Shown here: positions 1 to 64,000 of the stretch, piece by piece
Layout of the letters: the number at the start of each line of letters is the position of its first letter
Numbering within the stretch: position 1 is the stretch's first letter
DNA from: Candidatus Omnitrophica bacterium UBA6233
GTDB lineage: Bacteria; Omnitrophota; Gorgyraeia; Gygaellales; Profunditerraquicolaceae
NCBI GenBank assembly: GCA_002440965.1
Contig: DJWJ01000026.1
Location: 23,439-87,438, forward strand
Direction: 5' to 3'
DNA: 64,000 nucleotides
Notes under the pieces: generated by a model
What the model was told of the DNA's origin: nothing
What the model saw: only the letters and a program-made list of their open reading frames with translations
Databases searched by the model: none
Translations under genes and position numbers: made by a program

Positions 1-1577
1 CCCGGCGTTTTGTAGGAAGTCTTGAATTCAGACTGGGTTATGGCTGGCTTGGTTATGCCTAAATCCCCTGACCACAGATATTGAAGTTCAACTTGCAGAC
101 AACCGGTAGGGCCTAGAGACGTAACGCTATGAATAGCAACCTCTTCGCCTTTTTCCGGCAAATGTCGGCTAGATTCCAGACTTACCTTGCTCATATTCAA
201 ATTGGCAAATTCTTCTTTCAAAGCGGCATCCAAGCCCAGTTTAAGATTATATTCAAGAGGCTTGCCTTGATTGATTTCGCTCAATCTTTCCTGAATTACA
301 GCTAAGGCATCCGGATCAGAATTTCCCATCTTTTCCAACAACAAATTATAATATTCCTTGGCCGCCGGCAATTCCCCTTCCCACTGCTTTAACAAGCCTA
401 ATTGGTATAAGCCGGCTAACACATGTGGAGACAAAGCTTCTTTCCGGGCCAGCTGTTCAAAATACTCCCTCCCCGATTTCAGATCCCGCAAAACATAAAT
501 AAAGATAACCCCGCTTTTGTAGGCAACCTCATCGGCATGACTGCTTTTCGGAAAGGTTTTTAAGAACTCGGTATAAACATCTTTGGCCTGAGCAAAAACC
601 TTGGCCTTTTCCAGATTGAATCCTCGTAAATACATCAACTCCTCGCTCCAGGATTCTTTACCGCCTGCCTCCTCAATCTTCTTAAAGATTTTTTCGGCAT
701 AAAGCGGATCCGCCGCCGCGTTGTTGCTGTAAGCAAAACGCTTGGCGACCTCGGTTAATTCCGAAATCAATTTCTCTTTACTCAAACTTTTGGAAATTCT
801 TTCGATATAAATATCGTAAATAGTCTCCGCTAGTTCTAAATTAGCGTCTTTATAGAATTTATCGGTGATATTTCTTAACTCGGCGTCTTTAATGTCTGAA
901 CCGGCAAGTTTCAGGGCATAAATTTTATACAGCTCTTTGGCCTTACCGCTTTCATTATAAATAATCAGCTTATCCGCGATTTTCCTTACAACTTCCATAT
1001 CTCCGTTTGACTGCGCAAATCCTGTAACGGCGCTCATTAACTCCGTAAGAGACGCTTCACTGAATGTGTCTTGCTGATCCGCGTGGAACTGATACAACAA
1101 AAGCCGGGAATAAATATTTAAGGGGTCTTTAGAAGTAGTCGCGCCTAGCGCCGCTTGAGCGCAATTTACTATATCATCGCGATACTCGTTGCCTTTGGCA
1201 AAATATTCATCCCAGTTTTTAACATCCTCCAGATATTTAAGCTGGGAGTATCTTGCGAACGCTATGTAGTAATTAACAGCCGGCTCGACTGTTTTGTTTT
1301 CGGGACAAATACCCTTTAATAGCCCTACGAAATCAGTATATTTATTATCCTTGAAATACAAATCTTTTAGTTCATCAAGGCAAACTGGCTGGCTGGTTTT
1401 GCCTTCGCAGATACATTTGGTCAAAGTTTCGGCAGCATTTGGCTTTGATTCTTCGGCATATGAATGACAAATGTCAAAACTCAAATTACAAATGAAACTC
1501 AAAATTAAAATGACAAATATTAAAACGAAGGTTTCGTTATTTGAAATTTGACATTCTAGATCATTGGATTTTATCAT
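1..1577 (-). CDS. TPR-like repeat protein with family-specific N-terminal signal peptide; partial (C-terminal part lies beyond window start)
   Basis: Manual translation of the minus strand from ATG at 1577..1575 gives MIKSNDLECQISNNETFVLIFVILILSFICNLSFDICHSYAEESKP... and stays open to position 1. The N-terminus is homologous to the leader of the 4076..6421 gene. The body is helical-repeat/TPR-like (repeated Y/A/L-rich ~34-aa units). The ATG overlaps the upstream stop as ATGA. It is absent from the ORF track only because no stop codon falls inside the window. Confidence 0.55.
   Translation of the reverse strand, partial: MIKSNDLECQISNNETFVLIFVILILSFICNLSFDICHSYAEESKPNAAETLTKCICEGKTSQPVCLDELKDLYFKDNKYTDFVGLLKGICPENKTVEPAVNYYIAFARYSQLKYLEDVKNWDEYFAKGNEYRDDIVNCAQAALGATTSKDPLNIYSRLLLYQFHADQQDTFSEASLTELMSAVTGFAQSNGDMEVVRKIADKLIIYNESGKAKELYKIYALKLAGSDIKDAELRNITDKFYKDANLELAETIYDIYIERISKSLSKEKLISELTEVAKRFAYSNNAAADPLYAEKIFKKIEEAGGKESWSEELMYLRGFNLEKAKVFAQAKDVYTEFLKTFPKSSHADEVAYKSGVIFIYVLRDLKSGREYFEQLARKEALSPHVLAGLYQLGLLKQWEGELPAAKEYYNLLLEKMGNSDPDALAVIQERLSEINQGKPLEYNLKLGLDAALKEEFANLNMSKVSLESSRHLPEKGEEVAIHSVTSLGPTGCLQVELQYLWSGDLGITKPAITQSEFKTSYKTP
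1457..1577 (-). repeat. Leader cassette repeat, copy A (TGACAAATG… family); encodes the N-terminal signal peptide of the TPR-like gene
   Basis: catatgaatgacaaatgtcaaaactcaaat…aaattaaaatgacaaat… is homologous at the DNA level to 6271-6430. Confidence 0.75.
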
Positions 1578-2857
1578 TTTGATTTCGCCTTCTTTTTCTT
1601 GTTATTTAAGTTCGGATTCTTCCAGAACTCCCTAATCGCATAATAAGCCCTGCGGGGCGAACGTATATCCAAACCATCATCCGGATTTTTAGATAAGGAT
1701 ACAATTCCAAACCATTCCTCATTCATATTCTTATTGCCTTCCGCTCTGATATCGTAATAATAACTGCCGTTGGACCAGTTGGATATAGTATCGTGTACAT
1801 TCCACGAATCAGGATTACTGTCATCGTGTTTCCACCATTCATCCGTCCATTCAAACATTATGCCGCCCAAACAATTACCGGCTCCGCGTTTTTGTCCGGC
1901 CAGATTTTCATAGATCTGGCGCCACTGCGATTCCAGAAAAAACGCCTGCATATTCTGGTCTTCTTTCTTTAAAAAAGCGTCATAACAATCCGCTCCGAAT
2001 TCCGACAAAAGAATGGGCTTATCGAATGTCGCCTTTAACGACATGAAAAGATTGCCGAAAGTTTTCCCCCGGTAAATTATACAAGCTACCAAATCCACAT
2101 CCTTCGCTGCTTCTTTGGCATATTCAAGCCCTGCCAATTCTCCGTTACCTAAAGCTACCGGATGGTTCGGGTCAATTTTATGAATCTTTTGGGCTATCTC
2201 ATTAACAAAAGAATAATAAGTCTTGATTCGCAGGCCTTTTTGTTTCTGCGGGTCAGGTTCTTTGTCTATCTCTTCGCTTGACCATGGGTTGACGGTGCCT
2301 ATACAAGAATAATTATTTTCGTTCCCCAAGATCCAAAGCAAGACCCCCGGTTCATCTTTAAGGGAATTAACCATATCCAAAACCTGCTTTTCTATTCTTT
2401 CCCGGAACTTGACGTCTCCGTAAAGCGGACACGGATACTCCCAGAAACCCAGCCAGTCCCCGATAATCGTGCGGATGCCGTATTTCTCATATAAATCCCG
2501 GATTACTGTCTTTACTTTGCCTATATCTTCGGGCACCTGATAAAGCCTGATAGCATTAATACCCATCTCCTTCATCAACTTACCGTCGACGAGCCAGGGC
2601 TTGCGGGAATCGCTCCACCAGTCATATTCGTGATTTTTTCCGATAGGAATGGGGTTATAACAGACGCCCTTAACGACAAACGGACGGCCGTTTACAATAA
2701 GCTGATAATTCTTGTTTTTTAATTTTTTTATAAAGACTTTGGGTTGCTTTGCGCAGCCAAAAATAAAAAATAAAAATAAGATACAGGCCGCAAAAACAGC
2801 TGCTTTGCGGCCTGTATCAATCACAGATTTATTGCTATTATTCAAACTTGATTTCAT
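1574..2857 (-). CDS. Secreted/lipoprotein clan GH-A TIM-barrel glycoside hydrolase (GH17/GH72/GH5-like)
   Basis: The ORF 1574..2896 contains YQLIVNGRPFVVKGVCYNPIP, a WILGNENN acid/base NE motif, a LLSEFGADCYDA nucleophile EFG motif and GGIMFEWTDEWWK. It is paralogous to the C-terminus of the giant ORF and to the C-terminal half of 4076..6421. The N-terminus MKSSLNNSNKSVIDTGRKAAVFAACILFLFFIFGCAKQ looks like a lipoprotein signal. The start is ambiguous: ATG at 2857, ATG at 2896 or GTG at 2824. The first two overlap the 3' end of the 2838..3992 gene. Confidence 0.7.
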   Translation of the reverse strand: MKSSLNNSNKSVIDTGRKAAVFAACILFLFFIFGCAKQPKVFIKKLKNKNYQLIVNGRPFVVKGVCYNPIPIGKNHEYDWWSDSRKPWLVDGKLMKEMGINAIRLYQVPEDIGKVKTVIRDLYEKYGIRTIIGDWLGFWEYPCPLYGDVKFRERIEKQVLDMVNSLKDEPGVLLWILGNENNYSCIGTVNPWSSEEIDKEPDPQKQKGLRIKTYYSFVNEIAQKIHKIDPNHPVALGNGELAGLEYAKEAAKDVDLVACIIYRGKTFGNLFMSLKATFDKPILLSEFGADCYDAFLKKEDQNMQAFFLESQWRQIYENLAGQKRGAGNCLGGIMFEWTDEWWKHDDSNPDSWNVHDTISNWSNGSYYYDIRAEGNKNMNEEWFGIVSLSKNPDDGLDIRSPRRAYYAIREFWKNPNLNNKKKKAKSK

Positions 2858-3992
2858 CCAGATAGAAAGTGGCGCCTTCAGGATTATTATCGACATTTGC
2901 CGACCAGCAGAAACCGCCGATAATATAAGACATATCCTTGCCTTTTAAGTCAATGCTGTATTGCTTCCATTCTTTTTCCAGAATGACCGGCCCGATAACC
3001 GCGCTATCCGAATCGGAGAACTCACCCATAATACCGCCAACCTTAAACTCTTCGATGCGCTCGCCGCCTTTTGCGCCACGCGCGTAGAATGTCAGCTTGG
3101 TCGCCTTGGATAGATCGAACCCGGAATCAACCGTTCCCCAGTTATTAGCCGGATGCTGCCAGAATATCCCTGCCCAGCCGGAACCCTGCGTTTTTTGCCC
3201 GCTGTAAATTATCTTTACGCAAGTATCGCCCAGGTAGGGATCATCCTTTGAAGCTCCATCATACTTTAAGTCCCCATAATCACCCATCCAGCCCGAAGGA
3301 ATAAAATGATTCTTGGCTGAAGAACGGTCAGAGTAAATATAAAAAGGCAAAGCTTCCTGTTTCTTGCCTTCCGGTTTCAAAGAGGCGTCCGACTCGAATT
3401 TGACATCATCGATATAAAGCGTTGCCCCCTCGGGATTTAAATCCGAGGTTATCGTCCAGCCAAAACCGCCATTAATATAGGAAAGGTCTTTTCCGCTTAA
3501 ATTAACGGTGTATTGTTTCCAGCTATCGGTAAGTTCAATCGGCCCCATCTCCACTGACGCCGTATCCGGGTATGTGCCTTTTATGCCACCGACCATAACC
3601 TTCTGAATCACTTCCCCACCTTTTGCGCCCCGGGCCCAAAAGGTCAGTTTGTTCATACCGCTTAGATCAAAACCGCCTTTTTTATTTCCCCAGTTATTGG
3701 CCGGATTCTGCCAATAAACACCTGCCCAGCCTTGGCCTTGGGACTTCTTGGCGCTGTAGATAAACTGGATGCTAGTGGTGCCGCTTTTAGGATTATCGGC
3801 CGACTGATCATTCATTTTGATATCGCCGTAATCACCCATCCAGCCCGAAGGAATATAATGGTTTCCTCTTGCGTTTTTGTCGCTGTAAACCACGAATTCC
3901 TTTTGCGCGGCTTCGGCGGCTTTTTCTTCAGCCCTGGCTGTAATCGGCAGAGCTAAAGCCATAACTGCTAAAACCAGTACTAACTTTTTCAT
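2838..3992 (-). CDS. Secreted protein with two tandem ~170-aa beta-sandwich carbohydrate-binding-module-like domains
   Basis: ATG at 3992 is preceded by AAGGGGGTG (SD-like, 5 nt spacing); the track's start at 3998 is a GTG. The signal peptide is MKKLVLVLAVMALALPITARA. There are two internal repeats (…HYIPSGWMGDYGD…GWAGVYWQNPANNWG…GGFGWTI…ATLYIDDVKFE and …HFIPSGWMGDYGD…GWAGIFWQHPANNWG…GGFCWSA…ATFYLDEIKFE), typical of CBM-type aromatic-rich sugar-binding modules. Confidence 0.6.
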   Translation of the reverse strand: MKKLVLVLAVMALALPITARAEEKAAEAAQKEFVVYSDKNARGNHYIPSGWMGDYGDIKMNDQSADNPKSGTTSIQFIYSAKKSQGQGWAGVYWQNPANNWGNKKGGFDLSGMNKLTFWARGAKGGEVIQKVMVGGIKGTYPDTASVEMGPIELTDSWKQYTVNLSGKDLSYINGGFGWTITSDLNPEGATLYIDDVKFESDASLKPEGKKQEALPFYIYSDRSSAKNHFIPSGWMGDYGDLKYDGASKDDPYLGDTCVKIIYSGQKTQGSGWAGIFWQHPANNWGTVDSGFDLSKATKLTFYARGAKGGERIEEFKVGGIMGEFSDSDSAVIGPVILEKEWKQYSIDLKGKDMSYIIGGFCWSANVDNNPEGATFYLDEIKFE

Positions 3993-4075
3993 AAACACCC
4001 CCTTTTTTTAAGTTAAAACTAAAAGTAAAAAGTTGAAATCCAAAACCCTTTCTCTCCTTCCCCCTCCGTAAAAAA

Positions 4076-6421
4076 TTATCGCCAAAGTTTTTGATACGTA
4101 TAATATGCCTTGCGCAAATGCCTTAAGAAAGGACTATCCTTGCCATCTCCCTGCCCGCAAAGCCCTAACCATTCTTCATGCATAAAACCATCAGGAAATG
4201 GGCCGGCCCATAAACCTTTGGTATCATGGATAGAAGGTTCATACGCCTTCCACCATTCATCGAGCCACTCAAAAACCACTCCGCCGATTGCGGTTCCCGC
4301 TCCTGATCTAAAAGCCATATTATCTTCGATATCCTCCCAAGAAGCCTTATGGTAGACGGCTTGCGCTTCTTCCGACTCTTCAATAGTCTTTCCTTCGGCA
4401 TAAGCCGGACAACCAAACTCGGTAATAAACGCCGGCTTATCCGCTTCCTCTCTTACACTTTTCCAGAAACGGCCAAAACCGTAATTACCGCGGTAAGCAT
4501 TGGTGCCGAATATATCTATATCGGGAGTATTTTTGCCGAATTTATCCAAAAATAAAATATCTCCGCTGCAAATTGCCACCGGATGATCCGGATCGATAGA
4601 CTTTATTATCCGGGCCACTTCATTGGCGAACCTAAAAAATGCATCCGGCTCGGTGTTAGCGTTACAGGCATAACCATAGACGTTCTCGTTGCCCAAAAGC
4701 CAGAATAATATGAATGGTTCATCCTTATATTCGTTAACCATTTGTTTTACCGATTCAATCATATTCTTCTTTTGCTCTTCGTTGTTATAATCGGTGCCCG
4801 GATTCCACGCCGCTCCTGAACCAATCGCGTATTTGCCGAGGAAATCCCCCATTATCACCCGAATCCCGTAAGTCTTATACATATCCCGTAAAACTTCTTT
4901 ATCTATCTTCAATGGATGATGGTAAAGCCTTATCGTATTAACTCCCATATCCCTCATCAGCTTAAAATCGCCTACAGGGGCCTTCTTGGTATCCGTATCT
5001 AAATAAGAATCGTAGGGGCCATCGGCCTTGCCGTTATGATTGAAATCATCCAGCATCCAGCTGGTCTGCGTGCCTTCATCCGGAGACTGCCCTACCTTAG
5101 TCGGAGAATAAGTGATACCTTTGATTATATAAGGCTTGCCCTCTACCATAAGCTGCCAATCTCCGTTAGCATATTGCGCCGCGTAGACTTTCCCGTTGCC
5201 GGATTTTTTCCTGATTTCCGAAGATTCGGGTTTGGTTTTTGCGATTAATTTATCTAAAAGCCCGACTTTGACAAACTTCCCGGGGCTCACCATCGCCACA
5301 TCGTTGGAAACATCGTTATCATAACCGTTAATTATTTTAATATCCGCGCCTTCAAGCCTGTATCCGATTTGCGGATTGTTACGCAAAATGTAATTTATCT
5401 TGGCGAGCGCGGCTTGGCCCACATACCAGGGCGTATGCCAATAGGTCCAGCCATAGCTAGCCGGAAAATGCACGACTATGGCATAATAGCATTTCAACGC
5501 ATGTTTTGTTAAGCCTGATTTTTCCAGCAACAGGGCTGTATAAAATAATTTTACGCCTTGGGGTTCGTTGGAAGTAGCCCATTTTAAAAACGCCGCCTCT
5601 AAATCCGGCGAATGCGAGAAATCCCATAAATCTCCATCGAGCCGCTTTTCTTTTTGCGCCTTTTTGAATTCCGGATCCCACCTGACTGAAGCCGTATTAG
5701 GGTATATCCCCTCTCCGACCGCGGCAATCAAACCCTCCTGATCAGCCGCTACATACTTGTAATTTTTGGTTCCGGTATCGATAAACTCTCCGTATTTTTC
5801 ATAATTGACAAGGTCTTCGGTTCCTGGGTCATACAAAACGATTTTCGTGGGAAGCTGGCTGACTTTCTTTTTTTGCTCAATTTCAATCGAACCGGTCTCA
5901 ATCTTTTTCAGGCTCTGCTCGCTGGCCAGTTTTAGCGACCAGAACCACCCTCGCGGATCCCAGGCCTGGGCAAACGGATATTTATTAACTATCAATTTGA
6001 ATATTTTCTTGGCTTCCCCGGACTTGTCCTGGCGCATTAAGGACTCTGCCTGAATAAAATAGGCGGTTGCCACATCATTTAAAATTTGCACGTCTTCAAT
6101 TTCATTCTTGGCCTTAGGAAGCGCTTTCAAACCTGCCTCCTGCCTATCCGCTTCATCTTTATATAAATCAATCAACTGTTGGGTATATTTAAAGGTAGCT
6201 TCCACATCCCTCTTGCCGTGACTAGCCCAGGATTTATTAATCAATTCCCCGGAGGACGGCTTGTCTTCTGCATATGAATGACAAAGGTCAAAACTCAAAT
6301 GACAAAATAAATTCAAAATTAAAATGACAAAGGTCAAAACAAATGTTTTGACCTTGGAAATTTGACATTTGCCTGCCTGCCGGACAGGCAGGGATTTATT
6401 TTGAATTTTGGATTTTGTCAT
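4076..6421 (-). CDS. Secreted two-domain glycoside hydrolase: conserved leader, unknown N-domain, C-terminal clan GH-A catalytic domain
   Basis: The leader is MTKSKIQNKSLPVRQAGKCQISKVKTFVLTFVILILNLFCHLSFDLCHSYA|ED. The C-terminal half has KPYIIKGITYSP, LLGNENVYGY (NE) and FITEFGCPAY (EFG, GH72-like FFSEYGCN context), plus GGVVFEWLDEWWK. Confidence 0.7.
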   Translation of the reverse strand: MTKSKIQNKSLPVRQAGKCQISKVKTFVLTFVILILNLFCHLSFDLCHSYAEDKPSSGELINKSWASHGKRDVEATFKYTQQLIDLYKDEADRQEAGLKALPKAKNEIEDVQILNDVATAYFIQAESLMRQDKSGEAKKIFKLIVNKYPFAQAWDPRGWFWSLKLASEQSLKKIETGSIEIEQKKKVSQLPTKIVLYDPGTEDLVNYEKYGEFIDTGTKNYKYVAADQEGLIAAVGEGIYPNTASVRWDPEFKKAQKEKRLDGDLWDFSHSPDLEAAFLKWATSNEPQGVKLFYTALLLEKSGLTKHALKCYYAIVVHFPASYGWTYWHTPWYVGQAALAKINYILRNNPQIGYRLEGADIKIINGYDNDVSNDVAMVSPGKFVKVGLLDKLIAKTKPESSEIRKKSGNGKVYAAQYANGDWQLMVEGKPYIIKGITYSPTKVGQSPDEGTQTSWMLDDFNHNGKADGPYDSYLDTDTKKAPVGDFKLMRDMGVNTIRLYHHPLKIDKEVLRDMYKTYGIRVIMGDFLGKYAIGSGAAWNPGTDYNNEEQKKNMIESVKQMVNEYKDEPFILFWLLGNENVYGYACNANTEPDAFFRFANEVARIIKSIDPDHPVAICSGDILFLDKFGKNTPDIDIFGTNAYRGNYGFGRFWKSVREEADKPAFITEFGCPAYAEGKTIEESEEAQAVYHKASWEDIEDNMAFRSGAGTAIGGVVFEWLDEWWKAYEPSIHDTKGLWAGPFPDGFMHEEWLGLCGQGDGKDSPFLRHLRKAYYTYQKLWR

Positions 6422-6430
6422 TTGTCATTA
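6271..6430 (-). repeat. Leader cassette repeat, copy B; spans the upstream gene's stop, the start codon and the signal peptide of the 4076..6421 GH; contains GC-rich hairpin 6376-6398
   Basis: On the minus strand: TAATGACAAATGACAAAATCCAAAATTCAAAATAAATCCCTGCCTGTCCGGCAGGCAGGCAAATGTCAAATTTCCAAGGTCAAAACATTTGTTTTGACC…CATTCATATGCAGAAGAC. The stem is cctgcctg/caggcagg (8 bp, loop ccgga) and it encodes LPVRQAGK. Confidence 0.8.
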
Positions 6431-7276
6431 CCCAACAACGGCTCCCTGCGTAACTCCCTTGACAATATACTTCTGCATCAAAAGGTATAACAATATAATA
6501 GGTATTATAGATATGGTTAAGCCTGCCATCAAAAGCGGATAGCGCGTGACAAACTCTCCCTGGAAAGTAATCAGAGCCACCTGCAGCGGCATCAGCGGCC
6601 GGGAATCGAAAATAAGCAAAGCCAAAATAAACTCGTTCCAGACATTAAGCGCGTTTAAAACCACAACTACCGCCAATACCGGCTTAGCCAAAGGCAAACA
6701 TACGTGCCACCAGATTCCGAATTTCGAACATCCGTCTATACGGGCGGCATCTTCTAATTCCTTAGGCATCCTGTCGAAAAAAGTCTTTAACAGGAATATA
6801 CTGGTGGATAATCCTACGTTGATCATACACAAAATATAACCGAAAGGCGTATTTCTCAAATGCAATTTATTCAACAACACATACAACGCGACGAAACTAC
6901 CCTGTATAGGAATCATCATTGCCGCGATAAACACGAAAAAGATTATATTCTTTCCGGGGAATTTAAGCCGGCTAAAAGCATAAGCGGCCATAGAAGAGAC
7001 AATGATTATCCCGATAACTACCGAAACTGTATAAAAAAGGCTGTTCAGGAAATACCGGTCAAATCCCCCCTGTATCCAAGCCTGATAATAATTTTCAAAA
7101 TGCGGCACCTTGGGGATAATCGACATATCTTTAAAGATTGTTTCCTGGGTTTTCAAACTCGAGGAAATCATCCAGAGCAGAGGAAAAAGGCAGGTTACCG
7201 ACACGGTAAGCATGAACAAATGAATGATTGTGTTCTCGCTTATTTTCTTCACTTTGTAATAGAGACTTGAACGCAT
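6428..7276 (-). CDS. Carbohydrate ABC transporter permease (MalG/CUT1-like)
   Basis: Six TM helices and the EAA loop motif DAARIDGCSKFGIWWHVCLPLAKP. ATG at 7276 lies 4 nt after the upstream gene's TAA. The track's start at 7318 is a TTG. Confidence 0.85.
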   Translation of the reverse strand: MRSSLYYKVKKISENTIIHLFMLTVSVTCLFPLLWMISSSLKTQETIFKDMSIIPKVPHFENYYQAWIQGGFDRYFLNSLFYTVSVVIGIIIVSSMAAYAFSRLKFPGKNIIFFVFIAAMMIPIQGSFVALYVLLNKLHLRNTPFGYILCMINVGLSTSIFLLKTFFDRMPKELEDAARIDGCSKFGIWWHVCLPLAKPVLAVVVVLNALNVWNEFILALLIFDSRPLMPLQVALITFQGEFVTRYPLLMAGLTISIIPIILLYLLMQKYIVKGVTQGAVVG

Positions 7277-7280
7277 TTTT

Positions 7281-8153
7281 TTAAGCCTTGGATTTTTTAT
7301 TAACCATATACTGGACAAAAGAAATCATACATAAAATAACGCCGAAAGTGATACCTTGCGCGCAGGCATAGCCGAAACGCGATGAGCCGCGCATGGAAGC
7401 AAGTATCCTTAAAACCGGAACCTCTGTGTGATAGCCGGGCCCGCCGCCGGTCATCGTATAAATCAACACAAAAACCTGCATCGTGCCTAAAATCGTCAAT
7501 ATCGCGACCAAAACCACTACCGGCATCATCAGCGGAATAGTAACGTTCTTAAACGAATTCCAGGCGTTTGCTCCATCCACGCGCGCGGCTTCGTAAAGTT
7601 CGCGGGGAATAGTTTGTAACCCGGCCAAAAACAACAAGAAACCCCAGCCAAAGCCTTTCCAGCAATGCACGATTGCTACCGTAGTTAAGGCAGTGTTCGG
7701 GTCAGAGAGCCAGTTATGCGCCAAATTAGCCATCCCGAATTGGGCAAGCCAGTAATTTAAAATTCCGTAATTCCCGTTTAAAATCCACTGCCAGACAAGG
7801 CCGACGACTACTTCCGACAAAACCGGCGGAATGAAGAAAATCAAACGGTAGAAATTTTTCATCCGGATTTCGCGGTCGCACGCCCAAGCCAGCAAAAAAG
7901 CGATGGCGTTCTGAAAGGTAAGCGCGATTAACGTAATATAACCGGACTGCCAGACAGCCTGCCACCAAACCTTGTCGGTGATAACTTCTTTAAAATTACT
8001 CAGTCCCACGAAAATCTTGGTAGGGAGTATCCCGTCCCAGTCAAAAAATGAAAGCTGAAAAACCGAAATAAAGGGAATGATATAAAATACAGCGAAGATT
8101 ATTGTCGCGGGAAGAACAAAGATATAGTTTTCTAGAGTAGCTTTGAGTTTCAT
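7281..8153 (-). CDS. Carbohydrate ABC transporter permease (MalF/CUT1-like)
   Basis: Multi-TM protein with EAA motif YEAARVDGANAWNSFKNVTIPLM. ATG at 8153. Confidence 0.85.
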   Translation of the reverse strand: MKLKATLENYIFVLPATIIFAVFYIIPFISVFQLSFFDWDGILPTKIFVGLSNFKEVITDKVWWQAVWQSGYITLIALTFQNAIAFLLAWACDREIRMKNFYRLIFFIPPVLSEVVVGLVWQWILNGNYGILNYWLAQFGMANLAHNWLSDPNTALTTVAIVHCWKGFGWGFLLFLAGLQTIPRELYEAARVDGANAWNSFKNVTIPLMMPVVVLVAILTILGTMQVFVLIYTMTGGGPGYHTEVPVLRILASMRGSSRFGYACAQGITFGVILCMISFVQYMVNKKSKA

Positions 8154-8174
8154 ATTTATTACTTAAATCCGAAG

Positions 8175-8320
8175 ACCGGAGCCCAAAATTCAAAGTTCAA
8201 AGCTCAAAATTCAAAATAGATCTAAATGACAAATATCCAATGACAAAACTTTAGTTTTAGATTTTGACATTTGGTTTTGGGATTTATTTTGGATTTTGAA
8301 TTTTGTCATTTGTCATTACA
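8175..8320 (-). repeat. Leader cassette repeat, copy C (degenerate, non-genic, between the SBP and permease genes)
   Basis: On the minus strand: TGTAATGACAAATGACAAAATTCAAAATCCAAAATAAATCCCAAAACCAAATGTCAAAATCTAAAACTAAAGTTTTGTCATTGGATATTTGTCATTTAGATCTATTTTGAATTTTGAGCTTTGAACTTTGAATTTTGG. It contains a 31-codon remnant ORF MTKFKIQNKSQNQMSKSKTKVLSLDICHLDLF* that is homologous to the MTKSKIQNKS…LSFDLCH leader. Confidence 0.7.
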
Positions 8321-8322
8321 AG

Positions 8323-9631
8323 CTATATTCTCTTCTTGGCCATCTCGCGTTCTTTAACCTTCTGCACTTCTTGCGCCACCTGTTCCGGAGTTTTCTCGCC
8401 TATAATTATGGATTGAATCCCCTTATCAAAAGCTTCGATAACCGGAGAAAATTCCGATACGCCCCAAACATTCGGATGCGTAGCATTATCCATAGCCCTG
8501 GCGAAGCTCGCCGTAACATCCGGAACCAAATTCGAGCTCTCTTTATTTGCCGGCAGGTTATTGGTCGCCTCTGCCAAATAAACCTGTTGGGGAGCTTCAG
8601 TCAGCCAACGCAGGAATTTGACCGCCTCTTCTTTATTCCTGGAACGGCTATTGACCATAAAAGACGAACCTGCGCCTCCCCAGATAGCCATTGGATATTT
8701 GTTCGAAGCTCTCGGAGGAAGAAACGCCCCATATTCAAGATTAGGATTCATCCCTTTGTAAACATTTACACACCACGAGCCATTAAAAGCAAATACTGCT
8801 TTTTCATTGGCGAACAACTGCTCAGCGGTTTTATTTACCATAGTAACTATACCGCTAGCCAACAATCCCGAATCCTGCATATCTTTAAATAAAGACAAAA
8901 CTTTAACCCAATCCGGGTCAGTATAAGGAACCTGGCCTTTTATAGTAGCGATTACCTTGTCTTTACCCATAATATTAAACGCATAATTATTAGCCAGGCA
9001 ATCAATCATCCAAATCTCTCCCCATCCTGAAACTAACCCCTGCATATTGGCGGCTTTAATCTTCTTTCCGATATCAAGAAAATCCTGAAAGGCCTGCGGA
9101 GGCTGGTTGGGATTAAGCCCTAATTGTTTAAATAAAGACTTATTATAGACCATTTGAATGGTCATTATGTCAATAGGCGCTCCGTAAATACCCGGCTTAA
9201 TTCCATAACTATTGCCTTCGTTAAATTCGTTTACGGCTAAAGCCTTGGCAAAAAAACTATTCTTCCATCTAGCCTCATCTTCCAGCATATAAGGCGTAAG
9301 CTCCAAAACATAATCCGCTTTGATAAAAGAAGCGAAATCCCTTTTCTCGCCCAATATGCCAAAAATATCCGGCAGGTTTGCGCCTTGGGCCGCAGCGCGG
9401 ACTTTCTGCGAATAGGCGTCGGAAGGAGCGTAGAGTTCGAAATTTACTTTTATACCGGTCTTGGCTTCGTATTTTTTAGCCAGCTCATTAAAAGCGGGGC
9501 CGCGGTCAGTCATCCAATGCCATACCATCAGAGTGGTTACAGCCTTATTTTTTTCGGCAGGCGCGCAACCGATCAGGCAAAAGACGCAAGAAACAATTGC
9601 TAGCGATAATATTCTAAACCTAGAACTCCGC
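8323..9631 (-). CDS. ABC transporter extracellular solute-binding lipoprotein (sugar, family 1)
   Basis: ATG at 9631 is preceded by AGGAGG. Lipoprotein signal MRSSRFRILSLAIVSCVFCLIGCAPAEK, then an SBP_bac_1-like body (…MVWHWMTDRGPAFNELAKKYE…). Confidence 0.85.
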
Positions 9632-9692
9632 ATCTGTCCTCCTATAATATAGTCATTTCCGGCTATTTTCTTATCTAAAGGCGGAATATTAA

Positions 9693-9721
9693 AATTTAAC
9701 ATAAGTTACTGGAAGGGTCAA
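9693..9721 (-). promoter_or_regulatory. Candidate sigma70-type promoter (TTGACC-N17-TAAATT) upstream of the SBP/permease genes
   Basis: Read on the minus strand: TTGACC (9721..9716), 17 nt, TAAATT (9698..9693), in the 115-nt gap between the PilZ stop and the SBP start. Sequence match only. Confidence 0.25.
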
Positions 9722-9746
9722 GGCTTTTATTCAGGTTTTATTGCAA

Positions 9747-10061
9747 TTAAACGGCTCTTAAAACCCTGGACATCCCCATAAAATCCGCTCTCTCCAAGCT
9801 TACCCCGATATTATACTCGCTAGGATTGACCATCCTTGACCAGGCAACTTCTCCCCGGGTATAGAATGGCTCGCCTTTGTCCGGAACATCCAGCCATATC
9901 TCTAGCGGGGTGCGAAGCCTTAATTCCTCCTTCGCCATAAATCCTATGCCCTTAGCGCTGATGTCCCTGGTCTCTCCGGAACCCTCCACACTTGCCCTCG
10001 GATCAATGAATCTTAAGGGGAACCTAGCCTGAAACCGTTCAAAGATTCTTCGGTCATCCAT
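9747..10061 (-). CDS. PilZ-domain c-di-GMP-binding protein
   Basis: 104 aa. It has an RxxxR motif (RRIFERFQARFPLRF) and a D/NxSxxG motif (DISAKGIGF). The SD-like GAGGGGG lies ~8 nt upstream of the ATG. It begins 40 nt after the giant ORF's stop. Confidence 0.8.
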   Translation of the reverse strand: MDDRRIFERFQARFPLRFIDPRASVEGSGETRDISAKGIGFMAKEELRLRTPLEIWLDVPDKGEPFYTRGEVAWSRMVNPSEYNIGVSLERADFMGMSRVLRAV

Positions 10062-10101
10062 CTTTTACCCCCTCTCTTTTAATAAGCGCCTGCGCCATTC
10101 T

Positions 10102-13100
10102 CTACGGCTTTATTATATTCTTATTCTGTTTTTTTTCAACTTTTACCTTATTATTTTTCCCTTCGGCCAGGTTTCTCCATAACTGCTTGACTACATAATA
10201 ACTCTTCCTGGGAATGCGTTTATTCAAGCCGTTCTCCGTCTCTTCGGACACTGCCACAATCCCAAACCATTCCTCATTCATATTTTTATTGTATTTAGCT
10301 CTTATATCATGGTAGTAACTTCCGTTGGACCAGTTCGATTCGGTATTATGAGCCTTCCACCCGTCGCTGTTATTACATTCCTGGGCGGATTCATTATGCT
10401 TCCACCATTCATCTGTCCATTCAAACATTATCCCGCCTAAACAATTGCCCATGCCTTCTTTACTGCCGGCTAAATTTTCATAAATCTGACGCCACTGCAT
10501 CTCCAGGAAATACGCCTGCATATTCTGGTCTTCTTTGTTTAAATAGGCGTCATACGCGTCAGCGCCAAACTCTGCCACCAGAATCGGCTTATCAAGATCG
10601 GCCTTTACAGATTTGAATAAATTCCCGAAGGCCTTACCACGATAAATCATACAGGCGATTAAGTCAACGTCTTTTGTTACGGCCGCAGCCAAAGCTAGAT
10701 TCGTAATTTCACAATTACCTAAGGCTACCGGATGGTTAGGGTCTATTTTATGAATCTCTTTGGCCACTTCATTGACAAAAGAATAGTAAATCCTGGCGCG
10801 CATCTCGATTTGTTTCGAAGGATTCGGTTCTTTGTCGATTCCGCTGGTGCACCAAGGCCTAAATTGTCCGGAGAAAGAACGGTTATTTTCATTACCCAAA
10901 ATCCACATTAAGACTCCCGGTTCATCCTTATACCGATTAACCATTTCTAAAACTTCCCTTTTGATTTTTTCCCGGAAATCCTTAGCATTATACGCGGAGC
11001 AAGGCCCATCCCAGAGCCCCAAATCGTGGCCTAAAATAGTGCGGATACCATAAAGCTTGAAGAAATCCCTGATTACCTGCTTAACTGCCTGCGGATTCTG
11101 CCCAACCGTATAAATTCTGCCTGTATTCAAGCCCATATCTTGCATCAATTTTCCGTCGGTAATCCAAGGCTTACCCGGGTCAGACCACCAGTCATAATCA
11201 TAGTTCTGACCGATAGGTATAGGATTATAACAAACACCTTTAACAATATATGGCTTACGTTCGACTATCAACTGGTGATAGCTGTCTTTGGACTTATTGA
11301 TATAAACCTCGGGCTGAGGAACAGGAGAAATCTGCATTATAGCCATCAAAATAAGGAAAGCGAATAAAACCAAACAAAGCTTTCCTATCTTCTTAACTAT
11401 CCATTTTAATGGACAAAACAAATAACCGGAGACAAGAGCGGCTACGCAAACCAACGGTTTCAACTTCAAGGTAAGATTTCGTAATGCCAGCTTCGCATAT
11501 TCCCAAACAAGAGAATAAGGACGTTCGAATATTCTGGCCTGGGCTGCGATTGCTTCCGGGTCGCTGGAGAATTTTTCGTGGAAGGAGATTTGCGCGACTA
11601 TGAATCTTATTTCTTGAGGAGAAAATCCTAATTTGGCGAGCAGCTGTTCAGTTTCTTTTTTTCGGGCTTTATTCCAGGTTTTATTGGTAGCGATAGGATA
11701 ATCCAATATCGCGGCGTGCTCATCTTCGGTTAAATCTTGGATCAATTTTGCTAATCCTGTTCTTCCTTGCGGAGGCGCCTTAAGTTTACCTGAATAAATA
11801 AGATACCTTACTGCCGCTATCCTGAATAAAGCATTACCAAATTCATTGAACCGCAAAGAAATTCCCCGATGATCATAATAATCAAATTCGGCCTCATAAC
11901 AATCGCGGGCGGTGATAGCGTGCCCGTTCTGCCTGGATAGATTAATAGCGAATAATTTGGCTGCTCTGTATAAAGCAGGCGCTCCCCGCTTGATTCCGCC
12001 CTTATACCTTTCTATCGCCATTTTAGCCAGCCCGGGCGTAGCATATTTAGGAAGAGTCGCTTTCCCTATCGGCATAAAAGCTGCGAATTCTAATTTATCC
12101 CGGCTACCCTGGCCATTCTTATATTCCAACCCATATTCCTGGGAAATCTTTCCTGTTTTCTCCACTAAAAACGCGATCTTTTTTTCGTAAGCCATACTAT
12201 GAAAAGTATCGGCATTTTCTATAATACAATCTTTTAAGGCTTCTAAAGCTTTCTTGATTTTTTTGTCTTTTATAATAGCCAAGGAATAAAAATCTAAACA
12301 GGCCATGAAGAAAATGGCCAAGTCTGTCTTGTGCATCTTTAACCGGTTGTGCAATATTAAACTCCATACTTTCTTTTCTTTTTCCAGAAACCGTATATTT
12401 GGATTACCGTTTTCCCATAGTTTATATTCGATTAATAAACTCTGAAAAAGGGAAGATTCTCTACTATCTAATTCAATACCAAAGAATTTGGCCGTCTTGC
12501 GCAAAAACTGGCTTTTGTTTTCTCTTGTGTTCAATACCGCTTCTAATGCAAATCCGGGCGTAGGATATTTATAGACTATCCCTTTACCAAAAGGAACAAA
12601 AGCAGCTATTTCAAGTTTATCTTTTTCGCCATTGCCGTTGTTATAATTTAAATTATACCTTTGAGACAGCCTGCTTACCTCTGCTATCAACAAGGTTGCC
12701 TTTTTTTCTCTACGCAACTGTTTAAAGAAATGCCTTTTTTGGTACAGGAAAATAACTAATCCCCTGACAGCTTTATGTGTAACAACATCGCTGATGATTG
12801 TATTATCAACTAGCTTAACCCAGATTATCCATTGCGCGGCAATGCCGCCTTTGACTTTATTTAACTTATAAGAATAAAATACAGCTGATAATTCCTTAAT
12901 TTGAGCGATAATACCGGCATCCAAATGCGATTTTTCCCACGCCTTGTATTCGTTAACGGCATTGGTAAAACGCGCGCGCAGGCTTTCGGTAATTCTTTTA
13001 GATAGCTTTATACCAAAAGCATTAGCCCTCATAAGCAGAAGCGGATATTTCTTCTTTATTTGTCCTTGATCATGCATAAGCGCCTTTTCCAGTTCTCTTT

Positions 13101-16100
13101 TCACAATGCCCAGGGTGGGATATTTAGGAAAAACACCGCAGCCCATAGGCGTTAAAGCCGCAAATTCCAGCTTATCTCTTTCGCCTAACGCGCCATTATT
13201 ACCATACCCTAGACCATACTCTTCAGATAATTTATCCGCTTTTATCATTAAAACTCTTGTCCTGTATTCATAAGACATTGACTGAATATTACCTTTCTCT
13301 TTTTCCACATAATCCTTCAATGCCCACAACGCCCTTTTAGTCTGCGCGTCTTTAATCAAAGTTAAACCCTGGATATCCAACCATACCGATATGTAGGCGA
13401 CCGCATCTTTTCCTTTCTTATCTAACCTGTTACTCCTTAATAGTTCCCATAGCTTCTTTTCTTTCGCGATCAGATCTGCATCCTTTTGGGCGCTTTCCCA
13501 GTTGTTGTATTTGACCAGTATTATCTTGTACAGAAACCGGCACCCCTCGGTCAACCTGATGTTGAATGTCTTGGCTGCCCTGTAAAGCATCTGATCCCGG
13601 GCTCCGGATATCCAACTCTCTATTGCTAATCCGGGAGTATGGTATCTTGCGACTTTACCATACAACATTGGAGGCAAAGCCGCGAATTCCAGCTTATCTC
13701 TTTCTCCATTGCCGCAAGCATAATCCAAGCCGTAGCGCTTCGCTAACTCTTCGGCTTCCTTGGCCAAAAATCTTGCCTTGCCCTTGCGGCCTAATTTCAG
13801 GAAATATTCCTTGTCCAGGGATAAGGAAAAAATCAGTCTTTCAACCGCTTTCCTGGTAAGATAGCTGGAAATGGCCAGCTGGCTAAACAGCTTCATCCAT
13901 ACTATCCAGGGATAAATCGGATTTTTTGCATGAAAGAATTCCGTAAAGTTATTGCGCCGGTAGATATCCCAAATCTTTTCGGCCTGGCAGCGTAAATCCA
14001 GGGCTTCATTATCCTTATTATTATGCCTATACTCATCCACAGCTTTTTGATAGGAAGGCGGATTGGGAATGGATTTATTTAATAAGAAAAACTTGCTGGT
14101 TGTCTTGCTTGACCTGATAACAAACATGCTGCTGAAAAATCCGATAAATTTCCTGTCATCGCTTATTTTTCTCCTGACAGCTCCTAATACAGCCCTGCCG
14201 AATCTACTTTCATAGCCTCTCTTGAGCACCGATTCTTCAACATACTGTGCAACTTCACGGGAAAAATCAGCATTCGAGAATATAACCAATAATGCTGTTG
14301 TTAAACGAGATGTACACTCTTTTTTGGATTTCTCGGATAGAATATCTAGAATTACTTTAAACACATCTTCTTTTTTAGTTATGGTATTACCCACCCTATT
14401 CGCTATCGGTTTTTGATATTTTTGTTGGCCCGCTATCAACCTTAACCTCTTCAAAGATTTTTCTTCAATCTGCCTGACTCTTTCTTTTGTCAGACATAAT
14501 AAATCGCCGATTTTTTCAAGGGTCATTCTTCCGTTATCGAAAGAGAACAAGCCGTAACGCAGTATCAACACTATCCTCTCATCATCCTCTAATTTTTCCA
14601 ACATAACGCCTACGGCTTCCTTCAATATTGCCCTGCGGGTATTCTCCTGAGGAGAAGCAAACGTATTTTGTTCGATGAAACTTCCCTGGCTATCTTCGCC
14701 TTCCGAGCTGATTGGAGCATCCAATGATACAGGGTCGCGAATCTCAAGTAGCTTTTTGATTTTTTCTACAGGCAAGCTCATCCGCTGAGCCAGTTCTTCA
14801 GGAGCAGGTTCTCTTCTATATTCCTGTACGAACTTCTGGGAAATCTTCTCTAATTTATATTTTTTCTCCAACATATAAACCGGCGCCCGTATCATATGAT
14901 TCTTCTCCGAAAGTGCTCGGGTAATTGCCTGGCGTGTCCACCAAGAAGCATAAGTGGAGAACTTATTGCCTTTCTTATAATCAAATTTTTCGATAGCCGG
15001 GAACAATCCTAATCTTCCGTAGCCGAATAAATCATCGAATGTCATCCCGCAGCCAGGGTATTTTTTGATAATATCACCCACCAGCCCAAGATTACACATT
15101 ACCAGGCAGCCAGTAATGGTTTTTGTCTCTTCGGGGGCCTTTACCGCGTGAAGAGCTTTAAATAACTCAACCTCTTCTTCTCTGCTCAGGACGTAACGGA
15201 AATTTTTAAATCTAAACTGGGCCAATATTCTCCTAGCTAAGCCTAAGCCATCCTCTTTAATATTCTTAAACAGGACTTTTGCTAACCTCTCTGCAGCCCT
15301 TACGTTTTCTTTTTTATTAATTAAATGCCCGTGCTCATGCTCAAACAGTTCTATTAAAATGGCCTCTTGGTTTGCTTGGATAAGTTTGACTATTAATTCA
15401 AGGGGAATGATAATCTGGGAATTATAAAGGCAGGCGGCTATGAATCTTTCTATGCTATCATACAAAAGTAAGCCCGGAGGGCCTTTTGACCTGACATCCG
15501 AATCAGCAAGAAATAAATAAACATTCTCTTTATTGAGCCAGCGGATTAACTGGGGAGTCAAAGCCAACAACGCCTTTTTATCCTGAGGTAAATCCTTATA
15601 GCGAACAAGACGATTCTCTTTCTGTGCCTTGGAGATGACTTTCTTCGTCTGCTTCTTGGCTTTTTTATCCATAGCGCCTTCTTCATAAATTCCCAACCCG
15701 CAGGCAGAGACATCGGGATCTTCTTCTAACAACTCTTCAATTTTTGTCGTTTCCCGTCCTGAAGCAAACCAGGCAATGCCCACAGGATTAGGCAACTGCA
15801 ACAGCGTAAGCCGCTTTTCTTTAAGCGCAGAAACAACGGCCCGGGTTGAAACGGACACGATTAAGAATGCTGAAAATATTGAAAGGAATAGCATCGCAGT
15901 AAAAAGATTGTTGTAAGAAACAAAGGCACATATAAATAAAGTTATCCCGGAGAAACTGATAATGAAAGGTATTAATGCGCGGCCACGATGATCCGTTAAC
16001 CGGTTCGGGCCAGCTTCCTGAAACGCGCGGCTAAAGGCGCTTTCCGGGCCTCTATTCAACGCTATATCTTTAATTCGCCGGGCCACTCCTTCGGTAAATC

Positions 16101-19100
16101 CTTCGTCGGATAAAACTAACCGCAATGCGCTGGCTAGCCTGCCAAAAACTACGCTATTAGCCTTTTGATTCAAAATATCCACAATCTTTCTCAATACGGC
16201 CTCTCTATCGGCTAGAACATTCTCCGGAATCTCAACAATAGGTTTATTTTCTTTAATGGAGGCCTTGAATATCCTTTTTGACTTCTTGATTGCCGCCTCC
16301 TCTATCTGCCTAATTCTTTCCTCGCTTAAACACAGAAAATTCCCTATTTCTTTACGCGTCTTTGTTTCGCCAGAAGCGCTATATAATCCGTAACGCAAAA
16401 CCAATATTACCCGCTGGTTATCACTTAACTGTGAGAGTAATGTCCTTGTATTTTCTTTTAATATATACCGGTTCGCATTTACTCTGGGAGAAACGAATTT
16501 GTTTTGTTCAATTAAATCTAATAGGCTGTCTTCCCCTGCACCAAATGGAGAATCCAGGGAAATGGGGTCACAAGTTATAATGAGATTTTTAATAGTCTCT
16601 TCGGAAAAATCGGTAATTTCGGCTAACTCTTCCTGCGTAGGATCTCTGCCGAATTCCTGGGTAAATTTCTCAGAAATTAAGCGTAATTTAGATTGCTTCT
16701 TCTGCATATACATCGACACCTGCATCTTATGGGATTCCTTCCTGGACGCTCGGGTAATCGACTGGTATATCCACCAACTGGCATAAGTTATAAACCTATA
16801 ACCTTTTTTATAGTCATATGTTTTAGTAGCCCGCAATAACCCGAGATATCCTTCGCTAACGAATTCTTTTGTTCCTCTCCCACATTTTTTAGCTGTATCA
16901 ATAATAAATCCTAAATTGCACCTTAGTAGGCAATCGAGAATATCTTTTCTTTCGGAAGAACTGATCCCGTTCTCCAGGGCTTTGAACAATTCGATTTCTT
17001 CCTCTTGATTCAAGAGATACCCGCCGCCACATTTCAATTCTTCCAATATTCTTTTAGCCAGATGCCAGCCGTCCTCTTTGATAACGCTCAATAACTCTCT
17101 TGCTAATTCCTCCCCTTCGCCTGTGTCTTCCCGGCCGCCCAGAAGATGCCTCTTCTCGTGTTCAAAGAGTCTTATTAAAAGACTCTCCTGGCCTGCTTGA
17201 ATAAGTTTTGCGATTAATTCAAAGGGGATATAAATGGCGGAGTCGTAAGCGCAGGCGAGTAAAAATCTATCTTTATTTTCATACCAAAGGAATCCCGGAG
17301 GACCTTTTGACATTATCTTAGATGCAGGGAGGACTAGCTGGATATTTTCTTGGTTTAACCAATTCAATAGTTGAGGAGTAAGGACCAATTCCTGTCTTTT
17401 ATCCTGCGGCAAATCCTGATAGCGGAAGATGCGATTCTCTCTTAAGGCCTTGAAGATGATTTTTTCTGTTTCCTTTACCCCCTCCGCGTCCATCGCGCCG
17501 TCGGAAGTATAAATTCCCAACCCGCAGGCAGAATGGTCAGAAGAATTATGGATATCATGATATTGTGTTAGCTGCAAAAGGAAGTTCTTAAATTTTGGAC
17601 TGAAATTGTCAGATAATCCCAATGCCCACCTTAACACAATATCAAAAATATATTCTTCTCTGGTATTCCCTAAAATTGTTTCGGCAGGAGGATTAATCAT
17701 AAAAGTAGCGTGGTCGCAAGTAAGGATGCGGCCGTCGACACTGATGAATAAAAATATTTTATCCGGGCGGCGATGAGAGAAAATATCATCCATACTCAAT
17801 GGTTCCGCTTCCGGCAAAGACTTTGCCCCACCCTGAGCGATAAGATGATTTATATGAAACATTCTTTCGCCCCATATTATATATCTTTCATATAAGCCGT
17901 ATTTTTTAAGAATACGGAACCGGTTTTCCGCACGAGATAACCTTATATTATATGCAGCTCGCAGCCTTCCTTCGCGCCACCTATAACTTTCCTCAATGGC
18001 CTTGATAACCTTTACCATATCTTTGTCTCTTTTTTTCGCCTCTTTTTCATGCCACTGGTCAAGGGAAAAAACTAACTCAACATTATCAGGAATTTTGCCT
18101 AAAAATTTGTCCATCTCTTCATGGTCTTCTGGGAAAGATAAACCATTGGTATCTATATGAACCTCGCCGATGTGCTTGCTGGCGGACCAAAGAATTTCCC
18201 AGAAATCAGCCGAAGGCTGGTTATCCGTATAATTTTTCTTTTTGTAGGCAAAAGGCTCTCCGCCGACAAAATACACACTGGGAAATCCATCTAACTGCCG
18301 GATTATCCTTTTAATCTGATCCATAGGCAAGTCTACGTTAGGATCTTTCTCAATAACATCCTTGGCAATGCAAAATCTACATCTATATGGGCAGCGATGC
18401 GTTATCATAATATTGATATTCGAGTCTAATTTCGGAAACTCCGTCTTTAGGAGATCGAATAAAATCGCTACTCTTTGAGGGGATTTATTTATCATCTGGG
18501 CGGCCTGCTTTCCAACATCGGCTAAGACGCCGGCAGTGAGTTTTTGGATATTCCGGTCTTCGGCTTTTAATGCCTGGATAGCCGCCCGCAGAGTTCCATC
18601 CGAAAGTTTAACTACCCATGGTTTATCTGTCTGGCTTAAAGATTTAACTATCAATCTATAAGTGCGACTGATTTTTACGAAGTCCATAAGATAGGTAGAA
18701 TAAGGGGATCGCGCGCTGTCTTCGATAAACTCAGACTTAGCGATAATATAGTAGATATTTTCTTGCCGGTTTGCAGGTTGCCATCCTAATTTTGCTAAAA
18801 CTTCTATTGCGTCTTTCCAGCGATAAAGAAATCCGCTTTTTAATACTCCGAAAAGAAATTCTTCCAAAGCCCTAAGAAAAGGCTCGACTGCAGATGGGCC
18901 GATTTTAATCAAAGTTTCTATTATGCAATTACAAACACTCCAATTTTCTTGTCCGAATCCAGAGGCGGCTTTAAGCTCATTCTCAACAACAAGGTCATTT
19001 AAGGCTTTAATAAGGCAAGGAATTATGGGTGGGCCGATTTTCACTAATGTGTCCATTGTAAGATGACGGAAATTCCAATCATCATCGTTTAATGCTCCAA

Positions 19101-22100
19101 TAAGATAAAGAACCGCAGGCTCACCGATTCTAACTAAATCCTCCCATCTTTCTTTAGCAATAAAGTAAAGGATTTCTTCTTCCTGACTTACAGGCTGCCA
19201 TCCTAATTTTTCCAAAGCTTTTGCTGCGCATGCACGGACATAATGGCTTTTATCTTCCAAAGCTTTAATAATGACCTGCGTTGCTCTTATATCGCCAATC
19301 TCACCCAAAGTCTTTACTATAGGCATACGAACCATGGCATTATATTCACGATTAAATCTTTCAATCAAAGGTACAACTGCCCCTTTGTATCCAAAGTAAC
19401 CGAGGCTACTAGCTGCGCCGGCACGAACAAACTCATCGGGATGCCTTAATTTATATACATATTTTCCAAATTCTAACTCAAAGGACAGAACTTCTTGCGC
19501 TAAACTTTCTCCTTCTTCGACATTCTCTATGCCGATGGCTAAATCCCTATCTTCGTGTTCAAATACTCGGATTAAAAGCTCTTCAGGGAGTGAGATTATC
19601 AAGTCAAAAGTAAAAATATCCGGACAGGCTACTAAAAATCTCCTGGAATGCTCGTACCAAAGCATGCCCGGAGGACTTCTTGAATTTATACCTGACTCAG
19701 AAAGGACAATATAAGGATTGCGTTCCTCTAACCATCTTGCTACTCGGGGTGTTACTGCTAACTGCTCTTTTTTGTCTTGAGGTAAGTCTTGATAGCGTAG
19801 GAGGCGCTTTTCTTTTTTAGCTTTAAACAAAGCTTCCTTTTTCTTCTGCTGGGCTTTTTTATCAATTTTCCCTTCTTTTGTGTAAATTCCCAAACCGCAG
19901 GCATAGACATCGAAATCTCCTCCTGCTTTCTCCTTAACCACCAATGGTTCTGCCAAAGTATCTAAAGCTTCGACGTTCTTCTTTAAAATCAGTAAATTAT
20001 CCTCGATTTCCTTGTATAAGATGACTTCGGGATATCTTATCTCCTCCAAGGGGATAAAGAGATCTGGGTTTTTTATCTTTTGAAGTATAGCTGCTGTCTC
20101 AATCAAGGCTCCATTAAAACTAGCTATCGTATTTAGCAACGCAACCTTCTCCTGGACAACCCTATTATTCTTATTTCGAAGAGATGCTTCAAGAATAAAT
20201 CGCTCTTTCCTGAGATGCTTAAGATAAGCAAATATCTGTTCTTCTATTATTGGATTCAAACCCTCATCCTTGTTCCCCATGTGGTATTCCAATAACAGTA
20301 ATATTTTTTTCATCTCCCGAGAAAAATATTTTGCCATATCCAATGTTTTCTTTCGACTCTCTTGTAATCGATATGACACTAAGATACTGACTGTGCCTAA
20401 AAATGTTAAAAGACTTATCGCCATGTCAGCTAAACAACTAACCAGATTTCCCGCCATAAAGATCTCTTTTGTAAAAAGAAACACGGGAGAAAGCATTATA
20501 CCTGTGATAATCGACCCATTAACCAAAGCCGCCAGCGCCCGCTTGGGATCTCTTTCGATATACCGCATAAAACCAGGACGATAACCTGCTATAATAATCG
20601 TCAACATAACAGATGTAACAAACGAAGCGAGAGCAAAAGCAATAGCCGACACGGATAAAATCGTAAACTTAACGTATTCCCGCGGACAGACGATGCTTAT
20701 AAAAAAAGATAACAGAAGAGACAAGGCTGCTATAATTATTGATGTTTTTACTCCGCAAAACTGCGTTCTTTTGTTCAATCGGACTTTCCAAACAGACGCT
20801 TTCAATCTCATCCTTACCTTTGATATTATGAATATGGCTAATAGAGGTAAACTGAAGATACTAAAAATATAAACTTTAGAGATGCGGTTTTTTAATAAAA
20901 CTTTGGCTATAGTCTTACGAGTATCTTCATTCTTTTCGCTGAAGAGACTCTTAACAAGAGAAAGAAATGCCCGGAAGCTTATATTCTTTTTCCCGCCTAA
21001 GCCCCTGGCGGCGCAGATGCGGACATAATAATCTTTGTCTTTTAATAATACGCTGGCCAGGCACTCTTCTGTTTTAAGGCCGTTAAAATTACTTAGCGCA
21101 TTGACAGCGGATGCGCGCACGCGCTGATCCGGATGGTTAAGCGCTGCTTCGCTTATGAATTTGGCGCTTTGCGCGGTTCCAATCTTCCCGAGAATGCGGA
21201 TTGCGGTATCGACAGACTGCCACCTTTTGTCCGATAACAAAACGTCCTCAAGGAAACTGACGGCCGAAGGCTCCATGCTACCAAGGGTTTTTTCAGCCAT
21301 AAAGCTAAGGCTATGATACCTGGAATCCAAGTCGTAATACTTATACAATGACAATTCTAAAAGAAGCCATGCCGCCGGATCGCCTTTCTTCTTTAAAGCG
21401 CCCCAATCCCGCCTAGCCAGAAGATAAAGAATCCCCTGCCATTCGCTCTCAGGCTGCCATCCCCAATTAGCAAGCGCCTCTGCCGCAGCAAAACTGACCC
21501 AAGGATCCATATCCCTAAGCGCATCCGCCAATAGAGCCCTGGATTCAGGAAGATCAACCCTGCTTAATTCGCGCACTATGGCCAAACGCTCCTGCCAATT
21601 TTTATTCCCGAATCCTTTTTCCAGGATAATATCGGCAATCTTATTTCCACCTTTACCGGCTAGAATTCCCTGTGTGTCTAAACGAGCTATCAGTTTCTTG
21701 GCCCTGTAAAGGACGATCTGCTCTCTTGCCGATGGCGATATAGCATTCGTAGTCTCAGGGCAATACGTGGCAGAAATAGAGAAAAACACACCGGCCGCAA
21801 AAATAACTCTCAAGATAATCTTTTTTGAATGAAACAGGTTATCTTTTATTTTTAAAAGGGCATTTTTTAGACGACGCATAGCGTAGGACAAAATCTCGGC
21901 ATAACCGGCCCTAAAAAGAAACAAACCATATCCCCAGGAGGGAAGAGTAACAATCATTTCTTCTTTACCGAAAGTAACCAGGACACTCTTCGAGCAGAGT
22001 TTCGCTATAAATCTGTTGTTTATTTTTCCCGGCACTCCGGAGTTGCCTTTATAATAATCAAGAACAGTATTGAAGTTTATTTTAATAATTACTGGATAAA

Positions 22101-25100
22101 GCGAGTGATTAACAAGGACTATGGCGTCTTCTCCGGGCAGGTGCCGCACAAAAGGCACTAACCCTGTATCTTTAATATCAACTTTTCTCCCGCAGAATTC
22201 TATTTCTTCCAAATATGCGCTGAAGAATCTTCCCTTACGAAAAACAGGCCTGGATATAAATTTAATCAACTCTGTGAGCGGCCTAACCGCCAGGGAATTA
22301 TCTTTTAAAACATCCGGGTAGGAAAACTGATAAATACCCGCGTCAGGATTCTTCATCATTATGCGCGCTCCCGGAGGAATTCCCATACCGAAAAGCTGAC
22401 GCAAAGGGATAAGAACATACCCGGGGACAGCATAAGAAATCATTGCCGCAGCCATAAGGCGTTCCATGCCGCCAAAAGCGGCCATTGCCGGAGGCTCATC
22501 GTGAGTTTCGACAAAATGAACGCAGCGGCTTAAGAACTCTTCCTTATGCTCACCCATAAATAGATATCCCCGCAAAGAAGCAATATTCCCTTCTCTAAGC
22601 AAATCGTAGAGATATTTATCATAAGGAATCATCCCGCATTTCTGCAGCGTATCATGCGTCCCATAACCATAAGTTTCAGCCAGCATCAACATATTCGGAT
22701 ATTCCTTGCGGGCATCCTCCCAGAATTCATTAGGCATTGATTTTTGGAATTCTTCCCAGCTTATCCCTAAAGGCTCAACCCAGGTCTTCCAGGTATGCTC
22801 TTTTAACCCCAGGTGCGCCAGATCCGCCCTGAAACCGCCGTTATGGGTAAGATAAGCGATCTTGGCCATTATCTCCTTGATCATGAATCTGCGCGCCCTT
22901 TCATCAAAATAATTCACCTGGGCCAGGTTTATCATCGGCGGGTTCTGTTCAAAGAAAGCGTTTTCCCGGGCATGCATAAAAATAAGCCCGGATGTTTTAT
23001 CCTGTGAAAATGAGTGGTATTCATTTTCTATTAAGAATTTCAACTGCTCATCGCAAAGCCCCCGCGACAAGTTGGGAAAATATCTACGCGCCAATTGAAC
23101 GAATCTCTGGTAATCACCGCTTATTGTTAACTCCGGAGCTTCCTTGATTAATGGTGAATCGGCGGCAATATGGTTAGTTACAAAATCAACGACGACCCTT
23201 ATATTTTTGTGTTCCAAGTTTTCGGCCACCGCCCGGAAATCTTTTTCATTACCGGCGACTTTCGGATTAATGCCGTATTTATAGACATCGTAGCCGGAAG
23301 GGCCCCTCTTCAATGTCTCATTATCTTCCTTGTTCCACTTCTGCATCAATTTCCCGGAAAGCTCGCTTTCTTCCCATGACGCTTTAAACCAGATAACTCC
23401 GATACCCATCCCGGAAAGCCAATTCCAAAATCCCGCGGGAACCCTGTCTACGGTTCCATAAGTGTTACTTAAAGCGCGGCCGTCAATTTCAGTAATTATC
23501 TGCGTGGATTCTTCGGGGGGCCTGCGGAATTCGTTGCTCAAGACAGCGATGGTAGATATTCTTTCCATCTCACGGATATAACTTTTATCAATCTCCGCGA
23601 TTTCTTTTAATTGCTCCACGCCCAGGAGAAACGCCCCTAATTCTTTTCTGTGGTCTCTGTAATAAATGTGGGCATTATGACAAGCGCGTTTATGCGCTTC
23701 TCCCGGAGGGCAATGTAATTCCTTTAATTCTCCTGATTCATGGAGACAGATATCGGGAAGCAATATTTCCTGCAGGCGAGAGTCTTCGATAAGTAACCAG
23801 TGGATAACAAACACCAAAGTATTTGCGTATCTTTTGATTTCAAAAAACTTCCCGTTCTTTCTGCCAATAAGTTCAACTTGTATTTTTATCTGCGGCGGAG
23901 CATGGATTAAAATACCTTCCAGCACTTTTTCTACCTGACTAAGTAAACTCTCTTGCTCCATTTCCGTAAGTTTCCCGCCTATTAAAAATATTCTCAACCC
24001 GGCTTCCCCGTTCTTCTTTTCCAAAAATACCTCCGGCTTCCTAACTTCTTGTTTTGCTGTCCCATGATAACCGCGAGGATCTTCTTCATTTGCGCTCCCT
24101 AGCCAAAAATTAGTAGAGCCGGCTACGGGCTTGGATTGTTCGGCTAAAAGTTGATTAATTATATTCAGTATTTTTCCGTAAGGGTCGTTGCCTTCAAGTA
24201 TACCCTGGCTGAATTTTCTGTATAATTCCTTATATTTAGGATCATAAAATACTTTGGCGGTCTCCTGCCTTAAATCCCTGTAATCGGTTTCTTCAAGCTG
24301 ATCCGGAGTTTGATTCCGGATAGGATAATAATTAAAACTGCAAAGTATCCGCTCAAGTTCTAGAGCTTCGTCGTCAGCCAGGATCTTTTCCTTGTTAAAC
24401 TTTATGATCTTATCTATAAGGTTAACGAACAACCTCGCTTTCCATTCCCGCGTTTCGTATAAAAATACCTTTCCAGCGGATATAGCTTCGGTTAAGCTCA
24501 TATCGCCGGTAGTAGCGACCGGTAAATCTGATATGACAACGAGTTTACTAAAAAGTTCGTGCGGTAAGATACCCGAAGGCGCGATAGTCACCTCTGAACC
24601 TCTGCGTGAGGTTGCCATACTACCGGAACCCATATATCCAAATCCTCTTTCCATTGCCTCCTTGCGCAAATACTCTAGCTCCTCTACCCCATTGGCTGAA
24701 ACGAATATCAATTTATTCTTCTTTGCGAATTCCCTGCTTTCTCTTTCGGAAAAACTCAACATCTGCAGATATTCAACAGCCGAATTATAGACATAAACCA
24801 GGCCGATAAGTGCCTGGCTAAAGTCATTTAAACGAAGCGGGCTGATTTCTTGAATGCCGCTTACCGCAAAGATATCAGAAATAACCTTTTTCCTTTCCGC
24901 AAGCTTTTCTTGAGAATTTAAATTATCGTAATAGGCTTTATACTTAAGAATAGCCGATTCAACAAAGAACCCAATGGCTTCTTTACCAAATCCGGCCTTA
25001 AGCATCAATGCTGAAGGCGACTTGTTCTTCTTAACAGAAGAGGATATTCTCTTAACAGGCGGCACATAATCATATTCTTCCAGGGAGATTTTAATATTCG

Positions 25101-28100
25101 GGGTTCCTCTCAATGCTTCAAAAACGCTTTCTTCCCACCCTTCACTTACAGAAATAAGGATATCCTCTTTTTTTAGGTCTTTTTTGAGAGCCTCTATTTC
25201 CTGAAAAGCTATTTCAACCCCGCTGTCGGCAAGGAATCTGCCAAAATTAATCTTTATAACTTCGTTAAATACGGCCTCATCTTCGGGCCTTCGTTTTACA
25301 TTAACTAATTTTAGTTCTACTTCCGGGACCAATTTTTTTAATCCCTTCGCAAAATTGGCCGCTTCTGCCGCATCACCGCATCTGCCAAAATGCCTGAAGA
25401 GAACTATTATCCTCCCTTTTATCCCTGACGAAGGCGGGCCGCAGATTCCATTAGGCTGGACATTTTGAGGCTTAAGGTCTTTAAGTGGAAGGGGAGAATT
25501 TTTATTCAAGGTGTAATTTTTTAAAAGAAGGGTATCGAGCGCTTCCTTTATCAAAACCCACATTTCCGCTTTTCGCGAGCCGATCTCTGCCAAATGCAAC
25601 TGATACACATCCTTAGTCAGCTTCTTTAATTCCAATAACTGTTTTACCTTTTCAGCGTTAAAAGATAATTCGAGTTCCTCGAAAGCCTTCTCCAGTTTTT
25701 CGGCAAGAATAAGCGCGGCGCGGGAATCATCGTCTTGCGGTATATTATTTAATGTCGCGGCGGCTAATCTAAACAGTTTTCTTTGTTCGCCGCGCGATAA
25801 TCTCCGGTTAAAATACTCTCCAAGCTCGCTTAGATAATCATTAACGTTAATATGCGCGGGCAACCGCCGCTTTTGGTGTTTCTTGGTTGCCGGTATGGCC
25901 ATCAAACTGCGGATAAGCGAACTGGTAATTACTTTCGAACAAGCGGCAGCCTTCATTATTGCCTCTATAAAGTCTTCATCCGCGCAGATAATAGAATCAG
26001 TGCCATAGCTCTCGCCATCCAGATGAGTGGACATCCAAAATACCGCCCTGAAATTATCCTCGGCCCTCTCCTTCCTCAAGGCGTCAATAAGCGCGTTCGA
26101 TTTCTGCAAAACAATATGTTCCAGCTGACAAAATTTTGCCTGTTCAACACAAACCTCTTGGCCTTTGTAAGGATATCTTTTGGAATCCCGCAGCAACTCT
26201 TCCACACTGGAATCTTTAACGCAGTATTCATCCCTGCCAAGCTTATTAATCCAGGCGGCAATATCTTTTATCCGGGCAATTTTAATTAATCTGTCCAACA
26301 TCAGGCTGTCTTCTCTAACGGCAATCTTGGATTTAAAAGTAAAACCTTGCAGGCTGTCCGCGTCTGCTACCACATCCTCATCCGAAATAATAGCGGCCGC
26401 CAGCAAATAGGCTATAGCCGGAGAAACCCTAAAATTGTATTTAAAATACCTCTGCGCAAGGATAGCGCAAGTGCAGGATACCGAATCTTTAATTTCAGAA
26501 TTTTTAGGCGCAGGAATATCGTTTAATTTAGGATGGTGGTCTATGATCGAGATTACCTCAAAAGCCCTGAGCTCTTCTCTTTCAACTCCGCTATAGTCAA
26601 ATGAGGCAAATTTTATTTTCCCTCTTGCTTCATCGGGCATCCGGGCAATCTTTTTGATCGGTTCTTCGATGTTTTGATAATAAATCATATCATTTTCTTT
26701 AATACCAACGTCCCCCAAAACATCCCTTGTCCCCTCATCTAAGCTATCATTCATTACCGGGAAATACTGAACCTTTTTTTCTTCCCCGGGGAGAATATTC
26801 TTAATTTTGGTAAAAAGATGCGCGCCCAAGAATGCCGAGATGCCGCCATCTTTTTCCTGAGTCCGATGCGGCAAGCAAATAACTATTTCTTCATTTATCT
26901 CTTCTCCCTTAGCAATCTTTTCCAAGTAGCCCGTGAGTTTCTGTAAGTTCTGCTCTTTTGAAAACTTTTGCAAATCGGAATCGAAATGCTCCGGAATAAT
27001 ACTTTTTTTGCTTAATAGTTCATTTTTATTTTTGCCTGAATCATCAGGATTTAAGGGTTTTAGGCCATTTATAAATTCATCCAAACCCTTGGCTATAGAG
27101 TTCTTGAATCTTTCAGCCGATTCCACAAAATCACGGTCATATTCAAGGAGCCGCTTTCCTTCCTGGACCTGGCTTAAGAAAATGGTTTTATTTTCTTCGC
27201 ATTTCTTATGCAGCTCCACAGGTTTGGCATATAATTTCAGGAATACTCCAAAATCATCTGCTCCCAAATCATTTTTAGCTGCCTGATAATACCCATACAC
27301 CTCTAAAAACATCAGGAATGACTGCCAACCGATTGCCGCAGACAAAAGATTAGGATAATCTTTAAGGATATTATAAACAGGCCCGCTGATGTAGATAGCC
27401 CCCCGCTTAAGAGAATGACGAATATAACAACGGGAACCGTTCTTGCCCTGCGCAAGAAAAGGATAGGCCTGGCCTGTTATCTCCAGAGCGACTATGTCGA
27501 GATTCCTTTCATCGAGGAACTTATTATAGGCTTCCTTAATCTCTTCCGGAGCCCATCCGTTTAAATACCCAAAGGCAGCCAAAGCGGAAATAATGCCCGG
27601 GGCAAGCTTTTTTATTTCCCGGATGGTTTTTTCAATACGGCTTCTCTCTTTAAACCTTCTGTCCTCACACCCCTTTTCGCTGGAGGAAAACTTAATATCC
27701 TTATCTCCCCACAATAAATACATACCTCTGCTTTTTCGAACCGACTCTTTTAAAATCTGTTCGGGTATCTCATCGACAGGCAAAAGCACTTTCTTTATCA
27801 GTCCTGCGACATCCGAGGAAAAGATATAGGTAAGGATAGATTTCATTTTAAAATAAAAATATTTCGGACGGACAGTCCCTTTTATCGCCGCTAAAAGGGA
27901 TTCATTGCTGGCCTCAACATAAAACTTCTTTTCTTTTTCTTCCCGCGATAAATTAAACTTAAGGGAATTTACGTCACTGATTTTTATAATCTTTATGTGC
28001 GACTTCCAGCGATTCAACAGAACATCCCGGTCAAAAGGCTCATTCTCCGTATCAATAGTTTTAACTGTTATATTCGCTACAGGAAGAACCCAGCTGATAA

Positions 28101-31100
28101 GCCTGAATAAACTTACTACCATAATATTGAGCAGAGGCCGTTCCTTAATATATTCTAATGTCTTTTTCAAAATTTTAAGTTGCTCGGTATTAACTGCGTA
28201 AGGGGCTCTTACATCCATTAAAGCCAAAGCAATACAATTGCTTTCCCAGGGCTTAAGCCCGGCCTCATCAAAAAGAGACAAAGGAAGGTTTCCCTCGGGG
28301 TGAATACTTCCATCAATCAATTCCCATTTTCTATATTCTCCTTTATACTTACCTATCCATATTACCGGATTAAATATTACGGGAAGCGAAATACTGGCTC
28401 TTATGGCTAAGTCTATGGGCATATCCGGGCAATTCTCTGCGTTTAGCTTCAAGAGCCTCTTAGTGAGGTAATCTACAGCTGTAACTGTCAGATTAAACGG
28501 GTAATTGGCTTCTTTAAGCTCACCGAAAGTGGGGATAAAACCAAACCTGTCTATTATAAGGCTTCTAATCCACTCTAATACGGCGTCTCCTTTAGATATT
28601 CCTCCGCGGGAAAGAAGATTCCAAGTGAAACCAATACTGCCAACGGGAGGGTTGGAGAATCCGGATGCGTCCGTATCGTATGCTTTTTCTTTGGCGGCCC
28701 TGGCATCATAACCAAGCATCAAGAATAAAGCGACAATTGCCCCTATTGACGTCGCTCCCAGATTAGTAAAACAATATCCTTCTTTTTCTATTGCCTCTAT
28801 AATTTGGTAATAACGTAAACCGTCGATGCCGCCTCCGGGAATTATACCGTAATCAATCAGCTTCTTGCTTTGCCGGTATTTTTCAATCTCCGGGATTACC
28901 TTTCGAATCTGCTCTTTTCTCCATTCTTTACATTCAATATCTGGTCCTTTGGTATCCGGCGATACTGCGGTTTTCTCCTTGTGTCTTTCCTTAAAATCGG
29001 AGATCTCGGCAGCCAGGCCGTGCCAAAAACAAAAGATGGCAAAGGCAAGCATAGGAATAAAGAAAAAAACTACCGTCAGGAATAAACAGGTGTTTTCACT
29101 TACGTTAGAACCCGGCCCCATGGGCCAACCGGCAGTTAGAATACCTGTTAAGAAAAAGGTTGTTAGAGATACAACAGGCAGGAATAAACGGAAAATGCGG
29201 CTGCGGATTCTCGCTAAAATACTGCCGGATTTACCGGCTGGCGGCTGGTTGCGCGCTTTATCCGGTTGAACGGAATTTTGTGTTTTGGAAGCGCTTTCGT
29301 TTTCCGGAAAAATAAGAATATTCAATTCGGTTTCTTTATCAAAGAAATACGCGCGTTTCATATCAAATACTACGTCTATCTCTGTGTCTTTCTTGGGCCG
29401 GCCTTTTGTAAAGACTGCCTTAAAATTAATGCCATCAACAGAAAGCCCAACCTCTGCCTTTGAACCTAACTCTTCAGTTATATCTACTTTTACATGCACC
29501 GCATTATATGGACTATATAATCCCTGAACCTGAACATTCTGGGCATATAGCTTATCGTATATATCATTTGGCCTTATGCCAAAAAAGATATCCTTATTAA
29601 CATAGCCGGATATTTGCTCCGCCATTGTATCGTCAATTTTTAGAATAAAATTTTCTCCTGCCTTAAAATAATACCCTTCATTTCGTAAAATCTTCCCTTC
29701 TATGAAATTCATCGATGGGGAACCGATAAAACCAGCGACAAATTTATTCTTCGGCTTATCATAAACATCCATAGGTTCCCCGATTTGCTGGATAGTGCCG
29801 TCTTTCATCACCATTATCCGCGTGCCCATAGTTAAAGCTTCAATTTGATCATGGGTAACGAAAATAAAGGTGGTCTCTTTGCCTAAACGCTGATGCAGCT
29901 TTTTCAGCTCGGTACGCATCTGGCCGCGCAGCTTAGCGTCTAAATTACTTAAGGGTTCATCAAAAAGAAAAACCAACGGTTTACGCACAATAGTACGACC
30001 GATAGCCACGCGCTGTCTCTCGCCGCCGGAAATATTACGAGGCTTCTTCTCAAGCAGTTCTACGATACCTAAAATCTGGGCTGCTTCCGTAACTTTAGCT
30101 TTAATCAATTCTTTCTTTACTTTTCTCAGCTTTAACCCAAAAGCCATATTCTCAAAAATTGTCATATGGGAATAGAGCGCATAATTTTGGAAAACCAGAG
30201 CAATGTTACGGTCTTTTGCCGGCGTGTCATTAACAAGATTGTTTCTTATATATATTTTCCCTTCGCTTATCTCTTCCAAACCAGCAATCATCCTTAGTGT
30301 AGTAGACTTCCCGCATCCTGACGGCCCGACTATAATAAAAAATTCTCCTTCATCAACCTCAAAATCTATGGATTTAACCGCATAATGCACCGGATCCTTG
30401 CTTCTGCCGGGATAAATTTTACTTAACTTAACGGCTCTCACGCTCTTATTCAAAGCTGAATCGCATTCTTTTACCCTATCGGCCTTTTGATTAGCTTCGG
30501 TTTCTGAATGCGCGAATAATCTGGTTTGGCTAAGTCTTTTTGCTTGATAAACTTTGATTGCTTTATAAATTTTATAGCCCAGATAAATCAGTAGCCCGGC
30601 AGATATAACCACTTTAGCTAAAACGGACAGTCCGCTTAAAAACGGCAAGCCGGCGAACAAGGATACATTGGCCGGAGAAACATTGGCATAACAATCCCGC
30701 ATTTTTTGGTACCGATCATTCAAGGAATTTTTCTTTGCGCCGTAAAATCTAAAAGACGGGGCCCTATCTTTAGAAAATATCCACTCCGGCAGTTCATCCT
30801 GCAGGATTTCTTCTTCCGGCCATAGCGGTATGCTCATCCAATCCATCCCGCTTATATCGATTGCGGCAAACAGCTTCCCTAATCTTCTCTGATGCGCCTG
30901 AGCAAAGAAACGGCCTCTCGCAGCCCAGGCGAGCGGAGCATCGGTTCCCTCTATTGCATGCGGACCCCTCTTACCAGTAAGGTAATCTAAACGTTTCCTG
31001 CTGTTTTTAAGCGGTATTCCTTCCAGAAGAGCATCCATCCATCCGCGAGTCTTTTCCTCGCTTCCCAGCTCTTTAGCGTAATCCAGAATATATTTTCCCA

Positions 31101-34100
31101 CGTATTCAATGGCTCGGTATCCTCTTTTGGCCAAGCTCATGAATTCCCCGAATTCTTTATAGGCGTATTCGTTATAATAAGGAGGCAATTCCAGGAACAA
31201 ATGATGCTCTTTAAGCCATGTCCTTATATTTTTATTCTCCAAGCCGGCGCTAAAAACCAACCTAAGCAGATTCAAAGTTTCCAGCCATTCCTCCTGCGGA
31301 TAGATGCCGATTTTTTCTAACTCTTTAAGCGCTTCATTAAAGGCGGGCCAGATTTCGTCTGAAGTAATATAGCGGTCAATGATTTTATGCACAAAATCAT
31401 CGTTATCAGGATAGTAGCAATGCAGTAATTCTTCGAGAAGCGTAAGAAAGATAACCGGGGGCGGGGCGCGGCTTAATACTGGATTCCATTGAATATATCC
31501 GTCGATAACGCAAGCCAGCCTTTCCAGGAGATGCTCTGAACTCAACCTTACATCCGGATTCTTGAGGATGCGGACAAATAAATCATTCGGTTGAGGATTA
31601 TTTTGCTGGAATTGGGCCATTGTTTTTAACGCCTCTGCTAAAGGTTCGACTAAGAATTGCGGCAAACTGCCTTTAAATTTCAGCGCGTTATTTTCTACAA
31701 ATAAACTGATCGTAGAGTCTTCATATTTATCCCCCTTATAACTTAAAGATTTATCAATCAGAAAACGCGAAGTATGGAAATTTGCAGATGGCGTTTTTGT
31801 TCCGCTGGATTTGCATAATATCACCTTGTTCCTGCCTGAACCTTTGGCCTGATAAAGCGCCTTATCCGCGCTATCTATTAACTTCTCAAAGGACATATCC
31901 GGTTTTAAACCAGCTACTCCTATGCTTACAGTGCACTTTAAACTCAACGCCTTGCCTTCATACGAGGCTACGAATTCATTCTTCTCGATTGCCTTTCTAA
32001 TATTTTCGGCAACTGTTTCACAAGCATCATTTTCCTTGGTATGCGGCAAAATTATCGCAATCTCCTCGCCGCCGTAACGGCAGACAATATCTCCGTCTCT
32101 GACCATTTTTCTTATCAATACCGCGATTTCCTTAAGAACAAAATCCCCGGTTAAATGGCCGAACTCATCGTTATATTTTTTGAAATAATCGATATCCAAA
32201 ATCAACAAAGACAAAGGATACTTATACCTTCGGGCATTCTTAATCTCTATGGGCAAATGTTCGTTGAAATACCCGCGGTTAAAAATGTTCGTCAGAAGAG
32301 GATCTATGGAAACCTTGCCCCTAAGCTTACGGTTCTCGGCTTTAAGAGTTTCGTTTTCCAGCAGGACTTTCCGGTATTCTTCGGAAGTAACAAGACAGCC
32401 CGGCTCTGAATACGCGTAATCTTTCAAATCGGAACCGCGTATGCCGCGCCTTACTCTATCGCTAATTTCTTCCAGCGACTTATGGTCTCCGACAGCAAAA
32501 GTCGGCGCGTTAGGAACTATCGCCTTATTCATCTCAACCAGCATCTGCGCCGCGCCAAATCCTATAAAGGAATTTATTCCGTATTCATCTTTCATCCGCC
32601 TCATAGCATCCGCCTGAAAAACCGGCCTCAAAAATCCTTTTTCCAATTCATCGCGGACATCACGGGCAGTTGTAATCACTCCCTGTGTCGCGGAAGAGGT
32701 AATTATAGGCACGCGGGGGCCACGACAAACAAACCCCTTTAACCAATCCCGCAGCTTATCCTCTGCGCCTATTCCGTAAAAACTGTTATGCACTGTCTTT
32801 CTTGCAGAATGCAAGAACCTAACTCTTCTAACTCCACTCTCTCTTGTAGTATTTATGAAAGACAGGATTTTTTCTTTTAAACTCTGCAGCTCTTCTTCCC
32901 GGAGGCGCGCCGCCAAGGTTAACAAAAACGGAGAGTTATCCGAAAGCATTTCTACTTTTCCGGGTATGAGTAGTTTTTCTATTTCCCTGCGGCTTACGCC
33001 TTGTATAAGAATCGTTGTATAATCCACATCTGTTCTTGCGCTGGTGTATTCTGTCAGGTTTCTGATATAACAAAGCCCCTGTTGTAACGATATGGCTCCG
33101 GATAAAACAAAAGATGTTATAACTCCTACGCTATATCCCTCAAAGAAACGGGGGGCAAAACTTTTTCCTGTTTTCTCGACAAAAACTTTATATGCCCCGA
33201 TTGAATATAAAAATCCCGCGAGGGCAAGGACTGAAAAGTTATTTTCGTCGGCGGCGAAACTATACAGCAATAATCTCTCGACAGGATATTTAGCTCCTAA
33301 AAACCGGGAGGCGCCGCGATACAACCTCTTGATAGCAGGATACTCATTATATAAGCCGCGGATGCCAGAGATATTCTGCTGGGTAACGGATTTCGTAGGC
33401 GGGAAGATACAGGCGATATCTTTAGCAGGATGAGTTAAACGGGAACAATCATTGTTTTTTAACCATCTAATATAACTGGAGTCCGGACTAAGGCCTGCCT
33501 CCGTGATATCTTCAATATAAGAAGATAATAAGATATTCCTTTCTTCTGCCAGTTCTAAGGTATAAGCGACATCTCTCAGATTCTGTTCGTTTTCAAATTC
33601 GGCATCAAATCTGCCAAAAATAAGATGGGATATCTCATGGAAAAACATCACCTGGGCAACGATATATTTTATATTCAGGTTGAAAATAGCATGGACTGTC
33701 TCGGGACAAATAAAGATCGCGGTTAGGCTTAGAGAGGAGACTTGCGCGGTATAAGGAGAATTTCTTTTGATCTTATCTACACCGATAATTTTAAGGATTA
33801 ATTCTTCCTGTCTTGTCCTGGATTTAACTGCTTCAATAAGCGCACCCCGGGCAGCTTCGGAGAAAACCTCTAACGTTTTATCTAGAAGGATACTTACATT
33901 TCTTGCTTCCGCTACCTTTTTAAAGTCTTTCTCTGCGGATACGATTATCTCTTTTTCCCCGGAAACGCCCTTCCTGCAGAAATCATCCGCTAAAGCGCAA
34001 CTGTCTTTTTGCATTTCCGAAGCCTGCCAATAATTACACTTTCTATCCTCCACAAGTATCATTCTACTCTTATACCGCACATAGCATCTTAACTGCTGCC

Positions 34101-37100
34101 AAGAAGATACATTGTTGATAAAGCCGTCTTTGGCTAACAGAATTCCTCCCTCTTTAAGCGCCCTACCGAGCATCTCTATAAAATCACCGTTATAGGCATT
34201 ATCACCCAAGTGGCACAACACGTGACTAGCGGTAATTACGCTTGCCCCGAGCAAGCCGTCTCTGGCGGGATTATCCGTAATCCGCAGACGTAGCCCCCTG
34301 TTCTCAAGATGTTTTTTAACCGGGTCGAATTCAATACGCAGATTCCCGCGGTGCGCATCTTTTTTTCTTTCGATTAAATCTCTAATATTCTTTTCTCCCA
34401 AGAACGCGATGATATCTCTGTAAATATGCGTTCCGCGAACATTTTCTTTTAATACATCCTTACGATCCCGGTAAACAATTCCCGGGGCCACAGCTAATGT
34501 GCAGTAACTTACCTTACAACCGGATATCTTAGCTATAATTTCGGTAATTTCGTATTTCCTGTTCACGGATAGCATCAATTCTTCAATATTGCTCCCCCAA
34601 TTGCCATACGGGGACGAATGCTTCACGATATCTGTTCGAATTTCTTCGGGGAAACCGGAAAATGGAATGGTGATGAAAGCACGCGGGATGGCTGCAGGAA
34701 GCTCTGTCCCGACAACATCTATATTGCGATTCAGCGCTTTTAATCTGTCTGCCATTTCAACTGTCGTTATCGGCAAAGCCCCCACTCCGATATCTACAAT
34801 CAAATGCTTTCCGTTATATAAATCAACCCCATAAACATACCTGCACCAAGGAGAAATAATGAATTCTGTTACCTGATTATTGCGATTCTCACTAGTCAAC
34901 TTATTGAAAACTCTTGGCAAGGATTTATCCACAGCGTTCCAGCTTATTCTCCTTAAACTGCCTAATAATGATTCGATCCTTCTTTCTTCCCCTTTTACAA
35001 AAACCTGCATCCCCTTGACCTGACAAGGCATTTCCCATTTATGGCGAATAATTTCCTGCAATTCACCCTCGATACGCCTCGCATCATGGTTTCCTATAGC
35101 AGTAATGAGGGCTTCACCCTTGGTAGTTATATAATCCCTGTTTTTCATGTCCTTGGCATCTAGAGATGATAAATACTTCCGTCCTTTCTCCGGAAAGAAT
35201 AATTTCGTCCCTTTATCAATCCATCCGCGCAAGAAACGGATAAACTGCTTATCCCTGGGAGAAAAACTTATACCGCAGACTGCCAGGCTTAAACCGGCTG
35301 TATCAACCGGCAACGAAACGATGGAGGACTTTGACAACGCGCCCAGGACAATCCCGAAAAAGAGCGAGAAGGAATAGCAAAAAACTATTGTTATACCGTT
35401 CCATAAACCGGCAGTTATGCCGTCATCAAAATAGAGTATATATTTTATTGAGGAAGCGGCTACGCATACTGCCAGGATGACCGGCAGATACGGCTTATAG
35501 AAAGCCAGGATAGAAAACGGCATGCCCCCGGTTGCCAATGCGTAAATAAAGAATAATCCTCCAAAAATAACACCGACGCCTTTAGGCGAACGTATCAATA
35601 CGGACCAAATCAACCCGAAGCTCAAAAGAATAAACCCGGTAACAAGCCCTGCAGGACTAGGGGTAACCATACGCGGGATGACCGCAAAACTAAGGAAGAT
35701 ACCGAGAACCACGCTCATAAGATTAGCAAACATATGGATACCCATTATCTTGATGGTGGAACCCATATGGCCGGGAATAATCGACCGATGATATTCGCCG
35801 TAAATCAGCGTCGTCCAGGAAAATAAAGCTGCGATTACAAGGAAAACCGGATAAGACAGGACGGCGGTCTTTATTGTTTGAACAACCCCTCCCAGGTCTG
35901 CGGCGAAGGCAAAAGCCGGCGAGAATGATAAGAGTAAAATTGCGCCGCCTATAACAAGAAAAGCTTTGAACTGATGGATTAAGGAAGACTCCTTGCGCAG
36001 GAGAAGGGAGGTAACCGCAGGTTCTTTATTACTTCTTAGTCTTTGGATACGCTGGTTAAGACTATCCGCAACATAGAGATTACCTTGGGGATCAAAAGCT
36101 AGGCCTTCGGGATTGTTAAACTTTCCAAGGGCTGTTCTTGACATACAATCTCTTCTTCCGGCGAAGAGCTCCCATTGTTGAGTTTGGATGTTAAAGCGCT
36201 GGATACGGTGGTCAAAAGAATCTGCAACGTAGAGGCTGCCTTGGGTATCAAAAGCTAGGCCTTCAGGGCAGTTAAACTCCCAAGGGGCCTTACCTGCTGC
36301 GCAATCTTTGCTTCCAACAAAGCACTCCCACTCCTTGCTCAAGGCAGGCAGGGATTCGGCTGGCTGCTGCATCTTAGTTTCCATCTCCTGCCAGTTTAGC
36401 TCTTGTCCTTTGAAACTCTCGTAATGCTCTTGGATAAAGTTAGTTATTTCTTCAATGGCAGGACGGGTGGCGATGTCGGATAGGCTATGCTTATCAAGAA
36501 GTTTTAGCCAGGCTCCAACAGAGATTTGCTTATTCAGCTTGCCGGATAATGTCTTCAGGGCTTGTTTCTCTTTAGGGTTAAGCCCGTAGTAAGCTTTAGC
36601 CATCTCCAGGATAGTTAATAGCTCGGTGGTAAGATTATCTGCCTCAAGAGGCAGGCTGAAGTGGGCTGCTTCTTCGACAAGGCCAAGGTAGAGCAGATAG
36701 ATCAAATCCTCTTCTGAAGCATATTTATCTAGCGCCTGGTCTATGCCGATAGTGGGCCTGTTGCCTACCTTTACTATCTCTACCATCGAGGCTGCCTGCG
36801 CTGAATCAATCCTGTAATACTTAAGGCCGGTAAGATTGGCCTCCAGGAGCGAGTGGTAACGAGGGAACCTGCTTTTTAACAAGGCCAGAGCTTTGTTGAC
36901 CGCGTTATACATACCCTCATCAAGCCTGGCTAATTTAATCCACTGCCTAGAAGGCAAAGAGCCCTCCTTGCGCAGGAGAAGGGAGGTAACCTGCGGAAGA
37001 TTCCCCGCGAATTGCTGTAATATGCCCTCCCCTACCGTAACCGCCAGCAGGCCGGCGACAAAAAGCTTCTCATCCGGAGAAATTTTCTCTTCATGCGATA

Positions 37101-40100
37101 TGTATTCCAGGTTGCTAACGATTATATTCACATCTTCCTGGCCGCCGGTGATATGCTTAAGCAACTCCATGATTTCATCCTGGAACCCGAATTGCAGTTC
37201 GTAGAGCTTGACATCAAGATACTGCCCCAATTTCTTCTGGCGCGCTTTATCCATAGCGTCAAATACCGGCGCGGTCAACGCACAGAATATCTTTTCCACT
37301 ATATCCGCCTTCTTGATCCAAGGGGTTAAATACAATTCGATGCCTATCTTCGTTAAAAGAATCCTGTCTATCTCCTGCCCGCCGTTCAGGTCGCGGTCAA
37401 AGACAACGATCTGTTTGTCGTTTATAGTAACTATCGTTATTCCTTCTTTTATCCTCCCCGCATAAACCCGGTCGTCCACCTGCGCAGCCAACTTCTTTAT
37501 ATATACCTGGTTTTTAATACCCGCTGCTTTAATAAAATTCTGCAGAGAAGCCGCCTGCGCGCGCAAGCCTTCCAAGAATACAAAATCAACCTTCCGGGCC
37601 GGCGCCCCGCCGGTAATATCGATGATTTCCTGTATAACGGAGCCGCAATTAAATCTGTCCTTTACGCTCCTGAAGAAAGATAGTGTTTCCCGCAGGCTGG
37701 AATAATTGACAGATGCGCGCCTGTCAATCAACTCTACTACCTTATTACGCAGTGCCCGCAGGCGAGAATCAAGGAGGAACTCATCTTTTATATCTCTCAG
37801 TTCCTCCAGCGCGGCATCCAAATCCGCATTGCCGCTGTTAATGCTAATATCAATTATCTCTGTTAACTCTTCAAATTTGACCTTGCGGTAGTTCTCAAGG
37901 ACAACATCGCGATGCTCCTCCCGGAAAAAGACAAAATACTGCAGAATGATTTCTTTAAACCTTTCTTTATCGGTAAAATCGGAGGGATACGCGCTTATGT
38001 GCTTGAGCAGGTTGAACACCTCCGACATTGAGGTGTAATCCGGCAGTTTTTCATTCCCGGAAAAATATTCTGCCCTCAAATTACCAGCCAACTCAACGAC
38101 CTTGGAGATAAATTCTTTTTTAAGGCCCATCAGGTTTAAGTCCGGCCTGGTCAGGCGTTCCCGGCGCAGCTTGCCTTGCAAAACAGCAATCTCCTCCTCG
38201 CGGGGCAATGGCTGCGAAAAATGCGTGGCAAAGCGCTGGTCGAGTTCAGTAGAGACCGCGAATGTCCCCCTGTAACCTAACTTACGCGGGTTCCTTGTTG
38301 CGGAGACAAAGAAGCTGCCTTTATTATCGTAGCGTTTCCCGCCCCAGACGATGAAACCATAACGCATTAAGTTATTCAAAACGCTCCATACCTTCGGCGG
38401 GCAGGCGTTCATCTCCGAGAAATGCACCGGTTTATCTTGCTCCAGCGCCCGCAATACATAACCCGGCCGGCGGTAAGTCCCTACCGCGGAATCGTAACCT
38501 TTTGGCCCGATAAGCTCGTCGACTTCGATATTCTTGCTGACATCGACATTCTCCACTGTGTCGCCGTAAATCAAATAATAGATATAGTTCAATATAGTGT
38601 CTTTTCCGGTGCCCTTCTCCCCCACAAACTGCAGATTTTGTTTCAACGCAATATGCTTAAGGATATCCTCGATGACGCGCAAATTGGTATCCGTCAAGTC
38701 AATCTGTAGATGCACAGGCACCTCATTAAGGCTCTCCGGCGCATTGTCTTTGCACTGAATACGCGTTGTTTTGTATACCAGGTATTTTTTACCGGTATTG
38801 TTATCCCGTTCAATGCGCAAGCATTTGGGGCCAAGCGGAGTTTCCGCAGTTTTAGTCAACCCTCGCGGCGAAAGGATGCCTTCGATATTCTTGATAATTG
38901 TATCTTCTTCTTCGCGGTAATTGTAAAACTGCGCTACGATATCGCCGATGCGGTTTATGTCTTCGGGGAAATATCCGATATGCTTGATGATTTGCTCAAG
39001 GGCGTGTGTTCCCAAAGGAGCCCCTGCCAGCTCCCCGATATTAACTGCCTGACGCTTCCCTTTCATTTTGCCGCGATAGGCATTACGTATCTCCCAAGCC
39101 GCCTCAACCAGCTGATGAATAAGTTTCTTTTCTTCCTCGGTAATCCCTCTGCCCAACCCGTCGCGGATTTTCTTCAGCCTCCATAACAAAAGCTGCTTCT
39201 CCTCTTCTGCCGGAGGATAATCGAATTCAATCACGGTGTAGCGCCTGGTCTCCTCGGATGAATATTCCTCCACGGAATATTTAAGGCCGGGGGCATTGCA
39301 GCTTACTATTACGCAGGCATCCTCCTGCGCCTCTCTCTTGTCGCCGTTATGCAGATACAGGGTTTTGCGCTGCAATATTCCGTTGAGCTTCTTGCGGACG
39401 CCTACCTTGGCCTTATTCCATTCGTTAAGCATCAGGAAATCCCCGAACTTAAACGCCTGGCTTAATTCCGACTCCCGATACCCGGTCTTACGCTCGTTAT
39501 TACTGTCGACCTCCACGCTTTTTTCCTCGGTAAGCTCTTCTTCTTCCATCTGCTCGTAACAGAAGGTATAACGCAGGGGCTGGTTCAACAAATAGCAGGC
39601 ATAATACACATGAAGGTCTTTCGCCGTGCTGGTGTCACCGATCAGCATAACGCCGCCTTCGGACTTGCCCTTACGCAGTTGGACGGCTTTCAATATCTGG
39701 ACGGTCTTTTTGATTGTGGACGGCAGCTCCAATACCTCGATGTTTTTCGGCACGCGTGTTCCGCCTTTACCTCTTTTTATCCTGATATTTTCCGGCTCGT
39801 ATACCAAGTATTCGCCGTCCGACTCCTGCACTACCTTAAATACCGAACCCGGGGTTGCTTCATAGATTTTGGTTTGTTTAGCCCTGACATCGAAGATGCT
39901 TTCGGCAAATAAGAACATCCCCGTAAACGGCGATATGTCCGGCAACCAGCCGTTATGGGCTAAAATATATTTATTAAGGACAAATAAAAGGATAACGCAT
40001 AAATAAGGAAGGATCTTTTTTATCTGCGCCTGCAATAAGCTCCAGACAGTCTTGCCGAGTTCACTCAACTCCAGAGCTTTGCCGTAGGGCGCATAACTCT

Positions 40101-43100
40101 TTTCTATCTGGGTTACCTCATCTTTATCTGCCCCGGCGGATTTATCGTAGACTCCGAAGGGGAAGAAATAGATGTCTTTATTATTCCGATAAATATTCCC
40201 TACATCCTCCGAGGCCCCGTCGGTAAGGATAATCAATGAATTAATATCTCCTTTAACCGTCCTTTGACGTATCCTTTTGACAGCCCTGCTGATTGCCGGG
40301 ATATTTTCTGTTTCGCCGCCGTCGCTGGTAAGGATAGTTTGCAATATTGCGTATTTTTTCTTTAAATTCAGCCTGCTTTCGTCAAAGTTCTTTAATATCC
40401 GGCTATTGGAACCGAAAATCACGATTTCATGTTCGATCTTAAAATCTTTCGCCAGATTCTCCAGCACCTCGATAAAAGCCACGGCACCCCGCGCCGCTGC
40501 CTGTATTTTATTTCCCTGCATAGAACCGCTGACATCGATAATCAAGGAGAACCTTACTACAGACGGTTCCTCCTTATTCAGGCGCTGCTTGAAGATATTT
40601 TCGTCATACTCAATCTTGTGCAAGGCCCGGGCGTCCAGCCTGCCGGAACGCTGATTCCCATCCCATCCCGCGTCCTGGTAGATATCTTCAAGAAAACGCC
40701 GGAACCTGTCTTGCAATGTGGCGATAACAGAGATATTTTTATATTTGCCGTATTCACCCCTCTCTTCCTCATCCATACCGGTCATCTTTTCCCATTGTTT
40801 TTGCAGTTCCTGCGCAGAGGGATTTCTTCCGTAAGCGCTGGAGGAAACGCCGGCTATTTGCTGCTTCAATTGTTCAAGCGATTCCGGATTGGAAACGTCT
40901 TGATTCCCGTTTTGAGGTTGTTGATTACTGCCCGCGTCTTCGTCTCTCCGGTTGCCGTTTTGGCTATCAAGGCTCTTTATAATCTGCTCTGTCAATTCTT
41001 CTATCTGCCTGCTCTTATCATCAACCTGCTCCGTAGATTCCTGTATTTCGGCGGTCTTCCCTTTCATAGCATCGGCCTTTTTCTGCTCCGCGTGCCTAGC
41101 TAGAGCGTCAGAGAGTTCTTTCATCTTCTCGACGGTTTCATCGATTCTTGCCGCTTTATCGTTGATATCGTCTGCTTTTGCTTCAGGCTCTCCTCCTTGG
41201 CCTTGGAATCTCTTGTCCAGCTTATGCGTCTCTTCCCGCAGACGCTTTGCTTCTTCGGAAAGTTTGCGGATCGCCCCGTCCAAATCCTGTAATTTATCTT
41301 TGTCGATACCATTAGCTCCTATATCTTGCTTAAAGCCTTCATTTGCCTTTTTTACTTCCTTATTCTTATGCTTTACCTGGCACAGTTCCCCCAGAACGCT
41401 GTTAGCGGCTTTATGGATATCATCCTGCTGCCGGCTAGCGTCTTCTTTCGGGCCAACATCTGTTGGCGCCCCTGGCTGCCCCGAAAGATTCCCCTTGGAC
41501 CCTTTCGCCGCTTCAGACAAAGCTTTCTTTAACTCTTCTTCAACCTGCCTGTTTAATTCTTCTCTCTGCTCTTCGGAAAGCCGTTCAAGAGCCTTCTTGA
41601 GGTCCTCTTCCAGGCCGGGACGATCCTTTACCTGGGATATGTCCGTGCCCTGCCGGTTATTCTTAAACGCCTCTTTGCCCAACTGCGGCTGTTTACCGGT
41701 CATCATTTCTTCAAAGAGCTTCTGGTCTCTCTGATTCTTCCGCATCTTTTCAGCCAAATGTTTTACTTCCGGCCAGATCTTTTCTTTAACAATGGCATAG
41801 AATTCCTGGCGCTTAAGCTTATGCATAAACGGAAGGTGGTCTCCTGAACTTTGAATTAATTCCCGGATGGCCTCATTCTCAATCCGGGGATCTTTTTCGC
41901 CTATAGTAAAGAAGTAAATCAACCCGAAAAGATACTGCAAGAATTCTTCTCTTTTACCCATCAACGCTTTTTCTCTCGCTATACTATGTATCTTCTGTTT
42001 CTTCTCGTATAACTCTCTTATCCACTGCGCTGTTTCCGGGTAATCGGATATGCCCAGGCTTATCGCCCGCAATGTATCGAATATTGTAAAGAGCGTAACA
42101 AAAGCCGGGTCATCTTTTAATGCCGATTCGATTATATCCGGGCGAGCAAACCTCCAGGCAAAGGCCTCGCGCATAATTAACCCCTTGCCTGCAACCTTCC
42201 CGTAATCAATGATTTCGTGCGGGATATAATACAATCTGTGGCGCAATGGATCATAACTGATGCTATCCATGCCTAATTCATCGGGTTTTCCGGTATCGCG
42301 CGCCTCAAGCTTAAGAACAGGGTCTTCCAAGTTCATCCGCGCCAACGCAAGAAGCTCATCCATAACCTCGTTCAGGAATTTCCAGTCGCGCTTGGTCAAT
42401 CTGCGCCAGAGCTGCGGATACCATTCCGGCGGAAGATTCTTCTTTCCGTAATCAACAATCTTCTTGAGATAATCCCTCTCTTTCAGATAATATCCCGCCA
42501 GAATAGCTCCGGCAAATCTCTCATCGAACTTAATCGCCCTCTGGCCTTTTGAAAAAGTTTCACGGCTGTTAACTAAATCAAGCAGGTCCTGCGGGACGGG
42601 AACCGGCTTACGTCCTTTGCTCAATTGAGAACCAATCGTTATCCATTTATCATACTGCTGCCGCAATTCTTCCAATAAAACATCATTGGCTTCCCGATAC
42701 ATAATTGCTGTACTTACTGCTTGAGTAATAATCTCGTTTTCCGCGCTAAATGGCAGGCGGTCTTCTAAAGCCAGGTAATGAACAAGTTCATGCAGAAAAG
42801 CGGCTTTGAAGAAAACAGGATTATTTTTCTCCTGTAAAACGGTTATATTGACATTCTTATCCATAAACGGATTTACCTGAACAAAACCACCCAAACCAAA
42901 TTCCCGCGCCCGCATAAACATCTCAAGCTGTTCCAGTAACTGGTTAAGAACCGGAGGCGAGAATCGGTAGTCATAAATGCTTGCCGGAAGGGTATTCAAT
43001 AGGGTGGCAGGATAAGTAATTAAAGCTACTTTGCGCTGCAGGTCCTGGTCGTCGATATCCAGCAGGCCAAAGAACATCGTCGTCAGCTCACGGACGCTCT

Positions 43101-46100
43101 TTGCCTCTTCCTGCGTAAAATTCTCTTCCCTTACCCGCAATATCTCATCGCTATCGAAAATGCTCAGCGAAGAGTCTTTGGTTTTCAAGGCGGTTACGGC
43201 GGCAACGATTTTTTCGTCGGCATAGGCGGCCCGGATTTCTTCGCTAACGCGCTGCGCCCCGGCTAAAGACCTGCGGTAAAGCTCGTCATTACCCTGCGCC
43301 AATGCTTTAATAATATCATTTCTTGCGCCGTAATAATCAATGACTGCCTGCGGCAAGGTATCCTGTTTAAACGCCCCCGCCACAAGATTGTCGGCCGAAC
43401 GCTCCAATTCATCATTCACTATCCGGTATTCAAGCTCTTTAGCCTTATCCTGCGTTTCGCCGCTTAACTTGGTAAGCTCGTAGAAAAGAAGTGTGTAAAA
43501 TTTGACGGGATTTTCTTCATTACTAAGAACGGTAAAAAATTCGCTGTCAATATATACCCAGTTTTTGTTATCGTATCTGCCCCAATGCGCCAGCGCGTAT
43601 GCGTCGGGGGCGCGGATAAACAAGCCGGGTAAAGCCTGTCTTTCTTCGATGACAACGACGTTTGTTTTCTTAAATAGCTCGGCTAACTGCTCTAAATGAT
43701 GCTCCCGGCCGAACGCATCGATACCTGCAAAGAGCTGCTGATATTTTCTCCGCTGATCCTTAATCCGGCCCTTTTCCTCCTGCCCCCATACTAGATACAC
43801 TTTCCCCTCATCGATCTTCTTCCTTATATTCGCGTCAATTTCTTCATCAGTAATATTCCCGCGCCCGTAAGCAGGCGAGGTAGCGCTAGCCTGATTATTC
43901 TCACGTAGGAATTTTACAAATTCCGGCGCTCGACGCTCGATTTCGCGGACCAGTTCAATCACCATCTCCTCCGGATTTTCGTCTTTATAATTAACCGCCA
44001 GGACAAAATCCCGAAGTTTCATAATACGGAAGCTGCCATCCATACCGACCACGGCTGATTCATACCAATTATCCCCCACTACTTTACCCAACCATATCGC
44101 ATACAAAGGATAATTTTTCTGCAGAATGTCGAGAAGGCGGCTATCCGGTTTAATTTTTTTAGTCACACGCACTATGCCGGCAGGAACGATTTTATACACT
44201 AAATCGTTACCTTTGATAGACGCGGCAAAAATTCTATCGGATGTTTCCGCAATCTTCCGGGCCAACCGCGTATCGACGCAGCGCCGTATAAATGTCTGCA
44301 AAGGGCACAGGGCCGAAACACCTAAAGTTTCGATGTAAGACCAATTTTCTTTAGCAATATAACAATGAACCTCATCTTCAAAATTTATATCTTTTCCCGT
44401 ACGCTTGTTATGAACCAATGTGCCCAGCAGTAATTTAGAAGCGGCTTTACGTAAATTTCGATTCTTATCGTATAAGGCGTTTTTAAGAACGGATAAACCT
44501 GCTTCGCTGCTAATTGAACTTGAAGCATTCAAAAGATCCAGGTTTGCGATTGCGACTTTGCGGCCTTCTTCTTGCGGGCCGCTTAAATACCTTATACAAA
44601 TTTCAATTGTTTGCTTTCTCCTGGCCCCTAATTTATCCAAAGAATTGAGCGCACAGCTAAGATAAGGCGCATCTTTTAAAAACTTGAATAAAAGCTCCCA
44701 GTCGCCATCTTCTAAAGCTCCGATTATCCTATTGCACGCAGAATATTCCTTTCGGTTCTTTAGGATTTTCAATAAACGCGCTAATACCCTTGGATTCATA
44801 GAAGAAAAATGACTATAATCCTGGATTTTTTCTTTTCCTATAAATTCCTTCGAGGCGCGAAAAGCCAAAAGTATCGGCAACAGAAAATACCAAGCTAAGA
44901 AGCTAATCAACAATAAGCTGGCTACTATAGAAAATACTATTAACAAAAGAGGAAGCTGGAGTTTAATAAAGTTACCTGCCGACATTAAGAAAAACCAAGA
45001 TATCTTGCCAATGAAACCAAGAAGAAAGAACAAACCAATAACGTAAAAGAGAAACGCAAAGAATGTTTCCCAGAGTGGGGAACGACCATCGTTGGCGAAA
45101 CCTATTATAAAAGAAGCTATAGATATGCTTAAAACCACCTTGATTCCAAAAATTACAGCTGTAGCCACAGCGATTGAGCCTTCTCCAGCCAGAGCCAAGG
45201 CGGGAATGGCAAAAAGGAAAATACTGGCAAACAAGGCGCTAAGAATAACTACACCCAAAGCGCTGCCTCTCTTCATATTTAGACTACTATTTATTAACGA
45301 TCCCATCCCGACAGCAGGAACATTTTTTGCAGGGATACTATTCTTTCCGTTTATTTCGAGTGCTTGCCTATTATTAAAAAGCGTCTTTTCACTTAGTTTC
45401 TGTATCAATTTTTCCACTAAATTATCACGCCAAATGTCTATCGAATGTCCGAAGGTTAGATGAAAATCTTCTTTAGGATAAAAATAGCCGATAATGGTTG
45501 TACCGAATTTCTTTTTGTTGGAGGTAGAATATCTAATTACAGGCATTCGCATATCGCCGAATATATCAGTATTACCAGGAACGATAACTGCCGTTTCTCC
45601 CGGATGTTCGATTATAGAAAGGCTTGCGAAATCACAAACAGCCGCTGATAAGCCTTGACCGTATTTTCCACCAATGCCAAACGTCTTATTCCACTGTATT
45701 GCTTCAGAGATAGACACAACCCTGTTTTTCATATCTCTAAACCCATCCCCATTATCTGCCACTAATACTCTAGATTGCCCAATAACAACTATAGCCAAAC
45801 CTTCAGGGACATGTTGCATGACATTCTCTAAAGCAATTCCTAAAAACTCCGCTTTACCGCTATGTTCTTCTAACTCAAACATTCTTGCGGCGTTATGACA
45901 AAGAGAGCGCCAATTCTCCCTTTTCTTCTGCATCTTATAATCAATGTATTTTCTTTCCGTAACGATGGCTGAAGGAGAGGCAAAGATCGCGGCATTTGTT
46001 ACTATGCCTCCAAATTCTTCAAAATTCTTTATAGAATCAATAGCCGATTTACGTAAATCATCTATGCCTCTTGATTCTTTTGTAGACTTACGATCCAGAA

Positions 46101-49100
46101 CCATCGTTATTGAAACAGTAGCAGAATATGGACGATACTCCTTCTTCAGTTTTATCCCGAATTGTTTGGCTGCGTGGAGAAACTTAGTCAATTCTGCGGG
46201 GTTATTCCGGAAATAGGCGTAATCTAAGGCAAGGGCTTTTGGTTCTTTAAGGCCCTTGATAAGATGAGATCCTACATCATGGAAGATGATAACGTTGATA
46301 AGGGCCTGGAAGGACTGTAATTCGGGGTTATCTGTGTCAAAAGGAGGCGCCCTTGCTGCCAGGCCTGAGTCGAATTCTACCTTGTTGTTGATCTTTTCCG
46401 CAAGGGAGAGGTTGAATCTATTGCTTAACACAATAACTTCTTCTGGCTTTAGGGTAATCCCAAGAACCCTGAAGCTCTCCTTAATGTAATTCAAGAGATT
46501 ATTGATCTGGCTTTCTGTTATAGCCTTACGCTCTTTTTGACTAAGAGGAAGAGATGCGGGGAAATTATCCAGGCTTGAAAGCAGAAAGCTAGCTACGACA
46601 AGAACAATAACAGGAAGAAATGTATATTTAAAAACTACTTCCAACTTGTCAGGATTAAGGTTTAGTATCATTATCATGGGAATAACAAGAATACCAATAA
46701 TGGGCCCTAAAAATAATAAAACAGCAAAACCGGTATTTTCTCTGGAGAAAACTCCATCCCATTGTTTTAATATAGAAAAATATATGTAAGAACCCGCAAA
46801 ATATAGTATCAACACCATAAGACAAATAGCTATCTCATGCATTTGTATAAATCGCAATGCCGCAACAATACTAGGAGCAAAGAATAGGCTAGTGGTTAAA
46901 ATCAGGGAAACCACTAGGCAGGCATCAATAACACTATTCGTCACCTCATCGCTTTGCTCTATCGTCCTACGCGCTGCCTCTAAGAACCCGGCATCGCGGC
47001 TCCTTTTTAACAATACAACCGTAGCCTTAAAAATGGCTAATATAGAAAACGCGGACATAATACCTATACTGATAAAAAATGCATTCGTCAGAGTAATGGA
47101 GAAATTGGCTGCTCCTGAAGTAATCATTTGTCCTGCGGCCAAGGCGGGAATGGCAAAAAGGTAAATACTGGCAAACAAGACGCTAAGAATAACTACACCC
47201 AAAGCGCTGCCTCTCTGCGAGGAGAAATCAATTTTCTTATTGTTGTATCTGGAAAATAGAAGGTTATAGAGAATTTCAGCCTGTTTATTTCTGGAGAGCT
47301 TGAAGAAGTAGGTATTAAGATAAACGGTCCAGCCTTCTCCTTCAATCCAGTTGTAGCGGCCGACCTTATTAGCGGTAAATGCGGGGATAGAGGTAATTAT
47401 TATCTTTCCCGGAATAGGCGGAGAACGCAGGCCAAACTGTTTGAACCTATCCGATAGCTGCTTTAAGGTTGTGAAGAAAAGACTGTTCTTTGCTTCATAG
47501 CTTTCTGTGGAGAGCTCAAAACCGGTCAGGCTTAAGGTAACGTGGCGCCATTTCAGTTTATCTTCCCGGCTAAGCTGCTGCTGGAATTCTTTAGGCACAT
47601 CCGGCAGGCAAGAATCCAAAGCATTATCCTGCCCTGTGTAATCCTCCCTGGTAGATGGCACATCTAGAACATCCCGAAGGACATTTAATGTTCTTTTGGA
47701 GGGGATAGCGGCAAAAGAAAAAAGCAGGGACGGCAACCAATAGGTAGGATCCATCGGAAACGAACTCTTAGCTATACATACTTTATTCTCATTGTTTTTA
47801 TTTACCCGCCGCGAAATAGCAATTAGCTCTTTTAAGAGCATCGACTCTTCCCGGACATACCCTCTAAGTTTTTCCAGCAGTTCTTTTGCCGGAATCGCAA
47901 TTATTATTTCTCGAGCAGTAAGTTTCGTAGCTGTCTCTTCGCTGCGGAGGCCTCCTAAATGCCGGAATTCTTCCCTGAGGCCATAGATAAGAAGCGACCT
48001 TTGAGTCTCATCGTCAAGTGCTTTATCAAATAAAGCGGAGCTTATGGCTATGACTTCGAAATTTTTGAAGCTATGAGTTTCAATGAAATATGTGGTAAGG
48101 TCAAAGAGAGCGATGTAGACGGGTTTGCCAGAAAAAACAAAGTTATCTACATACTCATCCTCTACATCCAATGCCTTCTTTAGCAAACTGCCCATAAGAC
48201 CGCTGCTAAATACCGGGTCTAGAATAAATTGCCTGGAGACATTTGTGGCGGTATCGGCGATATTTAATCTGATCCAATTGCCTGCTTGTTGTGCTGCTTG
48301 CGGAATCTCATAAGCAGCCTTACTGTCTTGGGTGGAAGGTTGGCCTTGAGGCGCTTTATAAGGAGAGCTGGCGGACAACTCAAGCTGAAGGGCGTTGGCT
48401 GACGCAAGATTTTGCCGGGAGGCAAAAAACTTAAGAGTATTCGACCGGAAATATACCTCTATCTCCTTAATTAGGCCTGCTCTTATCTGTTCGGCATAAG
48501 GCGCGGGTATCGTATCCGAATATATTCTGACCGGATTTCCCTCTTTATCATCGAAACTTATTTTCCAGGGAGACACTCCTTCTTCTCCGAAGGTGCCCTT
48601 CCCGGACGAATTATGGTAGATGACATTGGTTTTGCTTAAAAATTTGAAACTGTACCGGCCGTGTTTATCGAATAACCAACCGGCTAACGACGGAGCAAAC
48701 TTTAGGTTCAATTCATTCCGCTCATTCAGGAAGAATGGCCTTTTGCCCAGATTCATTATCAACCATATCTGTAAAAATTCTACGGTTGAGCCGGAAAGGC
48801 GAGCCACAAAACCGTTCCCCTGCAAGCTCTCGTCGGGATAGGCGCTGCTTGCCAGAAACGAGGAATTTTCCAAAATGCTGCGGCCGTATCTTTCAGGGCT
48901 CTGGAATGGAATGAGCGCGGATTTAAAATCCTCATAGAACTGCTCCGCAAGCCCGCTTTTTAAAGTTTCCAAAAGATACTTGTATTCCATATGCAGCCAG
49001 ATAGATTCGTTTTCTAACCATCCCGAGGGGAATGTCCGGCATCTGCCGATTTCTTCAGGCATCCCTTCAAGGGAATCGCACACTTTATACATCTTAAGCT

Positions 49101-52100
49101 TTCTATCATAAAGCCCGCTATTTCTTACTGCTCCATATAAAGCCTGCGCTTTATCCGCGCTTTCGGTTGTCCTCAAAGCATGCACAAAAGACTCCAGGAA
49201 TAAAGGAAGCGCCTTCTGGGAGAATTCCAAAGGCTTTATGCGCTGGCCATCAAGGATTTCGTATTTAGTAACTTCATTGATAAAGTAAGCCGGGTAGGTA
49301 TTTTGCTGTTTGTCAAAAGCCTTATCGATACCAAAGCCTACTTTCTTTAAAAAATTATCCAGGATTAAGATTAATTCGTTTACAGATAGTTCTTTTTCTG
49401 CGCCGCTAAAACCAAATTTTGTTTTCAGGCGGTAGTCCTCTTTATACGAATACGCCTTATCCCAATAGGCATAATCTTTTTCAGCCGCCGCGCTCTCAAA
49501 ATATTCCCTGGTTAAATCGTTAAGCTTGGCTAAAAAGTTATAGACCTCTTCTGTTACAGGCAAAGTTTCTATAGCTGCTTGTTCAAGGGAATCTTTGATA
49601 AAAATGAGCAGCCTCTTTAGCTCGAAGGTTTCACAGAGAGAAGAACCGAAAAGCGCAGGCAGCCCGTTTAAAGCATCATACCAATTAGGCTTACCAGCCT
49701 CCATCTCGATTCCTATTCCAAAAGGATCGAGGCTAGCCATTTTATTGACCGCAAGGCAGAGTAATTTATTTATAAGAGTAGTCCGGTAAATTTGGCCTTT
49801 GCCATAATCCGTTCTTACGAGATTAGGCGATACCGCTCTCCCCTGAATCATTGCTTTTTTGTCGCTATCCGCGCAAATTGAATTGAGCTGCCTTGGCTGG
49901 TTGTTCAACAGGGTATATTTCTCCGCTCTGGGTTGAATTACCTCAATATTGTCGAAATAAGTAAATTCCTTCTTCTCGAAGATTATGTTTTTGCACTGTT
50001 CCGGATATACCCCTAAGAAACTCTCCAGAAGGTCAAGATTATAAGTCCAGTGGTCGGTCCAAAAACCTTCGCCATGTTCGGCTTCCTGGATTTTCGCCGC
50101 ACAAGAAAGAATAAATGAGATAAATTTATCATAGGAGGATTTAAGTTTAATCCCGTTATTCTCGATGAACATAGCCAATTCCCCGGGGGAGAAAGGCTTG
50201 GCGAAAAATTTCTGCAGTGGAGAGATATCGGTTGCTTCCGTATAATCCATCAACACCGTCTCTATATCTACTCCCTCTTGTATCTTAAAGCTGGCTCCCT
50301 TTACTACCAGAGGATTAAAACCGTCTGCCTGCAGGAGATTGAAGAAACAAACCAGGTTTTCCTCTTTTACCTCGGGATTAAACCAGACATCGAGCCTGCG
50401 GTTCTGGTTTACGTCGCGGTAGTTGCCGTTACCTTGCGAGAAATAAGACGCCTGCGTCACGAAAGAATTATAATCTCTCTCCAAATCGCCGTGTTTGCGC
50501 GAATAAAGATAGAAAACCTGCTTTGCCTTGCCGGAATCCGGGCGGAACACAACCGGATAGCCGCCGCGCATGATGTTATCCAAGTAGGTCTGCCCTGCGT
50601 AAAGATCAAATTCCCTGGAACTGCTTTTTGTAGCAACATCGTCCTTGAGCTGCGCGATAACCTTTGCGTTCTCCCTCTTTTTCTGTTCAATATAACCGGG
50701 GGCGATAATCCTGGAGATAGAAGAATTAAGCATTTTAAGGTCGCGCATATTGCCGATTACTGTATAAAGCGTCTTCTCTTCCCCTGCGGCCAGCTCGAGA
50801 TTAAAAGGAGAAAAGGCGCACGGGGTCCTGCCAATAGTTACCTGATTGGCCGGATACCGGAAATCTTTTTCCTTTGAGAAACAAACCGGCGTCGAGAAAG
50901 CGGTGTCCTGTCCGAATACCTGCTGAGGATCGACAACCGGCTTTATAATCCTCGGCCCTTCTTTGGTATGAATAAAACTTAAGTAGAAATTCCCTTCTTC
51001 TATATGAATCACCTCGGGTTTATCCGCAATTTCTACACCAAGCTTAAAGAACGGGACGCCGTTTTCAAGATTCTTAACCGTAAACCAGGCTTCGGCAGTC
51101 CGGGACACATGTTTAAGCAGCCAATCATTAATGTATGCAGGAGCGATCTGCGGCAGGCCGTCCAGCAACTGCATCTTTACCGGCTTCTTGCCCGTATTTT
51201 TTAGGGAAACGCTCCTGATTAAACCGGCGAAGGTGTCGTTGGGAACAGTGGCGTAATCTACGGTTATCCCGATGCCGGCAGACGGATTGCGTTCGGCTAT
51301 CGTCAGGCCGTGCGAGCTAATCCGCATATCTTCAACCGGCCCATTCTGGAACGGCTCATAGAAGGCAGTTCCCTTATCACTTGTTACCTTTATAAAAGTG
51401 CGGAAGCCGTGGGAAGCGGCCATCTGCCAGGCCTTGTTTGCCGGCCAAAATTCCAATATCGCATGATCCTTATCCTTTGTGCCGAAGCTGGCTATTCCCT
51501 GGCCGCGGTTAACATAAAACACCCACATCGGTATGCCGTATTTACCGGCGATACCGGGGAAAAAACTGGCAAACGGCTTGGCATAATTATAATTTTCGAT
51601 TACAAATTCATCCTTATTGTTAAGGGAATATTTAGGGGTTTTGGAAGAAGCATCTTCGCTGGAAGCGTTTTCTTTAGGAGCAAAAATAATATTCTTGATG
51701 GCTGAATTAATCTGGCTGGTGATTTCAGGGGATTCATCCTGATGGAATGCTCTCTGCAGGTCATTGTCTTCGTGGATAAGCAAGCTGGTTAAGGCCTTCA
51801 TTGCCGGAGGGCCTTGCTTGTAAAAACCATCCAGGATAACCGAAGAATGATTAATGATCCTGTTTACTCTTTCGTAGGAACCGTAGTTAGTCAAAAGGAC
51901 AAAGTTCTTTCCGGTAATCCTGCCGGTTTGCGCCAGGCCTGTTTGGCCGGGTTTAACCAGAATTAACCGGTGAGTTGTATTAAGCAGGCTTTGACGGGTA
52001 TTTTCATCCGGAATCGCAGCAATAGCCTGCTTGAGCATTTCAGCAAGAGGCCTGTAGGCAACAGGCAGCTCTTCAATCTTAACTTTGGGGCCTAAGATAT

Positions 52101-55100
52101 TGATAGACCTGCCTTCTTTTATGGCTTGCGCTACGTTATCTTCTGCTTCCGCCTGCAGGTTGACGCGCACTTTAAAAGAGAGCTCTTTTTGAGAGTAGAT
52201 CCAGGAGAGATCATTCCGGGAAGGGGGCGTTATTTGAATACGCGCTCTTTCCAGCATCTTTATAATCTCTTCTTTGCCTAAGGGACCCTTCAAATTCCTT
52301 TCTTTATTTTGTATCAATTTTTCCTGAATCAAAACACGCACAGCCTGAGCTTCATCCGATGAAACCTGGATACCAATATCTTCGAAGAACTTCCTTATTG
52401 AGCTCGTTCCGCTATTGTAACCAATAACGATCCTGCACTTGCCTCCTGCCTTTTCCGGCGGAAATGGCTCATAGAGTTCCGGATGTCCTTTTAAGATAGC
52501 ATCAGCATGTATTCCTGATTCGTGGGTAGAAATATAATCCCCGGTTATAGGAGCATTGGGACGCAGAGGAATTCCGAATCTTTCCGCAACTAGCTTAGAG
52601 AGATGGGTGAGTCCTTCCGTATTAATACCTGTCTTTATTGCTAATTTATCTTCGAGCGCCATAACTACTTCCTGCAAAGAAGCATTACCAGCTCGCTCAC
52701 CAAGATTATTTACCGTAACATCAACGAAAGAGGCGCCTGCTCTGACTGCTGCCAAAGCATTAGCAGTAGCTAAGCCATAATCATTGTGCCCGTGGAAACC
52801 AATCGGAATATTGGTATTTTGGATGATATTCGACAATCTTTTTTCGAGTTCCCAGGGCGCAAACTGGCCTTTGGTGTCTGCCAATAACACCCTATCCGCG
52901 CCAGCTTCACTGACTGCCTTGATGAATTCTATTATAAAATTATCGTCGCTATTAGTAAAATCTTCGCAAGCAACATCAACATAAAAACCTTTTTTCTTGG
53001 CGTATCGGACCACTTGAACCATGTTACTCATTACCCACTCTCTGGTTTTAGCAAGTTTATATTGAATATGGCTATCGGACGTAGCGACAAAAATCCTGAT
53101 ATTTTTAAGGCCGCATTTCTCTGTCGCATCCACATCTTCAACCATCTCCCTGCTCAAGCCAAATAATTTAGCCTTTAACCCCAAAGATAAAATGGAAGAG
53201 ATAATATCTTGTTCTATCTGTCCAGTCGCAGGAAACCCGACTTCCATTTCCGGCACGCCTATTTCGTCAATGGCGCGCGCGATAGCTAAACGCTCTTCTT
53301 TAGTTAATACCACACCCGGCGTTTGTTTACCGTCGCGCAACGTTGTATCTAATATTTTTACTCTTTCGGATGAAAGCGGTTTCTCGGGAGTCAAAATTAA
53401 AGATTTTTGAGCTACTGCTAAATCATCTTTAAAGTCATTTAACTGGCGGGGTGATAGGTTGAATATTATTTTATTTTCCGCCTCGTTGAATCCTATTATG
53501 AGACCGAATAAACTATTCTTATCGTGATTAAAATTTTTCTCTAGCATATCTATGCTTAATTTTTCTAGCTCAGGCAGGCTAGATAATTTTTTATTTAGAA
53601 AGTCAAAATAAAGCCATTTTGTTTTTTCGTCATAGACATAATCAACCCAATTATAAGTTTGGCCCGATAAGTCTTTGCTTATCTTGGCAATGAAAGCGCT
53701 TAATACTAAAAGCCTAATAAAGTTGGCATAATTCCCTTCTATTTTTTGCTTGTTTTCTTTTTCTTCTCCGCTCAAAAATCTAAATAGAGATTTTGCATAA
53801 TTAAATACCTTCACGGAAGGAATGTAATCCTCTATAAGCTGCCGCGTTTCGTCGGGTAAACTGTTATATTTGGATATTACTTTCTCGTATTTATCTTTGT
53901 ATCTTCTAAGATCGGTTAGTCTTATTTCCTGCCTTTCTGTTCTCGTCGGCTCATCAGATAAACCTGCTATCTTGTTTTCCAGATATCCAGCGCCTTTATA
54001 CTCAGCTGCCAACCCCTTCAATCTATACAGAAGCAGAGATTCACTTAATTCAGACGGTTTCCTTACCATCTTTCGCACGTCTAGGTAATACTGCGCGCAA
54101 TAATCATCGATAAATTCACCACCTCTAACCCCCCTCATGTCGGCTAATGTAAAAGGAATCAGCCAATCAAGATTCTTTTCTTGTCTATTAAAATCACCGG
54201 AATATTTTAAAAGTTTAGAAAACAGATACCCGGCTGTTCTTTCTCCAGTATACATAGTCCCTATATCAACATGAGAATCAATAAAATACTGCGCCTCTGA
54301 AATCCTCTCTTCGGAAATACTGCTTATATATTTCTTTAGAACCTCTTTAATGAGCCGAGCACCTATGGCGTGATGTTTTGGTTTGGAAACGATTGTTCCT
54401 ATATCGTGCAACAAAGTGACTAAAAAGTAAAATTCCCTGTCTTCTTTCGTCTTTATTAAATTTCTAAGCAAGATATGATGTTTACAAAATACGGTTTCGC
54501 TTATCTCCTCCGGGCTTCTGGCGTTTTGGTTAAAAGCAACATGATTATTTTCTAGTATATTTATAAAATGTTTGAAAACTTCCAAAGAGTGATCTTTCAT
54601 ACCGGCGCTTTCCAGCAAGCCGAAGAAAGGAAGCGCCCTATCTAATACCCCATCTTTTACGCTTTTATCAAAGTCTACTAATATATTGTCAGAATTGATA
54701 AATATATTTTTTATCTTTTCATAGGCTTTCGTATCGCTATCCTCAATTAGGCATTTTATTTTTTCTTCGGCCCACCACTCACCATTGAAATCTTCTGTGA
54801 TCTTGCGAAATTCATCTATAGTCCTCTTGGCTACTTCATACCTTTCATCCGAACTATCAATATCATCTCTCCTCAAGATTAACCATCTAGCGACATCCCA
54901 AAGAAAAGCGCCTGCCCCTAAAACATAAGGAATTGCCTCTAATTCTTCCATTGTAAGCTTGTGGTTGGAAAATGCTTGGTATCCTCTAAGCAAAGCAATA
55001 AAGCTGCTTCTTACATATTTCCTTTCCATCTTTAAAGCTGTCCCTAAAAGCGCGTTCTTAAATTCTTCAATACGCGCCTGTCCTTGGCGGCTGCGTTCCC

Positions 55101-58100
55101 AATCAAACAATACCATAACATCATCCCTATCATCCATCCATTTGACATTGCCTGTTTTCATATCCCCATGGATAACAGCTTGAGGCAGTTTTTTATATTT
55201 TTCTAAAGATAAATTATTTTTCAAAGAAGCAAACTGACTAAAAATAAAATCGGCATTATCCAAGAAGAGTTGTTCTGACCTTGAAAAATTTCCGCCTTTC
55301 AATATTAACCGTTGTTTTAAATTTAAGAAATCTTCTTCGGCAGTAGCAATATCAATTGCTAATAATTCCCGTTTCTCTCCCTTAGGTATAAAACCGGACA
55401 GAACATTATGGATTGAAGCCATCATTTTACCTAATGAGAAAAACTGTTCCGGACGCATTTGTGCCCAGGTTATTTCTCTTCCATCCGGAGTATACTCTTC
55501 TAAGAACCAATACCAGTCCTTTATTTTTAGCAAATAGCCTACATGCCTTGTTTGCTGTATTCGAGCAACAGGAAGACCTTGTGCATGCAAATATAATTGC
55601 ACTGAAACAATAAAATCGGCTTTTAAAGAATCGTTCGTTGCGTACTTTAAAACAAATTTTCCTTTCGGCGAATAAATTAGCAAAGGCTTTCTTAAAGAAG
55701 TGCCGCCGATTAAATCCTCATATTGAACTTGATTCAGTGAATTTACCCCTAAATCGTAATTCTGTATGATTGCATTGGCTTTTTCCTGCCCGGTTACGAC
55801 TACTTTTCTCAAATAATCTTTAATCCTCATTGAAGATAATCGCCAAAGAGGAGTATTATCAGCATCTGTTTGCGAAGACGAAGGAAAACTATATTCCTGG
55901 ACAAGCTGCGCTGCTTTAATGGCTGCGCCTCTGGCGGCATTGGCATCTTTAACCAAAGTCACTTCTATTATCTCTTGTATGTTTAAATCTTTGCTGTATT
56001 GGTTGACATACTTCTGCAACAATCTCTGACGTATCTTGCCTGTCCCGGCTGCGGTTGTTCCGCCGCCAAAGGCAAATTTTGTCTTACCAGTTAACTTATA
56101 GAGGAATATCACATGCTGGGCTTCGCGCTGCTCGACAATATCCCATACTTCTAAGGATAACTTCACTAGCTCGCTGTCGCTATCCAGTTTCAAGGAGGTA
56201 TCCAGAGGATTTATGCCGCTTGCGGCTAAGCCGATATGCTCTACTTCTATTTTACTTATCCCAAGTTGTTTTAATTTTTCAGTTAACCCTATCTGATTGG
56301 CTACTGCCATGATCCCGCGGATGCTGCCTGCCCAATCCTCATAAGAGCCTAGCGGTGAATTCTCTGCCCTTGATTCTATACCATCTTTTACGTTGAATAT
56401 CTGATGGCCGCCTTCATTGGCCCCAGCCACTACTTCACCGTTTTCTATCTGCTGCACGCCTATTCCTGAGCCGGTAATTAATATAACCGCATCTTTAAAG
56501 CCTGCCAGCTGGGCTATACTTAAGCCCCATCCGGTCATGTCATTGCCGTAACCAAGCAAGGCATCCCCTAAAATATTGCGCAGATCCTCAATAAATGTGT
56601 TTGCCTCGGACAGGCCTGTTCCCATATCTTTTCCAAAGCCCCGGCTTAATTCGCCCAGGCTTGCCATACGGTCATGGGCGTAATCCGGATTTCCCGGAAG
56701 ATTAATAAAGAGCGCGCTAACCTTTCCATACTTGGCTTCTACCGCTGTTTTTAGTTCCTGGACAAAATTTACCAGCCGATTGCTGAATTCCTTACCGCTA
56801 TCGCCAACTTCTAGTTTTTCATATTTAAAGGCGTAACGGTAGCGCAGCGATTTATCCTGTTTCCTGAGTTCTTTCTCATTTGCTGCCTCAGGCGACAATT
56901 CATCAGTTACATCCTTACCGTCTACCAATACGCATGATTTTATGCCCTGTCCGCCTACATCAAGGCCTATGGTAACCATTGTCTTAGGCAGGGTTATTTT
57001 TCTGTTTTTATAACACTGCTCTATTAATTCTTTTAACCCGATTGGGCTTTTTGCCTTAAAATCTTCCGGCTTATATATTATCTCTACTCTATTTCCGGCA
57101 TTGGCTTTGCTTAATAATGGCGCGCCTGTTTCCTTAAAGTATTTATCTAATGATTTGATTGCTGCTTCTTCGATGTCGCCTCTGCAGATTGATGAATCGT
57201 TTTCGTAGGCCTCCACATAGATATGCTCTGTCGGGCCATTACCTAAAGCCAACCCTTGGGCGTATAATTTGGCGATGTAGCTGCGGTATATTGTTTCTGC
57301 CTGGCCCTTATTTAGCTTGGCTGGATCAGGAATTCTAATTTCTACTGCCCGGCCGTTATCCGCGGTTAATCTCACGGTTATTACTTTGGCAGACTGCTTA
57401 ACCACAGACTGGATATTCTTTTCGATGTTGATATATTCTGTGGAAGTCCCATTTATTTTTGGAAGCGCTTTCCTGGAAGGTAAAATAAAAGATTTTTGAG
57501 CTGCTGCAGAGCTTTTCCTATTGTCAAATGTGTCTGCATCGTCGGTTTTTTGTTTTTCAACATTCAGTACAGATACTTTCTGCAAAAGTTCTTTGGCGGC
57601 AGAGCGGATCTCAGGAGTGGCGCCGGGATTACTTAAAACGGCATCCATCTTATCGGTAACGAACCTTATTTCATTACCCATCACCAAAGGAACAGCATAG
57701 ATAATCAAGAGGGCTTGCTCTTCAAATGTTAAAGGCGATGAATAGTCTAAGAGGTTTAAAGATCTGGCGGACGCCTGATCACGGCTTTCAAAACCGGCCA
57801 TTAGTTCTATAGCCTGAAACTTTCTTTCCAAAACACCGAATGTCCCTAAAAGGCCTTTAACGGTATCTTTATCCTTAAATGCAATCAGGGCGTCTAAGGC
57901 TCCGCGGAAATCCTCGGGGGAATCCAGCCGGCAATATAGTTCATAAACCACTTTTTCGCGAAGCCAGCTTGCCAGAGACCCCTGCGAATGCTTGAGCCAC
58001 TTTAACCACTTAGGCCAGATAGATTCTGGCGTAGAACAGATGGTTTCATTAATCACCTTAGTAGCTATCTTGTCTTCCAGCCAGCGCGATGCATCGTTCC

Positions 58101-61100
58101 AACACAAAAATACCAGTGTCAGAGGAATTGCGGCACTTAAAAATAACCCAAACGGGGTCATATGAGAAGAACTATGGGGTATATATGAGGTTGCGGCCAA
58201 GGCGGGGGCGGCGAAGAAAACAGCGCCGGCAATCGCCATTAAGGCTAAAAGCAAAACCTGGGTGGAGCCTTTCTGATTATCAAAACCTATATCATCGCTT
58301 TTTTGTTTTTCAACATTCAGGACAGATACTTTCTGTAAAAGTTCTTTGGCGGCGGAGCGGATCTTAAGGGTAGCGTAGGGATTCCTTAAGACAGCATCCA
58401 TCTCATCGGCAACAAATTTTCTGTTATTCCCCATCACCAGGGGCACAGTTTCAAGGATAAGAAGCGCCTGCTCTTCAAAGGTCAAAGGCGCTATGTCATC
58501 CAAAAGCCCGAGGAATTGACCGGGGAGCCGGTCGTGGCTTCTAAAACTACCCATCACACTAACCGCTTGAAGTTTCTTTTCCAGCATACCGAAGGGGCCT
58601 AAAAGGCCCTTGACGGTATCTTTGTCTTTCAATATAACGATGGCGTTTAACGCTCCGCGGAAATCCCTGAAAGAATTCAGCCGGCAATATAACTCATAAA
58701 CCACTTTTTCGCGAATCCAGTTTGCCAGAGGGCCCTGTGAATGCTTGAGCCATTTCAACCGCTTAGGCCAGATAGATTCTGGCGCGGAATACCCGACAAT
58801 CACCTTAGCGGTTATCTTATCTTTCAGCCAGCGCGATACATCGCTCCAGCATAAAGAAACCACTATCAGAGGAATAATAACTCTTAAAAATAACCCAAAC
58901 GGCGTAATATGAGAAGAGGTGTAGGGTATGGATGAGGTTGCGGCAAAGGCGGAGGTGGTAAGGAAAATAAATCCTAAGAAAATACCTAGCACCTTGAGTT
59001 TATTCTGCAACTCAGAAATATTTTTTCTGGCTCTCTGCTGGGCTTCTGCATTTGCCTCCATTCTAACCTCTCTGAGATGGCGAGCCTTATCAAGGGTAAT
59101 TTCTGCATTGCATTGGACCTCCAAGCGCTTTCCATAGCTCTCTCCTGTCAAGCCTATCTCGAGCTGTTGGTTGGAATTACGCATTTCTATCTCTAAAACA
59201 GTCTTCGTATAATCTGCGATTATCTTATATGCCTCTGCTCCTAAATTGCATAATTCCTCTTTTGCGCGCTCCAGCTTGAATTCCAATGCCTGTTTCTTGA
59301 GTTGCTCTATATGCTCCGGTTTAGCGCTGGGGTCATCGGCATAGCTTTCATGCAAAGCTACATGCTCTTTGGCAAAACTAATAAGCAATTCTTCTTCATC
59401 GAGCAGGTTAAAGAGCCTGGCTATTCTTTCTCTTTCAGAGGGATTTTGCCAATCCCGGCTGTTGGTTAGAGGTAATTTACGAATCTCTTCTGAGGAGATA
59501 TCGTATTGCTCTCTAAGGAAAATAAGCTCGTCTCTATTTACTTTTTCACCGGCACGGCGGGCTTTCCTTTTGCCGCTAACAATAAGGTAGTTGAGTAAAA
59601 CTGCGGAATAGAGCGTTTCGTCTACCATCTCTGCCATATAGGCTAAATCAGGATTTTTCTCTTGGCATTCCAAATAAATATCATGCATAAACCCGGGTGT
59701 GATGTTGTGGAAATCACCTTCATCAAATTTATTGAACGTCTGTTTTAAAGAATTGAAGGAAGCGCAGGAAACTTCCAGCTTGCGCTTATCTCCGGGTGTA
59801 AGTTTTATATCCAGCTTTTTAAATAATTTTAATATAGTGCTCGTCTTAGTTTCTGTGCTGCTGGAAAGGCCAGACACAACCTCTTTGGCAATAAACATGA
59901 TATCTTTTTGCGCCTGGAGAACGATTATCTCTTTATTACGAAGATTAGGATATTTCCGGAGTAAGCTTGCGTAAGCAAGGATGATTTGCAGCGCTCTTTC
60001 AATCCTTTCCTTGCCAAATTTATATCCGGGTGCGCTAAGGATAGTCTTTACTTTTTTTGTATCTAAGTTACCCTTGGCATCACTTATCTTAGCAGCATAA
60101 TGGATTTTTTTAGTTGCTTTGTTGTAATAGACTATCCTTTCCCCGCAATAGTCTTCCAGCGCTTTAACTACTTGAGCCGGCCCTTTGAATAGCCTGAACC
60201 CTTTACAGCTAAAACTAAACAGTTCCTCGGAAAGCGGTTTCTTGAAGAGCAAAAATAAAATTCCCACGACAGTTAAAGTTATTATTCCAAAGAGGGATTG
60301 CACTGGGATAGAGTTTATTGGCCCTGCGGCAAATGCGGAGGTGGCGAAGAAAAAGATAGCTGCTAATAAGGTACCGGCAATCGCCATTAAGGCTATAAAC
60401 AAAACCTGAGCGGAGCCTTTTTGATTATCCGGCCGGGGAGCAGGGATGTGGCGAAATAAGGAAAATTTACCGGCCTTCTCTGGCATAAAGGCCAAGAATT
60501 CTCTTTCTACTCCCAGGCGTGAACGTACGATACCCTTGAAGCCTGCTGCTTCCCGGGCCAAGCGGATAAATAAATCAATTCCATCTACCTCGTCTACGCC
60601 TTTGCCGAAGTTCTCGCCCACGCTTGAGCCTAAAACAATTAAATTAGTAAAACCTTCCTTAGGATAGGCTTCTTTGAAGGCTCGCATAGCCATACCTAAA
60701 TCTCTGCCGGCTTCGCTGATAAAATCCAATGCCAGCCTATCTCCATTTTGGGCCTTTTCTTCAAGATGAGCATCCTCCAAAGGTAAAATTTCGCCGGCCC
60801 CGGAGAATTCTTGCCATCTCTTGGCTAACCCCGGCCCCGAGAGATAATCCTCCAGGCTCCTTTCGTCCGGAGTCAATTCTCCCGGATCTTTCTGGCCCAA
60901 CCAACTGCCATCCGGCTTGGGTTGATATCTCCATTCTTTTGTCTTTAGATTATAGATAAGATGATGCCCTAACTCGCCCAAGCCCCAGCTTACTTTATCG
61001 GACTTATAACAAGGCTTGCCGTCCTTTAGAATACCTGCTCCTACGCCTGTGCCTAAAATAAGGAATGTGCCGCTAACCAGAATTTGTTTATTTGGATTAT

Positions 61101-64000: not shown

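Follow-up and report, generated by a model that had tools for sequence, protein, structure and literature searches.

The window analysed here, that is, the whole 64,000-nucleotide stretch, carries on its minus strand a giant ORF (10102..64000) that runs past the window end and corresponds to a JGI gene call of 18,423 aa. The window holds 17,939 stop-free codons of this ORF (10102..63921+), and the frame stays open to the window end. Residues are numbered from the first in-window ATG (63921), which is residue 485 of the JGI gene call. More than 15 Pfam families exceeded their own cut-offs in the giant ORF, including ROK, APH, HMGL-like, VWA, AAA_5, NHL, GGDEF, ABC_tran with OB_MalK, Patatin, HEAT, radical SAM, and Sigma70 r2/r3/r4, and a hydropathy scan detected 46 hydrophobic segments. 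A neighbouring solute-binding protein gene is identical to NCBI proteins labelled 'MAG: ... [Candidatus Omnitrophota bacterium]', and window positions 2822-13980 showed 100% identity to a contig of the MAG GCA_041649345.1. The predicted product of the ORF is a multi-enzyme, membrane-threaded giant protein of Omnitrophota. Its last ~420 residues form a full-length paralogue (62% identity) of a free-standing neighbour gene, signal peptide included. One module of the giant gene is thus plainly a whole fused gene with its own signal peptide, indicating that modules behave as whole units with their own leaders. Tandem module duplications elsewhere in the gene include a 753-nt period at 57.5-59.0 kb, the sigma-70 modules, and 174-residue repeats.

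Within this ORF, the 28-mer CTCCTTGCGCAGGAGAAGGGAGGTAACC is present exactly twice in the window, on the plus strand at 35989-36016 and 36964-36991, as the initial annotation had stated. No further match was found in the window on either strand with up to three mismatches allowed, and none of 100 shuffled controls yielded two matches. The 28-mer ranks second by length among the exact repeats in the window. The copies are spaced by 975 nt, or 325 codons, and both read G|GTT ACC TCC CTT CTC CTG CGC AAG GAG on the coding strand, corresponding to nine whole codons and one matching base upstream. Translation in the reading frame of the giant protein agreed with the annotated peptide VTSLLLRKE in both copies, located at aa 8978-8986 in the upstream copy (36964..36991, 5' in the gene) and at aa 9303-9311 in the downstream copy (35989..36016). 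The sequences flanking the two copies are non-homologous, with identity falling from 28/28 to background at either edge, and self-BLASTP of the giant protein detected no paralogy around either copy. Given the peptide VTSLLLRKE, the probability of identical codons under the codon usage of the giant gene, including the rare Leu codon CTC (7%), is 6.4e-6, indicating that the 28-mer was copied at the DNA level and is not merely a conserved peptide. Neither chance nor peptide conservation accounts for the repeat. Searches of genome, metagenome, and viral contig collections, which do not include the source contig and so do not bear on the rest of this genome, returned no exact match to the 28-mer.

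The coding strand of the 28-mer ends in AAGGAG, and an in-frame TTG lies six bases past the upstream copy. An internal ribosome-binding site was considered and rejected; with ~20 occurrences expected in the ORF, AAGGAG is present 26 times, and real gene starts here have a weak Shine-Dalgarno sequence or none. A CUCCU...AGGAG RNA hairpin was also rejected because the fold was not significant.

The segment between the copies lies 26.9 kb from the 3' end of the gene and contains two tandem NHL repeats (36037..36276, minus strand; Pfam NHL E=1.3e-14 in two stretches), as initially annotated: repeat 1 at 36193-36276 (aa 9216-9243) and repeat 2 at 36037-36120 (aa 9268-9295). Approximately two thirds of the 975-bp cassette is, in addition, a helical domain of ~200 residues (aa 8987-9187; 36361..36963, minus strand) that carries no annotation and belongs to no Pfam family, with the core LLYLGLVEEAAHF...ELLTILEMAKAYY. 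A HMMER search of representatives with the helical domain gave four matches (best E=1.1e-21), and a leave-one-out profile, built with the window's own sequence excluded, matched the domain with E=8.8e-33 and an envelope starting at aa 8977. AlphaFold2 with a six-sequence alignment predicted the domain with a pLDDT of 73 and a pTM of 0.76, all helical past residue 27, and Foldseek matched this model to no PDB structure (best E=0.46). Single-sequence AlphaFold2 on aa 8800-9334 reached a pLDDT of only 34. The metagenomic contig of locus L005 likewise carries the helical domain and an NHL blade in succession, both covered by one alignment (E=2.5e-27), and the recurrence of this adjacency indicates that the bracketed segment is a real module. 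The upstream 28-mer copy is the native lead-in motif of this helical module. The downstream copy, which comes after the last NHL blade and ahead of the next membrane block, is best read as an orphan module start. It precedes a signal-peptide-like helix (35902..35988, minus strand; SSLIHQFKAFLVIGGAILLLSFSPAFAFA then ADLGG), the first helix of that block as judged from the hydropathy scan and from reading of the sequence, and the seven-helix cluster of the block reaches 35338. The helical domain does not come after the downstream copy, and the family profile detected no second helical domain there.

A [VI]-x-S-L-L-G-R motif opens the helical domain in four metagenomic relatives, including P0121, P0122 (twice in L004), and P0123. 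The upstream copy aligns to the [VI]-x-SLLGR of P0121, P0122, and P0123, and the spacing to the first conserved helix is constant at ~28-30 residues. In each of its five other occurrences, the motif is followed by the helical domain; within the ~18,000 residues of the giant protein, it is present only twice. The upstream copy thus keeps the fixed distance to the helical core; the downstream copy is the motif without the core. In the BLASTP alignment with P0121, similarity extended through the motif and ~45 residues further upstream, the upstream part being weak, at about 20% identity. As this alignment passes the motif into upstream sequence, the upstream junction of the module looks old. In L004, the module is in tandem with a period of 1,590 nt, and DNA homology between the tandem copies starts exactly at GTCAACTCCCT (V-N-S), the 60 nt ahead of it being unrelated between the copies. 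The left edge of the window 28-mer is the same valine at which this tandem homology starts.

A profile search of proteins with the helical-domain family found P0122 and P0123 only, no loci related to aa 8801-9189 were detected in the metagenome or genome contig collections, and a search of viral contigs with the family alignment found no relatives. A protein search with aa 8851-9450 returned mostly generic NHL propeller proteins (13-26% query coverage), and no matches were obtained when the NHL part was left out of the query. The initial annotation had named, as grounds against a discrete boundary, the repeat being part of a longer tandem of NHL units. Taken literally, this was not found, with Tandem Repeats Finder reporting the NHL units at a period of 156 nt (1.8 copies, 74% matches, 36044-36330) and the 28-mer outside them. 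In spirit, it holds, since the tandem of the whole module in L004 starts at the motif.

The Logan contig SRR5323216_27 (k=31; 36,978 bp), reported in seven samples, was 100% identical to the window throughout the 11.3 kb compared. From its start at window position 8289, its length extends to 45,266, exactly the point at which assembly at k=31 is forced to break by the 36-nt exact repeat 45237-45272. This fit between length and predicted end indicates that the contig agrees in length with the window through the cassette, with neither a 975-bp deletion nor an extra copy. Close relatives gain and lose modules in frame at sites other than the cassette. Net 4,077 nt (1,359 codons) are missing elsewhere in the gene in L014, L015, and L017, at 98-99.5% identity, and L016 carries ~1.8 kb extra in the giant gene, in frame. 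The orthologue in L014 has 27,940 aa (ENA ERZ27247100 k141_413108) compared with 18,423 aa here.

Two further islands of identity confined to leaders were found in the gene. The first, of 79 nt and 97% identity (45194..45272, minus strand; partner 47138-47216), codes for a complete signal-peptide-like leader, (Q/K)RGSALGVVILS(V/A)LFASI(Y/F)LFAIPALA, before unrelated module bodies, and is thus a feature like the 28-mer in kind. The second, of 56 nt and 91% identity (58226..58281, minus strand; partner 60374-60429), codes for DNQKGS(A/T)QVL..ALMAIAG, which forms the first half of such a leader. This second island is a mosaic patch within a unit otherwise homologous to a different neighbour: the patch is common to the leader at aa 1165 and to unit 2 at aa 1881, and the rest of the unit matches unit 1.

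Considering these results, we propose that the 28-mer is a scar left by ordinary recombination that duplicated and contracted a module within the gene, a tentative reading to which we assign a probability of roughly 0.45. The module would consist of the lead-in V-x-S-L-L-(G/L)-R, the ~200-residue helical domain, and the NHL blades, and would be lineage-specific. The upstream copy would be its native start, and the downstream copy the beginning of another module copy that formerly stood in tandem with the first. An in-frame deletion or fusion may then have taken out the body of the second copy, leaving a nine-codon stub directly ahead of the next membrane block, joined to its signal-peptide-like leader. 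As a by-product, a 28-bp in-frame direct repeat would have arisen, through which the 325-codon module could in principle be lost or duplicated again. Both the order of events, duplication and then truncation, and any recombination activity of the repeat are inferred. That recombination between the copies would remove the module in frame, as initially annotated, follows from arithmetic, the spacing being 325 codons.

This scenario draws on several lines of evidence. The repeat was copied as DNA, its upstream copy is the family motif, and the module is conserved as a unit. The module is in tandem in L004, other tandem duplications occur in the same gene, and relatives differ by in-frame indels. 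Two further leader-only islands precede unrelated bodies, and a whole-unit paralogue lies at the C-terminus. In the independent k=31 assembly, the structure is single-copy and equal in length. Furthermore, the coincidence of the left edge of the 28-mer with the tandem-unit boundary of L004 would follow if a unit starts at the downstream copy and is unlikely for a patch placed at random. The description of the repeats as a footprint of module gain and loss was thus borne out in part: they bracket a real module, and the gene has in-frame indels elsewhere, but they are not a neutral boundary, the upstream copy being the module's own motif. Against duplication and truncation, two events are required, including a deletion that happened to keep the frame, and no trace of a second module body lies past the downstream copy. 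The sharp drop in identity at both edges also fits a short copied patch, and the evidence on the family comes from only four short metagenomic relatives.

Such a patch is the basis of the best-surviving alternative, in which 27 nt of the module start were copied once, 947 nt downstream, into the junction between the NHL blades and the membrane block, with no second module ever having existed. Templated repair or template switching and a short gene-conversion tract were considered as routes. The abrupt edges on both sides and the length of exactly nine codons agree with this explanation, which needs one event instead of the two of duplication and truncation, and the 56-nt mosaic patch (91% identity) in the same gene shows that short patches move between leaders. 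However, the left edge matches the N-terminal boundary of the module, and the tandem boundary in L004, to the base, which would be coincidence for a random patch, and gene conversion requires flanking homology, of which none is present. We consider a single short ectopic copy possible but rather unlikely.

A bolder interpretation is that the leaders, namely the V-x-SLLxR lead-in and the signal-peptide-like leader pairs 45194/47138 and 58226/60374, are in-frame recombination handles whose near-perfect DNA identity before unrelated bodies is kept by repeated exchange rather than left by a one-off event. If so, modules in giant genes of Omnitrophota could be shuffled, deleted, and duplicated whole without a frame break, which would provide a concrete mechanism for assembling and remodelling proteins of 18,000 to 150,000 residues and would account for how widely near-identical strains differ in length. 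We regard this interpretation as improbable, and the 28-mer itself as most likely a passive scar.

Still less probable is a role for V-x-SLL-x-R as a short linear motif, either a processing or docking site or a handle for in-frame recombination, kept on either side of the module, by which the helical and NHL unit would be releasable from the polyprotein or swappable as a cassette. The motif is conserved in the family and yet lies in a non-helical, low-confidence lead-in before the fold, as short linear motifs do, and identity islands limited to leaders recur at three places in this gene. It has been suggested, though not demonstrated, that giant proteins of Omnitrophota are cleaved into smaller polypeptides (bioRxiv 10.1101/2023.11.21.568195). 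However, two occurrences in the giant protein do not make a general delimiter, the five others all precede helical domains, and the identical codons are unexplained by a peptide function. Moreover, the in-window part of the gene contains no peptidase domain, no significant RNA structure was detected (z-scores -1.15, 0.02, and -0.70), and Rfam gave no match over the whole window at gathering thresholds.

The proposal that the copies mark a cassette insertion was not upheld. A recent insertion of the 975-bp cassette, with the 28-mers as a target-site duplication or as the crossover site of a Campbell-type integration, would produce the observed geometry of direct repeats around a discrete module, and a circular unit of repeat and module could integrate at a pre-existing repeat. 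However, the repeat belongs to the module itself as its conserved N-terminal lead-in and not to a target, and the upstream junction, apparently conserved in P0121 at ~30% identity, argues against a recent event. No transposase or recombinase ORF was found in the cassette, for which Pfam gave NHL-type matches only; a single 50-aa out-of-frame ORF was the only independent ORF of at least 50 aa beside the giant frame. Neither terminal inverted repeats nor a step in GC content was detected at the cassette boundaries. To our knowledge, 28 bp is also far longer than known target-site duplications. An insertion footprint is thus very improbable. Finally, although the source is an older 454 and Illumina hybrid metagenome assembly (PMC5029510) and the other assembled sequences of the gene examined here all stop before the cassette, a chimeric join or a collapsed tandem array is hardly credible, as SRR5323216_27, found in seven samples, has exactly the length that collinearity predicts between 8289 and the break imposed by the 36-nt repeat at 45,266. 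At 28 nt, the repeat falls short of k-1=30 and permits no loop at k=31, and the module-repeat-module junction of a tandem array would have broken the contig.

In large repetitive surface proteins of bacteria, repeat units are duplicated and deleted intragenically by homologous or slipped-strand recombination. In Escherichia coli, ~20-30 bp of identity are needed for RecA-dependent exchange, and deletion between shorter repeats takes place without RecA. The present locus resembles these systems in the in-frame direct repeats flanking a unit, the tandem state in L004, and the in-frame unit indels between relatives, and in-frame module shuffling here is an already known kind of process. It differs in that only nine codons of the second unit are left, the copies precede unrelated sequence, and the site is known from one length only. 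The elements interrupting nifD or sigK, which are excised during development, are bounded by short direct repeats, and the cassette shares with these and with target-site duplications a discrete segment between short exact direct repeats. Unlike them, it lacks a recombinase, a transposase, and inverted ends, consists of in-frame host coding sequence, and is bounded by a repeat that is part of the module motif.

The giant protein itself, a single ORF of more than 18,000 residues with many hydrophobic helices, many unrelated Pfam domains, and internal domain repeats, is like the giant proteins of Omnitrophota, which have been described as Archaeovorin-type proteins (West-Roberts et al., 2023; bioRxiv 10.1101/2023.11.21.568195) and as class 1 'multi-enzyme metabolic clusters' (Nielsen & Lui, 2026; bioRxiv 10.64898/2026.06.07.730766). 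The latter work comprises a catalogue of 916 giant proteins of Omnitrophota. Both papers cover architecture and topology, report nucleotide tandems as mostly dissolved, and do not settle by what mechanism domains are gained and lost; the short exact leader repeats and strain-level in-frame module indels described here are mentioned in neither. How giant genes of Omnitrophota acquire and lose domains is an open question in the literature, to which this locus adds three modest but concrete observations. Modules carry recognisable leaders, and three times the gene has neighbouring modules that are unrelated apart from a leader of near-identical DNA sequence. One module is a complete fused gene together with its signal peptide. 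In-frame module indels of kilobases separate relatives at 98-99.5% identity, with a difference of nearly 10,000 residues overall. The 28-mer marks a site at which in-frame module loss can be tested in long-read population data. In the strain variant L002, a SNP cluster at 17137-17236 was considered as a candidate for gene conversion from the paralogous sigma-70 module, an idea that was dropped: the alleles of L002 match the paralogue at four of eight sites, and those of the window match it at three of eight.

The 28-mer CTCCTTGCGCAGGAGAAGGGAGGTAACC occurs at 35989–36016 and 36964–36991, with a spacing of 975 nt, and both copies lie inside the giant ORF of the ORF listing (10102..63921, minus strand, 17,939 aa), in which they encode VTSLLLRKE at residues 9303–9311 and 8978–8986, respectively; the exact in-frame repeat reported in the initial annotation was thus confirmed by sequence match. 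Residues were counted from the ATG at 63921, from which no in-frame stop was found up to the window end, and the gene call on the source contig is 18,423 aa. On the coding strand, both copies read G followed by GTT ACC TCC CTT CTC CTG CGC AAG GAG, that is, nine whole codons and one matching base upstream. No further copy was found on either strand of the window with up to three mismatches allowed, the 28-mer ranks second-longest among exact repeats in the window, and two matches to it were obtained in 0 shuffles of the shuffle control. Under the codon usage of this gene, the probability that two independent VTSLLLRKE peptides share all codons is 6.4e-6, indicating that the identity of the copies reflects copying at the DNA level. 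Beyond both edges of the 28-mer, identity falls at once to background, and self-BLASTP revealed no paralogy around either copy. An RNA element was rejected as a role for the repeat, as none of the folds was significant (z-scores −1.15, 0.02 and −0.70) and Rfam gave no match, and an internal ribosome-binding site was dropped because SD-like hexamers occur at expectation and the real starts have weak Shine–Dalgarno sequences.

The bracketed segment had been described as an NHL cassette. Two NHL repeats (residues 9216–9243 and 9268–9295; a 156-nt tandem, 74% identity) do lie between the copies, but about two-thirds of the cassette is a helical domain without a Pfam family (residues 8987–9187). 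The 28-mer lies outside the NHL tandem, contrary to an origin as ordinary NHL-unit homology. Neither a separate ORF, a transposase or recombinase domain nor inverted repeats were detected within the cassette, and no GC step was found at its edges. Of two word-indexed searches, one was dominated by NHL propellers and one returned no match; an exhaustive HMMER search with residues 8800–9195 recovered four representative proteins, P0121 to P0124, the first from an Omnitrophota MAG. Their alignment yielded the family core LLLYLLLVEETxHL...ELATFLNMAKAYY, and the profile built without the window's sequence matched residues 9007–9184 (E=8.8e-33), with an envelope from residue 8977. In P0121, P0122 and P0123, the motif [VI]-x-S-L-L-G-R is conserved 27–30 residues ahead of the first conserved helix, and the V-T-S-L-L-L-R of the upstream copy occupies this position; the BLASTP alignment to P0121 passes the motif and continues about 45 residues further upstream, where it is weak. 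The contig that carries P0122, L004, has two copies of the module with a 1,590-nt period, and the DNA homology between units (~80%) starts exactly at GTCAACTCCCT (V-N-S), the preceding 60 nt being unrelated. In L005, a metagenomic relative contig, a single alignment with the window protein (E=2.5e-27) covers the helical domain and, after it, WEHFAGKENCNEGSRLGQFDGPGGLAFDKEGNLYVAD, which is an NHL blade. The motif in relatives, the unit start in L004 and the NHL adjacency in L005 together argue that the bracketed segment is a real, conserved module with the repeated peptide as its first residues. AlphaFold2 with a six-sequence alignment gave a confident helical fold (pLDDT 73, pTM 0.76), preceded by the motif as a non-helical, low-confidence lead-in, and Foldseek found no structure similar to the helical-domain model in the PDB. 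In the short metagenomic relatives L005 and L004, stops break up the module family: the conserved helical core of L005 carries a frame disruption at about 690–720, and in L004 a TGA is directly followed by an ATG between the two units (1148–1153), suggesting that modules may be separate or decaying genes in some lineages, or that these contigs may contain sequencing errors.

The upstream copy is the native start of the module, and the downstream copy occupies precisely the position at which a second tandem unit would begin. The family profile detected no helical domain after the downstream copy, where the next membrane block lies; the copy is immediately followed by SSLIHQFKAFLVIGGAILLLSFSPAFAFA and then ADLGG, a predicted signal-peptide-like helix opening a seven-helix membrane cluster. 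We tentatively favour, with a probability of roughly 0.45, a history in which the module was duplicated in tandem and the body of the second unit was then lost by in-frame deletion or fusion, so that a nine-codon stub would remain. The left edge of the 28-mer coincides with the boundary between units found independently in L004, which fits the start of a second unit; a patch copied at random would share this edge only by chance. Such a patch, short and copied ectopically or converted in a single event, is the main rival and is possible, if rather unlikely, having a precedent in this gene: a 56-nt island (58226–58281 and 60374–60429; 91% identity), comprising half of a signal-peptide-like leader, is shared by the leader at residue 1165 and unit 2 at residue 1881. 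This mosaic patch lies inside a unit otherwise homologous to its different neighbour, unit 1, in a tandem duplication at 57,538–58,967 (period ~750 nt, 747–753; ~80% DNA identity; residues 1624–1886 vs 1869–2138), each unit of which opens with a signal-peptide-like helix. A functional delimiter, for example a site of processing or a handle for recombination, is improbable, since the V-x-SLL-x-R motif occurs only twice in the giant protein and a peptide function leaves the identical codons unexplained. Slightly more improbable is the insertion footprint suggested in the initial annotation, since the repeat is part of the module itself and the upstream junction appears to be old.

An assembly artefact is very improbable, being opposed by an indirect check, the length of Logan contig SRR5323216_27 (36,978 bp, reported for 7 samples). 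This contig matches the window at 100% identity across the 11.3 kb compared, from window position 8289, and, if collinear with the window, ends at 45,266, exactly the last base within reach of a k=31 graph that runs into the exact 36-nt repeat at 45237–45272. A missing 975 bp or an extra copy would give a contig of different size, the 28-mer, being shorter than k−1=30, would cause no loop or break at k=31, and a module–28-mer–module (M-R-M) junction of identical tandem copies would have split the contig. Given the size match and the k=31 argument, we take the structure X-R-M-R-D, with X and D as the upstream and downstream flanks, as real and single-copy. Over the 19.7 kb compared, the window is 100% identical to JGI 3300001592 contig Draft_10000140 (122,492 bp); that metagenome, a 454+Illumina assembly, represents produced water of the Medicine Hat oil field (PMC5029510).

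A 79-nt island (45194–45272 and 47138–47216; 97% identity) comprises a complete signal-peptide-like leader, and both this and the 56-nt island resemble the 28-mer in having abrupt edges with unrelated module bodies behind each copy. A reading in which leader sequences would serve as handles for in-frame recombination during the remodelling of giant genes is rather improbable.

The proposal that modules are added or removed in frame held for the giant gene, though the demonstration lies away from the 28-mer cassette. In three relatives (L014, L015 and L017; 98–99.5% identical), about 292 nt replace window 11,635–16,003 (4,369 nt), a stretch with a transmembrane pair, the third sigma-70 module and 174-residue repeats; the two versions differ by a net 4,077 nt (1,359 codons), which keeps the reading frame. 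The replacing sequence is a diverged repeat unit (about 7,708–8,000 of L014), and the breakpoints share only a 9-nt match. Another relative, L016 (GCA_028717055.1, ~90% identity), has an extra stretch of about 1.8 kb (L016 2044–3812) at window 15,840–15,846; as L016 3941–4799 matches window 17,533–16,684 at 82%, this stretch is apparently one more sigma-70-like unit. These differences demonstrate, at the level of compared sequences, in-frame gain and loss of modules in the giant gene, whose complete orthologue on the contig of L014 is called at 27,940 aa vs 18,423 aa here. The initial interpretation is partly supported, its observation being confirmed. That modules within a gene are duplicated and deleted, with a short direct repeat left behind, is an already known kind of process, in a known gene class, and what is new here is a further example of it.

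The giant gene falls within a known class, the giant multi-enzyme, membrane-threaded proteins of Omnitrophota. For one polypeptide, the ORF (window 10102–64000, minus strand) has a striking set of domains: two complete sigma-70 r2/r3/r4 sets by Pfam and three paralogous sigma-70-region segments by self-BLAST, a MalK-like ABC ATPase with an OB domain, an HMGL-like/homocitrate-synthase unit, GGDEF, a ROK kinase, patatin, radical SAM, and MoxR-type AAA_5 with VWA. Its last ~420 residues (10105–11400, minus strand) are a full-length paralogue (62% identity, E=0) of a free-standing glycoside-hydrolase-like gene (1574..2896, minus strand) located three genes downstream. The paralogy spans the signal-peptide region of that gene, which in the giant protein becomes an internal hydrophobic helix. 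A whole gene thus looks to have been joined in frame to the giant ORF, unless the reverse took place, and modules look like whole fused genes with their own leaders.

A neighbouring solute-binding protein is identical to one that NCBI assigns to a Candidatus Omnitrophota bacterium MAG. The strain variant L002 is 99.86% identical to the window, with 24 substitutions over an 18.2-kb alignment, 19 of them within the giant gene; nine of these 19 fall within 100 nt of a sigma-70 module (17,137–17,236; L002 2,466–2,565), suggesting a possible imported or converted tract. A 41-nt AT-rich intergenic element, GGGATTTATTTTG.ATTTTG.ATTTTGTCATTTGTCATTAC, is present at 6391–6431 and 8279–8319 (95% identity between the two copies), and three independent Logan contigs end within it, at window 8289, which suggests further copies elsewhere in the genome.

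Follow-up and report, generated by a model that had tools for sequence, protein, structure and literature searches.

How giant genes grow and shrink is a question that West-Roberts et al. 2023 (bioRxiv 10.1101/2023.11.21.568195) explicitly leave open. The 64,000-nt stretch of DNA analyzed here (the window) carries such a gene, in which an initial annotation had described a recent in-frame tandem duplication of a membrane-anchored module of about 240 residues. Is this pair of copies real, is it recent, and what does it tell about how its host gene was put together?

A giant multi-enzyme gene of Omnitrophota

The pair lies within a single open reading frame:

10102..63921, minus strand: giant ORF, 17,939 codons from the ATG at 63921 (ORF scan and Pfam content)

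The true start lies outside the window: the reading frame is still open at the window end, with no in-frame stop across 63921-64000, and the JGI gene call on contig 3300001592 Draft_10000140, with which the window is 100% identical, amounts to 18,423 aa. The ORF features many distinct Pfam families, none dominating by copy number (ROK, APH, HMGL-like, VWA, AAA_5, NHL, GGDEF, ABC_tran/MalK, patatin, HEAT and radical SAM, as well as sigma-70 r2-r4 modules, a weak DHH match below Pfam's cut-off and a marginal alpha-amylase match just below it), and a Kyte-Doolittle scan detects 46-57 hydrophobic segments scattered through the chain. A sugar ABC importer and a GH2 gene adjoin it. Assignment of the host genome to Omnitrophota is indirect and draws on the title of a 5.3-kb contig of 'Candidatus Omnitrophota bacterium STD1_202' (L001), which has 91-92% DNA identity to the window, and on the best matches of one internal cassette, mostly Omnitrophota/Omnitrophica MAG proteins.

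By its size (at least 10,000 aa), Omnitrophota host, mixed Pfam content and TM anchoring, the ORF matches the Omnitrophota 'multi-enzyme metabolic cluster' class. It shares with that class (Nielsen & Lui 2026; West-Roberts et al. 2023) a length of more than 10,000 aa, many unrelated Pfam families (ROK, radical SAM, HEAT, NHL), a TM helix every few hundred residues or so, diverged internal repeats and an adjoining carbohydrate import system, but differs in that the duplicated unit has no Pfam family and thus stays invisible to a Pfam-based repeat census. The giant size of the ORF, its many TM helices and its carbohydrate-related content also recall the 'Archaeovorin' type of Omnitrophota (West-Roberts et al. 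2023), for which a SecA DEAD-like and/or C39/S8 peptidase domain is diagnostic; however, we find none of SecA_DEAD, C39, S8 peptidase, dockerin or TSP3 at E <= 0.01 in Pfam searches of aa 1-17,939 (484 N-terminal residues lie outside the window), and reject membership over this span.

Two adjacent in-frame copies with paired membrane helices

58264..58998, minus strand: copy A, aa 1642-1886, numbered from the ATG at 63921 (repeat and self-BLASTP boundaries)
57508..58251, minus strand: copy B, aa 1891-2138 (repeat and self-BLASTP boundaries)

The two copies, each of about 245 residues, are direct repeats on the minus strand whose starts lie 747/753 nt apart, in either case a multiple of 3, and self-BLASTP of the giant protein aligns them at E = 1e-70 to 1e-92. 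In-frame duplication of a helix-plus-domain unit into two adjacent copies is thereby supported, within limits close to those first given (58294-59001 and 57541-58266). The degree of similarity had been overstated: protein identity is 66.5% (163/245 aligned positions) rather than about 75%, with 75-82% reached only in the best 40-residue stretches, DNA identity is 74% when codon-aligned and 79-81% in ungapped blocks, and the 'long identical DNA runs' extend to 23 nt at most. Copy A consists of a first helix, a short loop, a second helix, a ~190-aa all-helical domain and a tail to FDNQKGS; copy B follows the same layout, its tail ending in FDNRKSS.

58939..58998, minus strand: first helix of copy A, aa 1642-1661, LKVLGIFLGFIFLTTSAFAA, signal-peptide-like, with an A-F-A end before ATSS (hydropathy)
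58837..58911, minus strand: second helix of copy A, aa 1671-1695, with LCWSDVSRWLKDK at its cytoplasmic end (hydropathy)
58189..58281, minus strand: A/B junction connector, aa 1881-1911, DNQKGS and then the first helix of copy B, TQVLLLALMAIAGAVFFAAPALAA (DNA repeat and self-BLASTP)
58096..58158, minus strand: second helix of copy B, aa 1922-1942 (hydropathy)

Where a single starting helix per copy had been proposed, the hydropathy scan reveals two (1642-1661 and 1671-1695 in A; 1885-1911 and 1922-1942 in B). The helix earlier given as '...LMAIAGAVFFAAPALAA' for both copies is indeed that of copy B, but copy A opens with another one (VLGIFLGFIFLTTSAFAA), and the Cys/Trp motif LCW.D.SRW, formerly assigned to the soluble part, forms the cytoplasmic terminus of helix two. 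Each unit thus contains a hairpin whose two outer flanks are basic and whose loop of 9-14 residues is uncharged, features that would put the flanks on one side of the membrane. On the basis of the hydropathy scan and the positive-inside rule both flanks are predicted to be cytoplasmic, in contrast to the alternating topology suggested before and consistent with the ATP- and acetyl-CoA-dependent enzyme domains found on either side (ROK, APH, HMGL).

The ~190-aa domain gave nothing in Pfam at E <= 5, a best E of 0.8 against PDB sequences, and no match in libraries of 5.8 billion and 1.84 billion proteins; these returned no protein longer than ~1,045 aa, nor the window's own, and therefore seem to lack giant proteins, such that the result holds among ordinary-length proteins. 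Structure models are of low confidence (pLDDT 49-51), a Foldseek search of the PDB from such a model has a best E of 1.2, and no similarity to the giant gene's own HEAT region is seen. Our working guess is that the domain is no enzyme but acts at the membrane surface as a helical scaffold or adaptor.

The duplication predates the sampled lineages

Between copies A and B, dS is ~0.73-0.76 and dN/dS ~0.27, in the window and in a second related locus (L005) alike, as compared to orthologue dS values of 0.05-0.27 between assemblies. The copy-number check in related genomes finds both A and B in L005 and B in L001, with orthologues at 85.5% identity for A-A' and 90.8% for B-B' (the latter in both L005 and L001), whereas A vs B stays at ~65-66% in every genome compared; informative sites split into 128 orthologous vs 2 concerted. 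A recent event, as originally claimed, would call for near-identical copies, a dS near 0 and absence from close relatives, none of which is observed. By these sequence comparisons the duplication is real yet old, and both copies would have been under purifying selection since before the split of the three sampled lineages.

It is accordingly extremely improbable that the pair is recent, or an artefact, the assembly having expanded a single repeat to two. Adjacent position, shared frame and similar length would be expected of such an expansion, but 21-26% of nucleotides and 33% of residues differ between the copies, dS is ~0.73, distinct orthologues of each copy occur in two independent assemblies, and assemblers generate no diverged copies. 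Because repeat expansion cannot yield copies with 21-26% DNA divergence, the read-depth test proposed for it does not apply, and we regard the artefact as refuted.

Reused connectors border a cassette mosaic

60232..60429, minus strand: connector hairpin after the ROK kinase module, aa 1165-1230, the 'third copy' of the initial annotation (DNA repeat and self-BLASTP)
57454..57504, minus strand: 'KSxIL' linker immediately following copy B, aa 2140-2156, AAAQKSFILPSRKALP (L001 left breakpoint)
53392..53442, minus strand: 'KSxIL' linker just before the HMGL-like enzyme, aa 3494-3510, AVAQKSLILTPEKPLSS (L001 right breakpoint)
62806..62856, minus strand: 'KSxIL' linker after the N-terminal P-loop kinase-like module, aa 356-372, AAPKSLILSSGKALSKK (similarity to L005 starts here)
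53420..57459, minus strand: ~1,350-aa cassette (APH-like kinase and a weak HD match), absent in frame from Omnitrophota MAG STD1_202, L001 (locus comparison)
52214..57537, minus strand: ~1,775-aa segment (APH/HD and HMGL-like cassettes), absent in frame from L005 (locus comparison)

The hairpin at aa 1165-1230 comprises PDNQKGS, a first helix ending in SAFAA, a loop and a second helix ending in FKKPLS. Its helix at aa 1165-1199 is 63% identical to the copy helix over 35 aa (self-BLASTP), and at the DNA level 60374-60429 and 58226-58281 are 91% identical over 56 nt. The third partial copy previously suggested at this site is therefore upheld as a related helix but not as a copy of the module, the 414 aa downstream showing no kinship to it (hhalign probability 0.1%). 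Within one genome, connector DNA is more alike than the cassettes themselves, as seen in this 56-nt match in the window and in a perfect 120-nt in-frame repeat in L005.

Comparison with the two relatives reveals differences of whole cassettes. L001 is devoid of aa ~2154-3501, with a junction that is a hybrid of the two KSxIL linkers. In L005, aa 2129-3903 are missing and copy B is joined directly to aa 3904; the cassette preceding A is another one, and between A and B lies an insert of 935 aa with connector helices at its two ends. Eight of the ten breakpoints fall in TM hairpins or KSxIL linkers, which cover 7.6% of the compared region (P ~4e-8, a value that is partly circular as the linkers were recognized in part from breakpoints); hairpins alone account for 5/10 in ~6% of the sequence. 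Indels between relatives end at TM hairpins, and the earlier proposal that the gene changes size by whole helix-bounded units appears to hold. Across three loci, all of them metagenome assemblies, the comparison shows the giant gene as an apparent mosaic of cassettes joined at short reused membrane connectors, where chimeric assembly joins may occur at shared connector repeats, notably the perfect 120-nt repeat in L005.

Origin of the pair

These data support a model where the pair probably stems from an old in-frame duplication of a lineage-restricted cassette in a giant, membrane-tethered, multi-enzyme Omnitrophota gene. The cassette would comprise a short periplasmic loop (ATS.IP..SSH), a membrane helix, the ~190-aa all-helical cytoplasmic domain and a C-terminal tail (VEKQK.DD..FDNxKxS) leading into the next signal-peptide-like helix; the latter would form, with the helix that follows it, a hairpin that starts and ends in the cytoplasm, pinning the chain to the membrane while the flanking domains all stay cytoplasmic. 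With connectors, namely hairpin helices and the KSxIL linker, recurring at cassette borders, the duplication likely arose by unequal homologous recombination between similar connectors, and connector-to-connector recombination would also account for the whole-cassette insertions and deletions relative to L001 and L005.

Copies A and B are not adjacent in L005, and their tandem arrangement in the window may be secondary. In a rather unlikely scenario, A and B would have been placed separately by connector-mediated recombination, or would once have been separated as in L005, and have come to be adjacent later, by deletion of the cassette between them. The 935-aa distance between the L005 orthologues, across a cassette bounded by connector helices, is in line with such a history, but with two informative arrangements and no outgroup it is just as parsimonious that the L005 lineage gained an insertion within a tandem pair, and the window bears no remnant of the 935-aa cassette. 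Separate placement would further agree with the A/B junction helix being closest to the aa 1165 connector (91% of nucleotides), above anything in A or B, and with C-terminal tails that are 91% identical between A and B in the window and 63% in L005, suggesting that the junction was remodelled after the split.

Connector helices as candidate internal signal peptides

The signal-peptide-like character of the connectors bears on the fate of the protein product, as the cleavage points of Omnitrophota giant proteins are stated to be unknown (West-Roberts et al. 2023, bioRxiv 10.1101/2023.11.21.568195). The first helices could be working internal signal peptides, cut after AxA by signal peptidase I, and the giant product a polyprotein, a reading that we put forward tentatively and consider unlikely; the hairpin would insert first, and modules A and B would be released as N-out single-pass proteins starting with ATSSIP. 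Every one of the 12 first helices inspected in connectors of the window and L005 has Sec signal-peptide composition (n-, h- and c-region with small residues at -3/-1): the n-region is polar or basic, the hydrophobic core spans 16-22 residues, a helix breaker (P/S/T) is present, and the small-x-small site reads in most cases (P/S)A(L/F)A followed by A. The connector helices differ from classical signal peptides in being internal throughout (aa 1165 to 9343), and several of the hydrophobic cores are long enough for uncleaved anchors. In the window AxA ends 6/10 hairpin first helices vs 2/36 other hydrophobic segments (Fisher P = 5e-4), an enrichment to be read with the mutual homology of the connectors, through which AxA was perhaps inherited rather than independently selected. 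Furthermore, all four A/B copies retain 'A.AATS', with the upstream hydrophobic core down to 40-60% nucleotide identity, and the conserved part of the cassette starts exactly at this site; the short loops (9-14 aa), on the other hand, argue against cleavage.

There are precedents for both the architecture and its processing. M13 procoat is inserted as a hairpin of signal peptide, short periplasmic loop and membrane anchor, and then cleaved; flavivirus polyproteins are cut at internal signal sequences; and Bradyrhizobium FbcH is the precursor of cytochromes b and c1. The connectors resemble procoat in their two hydrophobic segments, short uncharged loop, basic cytoplasmic flanks and AxA at the end of the first segment, but occur internally, between large cytoplasmic domains and many times per chain. 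We also entertain, as a distinctly unlikely extension, that the hairpins serve both as in-frame homologous recombination junctions at the DNA level, through which strains would duplicate, insert or delete whole enzyme cassettes, and as procoat-like cleaved internal signal peptides at the protein level, whereby the ~18,000-aa product would be diced into separately anchored cytoplasmic enzymes and factors, including the sigma-70 modules.

Discussion

Modular PKS/NRPS linker recombination and exon shuffling are known to gain, lose and duplicate modules in frame at short conserved sequences. The giant gene is similar in that whole functional modules appear to be added, removed or duplicated in frame at short conserved inter-module sequences, but its modules are unrelated enzymes and orphan domains with no assembly line, and its junctions are membrane hairpins and the KSxIL linker. 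By itself, the duplication adds a further diverged internal repeat to a class where such repeats are reported to be the rule (Nielsen & Lui 2026, bioRxiv 10.64898/2026.06.07.730766). In word searches of Nielsen & Lui 2026 and West-Roberts et al. 2023, neither recombination within genes nor linkers, polyproteins or signal peptidase came up, and in those two papers we thus found no report of cassettes present in one and absent from another of relatives with ~92-97% DNA identity, nor of breakpoints at reused connectors.

The A/B pair is of value as a marker, which can be traced in relatives and reveals whole-cassette differences between near-identical lineages, and the location of cassette borders at short reused connectors would offer a concrete mechanism for the growth and shrinkage of giant genes. 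AxA followed by ATS, and similar motifs, are specific candidate sites for processing into smaller products, the main question on giant proteins; if cleavage did take place there, concrete cleavage sites open to testing would for the first time be at hand for the giant proteins of Omnitrophota.

Copies A and B in the Giant ORF

The giant ORF lies on the minus strand from 63921 down to 10102 (17,939 codons), and since no in-frame stop occurs at 63922-64000 it is open to the window edge, which truncates 10102-63921. The JGI contig 3300001592 Draft_10000140, which matches the window at 100% identity across the initial 19.7 kb (the part compared), carries a gene call of 18,423 aa, 484 aa beyond the listed ORF; residue numbers here and in the initial annotation start at the ATG at 63921 and are offset from the true N-terminus. 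Direct-repeat detection returned three collinear blocks at a spacing of 753, 753 and 747 nt with 79-81% identity (aa ~1640-2140), corresponding to two adjacent cassettes that we term copies A and B.

Copies A and B (local alignment) and their membrane helices (hydropathy scan)
Copy A: aa 1642-1886, window 58264-58998, minus strand
Copy A, first helix: aa 1642-1661
Copy A, second helix: aa 1671-1695
Copy B: aa 1891-2138, window 57508-58251, minus strand
Copy B, first helix: aa 1885-1911
Copy B, second helix: aa 1922-1942

Self-BLASTP of the whole protein gave the self match alone, and the protein was therefore split into chunks, upon which A/B matches appeared at E = 1e-70 to 1e-92; Tandem Repeats Finder reported no A/B repeat because its longest period (500 nt) falls short of the ~750-nt repeat period. 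The repeat is real and far beyond chance, as initially annotated, but its similarity is lower than the figure first given: 163 of 245 residues are identical (66.5%), the codon-aligned DNA is 74% identical, and the longest identical run is 23 nt.

Each cassette opens with a two-helix hairpin, or connector, whose outer flanks carry K/R (NKLK- and DNQKGS- before the first helix, -SRWLKDK after the second), while no K/R occurs in the 9-14-residue inter-helix loop (ATSSIPYTSSH). Under the positive-inside rule, such a charge distribution predicts an in-in hairpin with cytoplasmic domains on both sides, in agreement with the ATP- or acetyl-CoA-dependent domains nearby.

Pfam domains neighboring copies A and B
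ROK: aa 802-1102
APH: aa 2740-2947
HMGL-like: aa 3520-3778

The proposal of a duplicated helix-bounded unit is borne out, but not as recent (synonymous divergence dS is ~0.73) nor with alternating topology, since both basic flanks would lie on the same cytoplasmic side. The supposed third partial copy (aa 1165-1230) is another such hairpin, in which the first helix and preceding DNQKGS match the A/B junction at 91% DNA identity across 56 nt (family D4). It is a connector alone: the next 414 residues show no relationship to the module, and comparison with it rejected their reading as a diverged module copy.

The remainder of each copy is a ~190-aa domain predicted to be all-helical with eight helices, from low-confidence models (two AlphaFold runs on a two-sequence alignment, pLDDT 48.7 and 51.4, both all-helical). 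Searches with the module gave nothing in Pfam at E <= 5, no relative by sequence in the PDB, and no match in a 5.8-billion-protein library or, with a profile, among 1.84 billion cluster representatives; both collections appear to lack giant proteins. The giant protein of the window itself was missing from the matches in both large libraries, and when a different part of the gene served as control query, the word-indexed library listed nothing longer than ~1,045 aa and no close relatives; the module is therefore an orphan solely among ordinary-length proteins, and negative homology for any part of the gene should be read with this library limit in mind. Foldseek against the PDB with the second model gave nothing below E = 1, a result we treat as meaningless given the poor model. 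That the domain is HEAT-like, as the stretch IRSAAKELLQKV had suggested, was rejected by comparison with the gene's own HEAT region (hhalign probability 0.1%).

Contents and Neighborhood of the Giant Gene

The ORF combines mutually unrelated Pfam families: ROK, APH and HMGL-like (homocitrate-synthase-like), with a P-loop kinase-like N-terminal region, as well as VWA, AAA_5, NHL, GGDEF, an ABC ATPase with MalK OB domain, patatin, HEAT and radical SAM, with DHH weak and alpha-amylase marginal. The cassette at aa 4092-5010 (window 48892-51648), for which Pfam gave no match, is 55% identical to a stand-alone Omnitrophica protein of 939 aa with a cellobiose phosphorylase annotation, aligning from residue 6 of that protein to its end; such end-to-end alignment indicates that cassettes are whole enzymes. 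In two more distant Omnitrophota loci (L006 and L007, ~58% identity), a homologue of this type opens a gene beside ordinary housekeeping genes; with no A/B module upstream of the enzyme gene, they add no copy-number data.

Two sigma-70 modules, each complete with regions 2, 3 and 4 and sharing ~50% identity, also lie in the ORF, with a TM hairpin (aa 15981-16031) between them; the segment that precedes them occurs in a third, partial copy.

Sigma-70 modules and partial copy
Window 14083-17553 (aa ~15457-16613), minus strand
Window 19450-19917 (aa ~14669-14824), minus strand

Transcription factors that form part of a giant protein tethered to the membrane are difficult to account for unless they are released.

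Downstream on the same strand (window 1574-10061) are a PilZ-domain gene of 104 aa, a sugar-type ABC importer made up of a binding protein and two permeases, a GH2 glycosidase gene and additional genes; this is the carbohydrate-import neighborhood already described for Omnitrophota giant genes. Among Omnitrophota giant proteins, the ORF matches the "multi-enzyme metabolic cluster" class (Nielsen & Lui 2026), for which domain repeats are described as the norm and not as products of recent tandem expansion (Nielsen & Lui, bioRxiv 10.64898/2026.06.07.730766). As the A/B unit has no Pfam family, a Pfam-based repeat census would miss the pair.

Age of the Duplication and Selection on Both Copies

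The genome and metagenome scans each yielded one related locus. L001, from the GTDB genome scan, is a contig of 5.3 kb belonging to "Candidatus Omnitrophota bacterium STD1_202"; L005 is a 20.7-kb stretch, reading through as a single ORF, within a JGI metagenome contig of 127.8 kb. Outside the window the module was found in these two only. L005 carries distinct orthologues of both copies, and L001 begins inside a B orthologue.

Protein identity among module copies
A (window) and A (L005): 85.5%
B (window) and B (L005): 90.8%
B (window) and B (L001): 90.8%
A and B, all combinations: 65-66%

Nei-Gojobori estimates between A and B give dS ~0.73-0.76, dN ~0.20-0.22 and dN/dS ~0.27-0.30, and both copies are under purifying selection. 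Within L005 the A/B dS is equal to that of the window (0.73), whereas orthologous blocks show 0.05-0.27, and informative nucleotide sites divide into 128 orthologous, 2 "concerted" and 2 "crossed". Taken together, orthologue identities, dS values and site counts place the duplication before the lineage split, contrary to its initial description as recent. Ongoing A/B gene conversion is rejected for the core, where concerted sites number 2 and orthologous ones 128, and none was detectable there after the split; in window copy A, the final ~20 codons do look exchanged with copy B. An assembly artefact is excluded by the A/B divergence and by independent recovery in other assemblies.

Cassette Mosaic among Relatives

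L005 aligns to residues 359-1233 of the window protein at 84-85% identity, after which an unrelated GNAT-containing cassette replaces residues 1234-1645. Copy A follows, then a 935-aa insert absent from the window, then copy B, which joins in frame directly to residues 3904-5610 (96% identity), skipping 1,775 aa. Residue 3904 was considered as the N-terminus of the stand-alone enzyme homologue and rejected, as the enzyme aligns from residue 4092. In L001, copy B runs in frame to residue 3502 with ~1,350 aa skipped, and the junction is a hybrid of the short direct repeats AAAQKSFILPSRKALP and AVAQKSLILTPEKPLSS that flank the segment in the window; such a hybrid is a classic signature of direct-repeat recombination. 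Both repeats are copies of a second recurring border sequence, the KSxIL linker, and a third copy (aa 356-372) lies at the start of the L005 similarity. Eight of ten breakpoints fall <=10 aa from a hairpin or KSxIL linker, features covering 7.6% of the region (P ~4e-8), where the linkers were partly recognized from the breakpoints themselves; the independently defined hairpins alone account for 5/10. Copy A of the window is 100% identical to that of L005 over the 3' ~300 nt and 73-88% identical in the 5' third, so that the mosaic reaches a fine scale. All these comparisons come from metagenome assemblies, in which chimeric joins at shared repeats are possible.

Probably, a cytoplasmic cassette anchored by its hairpin was duplicated in frame long ago through unequal connector recombination, and the pair was kept by selection. 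Similar connectors would have recombined unequally, duplicating the cassette in frame as the A/B pair, and selection would have retained both copies afterwards. The copies are separated in L005 and adjacent in the window, and either arrangement may be ancestral. We give a minority chance, roughly one in four, to A and B having been placed separately or made adjacent by later deletion.

Connectors also recur within genomes. In L005, positions 4796-4915 and 6239-6358 are perfect in-frame direct repeats of 120 nt, spaced 1,443 nt, which encode the connector helix RPSLQQKSLNSTLLKAIAFFAFSAGSFLFFFATPALAA and flank a GNAT-containing cassette, reflecting either very recent recombination or conversion, or a place where a metagenome assembler may have fused strains. 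In the window, a second near-identical connector pair (RGSALGVVILS.LFASI.LFAIPALA) opens two different multi-helix membrane blocks, and a further connector pair is marked by a short motif, P.VTSLLLRKE.SL, that occurs twice.

Further recurring elements in the window
Connector pair, 84% aa identity: aa 5567-5597 (window 47131-47223) and aa 6215-6245 (window 45187-45279)
P.VTSLLLRKE.SL: aa 8976-8989 (window 36955-36996) and aa 9301-9314 (window 35980-36021)

The L005/window similarity stops just past the aa 5567-5597 connector. The second P.VTSLLLRKE.SL lies directly before a helix resembling a signal peptide (…SFSPAFAFA), with which a seven-helix block begins.

Connectors as Candidate Processing Sites

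Every connector first helix examined is laid out like a cleavable signal peptide: the n-region is polar or basic, the hydrophobic core spans 16-22 residues, and there are both a P/S/T helix breaker and a small-x-small site, in most cases (P/S)A(L/F)A|A. Similar layouts are those of the hairpin of M13 procoat and of signal sequences internal to flavivirus polyproteins. An AxA ending is found in 6/10 hairpin-initial helices against 2/36 other hydrophobic segments (P = 5e-4). All A and B copies retain the A.AATS site, at which the conserved cassette starts exactly, while the hydrophobic core preceding it has diverged. On these motifs there is a slim chance that the giant product is divided by signal peptidase I into proteins with membrane anchors of their own; the shared AxA motif may simply be inherited among homologous connectors. 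Cleavage points of Omnitrophota giant proteins are described as unknown (West-Roberts et al. 2023, bioRxiv 10.1101/2023.11.21.568195), and a literature search for Omnitrophota linked with polyproteins found none. Overall, comparison with relatives told more than the A/B duplication itself, and the value of the pair lies mainly in what it reveals about cassette exchange and candidate processing sites.
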